Source of the DNA: Pseudonocardiaceae bacterium
GTDB taxonomy: Bacteria > Actinomycetota > Actinomycetes > Mycobacteriales > Pseudonocardiaceae
Length of the DNA stretch: 30,304 nucleotides
Reading direction: 5' to 3'
Assembly: GCA_041751815.1 (NCBI GenBank)
Contig: JBGSWT010000165.1
Coordinates: 1-30,304 of the forward strand
Part shown: piece after piece, positions 1 to 30,304 of the stretch
Layout of the letters: each line of letters begins with the position of its first letter
How positions within the stretch are numbered: the stretch's first letter is position 1
Translations under genes and position numbers: made by a program
The notes under the pieces: generated by a model
Told to the model about the DNA's origin: nothing
Seen by the model: only the letters and a program-made list of their open reading frames with translations
Databases searched by the model: none

Positions 1-414
1 GTGCTCGCGTTGGTGTGGCGTCCGTTGCTGTTCGCCAGCGTGGACGCCGACGTGGCCCGGGCCCGCGGTGTCCCGGTGCGCGGGCTGTCGGTGCTGTTCG
101 CCGTGTTGGTCGGGGTGGCCACCGGGCTCGCGGTGCCCACAGTCGGTGCACTGCTGGTGCTCTCGCTGCTCATCACCCCGGCCGCCGCGGCCGCCCGGGT
201 AACTGCCAACCCCGTCACCGCACTACTGCTCGCAACCCTGTTCGCGGAGGTCGCCGTGCTCGGCGGGATCGTGGCATCGCTGGCGCCCGGCGCCCCGATC
301 AGCGGCTACGTCACGGCGATCGCCTTCGTGATCTACCTAACCTGCCGGGCAATTGGTGCCGCGCGCCTGCACCGAGCCGGCCGCCCTCACCCCACACCTG
401 CGCACGCTCAATAA
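1..414 (+). CDS. Metal (Zn/Mn) ABC transporter permease, 3' part (ABC-3/ZnuB-like family), 5'-truncated by the window edge
   Basis: WRPLLFASVDADVARARGVPV and VGALLVLSLLITPAAAA are typical ABC-3 permease motifs; several hydrophobic helices. Confidence 0.85.
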   Translation: MLALVWRPLLFASVDADVARARGVPVRGLSVLFAVLVGVATGLAVPTVGALLVLSLLITPAAAAARVTANPVTALLLATLFAEVAVLGGIVASLAPGAPISGYVTAIAFVIYLTCRAIGAARLHRAGRPHPTPAHAQ

Positions 415-445
415 CCACAGTCTGGGAGTCTTCACACGCTTGTCA

Positions 446-988
446 CTACCAGACATCGCCATCCCGCCAGTCACAGGCCAGGTCCCCGTCCGGGGTCAAC
501 TCCGCGCTGACCGGCAACACGTAAATGCATCCCTCTTCCTCGGCCGTGCGCTCGATCCCATCGGGCGCGATCACCGAGGCCGTGCCCATCCACAGCTGCC
601 AGGCGCGGGCGGCGTAGAAGTCCGCAGCCTCCTCGGAGGAGCCCAGCGCACCGATCTCGTACCCTCCGCGGATCACCCGCTCCAGCGCTGTCATCAAGGC
701 TGCGCCGTGTCCACGTCGGCGGCGATCCGCGCGTACCGCAACGCCCTCGACATAGCCGGTGCGCAGCGCTCGCCTGCCATGCAGCAGCCGCCGCATGATC
801 ACCGAGCCGTGCCCGATCAGCTCCCCGTCCTCCCAAACAAGGGCATGCATACCGCCGAGAGCATGTTCATAGTCGTCGTCCGTGGCATCCCCGTCGAAGG
901 CCTCGTCGAGCAATACCCGAATCGCCTGCAGCTCTTCCGGGCTCAACCAGGCGGTGTGGGCGATCTGGACGTCAGCCATAGCGCCCAT
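446..988 (-). CDS. aac(2')-I: Aminoglycoside 2'-N-acetyltransferase, AAC(2')-I family GNAT
   Basis: EHALGGMHAL, RALRTGYVEGVAVRADRRRRGHG (acetyl-CoA motif A) and the C-terminal LACDWRDGDVW closely follow mycobacterial AAC(2')-Ic; alternative start ATG at 979. Confidence 0.9.
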   Translation of the reverse strand: MGAMADVQIAHTAWLSPEELQAIRVLLDEAFDGDATDDDYEHALGGMHALVWEDGELIGHGSVIMRRLLHGRRALRTGYVEGVAVRADRRRRGHGAALMTALERVIRGGYEIGALGSSEEAADFYAARAWQLWMGTASVIAPDGIERTAEEEGCIYVLPVSAELTPDGDLACDWRDGDVW

Positions 989-1042
989 CCTGGCGGCTTA
1001 GCCGGTCCCAGCCGCTAGAGGGCGGCTCCACCGTGGGACGCC

Positions 1043-1056
1043 TACGCTCAAGCGTA
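1043..1056. promoter_or_regulatory. Palindrome TACGCT-CA-AGCGTA between divergent genes; possible back-to-back -10 elements or an operator
   Basis: 6-bp arms with a 2-bp spacer; TACGCT fits the actinobacterial TANNNT -10 on both strands; the + strand copy ends 7 nt before ATG 1056. Confidence 0.35.
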
Positions 1057-1709
1057 TGGACACAGACGGGGCAGTGGCGAGCTCAGGGTGTTCGCGCATT
1101 GACGCGGGCGTGGAGCGCACCTTGGCGGAAGGCAGTGCCGAAGTAGAGATCGTCCTTGAGTACAACTTTCCCGGTGAATCCGCCGAGAGTCCACCGGAGG
1201 CGATGTCGACGCACTACCGCGGCACTATCGACTTTCGCAGCGACCGTGCCTCGCTGAAAGCAGGAGACACGTCACTGTTGCTGGAGGGCGCTGCCACCTA
1301 CCAGAACATGCCCGACGGAGTGTGGACGTACACCCACCAGAAGGGGCGGACTGGTCAGTGGACTTGCACCCACCCACGCTGGGCGCTTGAGGTCATTCGG
1401 CAGGGGTGCCGATTTGCTGAACCGGACAGCCTGTCCGATGTCGAGGTAGCGCTCGATCGCGATCGTGCGGCCGGACTGACGCATCCGGGGCTGAATCCCG
1501 ACTGGCAACTGCGCGCCAACACCGCCTTCGATGATGCCGGACGGCTGTCCCGTATCGAGATCACTATGGCCGGCTCAGCCAGCCCCGACGCGTGGATGCG
1601 GAACACCGTCGAATTCACCCGCTTCGATCAGACCGGCGCACAGATCGACCTTCCCGACAACAGTGTCCCTCTCGCCGGTTACCTGGGCATGGATTCGCCC
1701 GGGCAGTAA
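1056..1709 (+). CDS. Hypothetical protein, possibly LppX/LprAFG (LolA-like) beta-fold
   Basis: 217-aa ORF with alternating beta-strand pattern (RTLAEGSAEVEIVLE, YRGTIDFRSDRASL, FDDAGRLSRIEIT, VEFTRFD..IDLP); no signal peptide visible. Confidence 0.5.
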   Translation: MDTDGAVASSGCSRIDAGVERTLAEGSAEVEIVLEYNFPGESAESPPEAMSTHYRGTIDFRSDRASLKAGDTSLLLEGAATYQNMPDGVWTYTHQKGRTGQWTCTHPRWALEVIRQGCRFAEPDSLSDVEVALDRDRAAGLTHPGLNPDWQLRANTAFDDAGRLSRIEITMAGSASPDAWMRNTVEFTRFDQTGAQIDLPDNSVPLAGYLGMDSPGQ

Positions 1710-1745
1710 GCCGACGAAGGATGACGCCGGAGGCCAGCCGTCGAC

Positions 1746-1982
1746 GTACAGGACGAAGACATCATCGCCCTCGGTGGGTACCACCTTGAGGATGTCCTGG
1801 GATTTGAGGTGTTCTGCTGTGGGGAAGCAGCGCTCGAAGAACGCGACCTTGTCGATGTGGTCGTCCTGCGGGCTAGTGAAAGCGAAGTCCTCTGCGATCA
1901 ACCGGTCGGCGGCATCGCGGTCCTGAGCAAGATAGCTCTCAAAGACAGCCCGAACGACGTCGACGTTAGTAAGCGCGGGCAA
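1746..1982 (-). pseudogene. 3'-truncated SnoaL/NTF2-family gene
   Basis: RBS GGAGGA plus TTG start; NVDVVRAVFESYLAQDRDAADRLIAEDFAFTSPQDDHIDKVAFFERCFP is NTF2-like; family-like sequence stops after DDVFVLY (~1746) and the ORF then runs antisense into the 1056-1709 gene. Confidence 0.6.
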
Positions 1983-2156
1983 CGTGTCCTCCGTGTCTTG
2001 GCTTTATTCTCCGCATACCCACTGGTGTAGACGTGCTGGCACGGCGAAACTCATCGACGGACCCCGACGGACGTCGCGGCAATGATGATCCGAGGGTGAC
2101 AGCGTGACCAGGGGCGTACCCGCGGGCCGAAGAGTCGAGTTGGGCAGAATCCCCCC

Positions 2157-2723
2157 GTGCCTACCCACGTCGCGCTGCTACGCGGCATCAACGTCGGCGG
2201 CCGCAACCGCGTCGCCATGGCCGACTTGCGCGCAATCGTCACCTCCCTCGCACACGCCGACGTGGCGACCTACATTCAGAGCGGCAACGTGGTGTTCACC
2301 AGCACACAGACCGACAGCTCAGCGATCGCCGCGGCTCTGGAGCAGGCCATCGCCGAGTCCCTCAGCGTACGGCCCAAGGTCGTGGTGCTGTCCCGCGCCG
2401 AGCTGGCGCAGGTGGTCGCGGACAACCCCTACCCCGACGAGAACAACCCCAAATGCCTGCACGCCGCGTTCAGCAGCGAGCGCATCGGACCCGACCAGCT
2501 CGCCGCTATCGCCACCGCCCAGCAGCGGGCGACCGACAGGGGCAGCCGCGACGAGGCAACAGTGGTCAGCTGCACCCTTTTCCTGCATACCCCAGACGGC
2601 CTCGGACGCAGCGAGTTGGCCGCACAACTGGCTCGAACGTCGGGTCCACTGGCCGCCACCGGGTCAGCCACGGTGCGCAACTGGGCCACCGTGACGAGGC
2701 TGCTGGCCATGTGTCAGGCCTAA
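2157..2723 (+). CDS. DUF1697 domain protein
   Basis: N-terminal HVALLRGINVGGRNRV, TYIQSGNVVF and C-terminal TVRNWATV signatures. Confidence 0.9.
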   Translation: MPTHVALLRGINVGGRNRVAMADLRAIVTSLAHADVATYIQSGNVVFTSTQTDSSAIAAALEQAIAESLSVRPKVVVLSRAELAQVVADNPYPDENNPKCLHAAFSSERIGPDQLAAIATAQQRATDRGSRDEATVVSCTLFLHTPDGLGRSELAAQLARTSGPLAATGSATVRNWATVTRLLAMCQA

Positions 2724-2737
2724 CAAGGGCTCCCCTA

Positions 2738-2894
2738 CGGCGTGTCCCGCAGATCTCACACTTGACACTCACTCTCGGGTTCCCCAACTCAGCAGCAGAG
2801 CTGTCCCGGGCCGACCGAACAACCCTGCTGAGCTCGGGGAGCTGAGAGCGCTCAAGTCGGCCACGGACCCGTCCGTGATCCGCGGGACACGGTC
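2738..2894. mobile_element. 157-bp MITE-like / internally deleted IS (IS5-family-like ends)
   Basis: Terminal inverted repeats CGGCGTGTCCCGCAGATC (2738-2755) and the reverse complement of 2877-2894, GACCGTGTCCCGCGGATC, match 14/18 (14 of the inner 15); TA on both flanks (2736-2737, 2895-2896); no transposase ORF inside. Confidence 0.6.
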
Positions 2895-3031
2895 TAATGC
2901 GAGCGCTCGGCTGGTCTCGATGATGTCGCCGGCACTCAATCAAGGCCGCAACCGATGATTTCTGGCCGACCGCGCGGTCTAACCCGATGTTGCTGCTCCC
3001 ACGACGGAATGCGCACTTCAAGGAGCCACTG

Positions 3032-3616
3032 ATGACCGCGATGTTTGACCTCGGGCCAGCGGCCCGCCAGATGGCCAGTCTACTGGACGGAATCACCGAC
3101 GAGCAGCTCACGGCACCGACGCCGTGTGGCGAGTACTCCCTCGGTGATCTCATCGACCACATCAGCGGGCTGTCCCAGGCCTTCACCGCTGCCGCCGCCA
3201 AGGACATCGGCCCGGAAACGTCACAGGGTCCCTCCGCCGAGGCCGGGCGATTGGATGGCGACTGGCGCACTCGCGTCCCCGGGCGGCTTATCGAACTCGT
3301 CGAGGCCTGGAGTAAGCCTGAGGCCTGGGAGGGGATGACACAGGCCGGCGGCATCGACTTGCCCGCAGACATGGCAGGCAAGGTCGCGCTGAACGAGCTC
3401 GTCATCCACGGCTGGGACGTCGCCCGTGCTAGCGGACAGCCGTTCGATTGTGACCCGCAGTCGCTCGAGGCGTCCATGGAGTTCGTGTCACTGATGTCCA
3501 CACCGGAGGGCCGCGAAGGTCTCTTTGGCCCGGCCCTCGACATTCCTGCCGACGCTCCGCCACTTCCCCGCGTCCTCGGTCTGAGCGGGCGCGACCCTTC
3601 GTGGAGGGCCACCTGA
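3032..3616 (+). CDS. TIGR03086-family metal-binding protein (DinB/MDMPI superfamily)
   Basis: RBS AAGGAG then ATG 3032; LTAPTPCGEYSLGDLIDHI and NELVIHGWDVARASGQ metal-His motifs. Confidence 0.85.
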   Translation: MTAMFDLGPAARQMASLLDGITDEQLTAPTPCGEYSLGDLIDHISGLSQAFTAAAAKDIGPETSQGPSAEAGRLDGDWRTRVPGRLIELVEAWSKPEAWEGMTQAGGIDLPADMAGKVALNELVIHGWDVARASGQPFDCDPQSLEASMEFVSLMSTPEGREGLFGPALDIPADAPPLPRVLGLSGRDPSWRAT

Positions 3617-3617
3617 G

Positions 3618-4223
3618 TTAGGAGGTGGACAAGGTAGCCGCGGAGAGGTTCCAGTAAATGATCACCGGACAGTCGTGCTCGTAACCCAGCGCGGATACCG
3701 ATCCGGCGGACAGGGCCAGCAGTGCACCGCCCTGCGGGTGCAACCCGAGCCAGCGGGCGGCCAGTACCCGAAGATCATGCCCATGCCCGACCAGCGCGAC
3801 GTCCCGGCCCGCCCGCAACGTGGGCCGAACCCGGGTCAGTACCCGGTCAGCCCGCTGCGCGACCTGCTCAGGCGTCTCGCCCGGGGTCGCTCCGGCCGGT
3901 ACCGGATCCGCCCAGATCCGCCAGGGCCGGCCCAACTCGGCGCTGATCTCCGCTGTCGTGCGTCCCTCGTAACCGCCGTAATCCCACTCGGCGAGGTCAG
4001 GCTCCACCTCGGGATCCGGCCAACCCAGCAACTCGGCCGTGCGCCTGGCACGCAGCCGGGGGCTGGTCAACACCAGCCCGAACCGGTCGCCGTCGAGCAG
4101 CGGTCGAAGCTGCGAAACCTGGCATTCCCCGCTGGGCGTCAACGGTACGTCGGTCACTCCGGTGTGCTGTCCGGTCGCACTCCACTCGGTCTCACCGTGC
4201 CTGATCAGCACCAGCTCGCTCAT
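3618..4223 (-). CDS. Histidine phosphatase (phosphoglycerate mutase-like) family protein
   Basis: LVLIRHGETEWS catalytic RHG motif, LAEWDYGGYEG and LVGHG; start placed at MSELV (4223). Confidence 0.9.
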   Translation of the reverse strand: MSELVLIRHGETEWSATGQHTGVTDVPLTPSGECQVSQLRPLLDGDRFGLVLTSPRLRARRTAELLGWPDPEVEPDLAEWDYGGYEGRTTAEISAELGRPWRIWADPVPAGATPGETPEQVAQRADRVLTRVRPTLRAGRDVALVGHGHDLRVLAARWLGLHPQGGALLALSAGSVSALGYEHDCPVIIYWNLSAATLSTS

Positions 4224-5247
4224 CTCGGCTCCCATCCACGGCCACCCGCGCAGCCAATTGAACACCCCCCGTCAGGTTCGATAGCCAGGTCAGGGTGCGG
4301 CCATGTGGATGGGCCAGGGCGAGCACGTGTTCGTTGAGGGACACCACGAAGCGTCCGTTGACGTCGGTGCCTTCGGGGATCTGATGGGCGAGACGCGGTA
4401 GAACCTTGTGACCTTCGGCGCCCAGGCGGTGTGCGCCATGCCGGGCCGGCGTCGCTGCGAAGGCATCTCGCTGGTGCTGCTCAACCTGGGACAGCGTGGC
4501 GCTGTGCATGACGACAACGGTGGCATCACTGGGGGCGTCCTCCAGGAGTCTCGGCAAATCAAAGACGAGGTCGCCACGGTCGATGCGCGGAGCCACCGCA
4601 GCGGCGACGTCCAGGGCGGCGCACAGGGTGCGGGCGCGGTCGTGGTGCTCGGGCCACACCAGGCACTGCAGCCAGCGCCGGGCGTCCGGGTCCCGGGCAT
4701 TGATCGGGTTGAGGTCCAGTCCGACCCGCCAGACGATGTCCGGCACCGTGCCGGGCAATGGCACCCGGCCGTCAACGGCGCAGGACACGGTGACCGGGCT
4801 GTCTGCCGGACCGACCCAGTGGTCGACTCCGGGGCCGGTGTAGTGGTAACGCCACACGTCGTAGAGCAGGCATAGCCCTGCGCTGGCGCCGACCTCGATC
4901 AGCGCGACCGGCCCGGGCAATTGGGCTAGCGCCGGCAGCAGCGTCGCGCAGCGGGCGACCTCATTGGTCTGCGTCCGCCGGGTTCGCATGACCTCCAGCA
5001 CCGCTTCCGGATGCGCATGCAGCCGTGACAGCGCTACTGGTGGATCGGCGACGTCGACGTCGTTCCAGCGCAGAGCACCGAAGAGCAGGTTGGGTTGACG
5101 CTTGGCCGGCTCCATCAGCTCCAGGAGCGCGAGAGCGGCGGCGTCTTCGGCGACGGCCAGCGCGAGCCGCTCGTAAATGCCGGACGAACCCCGTGCCTCG
5201 GTCTGCGCCCAACGCCGGTACCGGTCGGCGGTCTCTGCTGCGCTCAT
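4192..5247 (-). CDS. DUF2332 domain protein
   Basis: RQPNLLFGA, RRTQTNEVARCATLL, LIEVGASAGLCL, LQCLVWPEH and AHPHGRTLTWL motifs; C-terminus extends over the start of the next gene. Confidence 0.8.
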   Translation of the reverse strand: MSAAETADRYRRWAQTEARGSSGIYERLALAVAEDAAALALLELMEPAKRQPNLLFGALRWNDVDVADPPVALSRLHAHPEAVLEVMRTRRTQTNEVARCATLLPALAQLPGPVALIEVGASAGLCLLYDVWRYHYTGPGVDHWVGPADSPVTVSCAVDGRVPLPGTVPDIVWRVGLDLNPINARDPDARRWLQCLVWPEHHDRARTLCAALDVAAAVAPRIDRGDLVFDLPRLLEDAPSDATVVVMHSATLSQVEQHQRDAFAATPARHGAHRLGAEGHKVLPRLAHQIPEGTDVNGRFVVSLNEHVLALAHPHGRTLTWLSNLTGGVQLAARVAVDGSRDERAGADQAR

Positions 5248-5296
5248 GCAGCCATCTTCGCCAATCCCCCGATGCGAGACTCCGCAAGAGTCGACG

Positions 5297-5752
5297 TCAA
5301 GGAGCGAGCAGTCGCCGGGGGCCAGCGCCGTACTTGCTCAGCTCGTCGTAGGGATTGGCCATCCGGCAGCGGTCGATGGATAGGCAGCCGCATCCCACAC
5401 AGTCGGTGAAGTCGTCACGGAGCTGCTGGAGATGGCGAATCCGCTGGTCGAGTTCGGCTTGCCAGCACTGGGATATTCGTTGCCAGTCGCGGCGGGTGGG
5501 CGTCCGGCCATCAGGGAGCAGTGCGAGCACCGCGGCGACCTCGGCCAGCGGGATCCCGACTCGCTGGGCGATGCGGATCAGCGCCACCCGCCGAAGGACG
5601 TCCCGCTTGTAGCGGCGCTGGTTGCCCGACGTCCGCCGGCTGCTGATCAGGCCTTGGCGCTCATAGAAGTGCAGCGCCGACACCGCCACACCGCTACGCA
5701 CCGCGAGTTGCCCGACGGTGAGCTCAGCCTGGTCCCACCTGGCTTCCTCCAT
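5297..5752 (-). CDS. soxR: Redox-sensitive transcriptional activator SoxR (MerR family, 2Fe-2S)
   Basis: LTVGQLAVRSGVAVSALHFYERQGLI..RTSGNQRRY HTH and the CVGCGCLSIDRC Cys cluster; real start ATG 5752 lies within the long 5297-6397 ORF. Confidence 0.95.
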   Translation of the reverse strand: MEEARWDQAELTVGQLAVRSGVAVSALHFYERQGLISSRRTSGNQRRYKRDVLRRVALIRIAQRVGIPLAEVAAVLALLPDGRTPTRRDWQRISQCWQAELDQRIRHLQQLRDDFTDCVGCGCLSIDRCRMANPYDELSKYGAGPRRLLAP

Positions 5753-5777
5753 GGCCGCAAACTCCTCACATGTCAAC

Positions 5778-5808
5778 TTGACCTCAACCATAGTTGAGGC
5801 TATAGCGT
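5778..5808 (+). promoter_or_regulatory. SoxR-type promoter with SoxR box
   Basis: -35 TTGACC (5778-5783), 19-bp spacer, -10 TAGCGT (5803-5808); dyad CCTCAAC-CATA-GTTGAGG (5782-5799) resembles the E. coli SoxR site CCTCAAGTTAACTTGAGG. Confidence 0.9.
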
Positions 5809-5815
5809 CACCGCT

Positions 5816-6364
5816 ATGAACCCCACTGGAGCCATGTCTGCGCTCGCGGTCATCGTGGGCAGCATTCGGGAAGGCCGGTTCGGGCCCGTCGTAGCCGACT
5901 GGTTCGTCGGGCAAGCCAAGCAACGCGACGACCTGAGCGTCGACGTCATCGATCTCGCCGACACTCCGATTCCCAGCGTGAGCTTCGCCTCCCGGATCGG
6001 TGCCGCCGACGCGTTCGTCGTCGTCACCCCCGAGTACAACCACGGCTACCCCGGACCGCTGAAGGCCGCGATCGACTCGGTGGGCCGGGAATGGCAGGCC
6101 AAACCGGTCGGCTTCGTCTCCTACGGCGGCCTGTCCGGTGGGCTCCGCGCGGTCGAGCAGCTGCGCATCGTGTTCGCCGAACTCCATACTGTCACCATTC
6201 GAGAGACGGTGAGCTTCCACGGAGCACGCCAGCGGTTCGACGAGCATGGGGCTCCCCGCGATCCCGATGCGGTCAACACCGCCGCCAACGCTCTCCTGAA
6301 CCAGCTGGCCTGGTGGGCGAACGCGCTCCGACATGCCAGAGCGGCTCGCCCCTACGGCACGTGA
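5816..6364 (+). CDS. NAD(P)H-dependent FMN reductase (flavodoxin-like), probable SoxR target
   Basis: GSIREGRFG FMN-binding loop, TPEYNHGYPGPLKAAID, KPVGFVSYGG..GG.RAVEQLR. Confidence 0.9.
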   Translation: MNPTGAMSALAVIVGSIREGRFGPVVADWFVGQAKQRDDLSVDVIDLADTPIPSVSFASRIGAADAFVVVTPEYNHGYPGPLKAAIDSVGREWQAKPVGFVSYGGLSGGLRAVEQLRIVFAELHTVTIRETVSFHGARQRFDEHGAPRDPDAVNTAANALLNQLAWWANALRHARAARPYGT

Positions 6365-6412
6365 TGTAGCCCGCAGCCCGGGCCAACCAGCCAGCATCGG
6401 AGGTACGGATCA

Positions 6413-7108
6413 GTGAAGGTGCTTTTCGTGCACGGTGCTCTGGTCGGCGATGCGCAGTGGTGGTGGCACCGGATGGTCGAACCCCTCACCCGGCGCGGCC
6501 TGTCCACCGGGGCGGTCGTCCTTCCCAGCTGTGAAGGGGCACCCGGCGAACTCGGAGACATGTACGCCGACGCCGCTGCGGTCGTCGACGCGGTGGCCGC
6601 TGCGGAGGGACCGGTCATCTTGTGCGGGCACTCCTACGGCGGCACCGTGATCACCGAAGCCGGCGCAGGTCAACCGAATGTCCGGCATCTGATCTACATC
6701 ACCGCGGTGTTGCCGGAGCTTGGTCAGTCGCTCGCGGACGCTGTCGGCGGCGGGCCAGCTCCCTGGGTGCACCTGCAACCGGACGGCACCGCAGTCCTGT
6801 GCTCCGACCAGTTACGGGAGCTGTTCTTCGCCGACTGCGACGATGACACCTTCACTCAGGCCCTCACCAGAGCTGCCCCGCAGCCCCTGGCGGCATTCGG
6901 GCAGCCGGTGCGTCAGGTGGCCTGGCGTGAGATCTCCTCGACCTTTGTGGTGTGCACCGAGGATCGCGCGATACCAGCGGCCGGCCAACGCGCGCAGTCC
7001 GCGAAGGCCACCCGAACCGTCGAGCTCGCCTGCGGGCACCACCCGTTCCTGTCGCAGCCAGAGGCACTGGCACAGATCATCGCCGACGCGGCTGACGCGC
7101 TGCGCTGA
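6413..7108 (+). CDS. Alpha/beta hydrolase (Abhydrolase_6-like)
   Basis: FVHGA oxyanion motif, GHSYGG nucleophile elbow, EDRAIP acid and C-terminal GHHPFLSQP His. Confidence 0.9.
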   Translation: MKVLFVHGALVGDAQWWWHRMVEPLTRRGLSTGAVVLPSCEGAPGELGDMYADAAAVVDAVAAAEGPVILCGHSYGGTVITEAGAGQPNVRHLIYITAVLPELGQSLADAVGGGPAPWVHLQPDGTAVLCSDQLRELFFADCDDDTFTQALTRAAPQPLAAFGQPVRQVAWREISSTFVVCTEDRAIPAAGQRAQSAKATRTVELACGHHPFLSQPEALAQIIADAADALR

Positions 7109-7142
7109 CGATCGGCAACGGCATCGTGAGGGTTCGCGTGGG

Positions 7143-7436
7143 TTACGATTGTTCCCAGGTCAATACGGTGTTGAGCACATTCAGCGCGTCGCCGGTAGCG
7201 CGGCGTTGGACCAGAGCGCTGCCTGGCACGGCCAATGAAGTTTTTCGCTCGCGCAGCGCATAGCAGCCCCGGCTGAACCCATCGAGATAGACGGTGTCGA
7301 TCCATTCGCCTGTGTGCCGGGTGCCTAGTAGCGCTCCGTCGGGGCCTTCAGCAACGCGCTGGAACTGGAAGCCCTGCACCTTAATGTGGTCGAGCAGCCG
7401 TTTGGCGATCACGAGGTCGGGACCATCGGTTGCCAT
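7143..7436 (-). CDS. Small hypothetical protein divergent from the XRE regulator
   Basis: RBS GGAGG before ATG 7436; 97-aa globular-looking ORF. Confidence 0.6.
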   Translation of the reverse strand: MATDGPDLVIAKRLLDHIKVQGFQFQRVAEGPDGALLGTRHTGEWIDTVYLDGFSRGCYALRERKTSLAVPGSALVQRRATGDALNVLNTVLTWEQS

Positions 7437-7534
7437 AACGAGCCTCCCGTACCTCCGTTGCTGGCTCCGTATGGAGCTGCCCCTGCGTGGTCAGCGACCA
7501 TCGCTTCATCGGTCACCAGGTGCACGATCACCAT
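7409..7534 (-). CDS. Possible 41-aa small protein or remnant (MVIVHLVTDEAM...), absent from the ORF track
   Basis: Strong RBS GAGGAGG upstream of ATG 7534; overlaps the start of 7143-7436. Confidence 0.3.
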   Translation of the reverse strand: MVIVHLVTDEAMVADHAGAAPYGASNGGTGGSLWQPMVPTS

Positions 7535-7696
7535 CTGCGACCCTCCTCCTCGGGTGCGACGCCAACCCCCGCCCGTTCCACGTGTTGGAGGACGACGCTA
7601 CGGCCGACCGGGGACTGCCAGTTGTACGGAATGTGTGACTTGACGTTGGTTACGCTGACACCGACAGCAACCTGCAGCGACCGGAACGGGCGGACC

Positions 7697-8917
7697 ATGG
7701 ACGACCAGGGACCGGCTATCGGCCGGCGGGTCCGTTACTGGCGTAAGCGGCGCAATCTGAACCGCCAGCGGTTCGCCGACATGGTGGGTCGCTCGGCGTC
7801 ATGGGTGGACAAAATTGAAAAAGGTGAGCGCTCTCTATTGCGCCTGCCGATGCTGGAGCGGGTGGCTACAGCTTTGAGCATCGATCCCACAGTGTTGACC
7901 GACAGTTCGGCCGCCCAACGAGCGGCAGACTGCACTGATGCCGTAGAAGTGCGGGCCATTCGGGCAGCACTAGGCCGATACCCGTCCGTTGCTGCACGCG
8001 GTACCGAAAGGCGCCCGGCCAGGCTGAACACCGTGGCCGGGCAGTTGGCCTACGTCGAGCATGCGTGGTCGTCGTCTCATTTCACGGTGGCGTCCCAGCA
8101 CCTGCCGAAGCTGTTGAGCGACGCCCAGGTCGTCGTGCTGACTGCCTCGGCCGCCGACCAGGTGGCAGCCCATCGCGCCCTCGTCGTGACCTACCGCCTG
8201 GCCTCGTCCGTGCTGTTGAAGTTCAACGCCAACGACATCGCGTGGCTTGCAGCGGACCGGGCGATGCATATGGCACTGGCTGTCGACGACACCGTGGCCC
8301 TGGCGCGGGCCACGCGCAGCGTGGCCCGCGCTATGAGCAGCAGCGGCCAGAGGACCGATGCCGTCGCAGTCCTGACGGGTATGGCCGACCTGATGCGGCC
8401 GCAGTTGCCTGCGCAAGAGCTTGGGCTGCGCTCGCTCTACGGCATGCTGTTTCTGGCGGCCTCCATCGCGGCAGCTCATCAGCACGATGCCGCACTAGCC
8501 TTCGCGATGCACCAGGAGGCCGAGGCGGCGGCGGCCCGGATGGGACCGCGCCATGACACACACCAGACTAGTTTCGGCCGAGCCAATGTTGCCCTGCATC
8601 GAGTGGCGGCTCTGGTTCGGTTGCACGAAGGCGGCCGAGCGCTGGACTACGCCCGGGGCATCGACACAGCGCTCGTCGGCATGCTCCCTCCGGAACGGAG
8701 GGCTAACTATCTGCTGGACCTAGTCCAGGCACTCGTCCAAGTGGGTCGCTACTCCGACGCCGTACGGACGTTGAGCGAGGCCGAGCACGTCGCCGCGGAA
8801 GAAGTGCGTTGCCGACCACTTGCGCACGGCTTATTACGGTCACTGGTGGACACAACAAGTGGTGAATCCGGCCGTCTGGCGCGGCAGATGGCGATCCGAG
8901 CAGGTCTGACGGTATGA
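7697..8917 (+). CDS. XRE-family HTH regulator with long helical (TPR-like) C-terminus
   Basis: IGRRVRYWRKRRNLNRQRFADMVGRSASWVDKIEKGER Cro/C1 HTH; start placed at MDDQG (7697); ATGA overlap with the flavoprotein gene. Confidence 0.85.
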   Translation: MDDQGPAIGRRVRYWRKRRNLNRQRFADMVGRSASWVDKIEKGERSLLRLPMLERVATALSIDPTVLTDSSAAQRAADCTDAVEVRAIRAALGRYPSVAARGTERRPARLNTVAGQLAYVEHAWSSSHFTVASQHLPKLLSDAQVVVLTASAADQVAAHRALVVTYRLASSVLLKFNANDIAWLAADRAMHMALAVDDTVALARATRSVARAMSSSGQRTDAVAVLTGMADLMRPQLPAQELGLRSLYGMLFLAASIAAAHQHDAALAFAMHQEAEAAAARMGPRHDTHQTSFGRANVALHRVAALVRLHEGGRALDYARGIDTALVGMLPPERRANYLLDLVQALVQVGRYSDAVRTLSEAEHVAAEEVRCRPLAHGLLRSLVDTTSGESGRLARQMAIRAGLTV

Positions 8918-9444
8918 CCGGGCGGGTGTTGTATCTCGTGATCTGCGCCGCAGGTCCGGCCAGCCGCATTGACGTCATGGTGAATCTAGCGAGGGCGGCG
9001 GGATGGTCGGTCCACTGCCTGGCCACCCCTGCGGCGGTCGAGTACTTCCTGGACGTCCCCGCGCTGACCACGCTGACCGGCCACCCGGTACGCACTACCT
9101 ACCGCACCTCCGAGAATGAACCATTGCCTCGGGCAGACACCATCGTCGTCGCACCAGCAACTTACAACACGATCAACAAATGGGCCGCCGGCATCGCCGA
9201 CAACTACGTGCTCAATCAGCTCGCCGAACTGACCGGGCTCGGCGTGCATACCGTGGTTCTGCCGTTTGTCAACCAGGGGCTGGCAGCCAATCAGGTATTC
9301 GTCCGCAGCGTCGAAGAATTACGCCAGGCAGGCGTGCGCGTCTTGTTCGGGCCAGGAGAATTCGAACCACATCCGCCGCGCACCGGCGGCGCAGTGCTCG
9401 ATACCTACCCGTGGGATCGAGCACTCGCGGCTGCACAAAAATAA
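8914..9444 (+). CDS. Stand-alone flavoprotein (HFCD / PF02441-like fold)
   Basis: LYLVICAAG, ATPAA, ADTIVVAPATYNTINKWAAGIADN and PFVN motifs of the CoaBC/EpiD-type flavoprotein domain. Confidence 0.85.
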   Translation: MTGRVLYLVICAAGPASRIDVMVNLARAAGWSVHCLATPAAVEYFLDVPALTTLTGHPVRTTYRTSENEPLPRADTIVVAPATYNTINKWAAGIADNYVLNQLAELTGLGVHTVVLPFVNQGLAANQVFVRSVEELRQAGVRVLFGPGEFEPHPPRTGGAVLDTYPWDRALAAAQK

Positions 9445-9478
9445 TGCAAGATGGACTGTCCCAGCCCACGCAACACAG

Positions 9479-9594
9479 GCCCGTCGTCGCCCCTAGCTCC
9501 AGCCCCGGCACGGCGGCACCGAGCAGGTGGTCCGCCGCGCCGTCGTCGGTAGGGACGGGCAGTCGACCGGCAATACCGAGGGGTCATGCGTCAT
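9479..9594 (-). pseudogene. Frameshifted, truncated 5' remnant of a peroxiredoxin/redoxin-family gene
   Basis: ATG 9594 reads MTHDPSVLPVD; restoring one C near 9562 gives LPVPTDDGAADHLLGAAVPGLELGATTG, the typical LPxPxDDGAADHL N-terminus of this family; similarity ends at ~9479. Confidence 0.6.
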
Positions 9595-9773
9595 ACCGCC
9601 GATCCTGCCTGCCCCAACGTAGGCTCCGGCGCCATGCATCTGAACCACACCACTTTTCGCATTGGGACGCCCCGGAGGTCGCCGTCCGCTAACTCTCGAT
9701 AGCACTGCGACCGTGCCGAGTGCGCGATCGCGCTCAGCGCCTGAGCCAGAGTCTTGGACCACTTTCGGCCAGG

Positions 9774-11285
9774 TCAACATCGTTGTCTGGCATCGTTCGG
9801 TACGCACGGCAAGCCATCTCCGGACCTCAAGCCGAGCCACTCCACAGCGCCGCTAGATTTTACTAGCAGGATGGCTACCGCTTTGTTCACAGTGTTGCCG
9901 TTCTCGTCCAGTGAGATCCAGCCGCTCGCTCCGGGCACCGCGCCTGCCCCTCGCAGCCCATTGAATTGCTGGATAATCAGGCCAGGACTGTCACCATCTT
10001 CACCGAAAGCGGAACGGATTGCCTTAGTGACAATGACGATAGCGTCATGGCCAATGATCGCAGCTCCGTCATGCATCTGATCACCAGGAAAGAGCCTCAT
10101 ATAGCAACTGTCGCCCTCGCAGGTCTGATCAAGACGAGACATCGATGCCTGCGCAAAGCCCTCTGGCGCACCCGACCACGATCCCGGGTGAGCTTGACTC
10201 GTATATCTCACTGATACCTCGGCCCTACCGGCCGATACTATCAGCGCTTCCTGTAGATCAGGACTGTCCTTGACCTCGGCCGGGAACTCGACGGCATCCG
10301 CTCCAGCCACGATGCGGATCGGCACATCGAAGCACGGGCGATTGGGCACTTCTTTGACCAATTCCACTAGAGCTGGGGTACGGCCAGCGAAGAATATTAC
10401 GTCAGGCTTCTGCACACAAATATCACGTAGAATTGAGCTCATCTGCGTGCCCACGCCACCATTCTTCGAGTTGTATCGACCGTATGGTTTTAGCAACTCG
10501 TGATTCTCGTCAACGAATTTCTCCGCGAACGACTCCCCCAAGGACAAAAGGTAGGCATCCTCTTCGTTTCTGTCCTGTATAAGAAATCCGCGACGGGCAG
10601 TCGACTTCAAAAAGTACGCCACCGCTTTTGCCTGGTCGTTGTTAGTTGGCGCGACCCGCGCGAGGCCTTGTACTCCGCCGGGCACTTTAAGGGCAGTCAG
10701 CGTGTTCCCGGTCAAGCGAGATGCGATCACCGGAACTTTCCTGTACCTGAACTCATCGATCGTCTTTATTGTATCGCTCAGTGTCCGCCCGGTCACCACA
10801 ACAGCGACAAGCCGTTCGGGTGTGTTGACCTTCTCCACTAAGTCCGGGATCACTCTCTTCCATTTGCTCGACCCGTCGCCGTAGTTGGCGACTAAGAGTC
10901 GGATCAGCCGCCCATCGGTCGTCGTCTGATTTGCTAGCAGTTGAGCGACGTGAGCACCTTGTAGCTCATGCCGCACTAATTCCGTCAGTTTGTCGTCCGG
11001 CGACTTCGGCATGGGAACCAGGTAGCCGACGCTGACTACCGCTTGGCCCAAGCTGTCGACGCGCTCGTTCTCGCTGCGGATCTTGTGCAGCACATCCGCC
11101 AGTTCCGGGCTCAGTGTAACCCGCCCGTCCGTGACACCAATGCATTGGCCGTCGACCCAGTCAACGTCAGGTCCACACGTGTACGAAATATTGTAGACCC
11201 AAAAAGTCACACCCGCTACGAGCAACACGCTGATTACGCCAGCAGTCAATTTCACCCATTGGGAAAATTTTCCACGCATAGTCAT
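9774..11285 (-). CDS. Membrane-anchored type-1 periplasmic-binding-fold protein (branched-chain amino-acid-binding-like), no cognate ABC genes nearby
   Basis: N-terminal TM (AGVISVLLVAGVTFWVY), C-x10-CIGVTDG, ELQGAHVAQ, RLLVANYG, ARVAPTNNDQA, PDVIFFAGR and GASGWISLDENGN. Confidence 0.8.
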   Translation of the reverse strand: MTMRGKFSQWVKLTAGVISVLLVAGVTFWVYNISYTCGPDVDWVDGQCIGVTDGRVTLSPELADVLHKIRSENERVDSLGQAVVSVGYLVPMPKSPDDKLTELVRHELQGAHVAQLLANQTTTDGRLIRLLVANYGDGSSKWKRVIPDLVEKVNTPERLVAVVVTGRTLSDTIKTIDEFRYRKVPVIASRLTGNTLTALKVPGGVQGLARVAPTNNDQAKAVAYFLKSTARRGFLIQDRNEEDAYLLSLGESFAEKFVDENHELLKPYGRYNSKNGGVGTQMSSILRDICVQKPDVIFFAGRTPALVELVKEVPNRPCFDVPIRIVAGADAVEFPAEVKDSPDLQEALIVSAGRAEVSVRYTSQAHPGSWSGAPEGFAQASMSRLDQTCEGDSCYMRLFPGDQMHDGAAIIGHDAIVIVTKAIRSAFGEDGDSPGLIIQQFNGLRGAGAVPGASGWISLDENGNTVNKAVAILLVKSSGAVEWLGLRSGDGLPCVPNDARQRC

Positions 11286-11315
11286 CGAGGCCTCACTTGA
11301 CGCACGTAAAAACTG

Positions 11316-13247
11316 TCACCGAGTTTGCCAGCTGCTTTCCCACTGGCTTGAGCAGTCTCGAAATTCTCTCGCCTGTGCATACAGCTTCAGCGCGCCCCGC
11401 AAGGGGTCGCGAGCGAGTTCTTCGAGTTCTTGGGCGATTGCCGGGCACAGAGAGTGGCACGGGTCGCCGAGGGGGTCATTATGTAACTGCAGGGCAGCCA
11501 CCAAGGACTCTTTCACGACGAGCCTGTCATCAGCGTCACCGACCAATAGTCGCCAGTGTTCCTCTGAGCTGCTTCCCCTGGCCGGGTGCGCAAGGGGTGC
11601 CTCGGTGATGATTCGGAGAGTGTCAAACCATCTTTGAGCACCCACGGTCATAAAGAGCTCGCTCAGATACTCAGCTACCGTAACAATTTCTCCGCGTGCC
11701 AGGCAATGGTACATCGCACTTGCCGTGTCACCTCGCTCTTCTGCGCGAACCTGCATTCGCCGGTGCACGTCATTCCAAGTCGGGTCACCCGGCATGGCTG
11801 GAACCGCGAGCAGATGCATTATCGCCCGCCGTGGGAATGGATGTAATATCGGCCGCTGCGCGGAAGAATGCTGCACCCACAGGTCACGCGACCGGAAGTC
11901 CACCATCGTGCTAGCAACTTCGAGAGGTATCCCCCTCAACGCCTCAGCGAGCTCTTCATCTCCGAAGTCGCGCGCCGCAGTGCTACCGATAAGCGCTCTA
12001 CGAACGCTCACCGGCCACTTGCCGATGAGCAGCTGGAGGACGTCGTTAGGGAGTACCGGCCTATTCCCACGATGATCAGTCCATGCGAGAACACCACGGA
12101 CGTCGACATTCTCGGCTCCTACGCTGTGGCGTTGTCGAGAAATCGTTCGTAGTACGAGCCGCAAACCGCCAAGGTGACCGTCAGTAAGCCGCCAGGCGAA
12201 CCGGAACGTTTTGTCCGCTCCGCCCAAGACTCCGGCTACGTCGATGTCGTCTCGGTGCGGCTGGGAACTTCGGGCAGCGAAGTAGTCCACCGCCTCGTCT
12301 AACTTGAGTCCGCGTAGCTCGATGTGATACAGCGCGGTCGACCCGTCGCGGGTATCCCGTTTCGCCCCCCGCTCTTGACCTGCAGTCGGTGCACGAGACG
12401 ATGATGCCGCGACGATCAGCAAGGGATCCCAGTCATGGCGATGAGCTGCGATAAGATCGAGGAATTCGTGCGCCACATCGGTACCAGCGAAATCCAAAAG
12501 GACCAAGCACGTTTTGTCCCTGTCCCATAGGTGCGGAAACCTCGCTGTGCATCCCTCTCGGAGGTCGGCAAGAAATGCGCGGCACAACACCTCATCGACC
12601 TTGGCTAATTGACTATCAGCTTCCGCTTTTGCGAGCGTGACGAGGGCGTCGACTGCGTCACGTTTGCCGAGTTCGTCCCGGTACCAACGCAGGTGGCGAC
12701 CGCCAAGAAGAGGCACCGTCTCGATGACGGCCAACATGGCCTCCACTGCCAAGCTATGCAGTCGGGAGTCTAGTGGTGTTCCGACGAGGTTAATCAGGAC
12801 GGATGCGGTCTCGCGTATAAGATCTTTCAGCAGCGTACGGTCAAGAATGATTCTCTTAATCATCTCCGCCCGCGTCGCCGCCCGGCTGTCAAAGTTGACC
12901 GGTCCTCGGGTCGCCGCCACTCCGAGGAAAAGTCTTGGAAAACGTAGCCAGCCAAAGCGCTCGACCTTTTCGCTTAGATGAAACGCCAGCAGCAGGGCAA
13001 TCTGGTGCGGTCGTTGAATATCCAACGGCTCACCCACGCGGACACACGGCCTACCGGGCTTGAAGCGTGTCTCCAGGTAATCCAACAGTTCAGACTGGCC
13101 GCTGTCCCTCGGGCCACAAAGCCACACGATCCTCATGCCTCGCTTTTTGTGACCGAGGCACTCGTCGACCAGGTTGGAGATCGACCTCCAGCCCTCGAAC
13201 GAACTTGCCCCCGAACGCCGTCGGTCGCTATGCACCTGACTGGCCAT
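11316..13247 (-). CDS. P-loop NTPase-like protein with degenerate Walker A and helical C-terminus (STAND/MalT-like architecture)
   Basis: IVWLCGPRDSGQSELL is GxxxxG(K>Q)S; CLVLLDFAG is Walker-B-like; LTDGHLGGL resembles the STAND GxP-region; AMYHCLARGE helical repeat; RBS GGAG before ATG 13247. Confidence 0.65.
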   Translation of the reverse strand: MASQVHSDRRRSGASSFEGWRSISNLVDECLGHKKRGMRIVWLCGPRDSGQSELLDYLETRFKPGRPCVRVGEPLDIQRPHQIALLLAFHLSEKVERFGWLRFPRLFLGVAATRGPVNFDSRAATRAEMIKRIILDRTLLKDLIRETASVLINLVGTPLDSRLHSLAVEAMLAVIETVPLLGGRHLRWYRDELGKRDAVDALVTLAKAEADSQLAKVDEVLCRAFLADLREGCTARFPHLWDRDKTCLVLLDFAGTDVAHEFLDLIAAHRHDWDPLLIVAASSSRAPTAGQERGAKRDTRDGSTALYHIELRGLKLDEAVDYFAARSSQPHRDDIDVAGVLGGADKTFRFAWRLTDGHLGGLRLVLRTISRQRHSVGAENVDVRGVLAWTDHRGNRPVLPNDVLQLLIGKWPVSVRRALIGSTAARDFGDEELAEALRGIPLEVASTMVDFRSRDLWVQHSSAQRPILHPFPRRAIMHLLAVPAMPGDPTWNDVHRRMQVRAEERGDTASAMYHCLARGEIVTVAEYLSELFMTVGAQRWFDTLRIITEAPLAHPARGSSSEEHWRLLVGDADDRLVVKESLVAALQLHNDPLGDPCHSLCPAIAQELEELARDPLRGALKLYAQAREFRDCSSQWESSWQTR

Positions 13248-13292
13248 ACCCGTTCTCCGTCTACTCGCTTTTTTCGTAAATCGGACGAGCGG

Positions 13293-13481
13293 TCAGCAGC
13301 AGCGGGTGGCCGGTTGGTTCTCAGCGAGCTTACTGCGCCACCGTTCGAATTCGGACGGGGTCATGACCGGCTGGTCTGGATGTAACCGTCGGTGTCGTGC
13401 AAGGTAGTGGTCGTATCGCGATTCCCCGCTGAATTCACGCAGGTACCAGCGGAGTCCACGAAACAGTTCAGCGATGCTCAT
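13293..13481 (-). CDS. ybdD: YbdD/YjiX-family small protein (CstA partner)
   Basis: WYLREFSGESRYDHYLARHRRLHPDQPVMT and C-terminal RCC; overlaps the cstA stop. Confidence 0.85.
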   Translation of the reverse strand: MSIAELFRGLRWYLREFSGESRYDHYLARHRRLHPDQPVMTPSEFERWRSKLAENQPATRCC

Positions 13482-15639
13482 GGGACGCTCCGTTCGCGAC
13501 CGGGCCGGCGCCCGCCAGTGCCCGGCGTTCTTCGTCGGTGGCGATCAACCCAGCCGCCGCAACGATCTTCGACTCAACAAAGGGCGCCTCGGTACTGGGT
13601 AGCCTCACCGACGAGCGCAACGCCCGAACCCACACCCGTGCCGCGTCCACGATCACCACGCTGATCAGTACTGCGAACAGTAGGGACAGCACTCCGCAGA
13701 CGGTGGAGTTCGTGACCACGGCGACCATGTCGTCGCGGTTGTTCGCCGGCGCTATCCACCGGCCCTGTTCCAGGGCGGTTGAGAAGCGCGCAGCCTGCGC
13801 GAAGAATCCCAGCTCAGGGTCCGACGAGAAGATCTTCTGCCAGCTGGCGGTGAGCGTAACCGCTACGACCCAGGTCAGCGGGACGATGGTCACCCAGCCC
13901 CAGCGGGCCCGGCCGCTCTTGATCAGCAGAGTGGTGCATACCGTCAGTGCGACGGCGGCGAGCAGCTGATTAGCAATCCCAAACAAGGGAAAGAGTTGAT
14001 TGATACCGCCGAGCGGGTTGGTCACTCCGGTGTAGAGAAAATAGCCCCACGCCCCGACAACGGCGGTGCTGGTGGCCCACAGCCCAGGCTTCCAGCTCAG
14101 CTGCCCAAGGGGGCGGTAGACGTTGCCGAGAGTGTCCTGCAGCATGAACCGGCCGACCCGAGTTCCGGCGTCCACCGTGGTCAGGATGAATAGCGCCTCG
14201 AACATGATCGCGAAGTGGTACCAGAACGCCTTCAACGCCGCACCACCGAAGACTCCGGCGAAGATCTCCGACATGCCGATGGCGAGCGTCGGTGCCCCAC
14301 CGGTGCGCGCGATCAGGGTGTCTTCCCCCACGGCGGCGGCCGCCCCGGCTAGCGCGTCCGGAGTGATGGTGAAGCCCAGGTTGTTCACCGCGGCCGAGGC
14401 AGACTCGACAGTGGTACCCAGCAGCCCGGCGGGTGCGTTCATCGCGTAGTACAGGCCAGGATCGATGATGGATGCCGCGATCAGCGCCATGATCGCCACG
14501 AATGACTCCATCAGCATGGCGCCGTAGCCGATCATCCGGACTTGGGACTCTTTCTGGATCATCTTCGGTGTGGTGCCCGACGCAATCAGTGAGTGGAAAC
14601 CACTCAGCGCGCCACAGGCGATGACGATGAAAACGAACGGAAACAGTCCACCGGCGAACACCGGCCCGTCGCCAGAGAAAGCGAACTCCGAGAATGCCTG
14701 GTTTTGCAGCACCGGAGCGGCCACCGCCACACTGATCGCGAGGAGCACGATGGTGCCGATCTTCATGAAGGTCGACAGGTAATCCCGGGGAGCCAGCAAC
14801 ATCCATACCGGCAACACTGACGCCGCGAAACCATAAATGATCACACAGATCACCAAGGTCTGCGGGCGCAGGGTGAACGCCCCCGCCCAGCTGGACCCCT
14901 CGACCCAGCCCCCGGCAATGATCGCCAGGAGCAGCAGGCCGACGCCGATCAGGGTTGTTTCGATCACCTTGCCCGGCCGCAGCATGCGCAGGTAATAGCC
15001 CATAAACAGGGCGATCGGAATCGTCATGGCGATGGAGAACGTTCCCCAGGGGGACCTCGCCAACGCGTTCACCACGACCAGCGCCAGCACCGCAAGCAGA
15101 ATAATCATGATTGCGAAGACGGCGATGAGCGCAGCGGCCCCACCGATCGGCCCGATCTCCTCCCGAGCCATCTGGCCCAGGCTGCGGCCGTCGCGACGCA
15201 TGGAGAAAAACAAAGTGATCATGTCCTGCACAGCGCCGGCGAAGATCACCCCAACGACGATCCACAATGTCCCCGGTAGGTACCCCATCTGGGCAGCCAG
15301 CACGGGGCCGACCAGTGGCCCAGCGCCGGCGATCGCGGCGAAGTGGTGACCGAACAGCACCCGACGATCCGTGGGGTGGTAATCGATGCCGTTGTCCAAC
15401 CGCTCGGCAGGGGTAGCCCTGCGGTCGTCCACCTGCAGTACCCGCCGAGCAATGAACCGCGCGTAGAACCGGTAGGCGATCGCGTAGGAGCCGAGTGCCG
15501 CCGCGAGCAGCCAGATCGCCGAGATCCGCTCGCCTCGGGACAGCGCGAGCACCCCCCAAGCGCTCGCGCTGACCACCGCGACGGTCGTCCACATCAGCAC
15601 CGATCTGGTGCTGATTCGCAAGGTCGAGAGGTTGGTCAC
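13468..15639 (-). CDS. cstA: Carbon starvation protein A family transporter (CstA/BtsT-like)
   Basis: VLFGHHFAAIAGAGPLVGPVLAAQMGYLPG, IACGALSGFHSLIASGTTPK, FEALFILTTVDAGTRVGRF; start GTG 15639 overlaps the upstream stop (GTGA). Confidence 0.95.
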   Translation of the reverse strand: MTNLSTLRISTRSVLMWTTVAVVSASAWGVLALSRGERISAIWLLAAALGSYAIAYRFYARFIARRVLQVDDRRATPAERLDNGIDYHPTDRRVLFGHHFAAIAGAGPLVGPVLAAQMGYLPGTLWIVVGVIFAGAVQDMITLFFSMRRDGRSLGQMAREEIGPIGGAAALIAVFAIMIILLAVLALVVVNALARSPWGTFSIAMTIPIALFMGYYLRMLRPGKVIETTLIGVGLLLLAIIAGGWVEGSSWAGAFTLRPQTLVICVIIYGFAASVLPVWMLLAPRDYLSTFMKIGTIVLLAISVAVAAPVLQNQAFSEFAFSGDGPVFAGGLFPFVFIVIACGALSGFHSLIASGTTPKMIQKESQVRMIGYGAMLMESFVAIMALIAASIIDPGLYYAMNAPAGLLGTTVESASAAVNNLGFTITPDALAGAAAAVGEDTLIARTGGAPTLAIGMSEIFAGVFGGAALKAFWYHFAIMFEALFILTTVDAGTRVGRFMLQDTLGNVYRPLGQLSWKPGLWATSTAVVGAWGYFLYTGVTNPLGGINQLFPLFGIANQLLAAVALTVCTTLLIKSGRARWGWVTIVPLTWVVAVTLTASWQKIFSSDPELGFFAQAARFSTALEQGRWIAPANNRDDMVAVVTNSTVCGVLSLLFAVLISVVIVDAARVWVRALRSSVRLPSTEAPFVESKIVAAAGLIATDEERRALAGAGPVANGASHEHR

Positions 15640-15878
15640 GATGAATTCTGCTTGCTCGGGCGCCGGTGGAGGAGGACATAGGCGATCACCATGAGTAACG
15701 GGGTGAGGAGCACCCAGATCGCCTGGTAGGCGTAGAAGTAGGGAAGCCCGAGAATCCGGGGGGTGCCCGCTGCGTAGAGCGGAACGCACAACAGAGCGCC
15801 ACCGGGGGCCAGCAGGCAGGCCCCCGCGATCACCTGCCGCCACACCTCGCGCCGACGCTGCGGCGTCTGCTCTGCCAT
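15636..15878 (-). CDS. DUF3311-family small membrane protein
   Basis: VPLYAAGTPRILGLPYFYAYQAIWVLLT, two TM helices; RBS GGGAG then ATG 15878. Confidence 0.8.
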   Translation of the reverse strand: MAEQTPQRRREVWRQVIAGACLLAPGGALLCVPLYAAGTPRILGLPYFYAYQAIWVLLTPLLMVIAYVLLHRRPSKQNSS

Positions 15879-15925
15879 CGTCGTTACTCCCACGCTCGCC
15901 GAGGCGACTTGTGCTCGGTCGACGT

Positions 15926-15955
15926 GGTATCACCTCAGTGCGGCCCGGGGTTGAC
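15926..15955 (-). promoter_or_regulatory. Putative ECF-sigma promoter for the DUF3311-cstA arm
   Basis: Minus strand reads GTCAACCC-N14-GTGATACC; same spacing as the + strand copy at 15981. Confidence 0.6.
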
Positions 15956-15980
15956 TCTGTTCCCTCGATCAGGTGATACG

Positions 15981-16010
15981 GTCAACCCTTGGTCTGATCA
16001 AAGCGATAAC
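15981..16010 (+). promoter_or_regulatory. Putative ECF-sigma promoter for the symporter-sigma arm
   Basis: Plus strand reads GTCAACCC-N14-GCGATAAC; an AAC-containing -35 is typical of ECF promoters. Confidence 0.6.
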
Positions 16011-16074
16011 CCCACGTTGGCGCTCCGCCATCTTCCGGCACCCAGCCGAGGTAGCGTCGAGTGGAGGTGCTGCG

Positions 16075-17610
16075 ATGGCCGATCCGGTCGCCCTCGCCGC
16101 GTTGGCCGCGGTGTTAGGAGGCACCTCCTCGCTCGCGCTGTCCGCGCGATGGTTCCGTCAGCGCGACAAACTGCCCGCGTTGGAGGGGTGGGCGCTCGCC
16201 GACCGCCAGTTCGGCCCCGTCATCAGCTGGTTCTTGCTTGGCGGCTCGATCTTCACGGCGTACACGTTTGCGGCGGTTCCGGGCTTGGCCTATGGGGCGG
16301 GCGCGCTGGGATTTTTCGCGCTTCCGTACACCATTATGCTCTGTCCCCTGCTGTTCGTACTGCTTCCACGCTTGTGGTCAGTTGCCCGGCAACATGGTCA
16401 TATCACCGTCGCTGACTACGTGCGGGACCGTTACCGCTCGCCAGGTCTGGCCCTCGCGGTGGCGCTCACGGGCATCCTCGCCACCATGCCTTATCTCGCC
16501 CTCCAGTTGCTCGGCATTCGAGCCGTGCTGAACGCAGGAGGGATCTACCCCCGAGGCTTCACCGGCGACCTCATTCTCGTGGCAGTTTTCGCCGTCCTCG
16601 CTGGTGCGACGTATCGAAGCGGCCTGCGCGCCCCGACCGTCATCTCGCTCATCAAAGGTGCTCTGATCTTCGGAGCTGCCTTGGGTGCGGTCGCAACGGT
16701 CCTGATCCAACTCGGCCCGCCAAGCACGATCTTCGACGCGGCGTCAAGCAGGCTTCCGCCAGCCGGTGGAGACGGGTTGCTTCTGGACCCGGGTCTGTAT
16801 ACCGCGTTTGCCAGCCTGGCGCTCGGCTCCGCTCTCGCTCTGCCGATGTATCCGCATGTGCTCACCGCCACGTTCGCCGCCGATGGCCCGGATTCCCTAC
16901 GCCGTGCGACGATCGCGCTGCCAGCATGGACCGCGATCCTCGGCCTTTTCGGGTTTCTCGGGATCGCTGCGCTCGCGGCTGGTGTCGAAGCCCCACTTGG
17001 CAATGCCGAAGCTGCCGTTCCCCTTCTGGTGGCCGACCTGATGCCCAGCATCCTCAGCGGAGCGATCTTCGGTGCGCTCGCCGTCGGCGCACTCGTGCCG
17101 GCCGCCGTGATGTCGGTCGCGGTCGCCACCTTGTTCGTCCGCAATATCTACGTCCCGTACTTCTTCCCCACCGCCACCCCGAAGCACGAGGTGAAGGTCG
17201 CCAGAGTCGTCTCGTTGATTGCGAAAATCGGCGCGCTCGCATTTGTGTTCGGACTGCGCGACCAGGACGCCATCAACCTCCAACTCCTCGGCGGAGTATG
17301 GATCCTGCAGACCTTTCCCGCGGTGGCGATCGGACTTTATAGTACTTGGTTACATGGACGCGCCCTGCTCGTGGGCTGGATGGTGGGCATGATCATCGGA
17401 ACGCAGCTCGTTGTATCGGGCGGATTCTCCTCGCTGGTGAACATCGGCACCGCTCGGTGGCCGATCCACGTCTACGCCGCCCTGCTCGCCCTTATCATTA
17501 ACCTCGCGATCGCCGCGGCACTCACCCCAGTGCTGCGTCGATACGATCTCCGCGGTGGGCTCGACCCGACCGCGACCGACCTGAAACCACCGACGGGTGG
17601 TGTCACATGA
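16075..17610 (+). CDS. Sodium:solute symporter (SLC5/SSS), MctP/YhjB monocarboxylate-permease-like
   Basis: EGWALADRQFGPVISWFLLGGSIFTAYTFAAVPG, ATMPYLALQL, YPHVLT, ALVPAAVMS, INLQLLGGVWILQTFPA; RBS GGAGGT before ATG 16075. Confidence 0.9.
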   Translation: MADPVALAALAAVLGGTSSLALSARWFRQRDKLPALEGWALADRQFGPVISWFLLGGSIFTAYTFAAVPGLAYGAGALGFFALPYTIMLCPLLFVLLPRLWSVARQHGHITVADYVRDRYRSPGLALAVALTGILATMPYLALQLLGIRAVLNAGGIYPRGFTGDLILVAVFAVLAGATYRSGLRAPTVISLIKGALIFGAALGAVATVLIQLGPPSTIFDAASSRLPPAGGDGLLLDPGLYTAFASLALGSALALPMYPHVLTATFAADGPDSLRRATIALPAWTAILGLFGFLGIAALAAGVEAPLGNAEAAVPLLVADLMPSILSGAIFGALAVGALVPAAVMSVAVATLFVRNIYVPYFFPTATPKHEVKVARVVSLIAKIGALAFVFGLRDQDAINLQLLGGVWILQTFPAVAIGLYSTWLHGRALLVGWMVGMIIGTQLVVSGGFSSLVNIGTARWPIHVYAALLALIINLAIAAALTPVLRRYDLRGGLDPTATDLKPPTGGVT

Positions 17611-18104
17611 CCGAGCCAAGCGACCGGGCGCAGGCCGTCGCCACGCTCTACGAGGCCCACCACCAAGAATTGACACGGTACGCGCGCCGGCGCGGAGCAG
17701 ACGATCCCGAAGACATCGCAAGCGAAGCCTTCGATCTGCTTTTGGAAAGTGGCCGAAGAATCGATGCACCTCTGCCGTGGCTGCGCAAGGTGATTCGCAA
17801 TCTGATCTGCAACCGCGTCCGGCGTATCGAACGCGATCGGAAGTTCGCTGTCCTCATAGGGTCGGAGCCCCCAACAGCACCGTCGGCCGAGGACAAAGCC
17901 GCCCTCAGCGAGGATCAACGATCCATGATCAACGCTCTCAAGCAGCTGTCGCCCCGACAGCGGGAGGTACTCGTATTGCGGTTTTATTATGGTCGTTCTG
18001 AAGAAGAGATCGCGGCCGAACTGGGGATCGCGGCAGGAACCGTCAAGAAGCATGCCCACCGCGGAATAGAGAAGCTGAAAAAGACCCTGGAGGGGGAGAA
18101 GTGA
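17607..18104 (+). CDS. ECF RNA polymerase sigma factor (SigE-family-like)
   Basis: Region 2 (PEDIASEAF..WLRKVIRNL) and region 4 (LSPRQREVLVLRFYYGRSEEEIAAELGIAAGTVKKHAHRG); ATGA-coupled to the symporter. Confidence 0.9.
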   Translation: MTEPSDRAQAVATLYEAHHQELTRYARRRGADDPEDIASEAFDLLLESGRRIDAPLPWLRKVIRNLICNRVRRIERDRKFAVLIGSEPPTAPSAEDKAALSEDQRSMINALKQLSPRQREVLVLRFYYGRSEEEIAAELGIAAGTVKKHAHRGIEKLKKTLEGEK

Positions 18105-18382
18105 CCACCGGCGACACCGAACAGCGTCTACGCGACGCCCTTGGCGCGCTCGCCGCCGAGGTTCACCCTGATCCTGGCGCTTACCGCCGGGCCATCACCG
18201 GATGGAAGCGGCGCGAGCGCAAGCGCCGGCTCATCGTTGCGATCCTGAGCGCGCTCATCTTCACGACCGCCGACGTGATCGGCCTCTGGGCGCTCAATCA
18301 AGCCAACTCGAACTCCCACATCATCTTCTCCGACTCATCCACCGTCGAACACCGTCCCATCGGACGCCTTGGCCAACCTTGA
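18101..18382 (+). CDS. Small single-pass membrane protein, putative anti-sigma factor
   Basis: GTGA-coupled to the sigma gene; EQRLRDALGALA helix, basic KRRERKRR stretch, one TM helix, short tail. Confidence 0.65.
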   Translation: MTTGDTEQRLRDALGALAAEVHPDPGAYRRAITGWKRRERKRRLIVAILSALIFTTADVIGLWALNQANSNSHIIFSDSSTVEHRPIGRLGQP

Positions 18383-18412
18383 TGGGCGACGAGAAGAGCC
18401 GCCTCCCGCCGA

Positions 18413-18802
18413 CTATGGGAGGTTGGCAGTGCCAATTTCTGGATCGATCGCGCAGCCCACTCGTAAGGCGGCAGCGGCCAGGCACCGGTCAGCGGTCCAC
18501 AACGCGGCATCAGCAGTCAGTTGCGTTGCCGCGAGCAGCTGTACGTCGACATAGCCGATGCCAAGCCCGAACAGCTGATGACGATCGATCAGGGCCATGA
18601 CTTCCTCGTCAGCGGCGACCGTCGCTTGCGGCAGGCCGCCCAGCAACCTCATCATCTCGTGACGTTGAGCTAGGTGACCGAGAGCCAGCTCGCCGACCAC
18701 CCAGGGGTGACCGAGGACCAGGTCGCCTTCAAGCAACCGCACGAGGGTCGGCTGACCCGTTCGCAGGTGATCGATCCAGATCGACGTGTCGACGAGAATC
18801 AC
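18413..18802 (-). CDS. vapC: VapC PIN-domain toxin
   Basis: MILVDTSIWIDHL, GEL, GIGYVDVQLLA and LWTAD acidic PIN motifs. Confidence 0.92.
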   Translation of the reverse strand: MILVDTSIWIDHLRTGQPTLVRLLEGDLVLGHPWVVGELALGHLAQRHEMMRLLGGLPQATVAADEEVMALIDRHQLFGLGIGYVDVQLLAATQLTADAALWTADRCLAAAALRVGCAIDPEIGTANLP

Positions 18803-18996
18803 AGAGATGCGGTGCGACGCCTCGGGATCTCGGTCAGCGCGGGCTCAGTCCCGCCGAGCCTGGCAAGCCGGCGGGCGCTCTCGCGCTGGATGAGGGCCCG
18901 TAGGGCGTCGCGGACCAGAGCGCTCTTTTCCATGGTTCCAGTCAGACGCTGCGCCTCCGCGACGAGATCGTCATCAAGGGCAAGGGTTGTCCGCAT
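18799..18996 (-). CDS. vapB: VapB antitoxin (RHH-like)
   Basis: MRTTLALDDDLVAEAQRLTG..KSALVRDALRALI; GTGA overlap with vapC. Confidence 0.9.
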   Translation of the reverse strand: MRTTLALDDDLVAEAQRLTGTMEKSALVRDALRALIQRESARRLARLGGTEPALTEIPRRRTASL

Positions 18997-19013
18997 CCCT
19001 GTCTACCTCCTAA

Positions 19014-19045
19014 GTGGCATCATCTGACGCATCTGATGATGCCAC
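19014..19045. promoter_or_regulatory. Inverted repeat upstream of vapB, probable autoregulatory operator
   Basis: GTGGCATCATC-N10-GATGATGCCAC, perfect 11-bp arms, 17 bp upstream of the vapB ATG. Confidence 0.75.
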
Positions 19046-19127
19046 AATCCGTGCCGCTCCGCTGCTCGGGGAGTGCCTCGGCCTGTCCCACACCGAACTC
19101 CAGCGAAGGGAACACAGCACAGTCGCC

Positions 19128-19211
19128 CTGCTCCAACAGTCGGCGGTATATGGGCAAGCAGTCAGAGAGCTGATTCAACGGGCACTCACTGAGCTTCAAG
19201 GCAAGCCATGA
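19128..19211 (+). pseudogene. Possible 3' remnant of an XRE/DUF5753-type regulator
   Basis: LLQQSAVYGQAVRELIQRALTEL-stop resembles the terminal helices of these regulators; nothing recognisable upstream. Confidence 0.3.
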
Positions 19212-20098
19212 TCGCGACCCTGCAGCACGCCGATCCCACGTTCAGCAGGCTGCACGGGTCGACTGTCCGAGGCGCACCGATCGGCGATGGTGGCGGCGCA
19301 GGGGCTGCCGCTGGTCGATCGGCCAGGCCCGACGTCCACGGTGACCCGAACGCCACCAGCAGTCCCGCGGCGAGCACGAGCACTGCCACCACGGCGGCCA
19401 CAACCCACCACCTCCGCTTCCCTTGCGATCGCGGCCCGGGTGGATCAACAGGCACCCGGCTCTCGGAACCCGGCCGCGAGAAGCGCTCCCTACCCAGGCC
19501 GAGATGGCGGCCGTCTCGGCGACGCATCGCGATCACCGTCGGTGCGATTCTCGCGCTCGTCGCAACCAGTGTGATAGTCAGGGCGGGCCTGCTCACCCAC
19601 TCCACCCGCGCGACCCCGGTTGACGGTGGCTTTGAGACACCGCAGATTCCCTCGTACACCACTGCGACGGTTGCTGCGGGCCAGTCCGTTGGGGCCTGGA
19701 CGGTGACGCAAGGAAATGTTGATCTTCTTGGCTCTGGTTTCTGGTCGGCAGCCGAGGGGACTCAGTCCGTGGACCTCGGCGGGCTTGTCAACGGCGCCAT
19801 AGCACAGACCTTCAGCACGATTCCCGGCCAGACTTACATGGTTGAATTCGCGCTGGCTGGAAACCCCGACGGACCCCCGAGCGTGAAGGCCGGCCGCGCT
19901 TCGGTGAACGGACAACCCGTCATGGATTTTACCTCAGACATCACGGGGATGAGCCGTTCCAACATGGGTTACCGCAAAATGAGGTTTTCTTTCACGTCGT
20001 CGGGTACACAGACGACCATTGAGTTCGCGAGTACCAGTGGCACCGCGTGGGGTCCAGTCATCGATGACGTGAGCGTCGCTCCGGTCAGCCTGCGATGA
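19208..20098 (+). CDS. Choice-of-anchor C / DUF642-domain membrane or secreted protein; authentic 5' end probably lost (credible coding from ~19470)
   Basis: RRRIAITVGAILALVATSVIV TM, then GGFETP, WTVTQGNVDL, FWSAAEGTQSVDL, FALAGNPDG, WGPVIDDVSV; the first ~85 codons are antisense to another fragment. Confidence 0.75.
   Translation: MIATLQHADPTFSRLHGSTVRGAPIGDGGGAGAAAGRSARPDVHGDPNATSSPAASTSTATTAATTHHLRFPCDRGPGGSTGTRLSEPGREKRSLPRPRWRPSRRRIAITVGAILALVATSVIVRAGLLTHSTRATPVDGGFETPQIPSYTTATVAAGQSVGAWTVTQGNVDLLGSGFWSAAEGTQSVDLGGLVNGAIAQTFSTIPGQTYMVEFALAGNPDGPPSVKAGRASVNGQPVMDFTSDITGMSRSNMGYRKMRFSFTSSGTQTTIEFASTSGTAWGPVIDDVSVAPVSLR
19240..19460 (-). pseudogene. Fragment of a membrane-anchored protein (TM, Pro-rich linker, DPCSLL motif)
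   Basis: KRRWWVVAAVVAVLVLAAGLLVAFG TM, then PAAAPAPPPSP, then TVDPCSLL (DUF3558-like start); no credible start or continuation. Confidence 0.45.
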
Positions 20099-20122
20099 GT
20101 TCGAGGCGCGGCCGGCTTGGGA

Positions 20123-20920
20123 TCAGTCCAGCAGCCGAAGATCCGGCGGCACCAGCGTGGTGGACAGCAACAGCTCGAGTATCAGGTTGTGATTGAGCGC
20201 GTTACCGACCGGTTCACCGACCTCGTCCCGAGCCAACCCGGCAACACCATTTCCCGCCAGCCGGGCTCGCACCACGGCGACGACGTGCTCGGCGCGCTTG
20301 GGGGTCCAGCCCGCCGCCGGCTGCAGCCGCGCCAACTCGACGGCGACGTTGCTCCACGACAGCGGCTGCGGATAGGCCTCGTGACCCAGGTAGCGCTGGC
20401 CCAGCGCCACCAGCACCAGGCGTTCGCGATCCGAAAGCTCCCAGATCGTGCCGGTGTGGTGGGTGATGTCGTCGAAATGCACACCCGTAGGGCCGGTCGG
20501 CGCTGTCCCGGTGACCCGGACCTCCAGCAGATGTTCCCGGTCGCGCCCGGCGCGGATGAACAGCGGCGTGTACGCGACCGGCAGCGGCTCCTGATGGCCG
20601 CTGAGCAGCAGTTGGGAACCGGGCAGGCGGATCGGCAGGTGTCCGGTGTTGTGCACCAGCCATCGCCGACCGTCGTGGTGTATCAGCCCGTGCCGGCGGC
20701 TGACCCCTGGGTCGCCTGCGCCCACGCACACGTGCACGTCCGGCTCGTTGCGGCCGAAGATCACCGTGAGCCGAGCAGTCGGCGCCACGCTAATACCGCC
20801 ACGGTCACCCAACGCGAACAACGTACCCGTCGGTACCGGCGGCAGGCCCCGAGCCAGGCTCCCAGTTCCGGCCGGCAACAATTGGACCCCACTGATGGGC
20901 AATCGCTTGAGCCGGCTCAC
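20123..20920 (-). CDS. FHA-domain protein with C-terminal HTH-like region
   Basis: FGRN...VSRRHG phosphothreonine-binding motifs; LSDRERLVLVAL helix; RBS GAGGA before GTG 20920. Confidence 0.85.
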   Translation of the reverse strand: MSRLKRLPISGVQLLPAGTGSLARGLPPVPTGTLFALGDRGGISVAPTARLTVIFGRNEPDVHVCVGAGDPGVSRRHGLIHHDGRRWLVHNTGHLPIRLPGSQLLLSGHQEPLPVAYTPLFIRAGRDREHLLEVRVTGTAPTGPTGVHFDDITHHTGTIWELSDRERLVLVALGQRYLGHEAYPQPLSWSNVAVELARLQPAAGWTPKRAEHVVAVVRARLAGNGVAGLARDEVGEPVGNALNHNLILELLLSTTLVPPDLRLLD

Positions 20921-21229
20921 CTGGTGATCCTCTCGGAGTGCTAGGCAGGGGGTCGCTTGGGTGCGGCGGCCTCAGCGAGCAGGTGTCCAGGCTCCCAGTC
21001 GAGTAGTCGTCGAGCCCCCAGCGCCCGGCGTTACCCGTGTGGTGCACGGCGGCGGTGCCAACCGCACGGTAGCCGAGTCCGCGGCGCCAGGTCCTGCGGG
21101 TGAGCTGGCTGAGCTGATCCGCGATCAGCCGCCGTTGGGTCCGCATGCCCCAGATCGTCACAGTCCCCGGTCGGGACCCCTCCCGGGGCGAAGGCGTTCC
21201 GCTCACCGACCAGTCGACACGTTTGCAGG

Positions 21230-22264
21230 CTATCTTGGAAATGACTGGGCGGGCACCGTCGAGGTCCGGGCGTTTCCTCCTATTCTGGGCTGTAGACCGA
21301 CAGACTGTACGGTGTATTCGATCCCGCCCCTGATCGAGATAGTAGTAAATTCTGCTGGCGCCTCGAAGCGTTCGAACTGACAGGATCGGGTGAAGGTCTC
21401 GAGCTGATCATCCCAGTCTATCCCGGAGGTGTAGAACAGCTCATAGTTGCCGTCATTAATTTTTTCGACCGTGGCCTCCGACTCCTTGCTGACGTAGACG
21501 GATACGATCGGCTCGCCACCCTGCACGAGTTTGACGACGGCGTCATGTTCGGTGTCGTTGTCGACCTTGAGTTGCCCGCTTCCGGTACGCCGCTGGCTTT
21601 CGACGAGCTGACCATTGGACAACCGTCGTTCCGGCAGCGGCGTGGGGGCGGGGAGGAATTCCCCCCACTGGTAGCTCGCACCCAGTCGGCCCGAGCCGAG
21701 AGCCCCACCCACCGTCCTGAGGTTGTCCACACCTGGCGCGTTGCTGACCGCTGCGAGAATGGACGGCGTCGCACACAACTCCATCGACTCAATCTGACCG
21801 CTGAGCTGGGACAAATCAGTGGTGAGCTGCCGCAACCCCGCGAGTAGGTCGCGGTGGACCGCCAGCGCCGCTACGGGTGGGTCGACATCCAGCTGTCGCG
21901 CCGCTTCCGACGCGGCCGTGGAGGCTTGTGTCAGCTCTGTGGCTGCTTCCTCGGCCGATCCCGCTGCGGTGAGCCGCCCGAAAGCCGGCGCCATCACACT
22001 GCTGGCGCTCTGGAGTTTCTCCTGGTAAACGGCGGGAGACAGGGCCGCCGGGGGTGCCGAGATTGGGACTCCGGGGCGCGGTACTGGCAACGACGTGACC
22101 GACTCCGAGGGCTCGACTGAGGAGCATCCCGCAATCGCGGCAGCGCACATCCCCAGGGCGATGATGGCTCTCGACGCGCCCGTCGCGCGAGGCGCGTCCC
22201 ACCGGTTCCCCGTGGTTCGCCCTGACCGATCGGCCGGTAGCTGCTTGTGTATTTTGTCGCTCAT
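21230..22264 (-). CDS. Putative lipoprotein with helical region and C-terminal beta-sandwich domain
   Basis: Hydrophobic AIIALGMCAAA then lipobox IAG-C; C-terminal GQLKVDNDTEHDAVVKLV..GNYELFYTSGIDWD..GGNART; start ATG 22264, 23 bp after the TIR stop. Confidence 0.75.
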   Translation of the reverse strand: MSDKIHKQLPADRSGRTTGNRWDAPRATGASRAIIALGMCAAAIAGCSSVEPSESVTSLPVPRPGVPISAPPAALSPAVYQEKLQSASSVMAPAFGRLTAAGSAEEAATELTQASTAASEAARQLDVDPPVAALAVHRDLLAGLRQLTTDLSQLSGQIESMELCATPSILAAVSNAPGVDNLRTVGGALGSGRLGASYQWGEFLPAPTPLPERRLSNGQLVESQRRTGSGQLKVDNDTEHDAVVKLVQGGEPIVSVYVSKESEATVEKINDGNYELFYTSGIDWDDQLETFTRSCQFERFEAPAEFTTISIRGGIEYTVQSVGLQPRIGGNARTSTVPAQSFPR

Positions 22265-22287
22265 CGAACCCCCGCTCAACGAGTGCA

Positions 22288-23151
22288 CTACCACGGAATC
22301 AAATGGCTAAAGGCGGAATTTATCAAGGCCCGAGTTGCCGGCGGAGAAAGGCCTGCCGACACACCTTGTCGGTAGGTGACAATCGGGGATTTACCGTCAG
22401 GACCGAACGATTCTATCTGCACCTCAAGATCGATCGTGCTACCGTTCATAATATGCGAGTCGACCAGTCTCCCACTGTCGACGGAGATCTGTTTTCCGGC
22501 GCTCATGAGCCGGTAGTAGAAGCGCATACCTATCATTCCATCAAATTTCTCCTCGATGTCGGGCAGTGCGAGTGCGTCACGCACCAAACCCTCGAGATCC
22601 TGACCGGTCGATTCCTCTGGCACAACAACTGTATGCGCAACAGACAGCGCTCTATTGCGTACGTAGAGGACGATAGTCCGTTGGACTTCACCATTGTCCG
22701 TGGCTGGCGACTGGGGCGCGGGGAGCACGGGCTCGCCCACTGCAATGTCTCGACGCCAGGTAGCAGCAAGTTCGCGCACGAGCTCATCCCAATCGCCGTC
22801 GAAGGCGTCGAGGTACTGGCGCGGCGCCAACAGCGGGGGTAAGGGAGTCGTGTCCAGCCGCACGATGAAGAGAAAGGATCGTCGTTCCTGGAGCTCGCGA
22901 ACGAACGCGGCAGACCACTCCGCGTCGACCCACGGACGATCACGAGAGGCTTGCGACCACAGGAGCACGAAGTAGTCCGACTGAGTGAGAGCACGGTTGA
23001 TGTCAAGCACGATGTTTCCGCCCGGTGGAAACACGAACGCCTCAATCTCGCACTCGCTGAGATCCCGACGAAAGCGCTCGGCCGTTAGTCGGTCTTTCCC
23101 AGCAAAGGAAAGGAAGACCCGTGGTCGACGTAGATCAGATGTGTGCCACAC
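22288..23151 (-). CDS. TIR-domain protein (287 aa) with C-terminal ubiquitin-like domain
   Basis: RBS GGAGG plus GTG 23151; RVFLSFAGKD, SDYFVLLWSQAS, PWVDAEW (catalytic-type Glu78), VRLDTTPLPPLL; residues ~159-247 align by eye with ubiquitin. Confidence 0.85.
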   Translation of the reverse strand: MWHTSDLRRPRVFLSFAGKDRLTAERFRRDLSECEIEAFVFPPGGNIVLDINRALTQSDYFVLLWSQASRDRPWVDAEWSAAFVRELQERRSFLFIVRLDTTPLPPLLAPRQYLDAFDGDWDELVRELAATWRRDIAVGEPVLPAPQSPATDNGEVQRTIVLYVRNRALSVAHTVVVPEESTGQDLEGLVRDALALPDIEEKFDGMIGMRFYYRLMSAGKQISVDSGRLVDSHIMNGSTIDLEVQIESFGPDGKSPIVTYRQGVSAGLSPPATRALINSAFSHLIPW

Positions 23152-25753
23152 GTTGCCTCCGCCGGTCAAGGCTGCGGCGCAGCGAGCGACGGATCGGATT
23201 GGCTCTGGTCTGCCAGCCCGAGTCTCCGTACAGCGTCCAGCAAGCCCATCGAGCCGGATGGTTGACGGCAGGCAAGTCCACCGCGATGCCAGGTGCGCCC
23301 CGGTACACGTCGTGCTGGGCTTGCTGCAAGGCGAAATCGCGCGGCAGGTAGCGGACGTTGCGTTCAAAACGATCGAGCACGGTCGCCGCGACGGAATCCT
23401 CAGCCCTCCACCTGGCCGCGACCACTGCTGCGGCACCTGCGTGGACAGCAGCCCGGACGAAACCGATCCGTTCGTCTCGTCCGGTGCGGTGGGCCATTCC
23501 CGATTCGCACGCGCCGATCACGAGAGTTCCGCAGCCACGTAGATCCATCCGCTGCAGCTCCTCGGGCCGCAGCCGACCGTGCTGCCCATCGGGAGCCAGC
23601 TGCAACCATGACTTCGCCGGATCGTCATGGTCGTGTTGACCGTGACTGTCGATCCTCACCTGACGATAGCGGCGGAGTTCGAGCTCCGTCTGCACCGTGC
23701 TCCAGGTAGCATGCGCTCCGCTCAGCACCGTATGGGCGCGCCTGCCTGCGGCCGTGGTCAGCCCGCCGGCCGGCGGACTGACCAGAAGCAGCCGGTCACC
23801 GCGTAGCCGAAGTGATCGACGATGCAGCGGGAGCCTGGCCGACAGGCAAGGAAGGTCGGACAGAGCGAACTGAAGGCCAAGCGGCTCAGTTTCTCCGGTA
23901 ACCGTCAGGGCAGCGAACGGGATATCCGACAGCTCCCCTCCGGCCACGATCGCGATCCGGCGGACATGCGGGGAAAGCCTGAGCCTCCGGACCACCGCAT
24001 CGATACCGACTTGGGCGGCAATCTCTTTGAGTGATGCGTTGAACTCGCCACCCTTTATGCTGGCTTCGAGTGATTCGTCACTGCTCCAGCATGCCATGAG
24101 GGCGTCGACCGCCGCCGTCAGCTTCTTTCTTCCGGAAGGGACGCACTTGTAATAGAGCAGTCCCCTGCCCACAAGGGCGTGATGCACCCGGTCGGGAGTG
24201 GAATGGATTATCCAAACCGCCTGAGCTGGAGGTAAACGATCGGCCACGTCGCTCACCCATCGCCAGGCACCGTTGAGATCACTCGGCCTCGGGAGATCCC
24301 GGGCGAGACCTGCTTCATCGGGAAGGATCCGCCCTAAAATCGTTGCTCCACGAGCGGCTTCCATGGCAACTACGATCGCGGCCGTCGCCTCGGGACCGCG
24401 ATCGTTCAGCTTCTGCGCAGCGGCGCGAATCCGTTCGTCGTGCTCGCCTGGAACGGCCTGCAACATCCCGACTCGTACCTCATCGGAAATTTGACGCCCA
24501 GCGATGTGTTCTTCAAGGCGATGCGCTTCGGCCCAGCACTCCGCAGCCCGTTCGTCGGCATCAAGCCGGTCGAATGCGTGGCCCAGCGATCGCAGCGCGC
24601 AGACCCGCACCTCGACAAGCGCGGCTGCCGAAGCACGAGTGACAGCCTCAGTCAAGTGGCCGACGGCAGCCTGAGTGCAGGGATGGCTCTCGGAAAGCTC
24701 GGGTCGGGATAGCTTGAGTTCTCCCGCGGCCAACTGCCAGGTCGCGATATCACGGTCTGTGTGTGCCAGTGGATGAAGCTCATCTAGCCGAGACTCAGCC
24801 TCCTCAAGCCGAGTCTCGATGATCAGTCGGCGGGCGTGCTGGACCCGTCGATCAAACCGCGGAGAGAGGGCATCTCTGCTCGCCTCAGTGGCGGACAGCC
24901 GGTCTACCGCCGCGGCTGCTGCCGTCGGATCGGCCGATACCGCTGCGGCGGCCTGGAGTGACGGGAGTAATCGTTCAGCGAGATCGTCCTGACGCATGAG
25001 CCGAAGCAGCAGGATCAGCTCGTACCACACGTGCCAGCCCAGCGCCGGGTCGATATTGTGATCGACACCGCGCCATAACACCATGAAGGCGCGCTCATAG
25101 CGCAGCTCGCGCCTCAGTGCCACGGCGAGCAGGAGGTAATCCGAAACGGTCTGCGGTGGCTCACCAGACAACACGTCAGATGCCGCCGGCTCGTCACCCT
25201 GCCGTACCTCGATCTGGAGCCGGTCAAGTTCGATGGCCGCCACGCCAGCGTGATTGCCGGCCTCCAGGAAACCCCGCCGCGCCGCATCCAAGTGATTGAC
25301 TGCCCTGTCGAGGTCCCCCATATCAGCCGCCGCCAGCCCTTGCACCCGGTGCAGCCTTGCGCTGTCGTCCTGGGGCAGGAGATGCGGCTGGCCTTCGAGT
25401 GCGGTGCGGATGGCGGCGGCATCGGCGCCAACGCCGCAGTGGTCGCCAACAGAGGAACGGATCTGAGCGCGCAGCAAGCGCAGCGAAATGTGGCTCGGGC
25501 CGACGTCCACATACTCGGTGCAGCGCTGCAGCGCCAGCGTGACGCGCCCTAGCTTTCGCAATCCCTCGGCATGGTTGGTAGCCAACGCCGACCAGAGCGT
25601 GGGATCTCCTGCGGCCAGCCCAACGGCCTGCTGGTAGGCAGCGTCGAAGCCCGCCGCGTCCGCCCGCGCGAACGCCTCACGAGCTCGGGTGACCGCAGCA
25701 GCGACCGGGGTGCCGGGTTGCAGCTCGAGCGGATGCCTCGTGGTTGGTGGCAT
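23135..25753 (-). CDS. TPR-CHAT (caspase-like, CD clan) protease
   Basis: N-terminal helical repeats; RIAIVAGGELSDIPFAAL, VRIDSHG (His codon 23642-23644), LVIGACESG (Cys codon 23507-23509), GAAAVVAARW, HPARWACWTLYGD. Confidence 0.9.
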   Translation of the reverse strand: MPPTTRHPLELQPGTPVAAAVTRAREAFARADAAGFDAAYQQAVGLAAGDPTLWSALATNHAEGLRKLGRVTLALQRCTEYVDVGPSHISLRLLRAQIRSSVGDHCGVGADAAAIRTALEGQPHLLPQDDSARLHRVQGLAAADMGDLDRAVNHLDAARRGFLEAGNHAGVAAIELDRLQIEVRQGDEPAASDVLSGEPPQTVSDYLLLAVALRRELRYERAFMVLWRGVDHNIDPALGWHVWYELILLLRLMRQDDLAERLLPSLQAAAAVSADPTAAAAAVDRLSATEASRDALSPRFDRRVQHARRLIIETRLEEAESRLDELHPLAHTDRDIATWQLAAGELKLSRPELSESHPCTQAAVGHLTEAVTRASAAALVEVRVCALRSLGHAFDRLDADERAAECWAEAHRLEEHIAGRQISDEVRVGMLQAVPGEHDERIRAAAQKLNDRGPEATAAIVVAMEAARGATILGRILPDEAGLARDLPRPSDLNGAWRWVSDVADRLPPAQAVWIIHSTPDRVHHALVGRGLLYYKCVPSGRKKLTAAVDALMACWSSDESLEASIKGGEFNASLKEIAAQVGIDAVVRRLRLSPHVRRIAIVAGGELSDIPFAALTVTGETEPLGLQFALSDLPCLSARLPLHRRSLRLRGDRLLLVSPPAGGLTTAAGRRAHTVLSGAHATWSTVQTELELRRYRQVRIDSHGQHDHDDPAKSWLQLAPDGQHGRLRPEELQRMDLRGCGTLVIGACESGMAHRTGRDERIGFVRAAVHAGAAAVVAARWRAEDSVAATVLDRFERNVRYLPRDFALQQAQHDVYRGAPGIAVDLPAVNHPARWACWTLYGDSGWQTRANPIRRSLRRSLDRRRQRVAHI

Positions 25754-28700
25754 TACTCCTCACAACCGGGGATGTTCTCGTCGATGTCCGGGCAGACGAG
25801 GAGAACTTGCCCACTGGGTGCCGGAATGACTCCACTGCCAGGGCCGGCGGCATTGCCGCTACCGCTCACTCGCCACCACTCCGCGCCATCGTGGATGCGG
25901 ATGTCAGGTTGCGAGATCATGCCCTCAGGGCGTGGAGGAGACTCTGCTGCCCGAATGATCACATTGTCCTCGAGCGGTAATGCATCGCGGAGGATCGCAC
26001 CGTTCTCGACAGTGAGCATGGGTCGGTAAAGGTAGATATCGCCGCTGGTCTTGTTCAGTAGTTCATCGAGACTACTTCGTTGTATCGAGCCAGGACGTTC
26101 CGTGAGTCCGCTCAGATCGACGTGGAGGACGCGGTCGCCCTCGATGCGAAACAGCGGTGCCGGCTGGGGAGAACCCGGGCCGATCGCCTGCTGCACCCGA
26201 TTGGTCCACGGATGGTTCGCGGCAGCAAGGATCACTTCGTTGGCACGGACCAACGCCACGCCATCGTCGCCGAGACGGACACCGCGGAGAAACCCGTCGT
26301 TGGCCTCGGCGGCACTGCGCATCACTTCGGCAACGCGGGGATAGTCCCGGAGCAAGGCGGCACCTTCGACGGTGCCGTTGAAACCCACGATCGGATCGTC
26401 GTACCGAGCCAGGACGCGATCACCGATCTGACTGACGGCGCCAGTTCTGCCGTCCGGGGTGGTCACCTGCACGGTGCGAGCATTGGACTCAGGCACGCCG
26501 GCCGCGATGACTCGGGGCGGCTGACCACCGCTCGGGGGAGTGATCTCGATCCAGAGCGGGGGTCCGCCGTCTACCGGCGGCAACTCAGGGCGCTGCAATT
26601 CAGGGCGCTGCGAGAACCTGCCCTCGAAGAATGTTGCTTTGCCAGTTGCCGGGTCCGGCCCACCCAGGCGAAAGGCCATCTCCTCGCCGGGCGGCGCCCC
26701 CTCCTTGGTGATCGAGAGCCAGGGCTCGTCCGGGCCACCGACCTTATACATGGCCCGGCCGTTGGCGTCCTGGTAGCTGTACAGCACTGCGTCCGTGGCG
26801 GATGGCAGTTCCGCGGAAGGCTGGGACACCAAACGGTCCTGGATCGACTCCAACACTCGACGAGCGCGGTCGACCAGGCCTGGCCGCCACTGGATCATGA
26901 CCGCATCGACCTCCTTGCGCGCTACCAATTCCCCCAGCTCATAACCCTGGAACTCGACGCGCTGCGAAATCTGCCCCCGGTCAGCGGCAACCTCACTCTT
27001 GAGCTGGCGAGTAGCAGCCTCGGTGCGCAAGACCTTCAAGCCCCCGAAGGGGACCACCCGGCGGCCGTCGGCCACGACGTCGATGAGGGCGCGACCGTCC
27101 GCCGTTGTAGAAAACGTGCGTTGGAGGCTGTCCACAACGCGGCCGGCGCCGTCGATCGACACGTGTGTGATCTGCCCGGACCCGGTCAACGGGTCGAAGC
27201 GGGATGCCTCGTCGACCAGGCCACCACGGCGGACCGGCTCGGGCAGGTCGGCGTGGAAACTCCGGCCATCTTTGCGCTGGATGATGTCGCCGAGCGAGAC
27301 GCCTCCAGCGATCAACGGAATTCCGCAGTTCTCAAAGACTGCTGATGGCGCTTGCCGGATAGCTTCCTGCTGCGCCGACGGGGGCGTGACGAACTCGATC
27401 TGTGAACGCTGCCTCAGTTCGCCGTGCTGCGTGTACCAATCTTTGAACCGCAGATCTGACCGGATCGCGCCGTCGTCCAGCTGTGGAAGCCCCGCTGGGG
27501 TCTGAGAGATCAGCCACTCCAGGGCGCCACTCCACCGCATGATCTGGTCAAGCCGCTGGTACTGCGGCTCGTAATCAGCGACTGCCTGGTAGTGCTGGTC
27601 CCACCAACGCATGCCCCGGCCGATCTCGAAGCTCGGCTCAACCTCGGTGCCCCCCTTTTCTTCCGACCGGGAGAACAGCCGCGTCGCCAGTGCACCGATG
27701 TTGACTCGGTCACGATTGAAGGCAAAGCCGGATTCGTTCTGGCCGAACCACAGCCGCCCGTACTCAAGGTTTGGGCGCTCAGGTCCGGCGCACTGACTCC
27801 ACGGGGTCACCGCGTTCGAGTTTGGGACGAACCCAGCGACCGCCTGGGTAGGAACACCAGTGCCGACCCCGCTGTGCGCCCAGCTCTTGGCCACGTAGTC
27901 GGTGTAGAAGAGGGTCATCCCGACCTTGGTGCCTTCCAGCCGCCCGTCGTAGCGCGCCTGGCTGTAGGCCGGCCGGTCGCTGACAAGCAGGTAAAGAGCC
28001 CAGAGCTGGGTGCGGTCCGAGGGCAGTCCTGCCTCAGCCAGAGCCGCAGGCGGCGGAATGTTGTCCCAGAGTGCATCATGGACCACATTGGCCAGCTCGT
28101 CGGCAGTGAAAGGCGAGCCTCGCCAATCGCGGGAGATAAGCCGGTCAGCAAGCTCCGGGCGCAGGCCCGGGAGCACCGCGAGAATATCGTCTCTGGTCTG
28201 TAGTGGCCCTGGGTCCAGCGAAAAGGCAGGACGGAACTCAGAAGGTGGCTGCAGGTATCCTCGTTGGATAACCGAGATGTCCTCGACGTCCAGCGGCGCC
28301 GCCGGCACGTCGGGCCAGTTCCATCCCCCCGCCCAGATCTCCGTTCCGCGCACCTCCAACCAAGACAGATGCCGGGTTTGCGCCAAGAAGTCGGTCAATC
28401 CCCTGGTCTCATCGATGCGCATCGTGACGAACCCGCGCGCCGACCGAACCTCAGAGGTGGTTCCCGGTTTCGCGTGAGTCAGCTCGATGGCCTGAGCGCC
28501 GGGATTGATCTGGTAGTGGTGTACCTGAACCTGCTGCGGGTCGGCACCAGCATCGGACCGGTGCTGGTCGATGAGCAACCCGATCGTACGAGCTTCATGT
28601 GGATCGCCGCGAGGGACCAACACATGCAGCACACCGCGTCCGTCGTACAGCATTCGCCCCGGCCCCGTGGGCTGTCTGGACAGATCGGCGAACGCCAAGT

Positions 28701-29010
28701 CCCGAACCGGCACGGTGTCATAGGTCGCATCGCGGAGGCGCGCGGTGTCCAACTCCAGATACGACGCCAATCCGGTCCGCGCCCAGTCCCGCAGCTGCTC
28801 CTCCGCCTCGGCCGGCTCCAGCCCGCTGAGCCGGCTCGCCGCTCCGGCATACGAGACGACGGTGGGATCCTCGATTTTTTCAGCAGGCCTGCCGGTGCAA
28901 CTCACCGACGCGAGCAGAACACCGACCGTGAGGATCAGGACCGCCAGCCGCCTCCAGATGATCCGGTGACGTGGGGATCCGCCCTGACGGGAATGCGATG
29001 ACGTGCTCAT
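25753..29010 (-). CDS. Large (1085 aa) exported or membrane-anchored protein of unknown function; central region possibly DUF1598-like
   Basis: Basic N-terminus plus LAVLILTVGVLLASVSC (signal anchor or atypical lipobox); central FSLDP..YSQARYDGRLEGTKVGMTLFYTDYVAK..RLWFG..WWDQHYQAVADYEPQYQRLDQIMRW; TAATG overlap with the CHAT gene. Confidence 0.8.
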   Translation of the reverse strand: MSTSSHSRQGGSPRHRIIWRRLAVLILTVGVLLASVSCTGRPAEKIEDPTVVSYAGAASRLSGLEPAEAEEQLRDWARTGLASYLELDTARLRDATYDTVPVRDLAFADLSRQPTGPGRMLYDGRGVLHVLVPRGDPHEARTIGLLIDQHRSDAGADPQQVQVHHYQINPGAQAIELTHAKPGTTSEVRSARGFVTMRIDETRGLTDFLAQTRHLSWLEVRGTEIWAGGWNWPDVPAAPLDVEDISVIQRGYLQPPSEFRPAFSLDPGPLQTRDDILAVLPGLRPELADRLISRDWRGSPFTADELANVVHDALWDNIPPPAALAEAGLPSDRTQLWALYLLVSDRPAYSQARYDGRLEGTKVGMTLFYTDYVAKSWAHSGVGTGVPTQAVAGFVPNSNAVTPWSQCAGPERPNLEYGRLWFGQNESGFAFNRDRVNIGALATRLFSRSEEKGGTEVEPSFEIGRGMRWWDQHYQAVADYEPQYQRLDQIMRWSGALEWLISQTPAGLPQLDDGAIRSDLRFKDWYTQHGELRQRSQIEFVTPPSAQQEAIRQAPSAVFENCGIPLIAGGVSLGDIIQRKDGRSFHADLPEPVRRGGLVDEASRFDPLTGSGQITHVSIDGAGRVVDSLQRTFSTTADGRALIDVVADGRRVVPFGGLKVLRTEAATRQLKSEVAADRGQISQRVEFQGYELGELVARKEVDAVMIQWRPGLVDRARRVLESIQDRLVSQPSAELPSATDAVLYSYQDANGRAMYKVGGPDEPWLSITKEGAPPGEEMAFRLGGPDPATGKATFFEGRFSQRPELQRPELPPVDGGPPLWIEITPPSGGQPPRVIAAGVPESNARTVQVTTPDGRTGAVSQIGDRVLARYDDPIVGFNGTVEGAALLRDYPRVAEVMRSAAEANDGFLRGVRLGDDGVALVRANEVILAAANHPWTNRVQQAIGPGSPQPAPLFRIEGDRVLHVDLSGLTERPGSIQRSSLDELLNKTSGDIYLYRPMLTVENGAILRDALPLEDNVIIRAAESPPRPEGMISQPDIRIHDGAEWWRVSGSGNAAGPGSGVIPAPSGQVLLVCPDIDENIPGCEE
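26581..26610. repeat. 15-bp in-frame tandem duplication (QRPEL x2)
   Basis: CAACTCAGGGCGCTG followed by CAATTCAGGGCGCTG (1 mismatch). Confidence 0.8.
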
Positions 29011-29304
29011 GGAGCTCCCTCCACAACGGCGCTACTGACGTTCTGTGGGTCCCCGATCACGGCCAGTGAGGTGTCCGTCACGATCCAAACCAGCATGGGA
29101 ATGAGGTCTCGCAACTCCCGATAAATACGTCATCCTCAACCCCGATCGTGTGTACTGCCGGGACAAGATCGACTTCGACACGCCGGCGCGAACTCACCGA
29201 CTAGCGTCGAGCCGACGGGATCGGCGTGACGGTCATTGAGAAAGACAAACCGTGGCATGAGAACTCGGAAGGCCAGCCCGCAGGTCCTGAGCCCGCCAGC
29301 CAAG

Positions 29305-30304
29305 GGTTCCTCGCTGTATCAAGTGGGTTTGGTGATCAACTGATGATCAAATGGTGTGGTCCCGGCGTGGCGGGTTGACGAGGGGGTGGTGGTTTCGTTG
29401 GCTGCGTGACTGTCCGTGATGGTCGTGTGGCAGGGGGTCGCTGGGGTATGGATGAGCTGGGGTTGTTCACGGCGGCGTTGGGGTTGAGCGGGCCGTGGCG
29501 GGTGATCCGGACCGAGTTCGACGCCGAGGCCGCCCAGCTGGATCTGTTTCTGGGTTTTGAGCGTGGTGCCCGGTTCGCCTGCCCGGCCAGGGACTGCGCG
29601 CAGGGTGCGTGTGCGGTGCATGACACGGTGGACAAGACGTGGCGGCATCTGGACTTCTTCCAGCACAAGGCGTTCTTGCATGCCCGGCTGCCACGGGTGC
29701 GCTGCCCCGAGCACGGAGTGCGGCAGGTGAGCGTTCCCTGGGCGCGTCCCGGGTCGGGGTTCACGTTGTTGTTTGAGGCGCTGGTGTGCAGCTTCGCGTC
29801 GGCGATGCCGGTGGCGAAGGTCGCGGCGATGACCCGCGAGCATGACACCAGGATCTGGCGGGTGCTGGAGCACCCTGTGCACACCGCCCGCGACCAGCGC
29901 GACTGCTCGGGGGTGTGCCGGGTCGGGATGGATGAGACCTCCGCGCGCAAGGGCCAGGACTACATCAGCATCTTCGCTGACCTGGATGCCCGGCGGGTGA
30001 TCTTCGCCACCGACGGACGCTGCGCGGACACCGTCGCCCGCTTCGCCGCGGATCTGGGCGAACACGGGGGTGACCCGATGAAGATTACCGACACCAGCTC
30101 CGACATGAGCACGGCGTTCGTCAGCGGAATCAGCGCCCATCTGCCGAACGCGACAATGACCTTCGACCGCTACCACCTGGCCGCCAAGCTCAGCGAGGCC
30201 ATCGACACCGTGCGCCGCCAGGAGGTCGCCACCCGCCCGGAGCTGCGGCGCACCCGCTGGCTGTGGCTGAAGAACTGGGCGAACCTGTCGGTGGCGCAAC
30301 GCCG
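29305..30304 (+). mobile_element. ISL3-family insertion sequence, left part (right end outside the window)
   Basis: Left end GGTTCCTCGCTGTATCAAGTGGGT (29305-29328) resembles ISL3 terminal repeats (GGCTC(T/C)TCGC...); transposase ORF follows. Confidence 0.85.
29448..30304 (+). CDS. ISL3-family transposase, 3'-truncated by the window edge (not in the ORF track because no stop is reached)
   Basis: Manual translation from ATG 29448 is open to the window end: ALGLSGPWRV, CPARDC and RCPEHG zinc finger, WRHLDFFQ, PWARPGSGFT, GMDETSARKGQDY, SDMSTAF, FDRYH. Confidence 0.93.
   Translation, partial: MDELGLFTAALGLSGPWRVIRTEFDAEAAQLDLFLGFERGARFACPARDCAQGACAVHDTVDKTWRHLDFFQHKAFLHARLPRVRCPEHGVRQVSVPWARPGSGFTLLFEALVCSFASAMPVAKVAAMTREHDTRIWRVLEHPVHTARDQRDCSGVCRVGMDETSARKGQDYISIFADLDARRVIFATDGRCADTVARFAADLGEHGGDPMKITDTSSDMSTAFVSGISAHLPNATMTFDRYHLAAKLSEAIDTVRRQEVATRPELRRTRWLWLKNWANLSVAQR

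What the first reader, a model, noticed from the sequence alone, without database searches (positions are those of the whole stretch)
9774..18382. Divergent 8-gene module: two monocarboxylate-type transporters, ECF sigma/anti-sigma, pseudo-NTPase and an orphan binding protein
Seen: the left arm runs DUF3311 > cstA > ybdD > P-loop protein > PBP (overlaps, then gaps of only 45 and 30 bp, no terminator visible). The right arm runs SSS > ECF sigma > small TM protein (ATGA/GTGA couplings). Established: E. coli CstA/BtsT import pyruvate under BtsSR control, Rhizobium MctP imports alanine and monocarboxylates, and SLC5 domains serve as sensors in CbrA/CrbS kinases. Inference: a nutrient-sensing circuit that uses an ECF sigma instead of a two-component system, with the PBP as receptor and the inactive NTPase as scaffold or transducer.
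Basis: partly seen in the sequence, partly recalled or inferred. Interest (0 to 1): 0.75.

Follow-up and report, generated by a model that had tools for sequence, protein, structure and literature searches.

The report
Sigma-controlled transporter divergon plus STAND-PBP receptor cassette
The eight genes are real, but they are two separate units: a conserved, undescribed module in which an ECF sigma/anti-sigma pair sits with two pyruvate-type importers, and an independent two-gene membrane receptor (NLR-like ATPase plus outward-facing binding protein) that landed next to it in this lineage.

Summary
Observation confirmed: all eight ORFs, overlaps and gaps are as described. SSS probably starts at ATG 16075 and cstA at GTG 15639.

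Interpretation partly supported.

Unit A (13293-18382) is [DUF3311-]cstA-ybdD divergent from MctP-like symporter > ECF sigma > 93-aa single-pass anti-sigma-like protein. It recurs in 16 of 18 Pseudonocardia-type loci and in three further genomes of the order. A promoter-like element GTCAACC-N15-GCAAC(T/C) faces cstA; it is twinned here. None of those loci carries the NTPase or PBP.

Unit B (9774-13247) is a STAND-type NTPase followed by a membrane-anchored type I PBP. This pair recurs in about 20 unrelated genomic contexts and is multi-copy. In at least nine other protein clusters it is one chain, NTPase-TM-PBP. So the two are one transmembrane receptor, but not part of the sigma circuit.

Only the three closest lineages (100, 86 and 72% identity) have Unit B behind ybdD. 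These copies lack the Walker A lysine, yet dN/dS is 0.24 and 0.10.

Both units appear undescribed, and no expression data exist. The scan has noted symporter-ECF couplings and membrane-spanning STAND receptors on other DNA.

The parts
9774..11285 (-). Unit B, gene 2: membrane-anchored type I periplasmic-binding-protein-fold ectodomain. 503 aa, N-terminal TM helix about residues 9-35, four conserved Cys.
   Evidence: AlphaFold model pLDDT 90.7. Foldseek: LivK 3td9 E 6.5e-17, TM-score by target 0.82; also mGluR/GluA amino-terminal domains. Homologues carry Peripla_BP_6/ANF_receptor; some are HTH_31-TM-PBP fusions. Invariant or near-invariant C37, C48, C290, C318. dN/dS 0.10 against L021.
11316..13247 (-). 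Unit B, gene 1: cytoplasmic STAND/AAA+-type NTPase with a C-terminal helical domain. 643 aa. Walker A Lys is Gln and the Walker B second acid is lost in this copy.
   Evidence: Alignment A1. 17 of 28 family members weakly hit AAA_16. Model pLDDT 81, pTM 0.82. VIA-align: plant NLRs Z 12.7 and 11.8, PAB2304 11.7, MalT 11.2, CED-4 9.9, Avs3 9.5. Foldseek: CED-4 E 6.9e-4. dN/dS 0.24.
13293..13481 (-). Unit A: ybdD-like small protein (Sel_put/DUF466), 62 aa, overlapping the cstA end by 14 nt.
   Evidence: PF04328 73.5 bits. It follows cstA in 15 of the 18 related loci.
13468..15639 (-). Unit A: CstA-family transporter, 723 aa from GTG 15639.
   Evidence: PF02554 857 bits over the full profile. PRK15015 835 bits, below its equivalog cut-off of 1188. 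Orthologues 71-84% identical in the related loci.
15636..15878 (-). Unit A: DUF3311 small membrane protein, 80 aa from ATG 15878; its stop overlaps the cstA start.
   Evidence: PF11755 49.1 bits. It is coupled to cstA in L021, L067, L073 and L074, but absent from most Pseudonocardia loci.
15928..15955 (-). Promoter-like element GTCAACC-N15-GTGATA pointing into DUF3311-cstA.
   Evidence: The exact pattern has two hits in the window against 0.01 expected. GTCAACC-N15-GCAAC(T/C) is on the cstA strand in 11 distant loci. In the own genome the only intergenic hits are these two.
15981..16008 (+). Second copy, GTCAACC-N15-GCGATA, pointing into SSS-sigma-anti-sigma.
   Evidence: Conserved in L021. 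A comparable twin copy occurs in L087.
16075..17610 (+). Unit A: MctP-like Na+/solute symporter, 511 aa. The ORF is open from GTG 15973.
   Evidence: PF00474 50.9 bits. NF046076 MctP 508.9 bits, below its cut-off of 625. Orthologues 59-75% identical are always followed by the sigma and/or TM gene.
17607..18104 (+). Unit A: ECF sigma factor, 165 aa, ATGA overlap with the SSS stop.
   Evidence: Sigma70_r2 and r4_2. TIGR02937 89.3 bits, above its cut-off of 42.9. SigE-fam_strep 112 bits, below its cut-off.
18101..18382 (+). Unit A: 93-aa single-pass membrane protein, probable anti-sigma factor, GTGA overlap with the sigma stop.
   Evidence: Conserved in all 18 loci and in the loci; alignment A4. 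All 12 distant N-terminal homologues lie directly after an ECF sigma gene. Complex prediction gave weak support: 0.35 against a best control of 0.00.

Best explanation
The region holds two evolutionary and functional units placed end to end.

Unit A (13293-18382) is a conserved divergon. One arm is [DUF3311-]CstA-YbdD. The other is an MctP-like Na+/solute symporter translationally coupled to an ECF sigma factor and a 93-aa single-pass membrane protein. A roughly 200-bp spacer carries ECF-style promoter-like elements (GTCAACC, 15 nt, a G-N-N-A-type hexamer), one facing each arm.

Inferred mechanism for Unit A:
- The membrane protein holds the sigma factor through its N-terminal helix.
- A cue read at the membrane releases the sigma factor. 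The cue is most plausibly the substrate or transport state of the co-translated symporter.
- The sigma factor then drives the CstA-YbdD importer and, in this lineage, its own operon.
- This would be a sigma-based counterpart of the two-component systems (BtsSR, MctSR, RpuSR) that control pyruvate/monocarboxylate importers elsewhere.

Unit B (9774-13247) is an autonomous two-gene transmembrane receptor. It pairs a cytoplasmic STAND-type NTPase switch with a type I PBP ectodomain on a single TM helix. In other actinobacteria the same two modules form one polypeptide, NTPase-TM-PBP.
- The cassette is patchy, multi-copy and found in unrelated contexts.
- In this lineage it sits behind ybdD and is probably read through from the cstA promoter.
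- It has lost its nucleotide-hydrolysis motifs but is still under purifying selection.
- Its ligand and output are unknown.

Shown: gene content, synteny, fusions, folds, motif conservation. Inferred: sigma-promoter pairing, the cue, co-transcription, substrates.
For: Unit A
- The same divergon is present in G050, G103 and G373, with cstA 75-78% identical.
- Of the 18 loci retrieved with the SSS (Pseudonocardia spinosispora, adelaidensis, zijingensis, kunmingensis, thermophila and others, plus a Catenulisporales MAG), 16 have cstA, 17 have the sigma gene and 18 have the TM gene.
- Genes beyond ybdD differ from locus to locus.
- GTCAACC-N15-GCAAC(T/C) faces cstA in 11 loci with fixed spacing. 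It is twinned in L087, in the window and in L021.
- The TM protein is conserved (A4).
- Its N-terminal region matches 12 longer proteins in other genomes, and all 12 lie directly after an ECF sigma gene.
- Complex prediction places TM residues 1-20 on sigma region 4. Score 0.35, best control 0.00. The mark was reached by 58 of 80 solved complexes and 2 of 110 mismatched pairs, but at 0.60 or under by only 7 of those 80 and by both mismatches, so this is weak support.
- CstA plus YbdD import pyruvate in E. coli (PMC5847655). DUF3311-mctP is a pyruvate-induced operon under RpuSR (PMC9100948).

Unit B
- A PBP gene lies directly after the NTPase gene in about 20 of 22 assessable loci, at 25-86% identity, with unrelated flanks.
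- Found in 7 of 36 congeners, with up to four loci in one genome, and an own paralogue on contig C894.
- At least nine cluster representatives of 1108-1192 aa are NTPase, then a strongly hydrophobic segment (Kyte-Doolittle up to 2.7), then a PBP homologous to this one, E 1e-18 to 1e-50.
- Folds.
- Other family members carry N-terminal Ser/Thr kinase or REC-LuxR domains.
- Relatives of the PBP are fused to HTH_31.
- Lower GC and GC3.
- cstA was not found in 40 congeners.
Against: - The pair stays behind ybdD in three lineages down to 72% identity, with short gaps and no visible terminator. A lineage-specific functional recruitment therefore cannot be excluded.
- One paralogue (L055) is translationally coupled to an ECF sigma gene.
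- No transcript data exist; no RNA run was listed.
- The sigma-promoter assignment is inference. The -10-like hexamer differs between this lineage (GTGATA/GCGATA) and Pseudonocardia (GCAACT). Most Pseudonocardia loci show no second copy before the SSS.
- One locus (L086) has SSS > TM protein without a sigma gene.
- The TM protein matches no anti-sigma Pfam family.
- Substrates rest on sub-equivalog scores.
Confidence: 0.7

Rival explanations
1. One reading: all eight genes form one nutrient-sensing circuit. The PBP is the receptor and the inactive NTPase is the scaffold or transducer that feeds the ECF sigma/anti-sigma pair controlling both transporters.
For: - Adjacency is retained in the window, in L021/L022 (86%) and in L091 (72%).
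- Gaps are 45 and 30 nt and no terminator is visible.
- All eight genes are under purifying selection.
- One paralogous NTPase is coupled to an ECF sigma gene.
- The copies behind cstA all lack the Walker A lysine.
Against: - Unit A occurs without the pair in 16 of the 18 loci plus G050, G103 and G373.
- The pair occurs without Unit A in about 17 loci.
- GC3 differs.
- Walker A degeneration also occurs in copies unlinked to cstA (P0028, P0031, P0032, P0036).
- The three lineages that share the arrangement are close kin, so the adjacency can be simple inheritance.
Confidence: 0.1
2. In Unit A the sigma/anti-sigma pair is a generic envelope-stress switch that merely neighbours the transporters. 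The conserved motif is a housekeeping promoter (its complement reads GGTTGACA, a perfect -35) or a repressor operator.
For: - The conserved 8-mer read towards the SSS contains TTGACA.
- Most Pseudonocardia loci lack a second ECF-like copy before the sigma operon.
- The TM protein matches no curated anti-sigma family.
Against: - Gene order and tight coupling of SSS > sigma > TM persist at 43-45% sigma identity across genera.
- The second element GCAAC(T/C) sits at a fixed 15-nt spacing on the cstA strand. That fits a two-box promoter facing cstA, not a lone -35.
- Strong matches to the TM family occur only where the SSS orthologue is present.
Confidence: 0.12
3. Unit B is an NLR-like conflict or defence system, not a nutrient or signal receptor. 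The STAND protein oligomerises on a phage or competitor cue detected at the surface.
For: - Patchy, multi-copy, fast-diverging, lower-GC distribution.
- One copy lies among nSTAND1-WD40, GT4-conflict and transposase genes.
- The fold is nearest to NLRs, Avs and CED-4.
- A CHAT-TIR cassette lies 3 kb away in this window.
Against: - No toxic effector domain is present.
- No PADLOC family matches.
- Domains fused in relatives are signalling types: Ser/Thr kinase, REC-LuxR, HTH_31.
- The sensor is a LivK-like small-molecule-binding fold.
Confidence: 0.2

Closest known systems
E. coli CstA-YbdD constitutive pyruvate importer, and BtsT under BtsSR (PMC5847655)
   Same: A full-length CstA-family transporter is followed by an overlapping Sel_put/YbdD gene. 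Both partners are needed for pyruvate uptake in E. coli.
   Different: - This protein scores below the E. coli equivalog cut-off, so its substrate is untested.
- It is preceded by a DUF3311 gene.
- It faces an ECF sigma operon rather than being under CRP or a two-component system.
Rhizobial DUF3311-mctP operon controlled by MctSR or RpuSR (PMC9100948; Hosie 2002 as cited there)
   Same: An MctP-like SLC5 symporter is associated with a DUF3311 small membrane protein and a dedicated adjacent regulator.
   Different: - The regulator is an ECF sigma/anti-sigma pair co-transcribed downstream of the symporter.
- DUF3311 is on the opposite strand, coupled to cstA, and is absent from most orthologous loci.
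- The MctP score is below the equivalog cut-off.
Transporter-linked regulators: FecA-FecR-FecI cell-surface signalling and the LysP-CadC 'trigger transporter' (from general knowledge, not tested here)
   Same: A membrane regulator with one TM helix is encoded with a transporter whose state could gate it. The output is transcription of uptake genes.
   Different: - No TonB-dependent receptor and no FecR domain are present.
- The anti-sigma is only 93 aa with an extracytoplasmic tail of about 27 aa.
- Any contact with the symporter is hypothetical.
STAND NTPases (MalT, Apaf-1/CED-4, plant NLRs, Avs) and the membrane-spanning nSTAND-type receptors noted elsewhere in this scan
   Same: A P-loop NOD module plus a helical C-terminal domain (Z 9.5-12.7). 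In fused relatives a single TM helix places the sensor outside the cell.
   Different: - The sensor is a LivK-type PBP, not TPR, WD40, LRR or lectin.
- Here it is split into two genes.
- There is no effector domain.
- The Walker A lysine is lost in this copy.
- A helical insert of about 130 aa lies between Walker A and Walker B.
- PMC8195603 does not mention PBP or periplasmic sensors.
LivJ/LivK-type substrate-binding proteins of ABC importers
   Same: The type I PBP fold (TM-score 0.82 to LivK).
   Different: - It is anchored by a TM helix and has four conserved Cys.
- No permease or ABC ATPase genes lie nearby.
- It is always paired with, or fused to, a cytoplasmic NTPase or HTH_31 module.

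Membership tests
ECF (group 4) sigma factors | Only sigma regions 2 and 4 are present, the protein is small, and it scores above the family threshold. | tested here: met
   165 aa. Sigma70_r2 31.6 and r4_2 63.2 bits. TIGR02937 89.3 bits against a cut-off of 42.9.
ECF sigma, SigE-family (Streptomyces) subfamily TIGR02983 | Score above the subfamily cut-off. | tested here: not met
   112.3 bits against a cut-off of 141.55. It is the best-scoring subfamily, but no formal ECF group was assigned.
Anti-sigma factors | A recognised anti-sigma domain (zf-HC2/ZAS, RskA and similar). | tested here: not met
   No Pfam or NCBIfam hit. The protein has no Cys, so no ZAS motif is possible.
Anti-sigma factors | Encoded directly after its sigma gene, with a cytoplasmic N-terminus that binds sigma and a TM helix. 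| tested here: inconclusive
   - 4-nt overlap with the sigma gene, conserved in most loci.
- All 12 distant N-terminal homologues follow ECF sigma genes.
- Predicted complex gave weak support, 0.35 against 0.00.
- L086 lacks the sigma gene.
- Binding has not been measured.
CstA family (PF02554) | Full-length match above the gathering score. | tested here: met
   857 bits, profile positions 1-560 of 560.
E. coli CstA pyruvate/H+ symporter equivalog (PRK15015) | Score above the equivalog cut-off. | tested here: not met
   835.5 bits against a cut-off of 1188. The substrate is not established.
MctP monocarboxylate permease equivalog (NF046076) | Score above the equivalog cut-off. | tested here: not met
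   508.9 bits against a cut-off of 625. It is an SSF member (PF00474, 50.9 against 22.8). 'MctP-like' is a resemblance only.
MctP-type operon | A DUF3311 gene immediately upstream on the same strand. | tested here: not met
   DUF3311 is on the opposite strand, coupled to cstA. The congeners' paralogous SSS genes do have the canonical order.
Type I periplasmic binding protein (Peripla_BP_6 / LIVBP fold) | Two Rossmann-like lobes with a hinge; a sequence or fold match. | tested here: met
   The Pfam match is sub-threshold for this copy (19.9) but above threshold in relatives. Fold match: LivK E 6.5e-17, TM-score by target 0.82.
ABC-importer substrate-binding protein | Encoded with its permease and ATPase; signal peptide or lipobox. 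| tested here: not met
   No ABC genes were found in the ORFs scanned either side of the module. None lies beside the pair in other loci. It has an uncleaved-type TM helix instead.
STAND NTPases | A P-loop NOD (NBD-HD-WHD) followed by a sensor-like helical or repeat domain. | tested here: met
   VIA-align Z 12.7 (WRR4A), 11.8, 11.2 (MalT), 9.9 (CED-4), 9.5 (Avs3). AAA_16 in 17 of 28 relatives.
STAND NTPases | Intact Walker A GxxxxGK[ST] and Walker B hhhhD[DE]. | tested here: not met
   This copy has GPRDSGQS and LLDFAG. The family consensus is intact.
Known anti-phage defence systems (PADLOC 2.0) | A match to a defence-system protein model. | tested here: not met
   No hit for either protein. 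A distant homologue has only P-loop-level hits.

The most novel reading that the evidence does not exclude
Two undescribed signalling devices lie side by side.
(a) A transporter-coupled ECF switch: the 93-aa anti-sigma reads the transport state of the co-translated MctP-like symporter within the membrane, through its conserved TM/juxtamembrane GLWAL...HVIFSD segment, and releases the sigma factor to induce CstA-YbdD.
(b) A split transmembrane NLR-like receptor whose extracellular sensor is a small-molecule-binding PBP. In this lineage it has been captured into the sigma-controlled cstA operon as a nucleotide-independent variant.
Probability: 0.2. Interest if true: 0.7.

Novelty: new variant of a known kind. 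Interest (0 to 1): 0.5.

Why it matters
Control of pyruvate/monocarboxylate importers is known only through two-component systems and CRP. A conserved ECF sigma/anti-sigma pair co-translated with a symporter and facing cstA-ybdD would be a different wiring. It is testable in cultured Pseudonocardia strains.

The STAND-TM-PBP family has about 550 clusters at 50% identity with E of 1e-30 or better. It adds a small-molecule-type ectodomain to the emerging class of membrane-spanning NLR-like receptors. It also offers natural split and fused forms, and Walker-intact and Walker-degenerate forms, for dissecting how a STAND switch is driven from outside the cell.

For annotation, the result warns against reading tight co-directional spacing as proof of one module.

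Tried and rejected
- The open frames of 1190-1316 aa reported looked like NTPase-PBP fusions in congeners. They are two ORFs in one frame separated by a single stop. True fusions were found only later, in other clusters.
- The exact twin motif GTCAACCC-N14-GYGATA was sought in distant loci and is not conserved as such. It was replaced by the looser GTCAACC-N15-GCAAC(T/C).
- A third own-genome hit (C724) lies inside a coding region on the opposite strand and is taken as chance.
- The N-terminal extension of the sigma-coupled paralogue P0010 shows no similarity to the anti-sigma family (hhalign probability 0.2%).
- PADLOC gave no hit.
- Profile search of the NTPase family against the PDB gave P-loop-level hits only.
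- An 'alanine dehydrogenase' neighbour in L022 looked relevant to MctP. From its sequence it is more probably a PntAA-like transhydrogenase subunit, and it lies on different sides of the module in different lineages.
- No RNA sequencing run was listed, so co-transcription could not be tested.
- Literature searches for ECF with CstA or a symporter, and for STAND with PBP, found nothing relevant.

Full report
**Observation.**
- CstA: 857 bits, full-length match.
- YbdD/Sel_put: 73.5 bits.
- DUF3311: 49.1 bits.
- SSF symporter: best NCBIfam hit is MctP at 508.9 bits, below its equivalog cut-off of 625.
- ECF sigma factor: TIGR02937 89.3 bits against a cut-off of 42.9.
- The 643-aa and 93-aa proteins have no Pfam hit.
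- The 503-aa protein has only a sub-threshold Peripla_BP_6 hit.

Reading the DNA confirms the junctions:
- GTGA overlap of DUF3311 and cstA at 15636-15639, so cstA starts at 15639.
- 14-nt overlap of cstA and ybdD.
- Gaps of 45 and 30 nt, each with a ribosome site.
- ATGA and GTGA overlaps on the plus arm.

The symporter most likely starts at ATG 16075. No terminator-like site falls at a junction.

**Provenance.**
The window is contig C165 of a 66%-complete MAG with 927 contigs. Named protein homologues point to Pseudonocardiales/Pseudonocardiaceae.

**Is it one module? Unit B.**
I searched each part separately. The NTPase was found in only 7 of 36 congeners, often in several copies. The own genome has a 26%-identical paralogue on another contig.
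- In those loci a PBP homologue lies directly downstream in 11 of 13 assessable cases. None has cstA or ybdD beside it.
- Metagenomic and isolate contigs add nine more pairs. Their flanks are aroK and fatty-acid synthesis genes, Cpn60, MFS/IclR, PadR, a SARP-NB-ARC regulator, or conflict-type genes with a transposase.
- Only the closest relatives keep the pair behind ybdD: L021/L022 at 86% and L091 at 72%.

**Is it one module? Unit A.**
cstA was not found in 40 other genomes of the genus. The window-type symporter was found in one congener, plus a fragment in a second. The other congeners carry a 45-50% paralogue in the canonical DUF3311 > SSS order, without a sigma gene.

Outside the genus, the six-gene arrangement ybdD < cstA (< DUF3311) <> SSS > sigma > TM is present in G050, G103 and G373. 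In the 18 loci retrieved with the symporter, mostly named Pseudonocardia species, 16 have cstA, 17 have the sigma gene and all 18 have the TM gene. None has the NTPase or PBP within 6 kb. What lies beyond ybdD varies: a siderophore-interacting protein, an SDR, an acyl-CoA dehydrogenase, or unknowns.

Variants show how the unit flexes:
- G168 has DUF3311 > a second SSS in place of cstA.
- G029 has DUF3311 but no cstA.
- L086 has SSS > TM protein without a sigma gene.
- Most Pseudonocardia loci have no room for DUF3311.

**Unit A mechanism.**
A lead from another note of this scan was a twin motif in the spacer, and I tested it.
- The exact pattern occurs twice in the window against 0.01 expected.
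- The copy facing the SSS is conserved in L021. In the copy facing cstA only the GTCAACC box is kept there.
- In distant loci the conserved form is GTCAACC-N15-GCAAC(T/C) on the cstA strand in 11 loci. L087 has a second copy facing the SSS.
- In the own genome the only intergenic hits are the two in this spacer.

The 93-aa protein is strongly conserved in three places: an N-terminal helix, an Arg-rich stop-transfer, a TM helix ending in GLWAL, and a short outside tail with HVIFSD. A profile of it hits strongly only where the symporter orthologue exists. It hits weakly the N-termini of 12 longer proteins, and every one of those sits directly after an ECF sigma gene.

A complex prediction gave weak support. 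The score was 0.35 and the best control 0.00. The mark was reached by 58 of 80 solved complexes and 2 of 110 mismatches, but at 0.60 or under by only 7 of those 80 and by both mismatches. The model places residues 1-20 on sigma region 4.

I therefore read it as an anti-sigma factor, while noting that it matches no curated anti-sigma family. By homology, CstA-YbdD and MctP are pyruvate/monocarboxylate importers (PMC5847655, PMC9100948). Both proteins score below the equivalog thresholds, so substrates remain inference. That the symporter itself supplies the cue is speculation. It rests on translational coupling, the conserved TM segment, and L086.

**Unit B nature.**
The family consensus has canonical Walker A and B motifs. 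The window copy and its two nearest relatives have Gln for the Walker A Lys and altered Walker B motifs. A few unrelated members are also degenerate.

Fold evidence for the NTPase:
- The model (pLDDT 81) aligns best to plant NLRs, an archaeal Walker ATPase, ORC/Cdc6, MalT, CED-4 and Avs3, with Z 9.5-12.7.
- 17 of 28 relatives weakly hit AAA_16.

Fold evidence for the PBP: the model (pLDDT 90.7) is a LivK-type type I PBP behind one TM helix, with four conserved Cys.

A profile search found 547 cluster representatives at E of 1e-30 or better. Among the top 150:
- At least nine proteins of 1108-1192 aa have the order NTPase, a strongly hydrophobic segment, then a PBP homologous to this one. This is a Rosetta-stone fusion. 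It fixes the topology and shows that the two genes make one transmembrane receptor.
- Other members carry N-terminal Ser/Thr kinase, REC-LuxR or pentapeptide modules.
- Relatives of the PBP are fused to HTH_31.

These partners are of signalling type. No defence model matches. Both genes are under purifying selection against L021, with dN/dS 0.24 and 0.10.

**Comparison and novelty.**
I found no paper linking an ECF sigma factor with CstA or an SLC5 symporter. I found none describing a STAND-PBP receptor. The main STAND survey I checked does not mention PBP or periplasmic sensors.

Earlier notes of this scan report symporter-ECF and ECF-CstA couplings, and several membrane-spanning STAND receptors, on other DNA. 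I did not test those.

**Unpublished data.**
G007, G010 and G036 are flagged unpublished.
- They contribute to the tallies.
- They supplied three of the canonical DUF3311 > SSS examples.
- G010 supplied one of the two loci where the PBP is not downstream.
No conclusion depends on them.

**Verdict.**
The find is a moderately interesting new variant, not a single eight-gene circuit.

Noticed in passing
window 7487-9444 (+): An HTH_31 protein (476 aa, long unassigned C-terminal region) overlaps by 4 nt a flavoprotein-family gene (176 aa). The pair sits between the PBP gene and the conserved Abhydrolase_6/MerR genes. The 86% relative has a VTT/DedA-type gene at this spot instead, so this is a variable insertion point.
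   Followed up: partly
L055 4347-7219 (= G001:C83): A 48%-identical NTPase paralogue with an N-terminal extension of about 100 aa is translationally coupled (4-nt overlap) to an ECF sigma gene and has no PBP downstream. The extension does not resemble the anti-sigma family.
   Followed up: partly
L086 5881-7886: In Pseudonocardia sp. TRM90224 a second copy of the unit has SSS followed after 99 nt by the TM protein, with no sigma gene and no cstA. This hints that the small protein is tied to the symporter as much as to the sigma factor.
   Followed up: partly
L070 (G168:C2) 5646-10318: The arm divergent from SSS > sigma > TM carries DUF3311 and a second SSS instead of cstA-ybdD, so the divergent arm is exchangeable between importer types.
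   Followed up: no
L021 1508-1571: In the 86% relative the sigma reading frame has an in-frame stop at codon 9 of the window-type start. There the sigma gene must start later (called as 144 aa), and the ATGA overlap with the SSS is not conserved as coding.
   Followed up: no
window 11316-13247, residues about 104-233 of the NTPase: An all-helical insert of about 130 aa lies between Walker A and Walker B. It contains the most hydrophobic segment of the protein in most of the family members checked (Kyte-Doolittle 1.2-1.7, with two conserved acidic residues) and has low model confidence. It is reminiscent of KAP NTPases with membrane segments inside the P-loop domain. This is speculative.
   Followed up: partly
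P0180, P0198, P0096: Members of the NTPase family carry an N-terminal Ser/Thr protein kinase, a REC plus LuxR-type HTH, or pentapeptide repeats. These are candidate output modules for the family.
   Followed up: no
L022 167-1192; L072; L078-L084 about 600-1650: An AlaDh_PNT-domain gene (probably PntAA-like) neighbours the six-gene unit in several lineages, but on different sides of it.
   Followed up: no
L091 2570-4074: The PBP gene of the 72% relative is split by a frameshift near residue 425. This is either an assembly error or decay of that copy.
   Followed up: no
G000:C894 (L002) 1-3617: The genome's own second NTPase > PBP cassette (26% and 37% identity). A 146-aa ORF of no known family overlaps the NTPase start by 4 nt.
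   Followed up: partly

What the first reader, a model, noticed from the sequence alone, without database searches (positions are those of the whole stretch)
15926..16010. Twin back-to-back promoter motif GTCAACCC-N14-GYGATA predicts the ECF sigma's own recognition sequence
Minus strand 15955 to 15926 reads GTCAACCC-cgggccgcactgag-GTGATA. Plus strand 15981-16008 reads GTCAACCC-ttggtctgatcaaa-GCGATA. The 8-mer is identical, the spacer is 14 nt in both, and the hexamer differs at one base, while the spacer sequences are unrelated. Each copy points into one arm of the module. AAC-core -35 elements and autoregulation are standard for ECF sigmas, so this probably defines the regulon (inference). 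I found no other complete copy in the window.
Basis: partly seen in the sequence, partly recalled or inferred. Interest (0 to 1): 0.7.

Follow-up and report, generated by a model that had tools for sequence, protein, structure and literature searches.

The report
Twin ECF sigma promoters between transporter operons
The two back-to-back motifs are real and are very probably the promoters read by the neighbouring ECF sigma factor; they switch on two monocarboxylate-type transporter operons and the sigma gene itself, an ordinary kind of circuit in a sigma family that nobody seems to have described.

Summary
GTCAACCC-N14-GCGATA lies on the plus strand at 15981..16008. Shuffles give no such match.

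The motifs sit between two divergent operons: DUF3311-CstA-YbdD-like, and MctP-like symporter-ECF sigma-small membrane protein. The same module occurs in about 40 actinobacterial loci. Their intergenic regions carry a two-block motif, GT(C/A)AACC-N15-(G/A)CAACT, always pointing into an arm, with a non-conserved spacer.

CstA homologues and 66 symporter paralogue loci without this sigma lack the motif. Genome-wide matches away from the locus are at control level.

The window's small clade keeps the -35 box but has a different -10 box (GYGATA, not GCAACT). Its sigma differs at parts of sigma region 2 known to read the -10 element. The -34 base also tracks the residue at the known -34-reading position.

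No transcription start or sigma dependence could be tested. This is a new member of a known kind: an autoregulated ECF promoter pair.

The counts of congeners lacking the module include the unpublished genomes G007, G010 and G031. No positive evidence rests on them.

The parts
15928..15955 (-). CstA-side promoter: -35 box GTCAACC (15955..15949), 15-nt spacer, -10 box GTGATA (15933..15928). The predicted start is about 15922-15919, giving a leader of about 41-44 nt to the ATG at 15878.
   Evidence: The -35 box is conserved in L003 and L004. The family counterpart GT(C/A)AACC-N15-(G/A)CAACT is present on this side in nearly all module loci.
15981..16008 (+). Symporter/sigma-side (autoregulatory) promoter: -35 box GTCAACC (15981..15987), 15-nt spacer, -10 box GCGATA (16003..16008). 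The predicted start is about 16014-16017, giving a leader of about 60 nt to the ATG at 16075, which is preceded by GGAGG.
   Evidence: GCGATA is identical in L003 and L004. The family counterpart lies 54-91 nt upstream of the symporter start in most loci.
15636..15878 (-). Small membrane protein, DUF3311 (80 aa). It is the first gene of the left arm.
   Evidence: Pfam PF11755, E 5.7e-13. Its TGA stop overlaps the GTG start of cstA.
13468..15639 (-). CstA-family transporter (723 aa from the GTG at 15639).
   Evidence: Pfam PF02554, 857 bits. It matches NCBIfam pyruvate/proton symporter CstA at 806 bits, below the equivalog cut-off of 1188. The start was read.
13293..13481 (-). 62-aa ORF in the position of the YbdD/YjiX-like (Sel_put) gene that follows cstA in L003 and L004.
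   Evidence: ORF list. A 62-aa Sel_put gene is called after CstA in L003 and L004. This ORF was not scanned itself.
16075..17610 (+). Sodium:solute symporter family protein, MctP-like (511 aa). It is the first gene of the right arm.
   Evidence: Pfam PF00474. It matches NCBIfam monocarboxylate permease MctP at 509 bits, below the cut-off of 625.
17607..18104 (+). ECF sigma factor (165 aa). Its ATG overlaps the symporter's TGA stop.
   Evidence: Pfam sigma70 region 2 and region 4. TIGR02937 scores 89 bits, above its cut-off. The closest solved relative is M. tuberculosis SigL.
18101..18382 (+). 93-aa single-pass membrane protein, the probable anti-sigma factor. Its GTG overlaps the sigma's TGA stop.
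   Evidence: No Pfam or NCBIfam family. It is conserved at 48-89% identity behind the sigma in 16 other module loci. The complex prediction with the sigma gave weak support only.

Best explanation
The two motifs are divergent, back-to-back promoters recognised by RNA polymerase carrying the ECF sigma factor encoded at 17607-18104. Sigma region 4 reads GTCAACC (the AAC-core -35 box). Sigma region 2 reads G(C/T)GATA 15 nt further on. The minus-strand copy drives DUF3311-cstA-ybdD-like. The plus-strand copy drives the MctP-like symporter, the sigma itself and the 93-aa membrane protein, which is a positive feedback loop. The membrane protein probably holds the sigma inactive until a signal arrives; this step is inferred. 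The output is co-induction of two monocarboxylate/pyruvate-type uptake systems. What is shown: the motif, its geometry, its conservation, its co-occurrence with the sigma, and its co-variation with sigma residues. What is inferred: actual transcription starts, sigma dependence, the anti-sigma role and the signal.
For: (1) There are exact twin copies and none in shuffles.
(2) Position and orientation fit promoters. The boxes end 70 nt (plus) and 50 nt (minus) before start codons that have Shine-Dalgarno sequences.
(3) The module CstA<>symporter-sigma-membrane protein recurs in about 40 loci from Streptomyces, Actinomadura, Embleya, Lentzea, Dactylosporangium and MAGs.
(4) 65 sites in 39 loci give G-GT(C/A)AACC-N15-(G/A)CAACT. 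Information is high in the two blocks and low in the spacer, and the spacer is 15 nt in nearly all.
(5) Specificity controls hold. Two CstA homologues outside the module have no motif. None of 66 symporter paralogue loci without the sigma has it upstream. A sigma paralogue genome, G045, has none.
(6) In five large genomes the pattern occurs 0-4 times, with 1-2 of those at the locus and the rest at the level of the reversed-pattern control.
(7) The geometry matches the experimentally mapped S. coelicolor sigma-E promoters, xxxAACC, 16 nt, then a hexamer (PMC6767563).
(8) Aligned to E. coli RpoE, the Asn84 position is Met in 35 of 36 GCAACT-type sigmas and Asn in the three GYGATA-type sigmas. 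The loop before the conserved W/Y-L, the specificity loop, is 3 residues shorter in the latter. At the Ser172 position, Ser/Ala goes with A at -34 (GTAAACC) and Thr/Val/Lys goes with C (GTCAACC), without exception on the CstA side. The Arg171 position is invariant Lys, next to invariant AAC. Todor et al. showed by mutagenesis that these positions set the -12/-13, -34 and -31 bases (PMC7776599). Li et al. describe the specificity loop as reading the flipped -10 base (PMC6411747).
(9) In one Streptomyces clade that lost the CstA arm, the CstA-side boxes are degraded while the sigma-side copy is kept.
(10) In a near-identical strain from another metagenome, the only differences across 15905-16074 lie between the two -35 boxes.
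Against: There is no transcription-start or expression data, because no RNA run holds the stretch. The -10 box of this clade rests on three closely related loci only, and the minus-strand -10 of L004 is poor (GGGACA). The co-variation rests on few independent events. The -34 base changes 3 times on the symporter tree, giving 2-3 concordant independent pairs and a sign test of p 0.5. The -10 switch is a single event. The two -35 boxes also form an 8-nt inverted repeat, which a dimeric regulator could in principle use. Most family loci carry extra GATTTC repeats between the boxes, so another factor may take part. The own genome is only 65.6% complete, so further targets could exist.
Confidence: 0.8

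Rival explanations
1. The boxes are binding sites of another DNA-binding protein. This could be a dimeric repressor or activator using the GGGTTGAC/GTCAACCC inverted repeat, or a response regulator using repeats. Another ECF paralogue of the genome could also be the reader instead of the neighbouring sigma.
For: The 8-nt arms are perfectly complementary, 25 nt apart, and are kept in L003 and L004. The own genome gave 47 first-look candidates in the sigma search. The family loci carry additional GATTTC repeats with an 11-nt period. In E. coli, CstA-family transporters are controlled by LytTR-type two-component systems (established knowledge).
Against: At least nine module loci have only one copy of the motif, on the CstA side, and therefore no inverted repeat. 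The conserved unit is the asymmetric pair of -35-like and -10-like boxes with a fixed 15-nt spacer, always pointing at a gene. The extended palindrome of L004 is not conserved. The only regulator genes conserved in the module are the sigma and its partner. The boxes co-vary with this sigma's own DNA-reading residues. In the window the two boxes are not repeats of one another.
Confidence: 0.12
2. The conserved GGTTGAC is the -35 hexamer (TTGAC) of housekeeping-sigma promoters reading in the opposite directions. This would make them face-to-face overlapping promoters.
For: The reverse complement of GTCAAC contains TTGAC. In Streptomyces loci it reads TTGACA. In the window, TTGACT (15951-15956) is followed after 19 nt by TACGGT, which fits TAnnnT (read).
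Against: The sigma-70-type scan of 15800-16150 found no promoter-like site. The TAnnnT partner has a 19-nt spacer and is not kept in L003 or L004. Many family loci have GGTTTAC instead. The conserved partner box (GCAACT or GYGATA) lies on the other side, at a fixed 15 nt.
Confidence: 0.04
3. The similarity of the two copies is a chance or historical by-product, for example a local inverted duplication, with no function.
For: L004 shows that local inverted duplication does occur here: a 19-bp perfect palindrome. The three close loci are too similar for conservation among them alone to prove constraint.
Against: Shuffles give 0 matches. The two-block pattern persists across genera where the spacer and flanks are scrambled. 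It decays where the target arm is lost.
Confidence: 0.03

Closest known systems
Streptomyces coelicolor sigma-E (SigE) target promoters, mapped by S1 nuclease and in vitro transcription (Tran et al. 2019, PMC6767563)
   Same: Both are actinobacterial ECF sigmas whose best NCBIfam model is the SigE family. Both have a -35 box of the form xxxAACC (GGCAACC; one mapped target even reads GTCAACC), then 16-17 nt, then a -10 hexamer. The geometry is the same as GTCAACC + 16 nt + CGATAA / TGATAC here.
   Different: The -10 box is CGTCTT there, against GCAACT (family) or GYGATA (this clade) here. SigE has a large cell-envelope regulon and is transcribed under a two-component system. Here the predicted regulon is two local transporter operons, and the sigma scores below the SigE-family cut-off (112 vs 141.55 bits).
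Mycobacterium tuberculosis SigL (PDB 6dv9 and others; Lin et al. 2019, PMC6372665)
   Same: It is the closest solved relative by profile search (E 9e-17). It is an ECF sigma followed by a membrane anti-sigma and is autoregulated from its own promoter (P-sigL).
   Different: Its -10 consensus is different (CG-TG-N-C/A-A-G). Its targets are different, and its anti-sigma (RslA) is a zinc-binding class I protein. The partner here is far shorter and has no recognised anti-sigma domain.
ECF promoter discovery and specificity code of Todor et al. 2020 (PMC7776599)
   Same: The logic is the same: a two-block motif upstream of the sigma's operon and of the divergent gene. Specificity is set by the residues aligned with RpoE Asn84, Arg171 and Ser172, and these are exactly the positions that differ or co-vary here.
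   Different: That work is a general method and dictionary. I could not check whether this family's motif is in its data sets, since the supplements are not held. The -10 switch with a shortened specificity loop seen here is a natural instance, not an engineered one.
E. coli BtsS/BtsR-BtsT and YpdA/YpdB-YhjX; Rhizobium MctS/MctR-MctP (from established knowledge, not tested here)
   Same: These are dedicated local regulators that switch on CstA-family or MctP-type monocarboxylate/pyruvate transporters.
   Different: Those are two-component systems with LytTR or other response regulators binding repeats. Here the regulator is an ECF sigma with a small membrane partner, and the sites are promoters themselves.

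Membership tests
ECF (group 4) sigma-70 family sigma factor (protein 17607-18104) | Only sigma regions 2 and 4, in a small protein | tested here: met
   165 aa. Pfam Sigma70_r2, Sigma70_r4 and r4_2. TIGR02937 sigma70-ECF scores 89.3 bits against a cut-off of 42.9.
SigE family of actinobacterial ECF sigmas (TIGR02983) | Score at or above the curated cut-off | tested here: not met
   It is the best model but scores 112.3 bits against a cut-off of 141.55. The sigma is related to this subfamily but not a member by the curated threshold.
ECF sigma / anti-sigma pair | Co-transcribed partner that binds the sigma | tested here: inconclusive
   The GTGA overlap with the sigma was read. The partner is conserved behind the sigma in 16 other loci. 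It has no anti-sigma Pfam domain. Complex prediction: score 0.51, best control 0.02. That mark was reached by 58 of 80 solved complexes and 2 of 110 mismatches. At 0.60 or under, it was reached by only 7 of the 80 and by both passing mismatches. Runs agree in at least 65% of contacts, and the partner's pLDDT is at least 55. The verdict is weak support, obtained with my own alignments.
ECF sigma-dependent promoter | Bipartite motif with an AAC-core -35 box and a -10 box at fixed spacing | tested here: met
   GTCAACC-N15-GYGATA occurs twice. The family has GT(C/A)AACC-N15-(G/A)CAACT, with a 15-nt spacer in 59 of the 65 sites found. The geometry is as in mapped sigma-E promoters.
ECF sigma-dependent promoter | Conserved upstream of orthologous operons while the spacer and flanks vary; absent where the sigma is absent | tested here: met
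   (presence). (absence at CstA homologues, at 66 symporter paralogue loci and in a paralogue genome).
ECF sigma-dependent promoter | Box bases co-vary with the sigma's specificity-determining residues | tested here: inconclusive
   The changes are fully concordant at the positions aligned with RpoE Asn84, Ser172 and Arg171 and at the specificity loop. However, there are only 2-3 independent changes for -34 and one for the -10 box, with a sign test of p 0.5.
ECF sigma-dependent promoter | Transcription start 5-10 nt downstream of the -10 box, dependent on the sigma | not testable with these tools
   No RNA run holds the stretch. This needs 5'-RACE, dRNA-seq or in vitro transcription.
Housekeeping (sigma-70/HrdB-type) promoter | TTGACA-like and TAnnnT-like hexamers 16-18 nt apart | tested here: not met
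   No site was found in 15800-16150. The only TAnnnT candidate has a 19-nt spacer and is not conserved.
Palindromic operator of a dimeric regulator | Two inverted half-sites required and conserved | tested here: not met
   The 8-nt arms exist in the window. At least nine orthologous loci carry a single oriented copy only, and the longer palindrome of L004 is not shared.
Known RNA element (riboswitch or leader) | Match to an Rfam model | tested here: not met
   No match up to E 1 in 15500-16400.

The most novel reading that the evidence does not exclude
This is an undescribed, widespread actinobacterial ECF family that works as a nutrient-uptake switch rather than a stress response. A minimal membrane anti-sigma, translationally coupled to an MctP-like symporter, would report monocarboxylate/pyruvate transport, with the transporter acting as co-sensor. 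The sigma would then turn on a CstA-type and an MctP-type importer plus itself. The window's lineage would in addition be a natural case of promoter-specificity rewiring. It has a 3-residue deletion in the sigma-2 specificity loop and Met to Asn at the RpoE-Asn84 position, and the -10 boxes of both target promoters changed in step.
Probability: 0.3. Interest if true: 0.6.

Novelty: new member of a known kind. Interest (0 to 1): 0.4.

Why it matters
The finding gives a concrete, testable recognition sequence for an ECF sigma family with no described member that I could find. More than 790 close relatives of the Streptomyces member were found. It links that family to two monocarboxylate/pyruvate-type transporters, which is an unusual output for ECF sigmas; these are mostly tied to envelope or oxidative stress.

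Across five large genomes the motif is close to unique to the locus. The pair of sigma and promoter is therefore a candidate orthogonal switch. The window's clade also offers a natural before-and-after pair for the rules that tie sigma-2 residues to -10 bases. The mechanism itself, an autoregulated ECF promoter, is textbook.

Tried and rejected
RNA evidence: the look-up of sequencing runs listed no RNA holder, so no start sites or expression could be read.

Literature:
- Searches for an ECF sigma next to CstA or a solute symporter found nothing relevant.
- A search for GTCAACC with ECF gave only the sigma-E paper.
- The main text of the ECF re-classification (PMC7826278 and its preprint) mentions neither transporter, and its supplements are not held.
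- Huang et al. 2015 (PMC4518836) is not held.
- I therefore could not assign an ECF group number, nor check whether a group-level motif was already predicted.

Earlier notes: the scan's earlier notes held nothing on this motif in other genomes.

L144: this is the closest symporter relative outside the clade, and its genes are rearranged. More of its contig could not be fetched, so its CstA upstream region is unknown.

Other clade members: sigmas at 55-79% identity (P0003, P0004, P0006, P0007) lie on contigs too short to include the intergenic region.

Same-genus genomes: neither the sigma orthologue nor CstA was found in the 24 searched. They therefore gave no comparison. Two of those 24 (G007, G010) and G031 are unpublished.

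Rfam and the sigma-70 scan: nothing found.

Third GTGATA copy: I considered that the copy at 15973-15978, part of a 9-nt inverted repeat with the minus-strand -10 box, is a further promoter or an operator. It is not kept in L003 or L004, so I left it as unexplained.

Run X7: its contig over 15818-15960 shows its listed differences outside the boxes. Six differences were not displayed, so I draw nothing from it.

Full report
OBSERVATION

The sequence and a pattern search confirm two matches to GTCAACCC-N14-GYGATA. One is on the minus strand at 15955..15928 and ends in GTGATA. The other is on the plus strand at 15981..16008 and ends in GCGATA. All 100 dinucleotide-preserving shuffles gave 0 matches.

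The own genome is a MAG: 4.15 Mb, 927 contigs, 65.6% complete. It holds the full pattern only here. A relaxed pattern adds one hit, inside a long ORF on the antisense strand of another contig.

SURROUNDINGS

On the minus strand the motif faces three genes:
- an 80-aa DUF3311 membrane protein (15878..15636);
- a CstA-family transporter that starts at a GTG overlapping the DUF3311 stop (15639..13468);
- a 62-aa ORF in the place of the YbdD-like gene.

On the plus strand it faces three more genes:
- an MctP-like sodium:solute symporter (16075..17610);
- an ECF sigma (17607..18104, ATGA overlap);
- a 93-aa single-pass membrane protein (18101..18382, GTGA overlap).

Both -10 boxes lie 50-70 nt before start codons that have Shine-Dalgarno sequences. 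No sigma-70-type promoter, terminator or Rfam element is found in the intergenic region.

CLOSE RELATIVES

Sigmas of 76-84% identity lie on two metagenome contigs with identical gene order, L003 and L004.
- Both keep GGGTTGAC and GTCAAC, 26 nt apart.
- Both keep GCGATA on the plus side.
- On the minus side the -10 box reads GTGATT (L003) and GGGACA (L004).

These loci are too close for their conservation alone to show constraint.

DISTANT RELATIVES

None of the 24 same-genus species genomes searched has the sigma orthologue or CstA. That count includes the unpublished G007 and G010; G031 is also unpublished. The module is therefore accessory in this genus.

Two wider scans were run: one of species genomes with a sigma alignment and one of metagenomes with the symporter N-terminus. 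tblastn with the window's five proteins followed. Together they found the same module, CstA<>symporter-sigma-membrane protein, in about 40 loci. These come from Streptomyces, Actinomadura, Embleya, Lentzea, Dactylosporangium and many MAGs, including G038 of the window's own order.

Their intergenic regions contain 65 sites in 39 loci with the consensus G-GT(C/A)AACC-N15-(G/A)CAACT. The information profile has two sharp blocks and a flat spacer, and the spacer is 15 nt in almost every case. The CstA-side copy is nearly universal. The symporter/sigma-side copy lies 54-91 nt before the symporter start in most loci, but it is missing in about a third of the diverse ones. Autoregulation is therefore frequent but not obligatory.

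SPECIFICITY CONTROLS

- CstA homologues outside the module (G035, G036) have no motif upstream.
- None of 66 symporter paralogue loci without the sigma has it in front of the gene.
- In five large genomes the pattern occurs 0-4 times, with 1-2 of those at the module. The remainder equals the reversed-pattern control and includes two sequences shared between genomes, which look like coding DNA.
- One Streptomyces clade lost the CstA arm; on the symporter tree this is a single event. There the CstA-side boxes are degraded (GCCACT, GGCAAC) while the sigma-side copy is intact.

The geometry equals that of mapped S. coelicolor sigma-E promoters, GGCAACC, 16 nt, CGTCTT (PMC6767563).

I aligned the module sigmas to E. 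coli RpoE, taken from NC_000913.3.
- At the RpoE-Asn84 position, 35 of 36 sigmas with GCAACT boxes have Met. The three sigmas of the window clade, with GYGATA boxes, have Asn.
- The loop just before the conserved W/Y-L, the specificity loop, is 3 residues shorter in the window clade.
- At the Ser172 position, Ser or Ala goes with A at -34 (GTAAACC). Thr, Val or Lys goes with C (GTCAACC). There is no exception on the CstA side.
- The Arg171 position is always Lys, next to the invariant AAC.

Todor et al. showed by saturation mutagenesis that these three positions set the -12/-13, -34 and -31 bases (PMC7776599).

This fits a sigma and its promoters changing together, but the number of independent events is small. 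On a symporter tree the -34 base changes three times, with 2-3 concordant independent pairs (sign test p 0.5). The -10 switch happened once. On that tree the window clade is nested next to L144 and L148, so its state is derived.

THE PARTNER PROTEIN

The 93-aa protein is conserved behind the sigma at 48-89% identity. It has a roughly 40-residue cytoplasmic head, one membrane span and a short outer tail. It has no recognised anti-sigma domain.

A complex prediction of the sigma with its head gave weak support. The score was 0.51 and the best control 0.02. That mark was reached by 58 of 80 solved complexes and 2 of 110 mismatches. At 0.60 or under, it was reached by only 7 of the 80 and by both passing mismatches. 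Runs agree in at least 65% of contacts, and the partner's pLDDT is at least 55. My own alignments were used. I treat the anti-sigma role as likely but inferred.

POPULATION VARIATION

A cave-metagenome contig covers 15905-16074 and differs by one deletion (15962) and one substitution (15971). Both lie between the two -35 boxes. This is minor support.

RIVALS

- A palindromic operator is unlikely. At least nine loci have only one oriented copy, and the long palindrome of L004 is not shared.
- Opposite-direction housekeeping promoters using TTGAC are unlikely. No conserved TAnnnT partner exists, and many loci read GGTTTAC.
- Another factor may still contribute. Most family loci carry GATTTC repeats with an 11-nt period between the -35 boxes, but the window clade does not.

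VERDICT

- the conserved -35 unit is a 7-mer followed by N15;
- GYGATA is clade-specific, and the family uses GCAACT;
- the predicted regulon is the two local operons.

The kind of thing, an autoregulated ECF promoter pair, is well known. The family and its link to monocarboxylate-type transporters appear undescribed in what I could search. Start sites and sigma dependence remain to be shown experimentally.

Noticed in passing
L145:2110-2155; also L146, L152, L070, L062 (between the two -35 boxes): Most family loci carry two or three (G/A)ATTTC(C) direct repeats with an 11-nt period, starting 4 nt after GGTT(G/T)AC. That places them just upstream of both -35 boxes. The window clade lacks them. 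They could be an UP-like element or a site for a further regulator.
   Followed up: partly
window 15927-15935 and 15971-15979: There is a perfect 9-nt inverted repeat, GTATCACCT / AGGTGATAC. The minus-strand -10 box thus has a mirror copy directly upstream of the plus-strand -35 box, giving a third GTGATA. It is not conserved in L003 or L004.
   Followed up: partly
L004:4351-4392: A 19-bp perfect palindrome with a 4-nt centre spans both -35 boxes. It is specific to this locus and suggests a local inverted duplication or conversion between the two promoter arms.
   Followed up: partly
window 13293-18382 versus genomes G001-G024: Neither CstA nor the sigma orthologue was found in any of the 24 same-genus species genomes searched, so the whole module looks accessory or acquired in this lineage. 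The count includes the unpublished G007 and G010.
   Followed up: partly
L065, L073, L078, L079, L155, L156 (Streptomyces): In one clade the DUF3311-CstA arm is replaced by an unrelated gene. The CstA-side boxes have decayed, while the sigma-side promoter is kept. In L078 the sigma also has Asp and Thr at the RpoE-Asn80 and Asn84 positions, which may mean the gene is decaying.
   Followed up: partly
L144:164-4874: In the closest symporter relative outside the clade, the genes are rearranged onto one strand: cstA, a ybdD-like gene, the symporter, the sigma and the partner. There is no motif between the ybdD-like gene and the symporter. The region upstream of cstA could not be fetched.
   Followed up: partly
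window 15636-15878 versus paralogue loci L160, L178, L184: In ordinary loci DUF3311 sits directly upstream of its symporter on the same strand. In this module it heads the opposite arm and is translationally coupled to cstA instead.
   Followed up: no
window 18413-18996, minus strand: A VapB antitoxin (65 aa, strong Pfam match) and a weak PIN-domain partner (129 aa) lie immediately downstream of the sigma operon, convergent with it.
   Followed up: no
window 15891-16045 in run X5: One contig of a more divergent relative in a cave metagenome joins 15891 to 16045 and skips the whole promoter region. What lies between is not known.
   Followed up: no
window 17607-18104 versus 16075-17610 and 18101-18382: The sigma of this clade is only 39-48% identical to the family's sigmas. 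The flanking symporter (about 65-76%), CstA (about 71-83%) and membrane partner (48-64%) are much closer. The sigma, mainly its region 2, has therefore evolved unusually fast here.
   Followed up: partly

Follow-up and report, generated by a model that had tools for sequence, protein, structure and literature searches.

A 30,304-nt stretch of DNA from a Pseudonocardiaceae bacterium (contig JBGSWT010000165.1; hereafter, the window) carries four adjacent genes encoding a giant protein, a TPR-CHAT protease, a TIR protein with a ubiquitin-like (Ubl) tail, and a lipoprotein. Do these genes form one system, and if so, what would it do? The initial annotation proposed an obligate four-gene conflict or signaling unit outside any named system. 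On this last point, our searches agree, as neither PADLOC nor the NCBIfam system models gave a match, and no published description of the cassette was found in the literature.

Gene order and conservation

The open reading frames and translations of the window place the four genes in a translationally coupled block on the minus strand, where all features given below also lie. The giant gene (25753..29010, 1,085 aa), whose ATG is preceded by a Shine-Dalgarno-like GGAGGGAG read directly from the sequence (29015..29022), meets the TPR-CHAT gene (23135..25753, 872 aa) at GAGGAG-TAATG, where stop and start overlap by 1 nt at position 25753. The TIR-Ubl gene (22288..23151, 287 aa) begins with a GTG at 23151, has a GGAGG motif 6 nt ahead of this codon, and overlaps the end of the CHAT gene (TGA, 23135-23137) by 17 nt. 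The ATG of the lipoprotein gene (21230..22264, 344 aa) follows after a 23-nt gap (22265-22287). No terminator-like site was found within the block, and the junctions read as they had been described.

We compared this arrangement across 30 distinct loci from Pseudonocardiaceae, Catenulispora, Kutzneria, and soil metagenomes. The giant gene was followed by the CHAT gene on the same strand in 29 of them at protein identities of 40-80%, with stop/start overlaps common, and TIR-Ubl lay downstream of CHAT in 21. CHAT and TIR-Ubl were even joined in a single ORF at three loci (L015, L016, and L022), as they were in 4 of 78 cluster representatives of the Ubl-tailed proteins. Pairwise distances of the three proteins also correlated (r 0.83-0.91, a value inflated by shared ancestry). 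With dozens of unrelated contigs showing the same order, the arrangement is far beyond chance, and the suggestion that these are functionally unconnected neighbors has next to no likelihood given the conserved order and strand, the overlapping codons, and the fusions. Order, coupling, and natural fusions thus bear out the earlier claim of a functional link.

This link did not extend to the lipoprotein. The gene 4 product has a canonical lipobox (I-A-G-C) and two conserved Cys, and a homolog was present in just six cassette loci, either downstream of TIR-Ubl (the window, L010, and L018) or upstream of the giant (L011, L032, and L036). An HMM built from these six found no match in the other ~24 loci. 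Moreover, orthologs occur without the giant, CHAT, or TIR-Ubl genes in two genomes of the same genus (G015 and G004, 64-72% identity) and likewise in G007. In G015, a 19-aa TIR remnant sits directly upstream of the lipoprotein gene, which suggests that the lipoprotein gene outlasted a cassette that this genome once had. We therefore consider it quite improbable that all four genes are obligatory, with giant and lipoprotein both acting as surface sensors, even though the lipoprotein homolog adjoins the cassette at different positions in two distant clades and lies only 23 nt away from TIR-Ubl in the window. Instead, the lipoprotein is a facultative neighbor outside the core.

The giant and CHAT proteins

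As the initial annotation had it, two of the products (CHAT and TIR-Ubl) are predicted to be cytoplasmic, and two (giant and lipoprotein) extracytoplasmic. The giant belongs to an undescribed family and is predicted to be extracytoplasmic, held by an N-terminal anchor or lipid. It had zero matches in Pfam, NCBIfam, or PADLOC, and every one of its >170 homologs is annotated as hypothetical. The AlphaFold model was confident (pLDDT 82.5, pTM 0.83), but this fold had no match in the PDB or BFVD at E≤0.001. The N-terminus consists of a basic stretch, a hydrophobic helix (residues 17-37), and then Cys38, which together resemble a signal anchor or lipoprotein signal (residues 17-38, 28897..28962). 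Among 42 giant homologs, 36 had the hydrophobic segment and 29 a lipobox-like Cys after it. Most giants therefore look like lipoproteins, and the window's giant is probably among them, albeit with a non-canonical lipobox (S-V-S-C). The most conserved part is the ectodomain at residues 46-600 (27211..28875), where alignment A1 showed numerous invariant D/H/R/W/Y/C residues and a mean column conservation of 0.67, compared to 0.48 in residues 771-1085.

The gene 2 product is predicted to combine a cytoplasmic TPR-like region with a C-terminal CHAT protease of the caspase-like clan CD. Pfam places the CHAT domain at residues 584-844 (2.1e-26) and gives the helical region a weak TPR_12 match. The putative catalytic residues, His704 (codon 23642..23644) and Cys749 (23507..23509), were invariant in 23 homologs and also in a set of 18. 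Invariant polar residues occur in the N-terminal region as well, and a basic C-terminal tail with the motif GP-x-RR-x-LRR is conserved. No conserved CHAT cleavage site was identified; a Tyr/Phe-Arg pair in the linker of the TIR-Ubl tail was found in only 13 of 18 sequences.

An exchangeable third component

The TIR domain of gene 3 covers residues 12-128 (22768..23118; Pfam TIR_2, 7.7e-21). Its catalytic-type Glu78 (codon 22918-22920) was invariant across 18 TIR homologs and lined up with the glutamate of the W-x-x-E motif in AbTir and Cat1. Foldseek searches with the gene 3 model (pLDDT 82) returned TIR and UBL domains, and the top TIR matches included NADase effectors, namely SPARTA TIR-APAZ, AbTir, and TIR-STING. 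The C-terminus had been called ubiquitin-like, which our analysis supports. Residues 159-250 (22402..22677) have the predicted beta-grasp order b-b-a-b-b-b, the structural matches included the UBL domains of Ddi2 (6.6e-4) and At2g32350 (1.5e-3), a phmmer search extended to polyubiquitins, and hhalign put the domain in register with ubiquitin (E 0.016). A terminal Gly-Gly is absent from this domain. A C-terminal helix follows (22291..22344) and carries a conserved A-F-x-H-L motif, making it a candidate docking tail. Its His283 and Leu284 were at least 90% conserved among the 78 cluster representatives.

The Ubl-plus-tail module is rare, with 88 clusters among 1.84 billion representatives. The 78 that we scanned included 59 TIR fusions, as well as three with Trypsin_2, one with PNP_UDP_1, and three with EAD7. 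The A-F-x-H-L motif was kept whether the fusion partner was TIR, trypsin, or PNP, and all three non-canonical fusions that were checked (trypsin-Ubl, PNP-Ubl, and TIR-EAD7-Ubl) adjoin a giant-CHAT pair. The module marks proteins belonging to this system. At other loci, genes for a secreted vWA protein and a tubulin-like FtsZl1 stand in place of TIR-Ubl. Giant and CHAT make up the constant core of the cassette, whereas its third component can be exchanged, and TIR-Ubl is only one of several options.

NADases, nucleosidases, and proteases are typical effector domains. Since trypsin-like and PNP-type domains can take the place of TIR at the third position, joined to the same Ubl tail, an effector role is more probable for the TIR domain than signal production. 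This matters for a Thoeris-like scheme running in the opposite direction, in which TIR-Ubl would be the sensor and make an ADP-ribose-derived messenger that TPR-CHAT binds to kill the cell. There is precedent for such a route, as the caspase-like protease that partners a TIR protein in type IV Thoeris is activated by N7-cADPR (bioRxiv 10.1101/2024.10.24.620036), and the proposed role of a TPR domain in type VIII Thoeris is to sense cADPR (bioRxiv 10.64898/2025.12.03.692087). The invariant polar residues in the CHAT N-terminal region could bind such a ligand. However, the CHAT gene is kept where trypsin-Ubl, PNP-Ubl, or vWA/tubulin-like genes replace TIR, so CHAT cannot generally depend on a TIR product. 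Thoeris also has a constant TIR and a variable effector, the reverse of the cassette, and the ThsB_TIR Pfam match of gene 3 was merely 0.04. We consider this direction rather unlikely.

Proposed function

We favor, as roughly an even bet, an envelope-linked conflict system that brings about abortive infection or programmed cell death, with giant and CHAT as the constant sensor and switch and the Ubl-tailed protein as the exchangeable effector. The giant would monitor something at the cell envelope, and a change there would be relayed to the CHAT protease. The TPR-like region of the CHAT protein may hold the effector by its Ubl-plus-helix tail, and CHAT would release or activate it through linker cleavage or induced assembly. 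The TIR domain would then destroy NAD+, and growth would stop. The proposed path from surface to cytoplasm gained support. One giant homolog (L052) has an EAD7 domain, then a TM helix, and then the ectodomain, which places the body of the family outside the cell with the N-terminus facing the cytoplasm and suggests a trans-membrane link. Still, the window's own proteins have no EAD domain, and lipoprotein-like giants would keep no cytoplasmic segment after signal cleavage, leaving the relay to CHAT unexplained.

The distribution of the cassette fits a conflict role, as accessory conflict genes are likewise patchy. Within the genus, 4 of 24 genomes carried it, compared with 3 of 400 across the order, and decayed copies exist. 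Recurrent neighbors encode NB-ARC/TPR STAND proteins, SLATT, NUDIX, and WYL. Searches of phage and plasmid collections found no match, and there was no clear defense-island signal, with PADLOC matches among the neighbors being generic kinases.

Some features count against the conflict reading. The strongly conserved ectodomain resembles an enzyme, or a protein that binds a conserved self-molecule, more than it does a fast-evolving phage sensor. In addition, about one-third of the loci are tied to “membrane remodeling” genes, with giant-CHAT found among Tubulin_2 (FtsZl1), secreted vWA, OmpA, and P-loop genes (L013, L017, L025, L035, L040-L048, and L054). These ties could fit a non-immune envelope function. 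Giant and CHAT would then be FtsZl1-related envelope, membrane-remodeling, or developmental machinery with TIR-Ubl as a regulatory or quality-control add-on, and the mostly filamentous actinomycete hosts are in line with this idea. Yet housekeeping morphogenesis genes are not so patchy within a genus and do not leave such decayed copies, classic killing domains (TIR, trypsin, and PNP) are among the options for the third component, in some cases with EAD7 adaptors, and no FtsZl1, vWA, or OmpA gene lies near the cassette in the window. Overall, a non-immune role seems unlikely, if deserving of some weight.

Comparison with known systems

The envelope-linked conflict cassette proposed here shares parts with several described systems. 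Type IV Thoeris likewise places a TIR protein and a clan-CD protease (the caspase-like ThsE) in one operon, and its outcome is presumably also abortive infection. However, it has two genes, a short TIR that makes the signal, and a protease whose sensor domain is C-terminal. In the cassette, the protease has a C-terminal CHAT domain behind an N-terminal TPR-like region, an order that further opposes the Thoeris-like direction; the TIR is Ubl-tailed and swappable for other effector domains, and a 1,000-aa extracytoplasmic protein is always present.

Craspase (the type III-E CRISPR gRAMP with the TPR-CHAT protease Csx29, which cleaves Csx30) shares the TPR-plus-CHAT architecture and a neighboring gene product as the likely substrate or partner. 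Csx29 structures are the closest solved matches to the gene 2 CHAT, but the match is confined to ~110 residues of the catalytic core around the active site. The NCBIfam Csx29 model scored 17.5 bits, below its cut-off of 300, and Cas7-11, CRISPR, and Csx30/31 genes are absent at the cassette.

The EACC1-caspase system of multicellular bacteria and the NTP-dependent conflict systems coupled through EADs (Kaur, Burroughs, Iyer, Aravind 2020, PMC7159879) resemble the cassette in having a constant core with quickly exchanged effectors (TIR, trypsin, and caspase-like), a membrane-associated sensing component, and mainly filamentous actinobacterial hosts. They also share the EAD7 adaptors seen in some cassette members. 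By contrast, the cassette has no MoxR-vWA, STAND, or GTPase core, and a ubiquitin-like domain with a helix, outside the EAD set, serves as its adaptor. In place of the small TM protein of EACC1, it has a large ectodomain protein as the constant partner, and its caspase-like domain is C-terminal rather than N-terminal. The cassette was not found in the text of that study. Similarly, the FtsZl1 neighborhoods (Makarova and Koonin 2010, PMC2875224) share their components with the giant-CHAT loci described above though not with the window, and CHAT or caspase is not mentioned in that text.

Finally, the cassette Ubl has the beta-grasp fold of eukaryotic UBL-domain proteins (Ddi2 and Rad23 type) and bacterial YukD, with an R-L-x-x-A-G-K-Q...G-S-T stretch, and like theirs, it is an integral, non-conjugated domain. 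It probably serves as a docking module. Unlike them, it has no Gly-Gly end and no E1/E2/JAB genes nearby, contains an insertion of ~12 residues, carries an additional conserved helix at the C-terminus, and is fused to TIR, trypsin, or PNP domains.

Organization and conservation of the locus

Four consecutive open reading frames occupy positions 21230-29010 of the minus strand, and the ORF list and translations resolve them into a giant protein (P0001, 1085 aa, 25753-29010), a TPR-CHAT protease (P0002, 872 aa, 23135-25753), a TIR protein with a ubiquitin-like domain (TIR-Ubl, 287 aa counted from GTG 23151, 22288-23151), and a lipoprotein (344 aa, 21230-22264). Reading the sequence confirmed the tight packing described in the initial annotation. 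The giant and CHAT genes share one base at 25753, where stop and start overlap in GAGGAG-TAATG; the third gene, with a GGAGG 6 nt before its GTG, overlaps the CHAT stop by 17 nt; and a 23-nt gap lies ahead of the fourth gene. A GGAGGGAG motif precedes the ATG of the giant, the first gene, and no terminator-like sites were found inside the four-gene block. The window is contig C165 of a metagenome-assembled genome (MAG) of 65% completeness, and the nearest homologues are found in Pseudonocardiaceae MAGs.

Homologous loci were gathered from species genomes, named isolates, and JGI metagenomes, and the four window proteins were placed on them by tblastn. Metagenome contigs were used to assess co-occurrence because a search across the order recovered the giant in only 3 of 400 sampled genomes, all three in one family. 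A TPR-CHAT gene came next after the giant, on the same strand, in 29 of the 30 distinct loci with enough downstream DNA, and in the sole exception (L019) the giant is truncated. Full-length TIR-Ubl follows CHAT in 21 loci (40-85% identity), and in three loci (L015, L016, and L022) CHAT and TIR-Ubl form a single reading frame; such fusions make up 4 of 78 cluster representatives. Named examples of the cassette include Catenulispora acidiphila (Caci_6703 onward) and Kutzneria albida. Pairwise distances of the giant, CHAT, and TIR-Ubl proteins correlate (r 0.83-0.91), and although relatedness alone contributes to this correlation, it fits the inheritance of the three genes as one unit.

The initial annotation had proposed an operon of four genes. 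The linkage of giant, CHAT, and TIR-Ubl stood, but the lipoprotein is not part of the core, as it is absent from most loci and its orthologues persist without the cassette. The gene encodes a signal peptide of the bacterial lipoprotein type (ending in [LVI][ASTVI][GAS]C), with a canonical I-A-G-C lipobox after a hydrophobic stretch, and two conserved Cys; Pfam domains are absent, and the ESM Atlas returned only unnamed actinobacterial lipoprotein clusters. In the window's clade (L010 and L018), the gene comes after TIR-Ubl, and in the Catenulispora clade (L011, L032, and L036) it comes before the giant; a lipoprotein HMM found no homologue in the remaining cassette loci. Of 24 genomes in the window's genus, 9 encode the lipoprotein and 4 the giant. 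Three genomes carry a lipoprotein orthologue with no giant, CHAT, or TIR-Ubl: G015 (100% complete, 72% identity), G004 (97% complete, 64% identity), and the unpublished G007. Directly upstream of the gene in G015 lies a 19-residue TIR remnant with 79% identity to TIR-Ubl residues 91-109 (L050, contig C111, 7917-7973), probably a deletion scar from an event in which the cassette was lost and the lipoprotein retained. Still, the association recurs in two arrangements, which leaves room for an accessory role.

In both the close relative L010 and G015, a MerR-family gene (window 5297-6397) adjoins the lipoprotein gene. In the window, the two are separated by ~15 kb (6400-21200) that hold a hydrolase, an HTH gene, a flavoprotein, a lower-GC pair, cstA, an SSS transporter, an ECF sigma factor, and a DUF642 gene, which suggests an insertion or rearrangement. 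The lower-GC pair (9774-13247, minus strand; GC 0.55-0.59 vs. about 0.65) encodes a 503-aa protein with a weak periplasmic-binding-protein match and a 643-aa protein without a Pfam match, and it may be a separately acquired segment.

The window's own genome also holds a second, decayed copy of the cassette on contig C623 (L057, 556-1965, minus strand). There, a single 469-aa frame combines CHAT residues about 95-195, a TIR-Ubl that lacks the C-terminal helix, and a CHAT fragment with Leu at the catalytic His position and a frameshift in the Cys region. An unrelated MAG carries the genes in a comparably rearranged form (L008, 9749-11235). Genes flanking the cassette are not conserved between loci, save for recurrent STAND, SLATT, NUDIX, WYL, and kinase genes. 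HTH-NB-ARC-TPR STAND proteins accounted for 6 of the 82 neighbor ORFs scanned from 19 loci, and separate genes of this type adjoin the cassette in at least five loci. SLATT genes (SLATT_1/SLATT_3/DUF4231) lie ~5 kb upstream of the cassette in Kutzneria albida (L013, 3747-4649) and a metagenome (L035, 3731-4684). Running PADLOC on the 82 neighbor genes gave generic kinase matches only and was uninformative on defense islands, and no homologue of the giant was found in phage and plasmid collections.

A predicted surface giant paired with a caspase-like protease

The giant has more than 170 homologues (42-77% identity), all annotated as hypothetical and none with a Pfam domain, as is also true of the window's giant. 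Its Pseudonocardiaceae hosts are Amycolatopsis, Kibdelosporangium, Saccharothrix, Kutzneria, and Umezawaea, and it also occurs in Catenulispora, Frankia, Actinomadura, and many soil metagenomes. At the N-terminus, a basic stretch precedes a hydrophobic helix, which is usually followed by a lipobox-like Cys; among 42 homologues, 36 have the hydrophobic segment and 29 the Cys, which in the window lies in a non-canonical S-V-S-C. Just past this segment, the conserved body begins at S-Y-A-G-A-A, and residues 46-600 form its most conserved part, with numerous invariant Asp, His, Arg, Trp, Tyr, and Cys. AlphaFold models the protein with confidence (pLDDT 82.5, pTM 0.83). A whole-chain Foldseek search of PDB and BFVD, which can miss single domains, gave no match at E<=0.001 (TM <0.2); a sequence profile found nothing significant among PDB sequences, and the ESM Atlas search returned nothing.

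One variant gives a view of the giant's topology. The giant of L052 starts with an EAD7 domain, which a single TM helix and then a Pro/Thr-rich linker separate from the conserved body. In the conflict systems of Kaur et al. 2020 (PMC7159879), EAD7 serves as a homotypic adaptor in the cytoplasm, and this layout places the body outside the cell. By its sequence, then, the variant giant is predicted to span the membrane with an effector-recruiting domain toward the cytoplasm. The giants of L054 and L055 carry lipoprotein signals in place of the EAD7-TM segment, as those of the window's clade probably do, and a signaling model would above all need a route by which a fully lipid-anchored giant could communicate with its cytoplasmic partners. 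A giant-NB-ARC fusion (P0079, a 1512-aa protein from a Logan contig) was not taken as evidence. In it, the giant homologue breaks off near residue 885 and the reading frame carries on into an NB-ARC/TPR STAND protein; the join falls mid-giant, the signal peptide is retained, and the fusion occurs on a single contig, which makes a deletion or an assembly chimera the probable explanation.

The second protein matches the CHAT profile (PF12770, 2.1e-26, residues 584-844) at 93.5 bits vs. a cut-off of 24, with a helical region of weak TPR signal N-terminal to it in Pfam. The His/Cys dyad claimed for it initially is present as His704 and Cys749, both invariant in 23 homologues and in a set of 18, and profile and dyad together place the protein among the clan CD caspase-like CHAT proteases. 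Its closest solved structures are Craspase Csx29 chains, which match only ~110 residues around the active site. At the C-terminus of every CHAT homologue, the CHAT domain is followed by a conserved basic motif, G-P-x-R-R-x-L-R-R (residues about 845-872; 23138-23220 in the window), which in CHAT-TIR fusions runs straight into the TIR domain and could be a membrane-binding or linker element.

TIR joined to a ubiquitin-like tail

The third protein matches TIR_2 (PF13676, 7.7e-21, residues 12-128) at 75.3 bits vs. a cut-off of 28, and Foldseek matches its TIR to AbTir, the SPARTA TIR, and TLR TIRs at a probability of 1.00. The conserved glutamate noted earlier is Glu78, which follows a W-x-x motif, is invariant in 18 homologues, and aligns with the glutamate of AbTir W-T-N-Y-E and of Cat1 W-C-W-D-E, which we take to be the catalytic residue. 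By profile and glutamate, this TIR appears to be of the NADase-competent type.

The fusion to a ubiquitin-like domain also held up, in both topology and similarity. In an AlphaFold model built from 18 homologues (pLDDT 82, pTM 0.74), the TIR is followed by a b-b-a-b-b-b beta-grasp (159-250) and a C-terminal helix (270-284). TIR domains rank first in Foldseek, with the UBL of Ddi2 (2n7d, 6.6e-4) and At2g32350 (2kan, 1.5e-3, TM 0.63) also matched. An exhaustive phmmer search of residues 144-287 against 1.84 billion cluster representatives matched only 88 proteins, among them eukaryotic polyubiquitins. One family member matched PF00240 at 7e-6 and YukD at 1e-6, and a single ubiquitin unit aligned in register but weakly (BLASTP 0.002, hhalign 0.016). 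The signature of this Ubl-plus-tail is a beta-grasp whose final strand is followed by F-x-P, then a variable linker and a helix with A-F-x-H-L at its end; conservation of His283 and Leu284 reaches at least 90%. The domain lacks a Gly-Gly end, being followed by the linker and helix instead, and E1/E2/JAB families are absent from the 25 commonest Pfam families of neighboring genes. For these reasons, we consider the Ubl to be of an integral, docking type.

An exchangeable third position

The Ubl-plus-tail is not confined to TIR. Among its 78 representatives, the partner is TIR in 59, Trypsin_2 in 3, and PNP_UDP_1 in 1, and some proteins carry an EAD7 adaptor between the TIR or trypsin and the Ubl. 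The three such fusions that were looked up (trypsin-Ubl, PNP-Ubl, and TIR-EAD7-Ubl) each adjoin a giant-CHAT pair, and these giants share 34-36% identity with that of the window. EAD-coupled conflict systems (Kaur et al. 2020) are defined by one effector-associated domain shared between a core component and the effector. EAD7 is found on the L052 giant, TIR-EAD7-Ubl, and trypsin-EAD7-Ubl; it is on none of the window's four proteins, and it was looked for and not found in the trypsin-Ubl protein that adjoins the L052 giant.

The third gene can also be replaced altogether. In six loci (L017, L040, L042, L043, L047, and L048), a secreted vWA protein comes after a shorter giant and an orthologous CHAT, and in L017 (1404-9288) and L042 (15324-21030), where TIR is absent, the gene after the vWA encodes Tubulin_2 (FtsZl1), about 1050-1120 aa long. 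Tubulin_2 lies on the other side, upstream of the giant, in L025 (4207-9924) and L054 (17777-21485), and in Kutzneria and L035 the upstream side holds OmpA and a P-loop protein. Tubulin_2 and vWA beside giant-CHAT pairs are accompanied by partner ORFs of about 790-855 aa. Tubulin_2, vWA, OmpA, and P-loop proteins are components of the FtsZl1 neighborhood (Makarova and Koonin, PMC2875224), and their presence links the cassette to these unexplained "membrane remodelling" neighborhoods. This link, together with the conserved ectodomain of the giant, suggests an alternative in which the cassette serves a non-immune envelope or developmental role.

Whatever its role, the swaps of the third gene and the Ubl fusions beside giant-CHAT pairs lead us to regard giant and CHAT as a constant core, to which effectors are addressed as X-Ubl proteins, X being TIR, a trypsin-like domain, or a PNP-type domain.

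A model for the cassette

The observations above show that the genes are linked and in some loci fused, that effectors are exchanged, that catalytic residues are intact, and that topology signals are present; beyond them, we propose a model in which the giant would sense an envelope cue and the TPR-CHAT protein would act as the switch. Its TPR-like region would bind the Ubl-plus-helix tail, and the protease or induced assembly would activate the TIR NADase. TPR domains commonly bind C-terminal peptides. The TIR-Ubl linkers contain no fully conserved candidate for a CHAT cleavage site. Placing TIR at the effector end is favored because trypsin-like and PNP-type domains replace it and because its best structural matches include NADase effectors. 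The reverse direction, as in type IV Thoeris, with TIR acting ahead of the protease, is disfavored because CHAT persists without TIR.

With TIR as effector, the cassette could be a bacterial counterpart of the death receptor-caspase-effector pathway, running from a ~1000-aa extracytoplasmic sensor, with a fold that resembles no solved structure and would relay envelope events across the membrane, through TPR-CHAT to effectors (TIR NADase, trypsin-like protease, or PNP-type nucleosidase) addressed by Ubl plus helix, a parallel that we put forward tentatively and consider somewhat doubtful. If it were true, the Ubl and C-terminal helix would represent an effector-adaptor module of a new class. 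The ubiquitin fold, TIR, and caspase-like domains are hallmarks of eukaryotic innate immunity, and if the proposed model holds, the Ubl as an "address tag" of exchangeable killing domains would be an unexpected, non-conjugating use of that fold. The giant would be a new family with a confident predicted structure and no significant whole-chain Foldseek match in PDB/BFVD, and its genetic locking, as a protein outside the cell, to a cytoplasmic caspase-like protease would offer a handle on envelope-to-cell-death coupling. CHAT/TIR modules would likewise become tied to the long-unexplained FtsZl1/vWA neighborhoods. The cassette is directly testable because it is small (three genes), has clear catalytic residues (Cys749 and Glu78), and includes a natural fusion.

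Comparison with known systems

The initial annotation had recognized no named system in the four-part architecture, and PADLOC and NCBIfam agreed, giving only weak domain-level matches far below family cut-offs (BovA 19.8 bits, Csx29 17.5 bits, and retron-TIR 28.9 bits). The single-gene CHAT defense Borvo was rejected because the BovA match covers only model positions 552-677 of 711. Type III-E Craspase was also rejected (Csx29, NF041237, cut-off 300), and no cas genes (Cas7-11 or Csx30) were found in the window or among the commonest neighbor families. Type IV Thoeris is a two-gene operon of a short, constant TIR and a caspase-like protease with a C-terminal signal-sensing domain, whereas here the TIR is swapped while CHAT stays constant; the two were set apart on this architecture. 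Nor was the window assigned to the FtsZl1/vWA system, as the Tubulin_2 and vWA genes of the variant loci are absent from it.

A literature search with the Catenulispora locus tags gave no paper, and the cassette is not described in the full text of Kaur et al. 2020 and 2021, the Thoeris papers, or the FtsZl1 paper. Similarly, neither the PADLOC/NCBIfam models nor the papers searched describe the giant family, the Ubl-plus-helix address module, the strict TPR-CHAT association, or the FtsZl1-neighborhood link. The TIR, CHAT, and Ubl domains are already known, as is the principle of pairing a constant core with variable effectors, but there is a substantial chance that the cassette is more than a variation on them.
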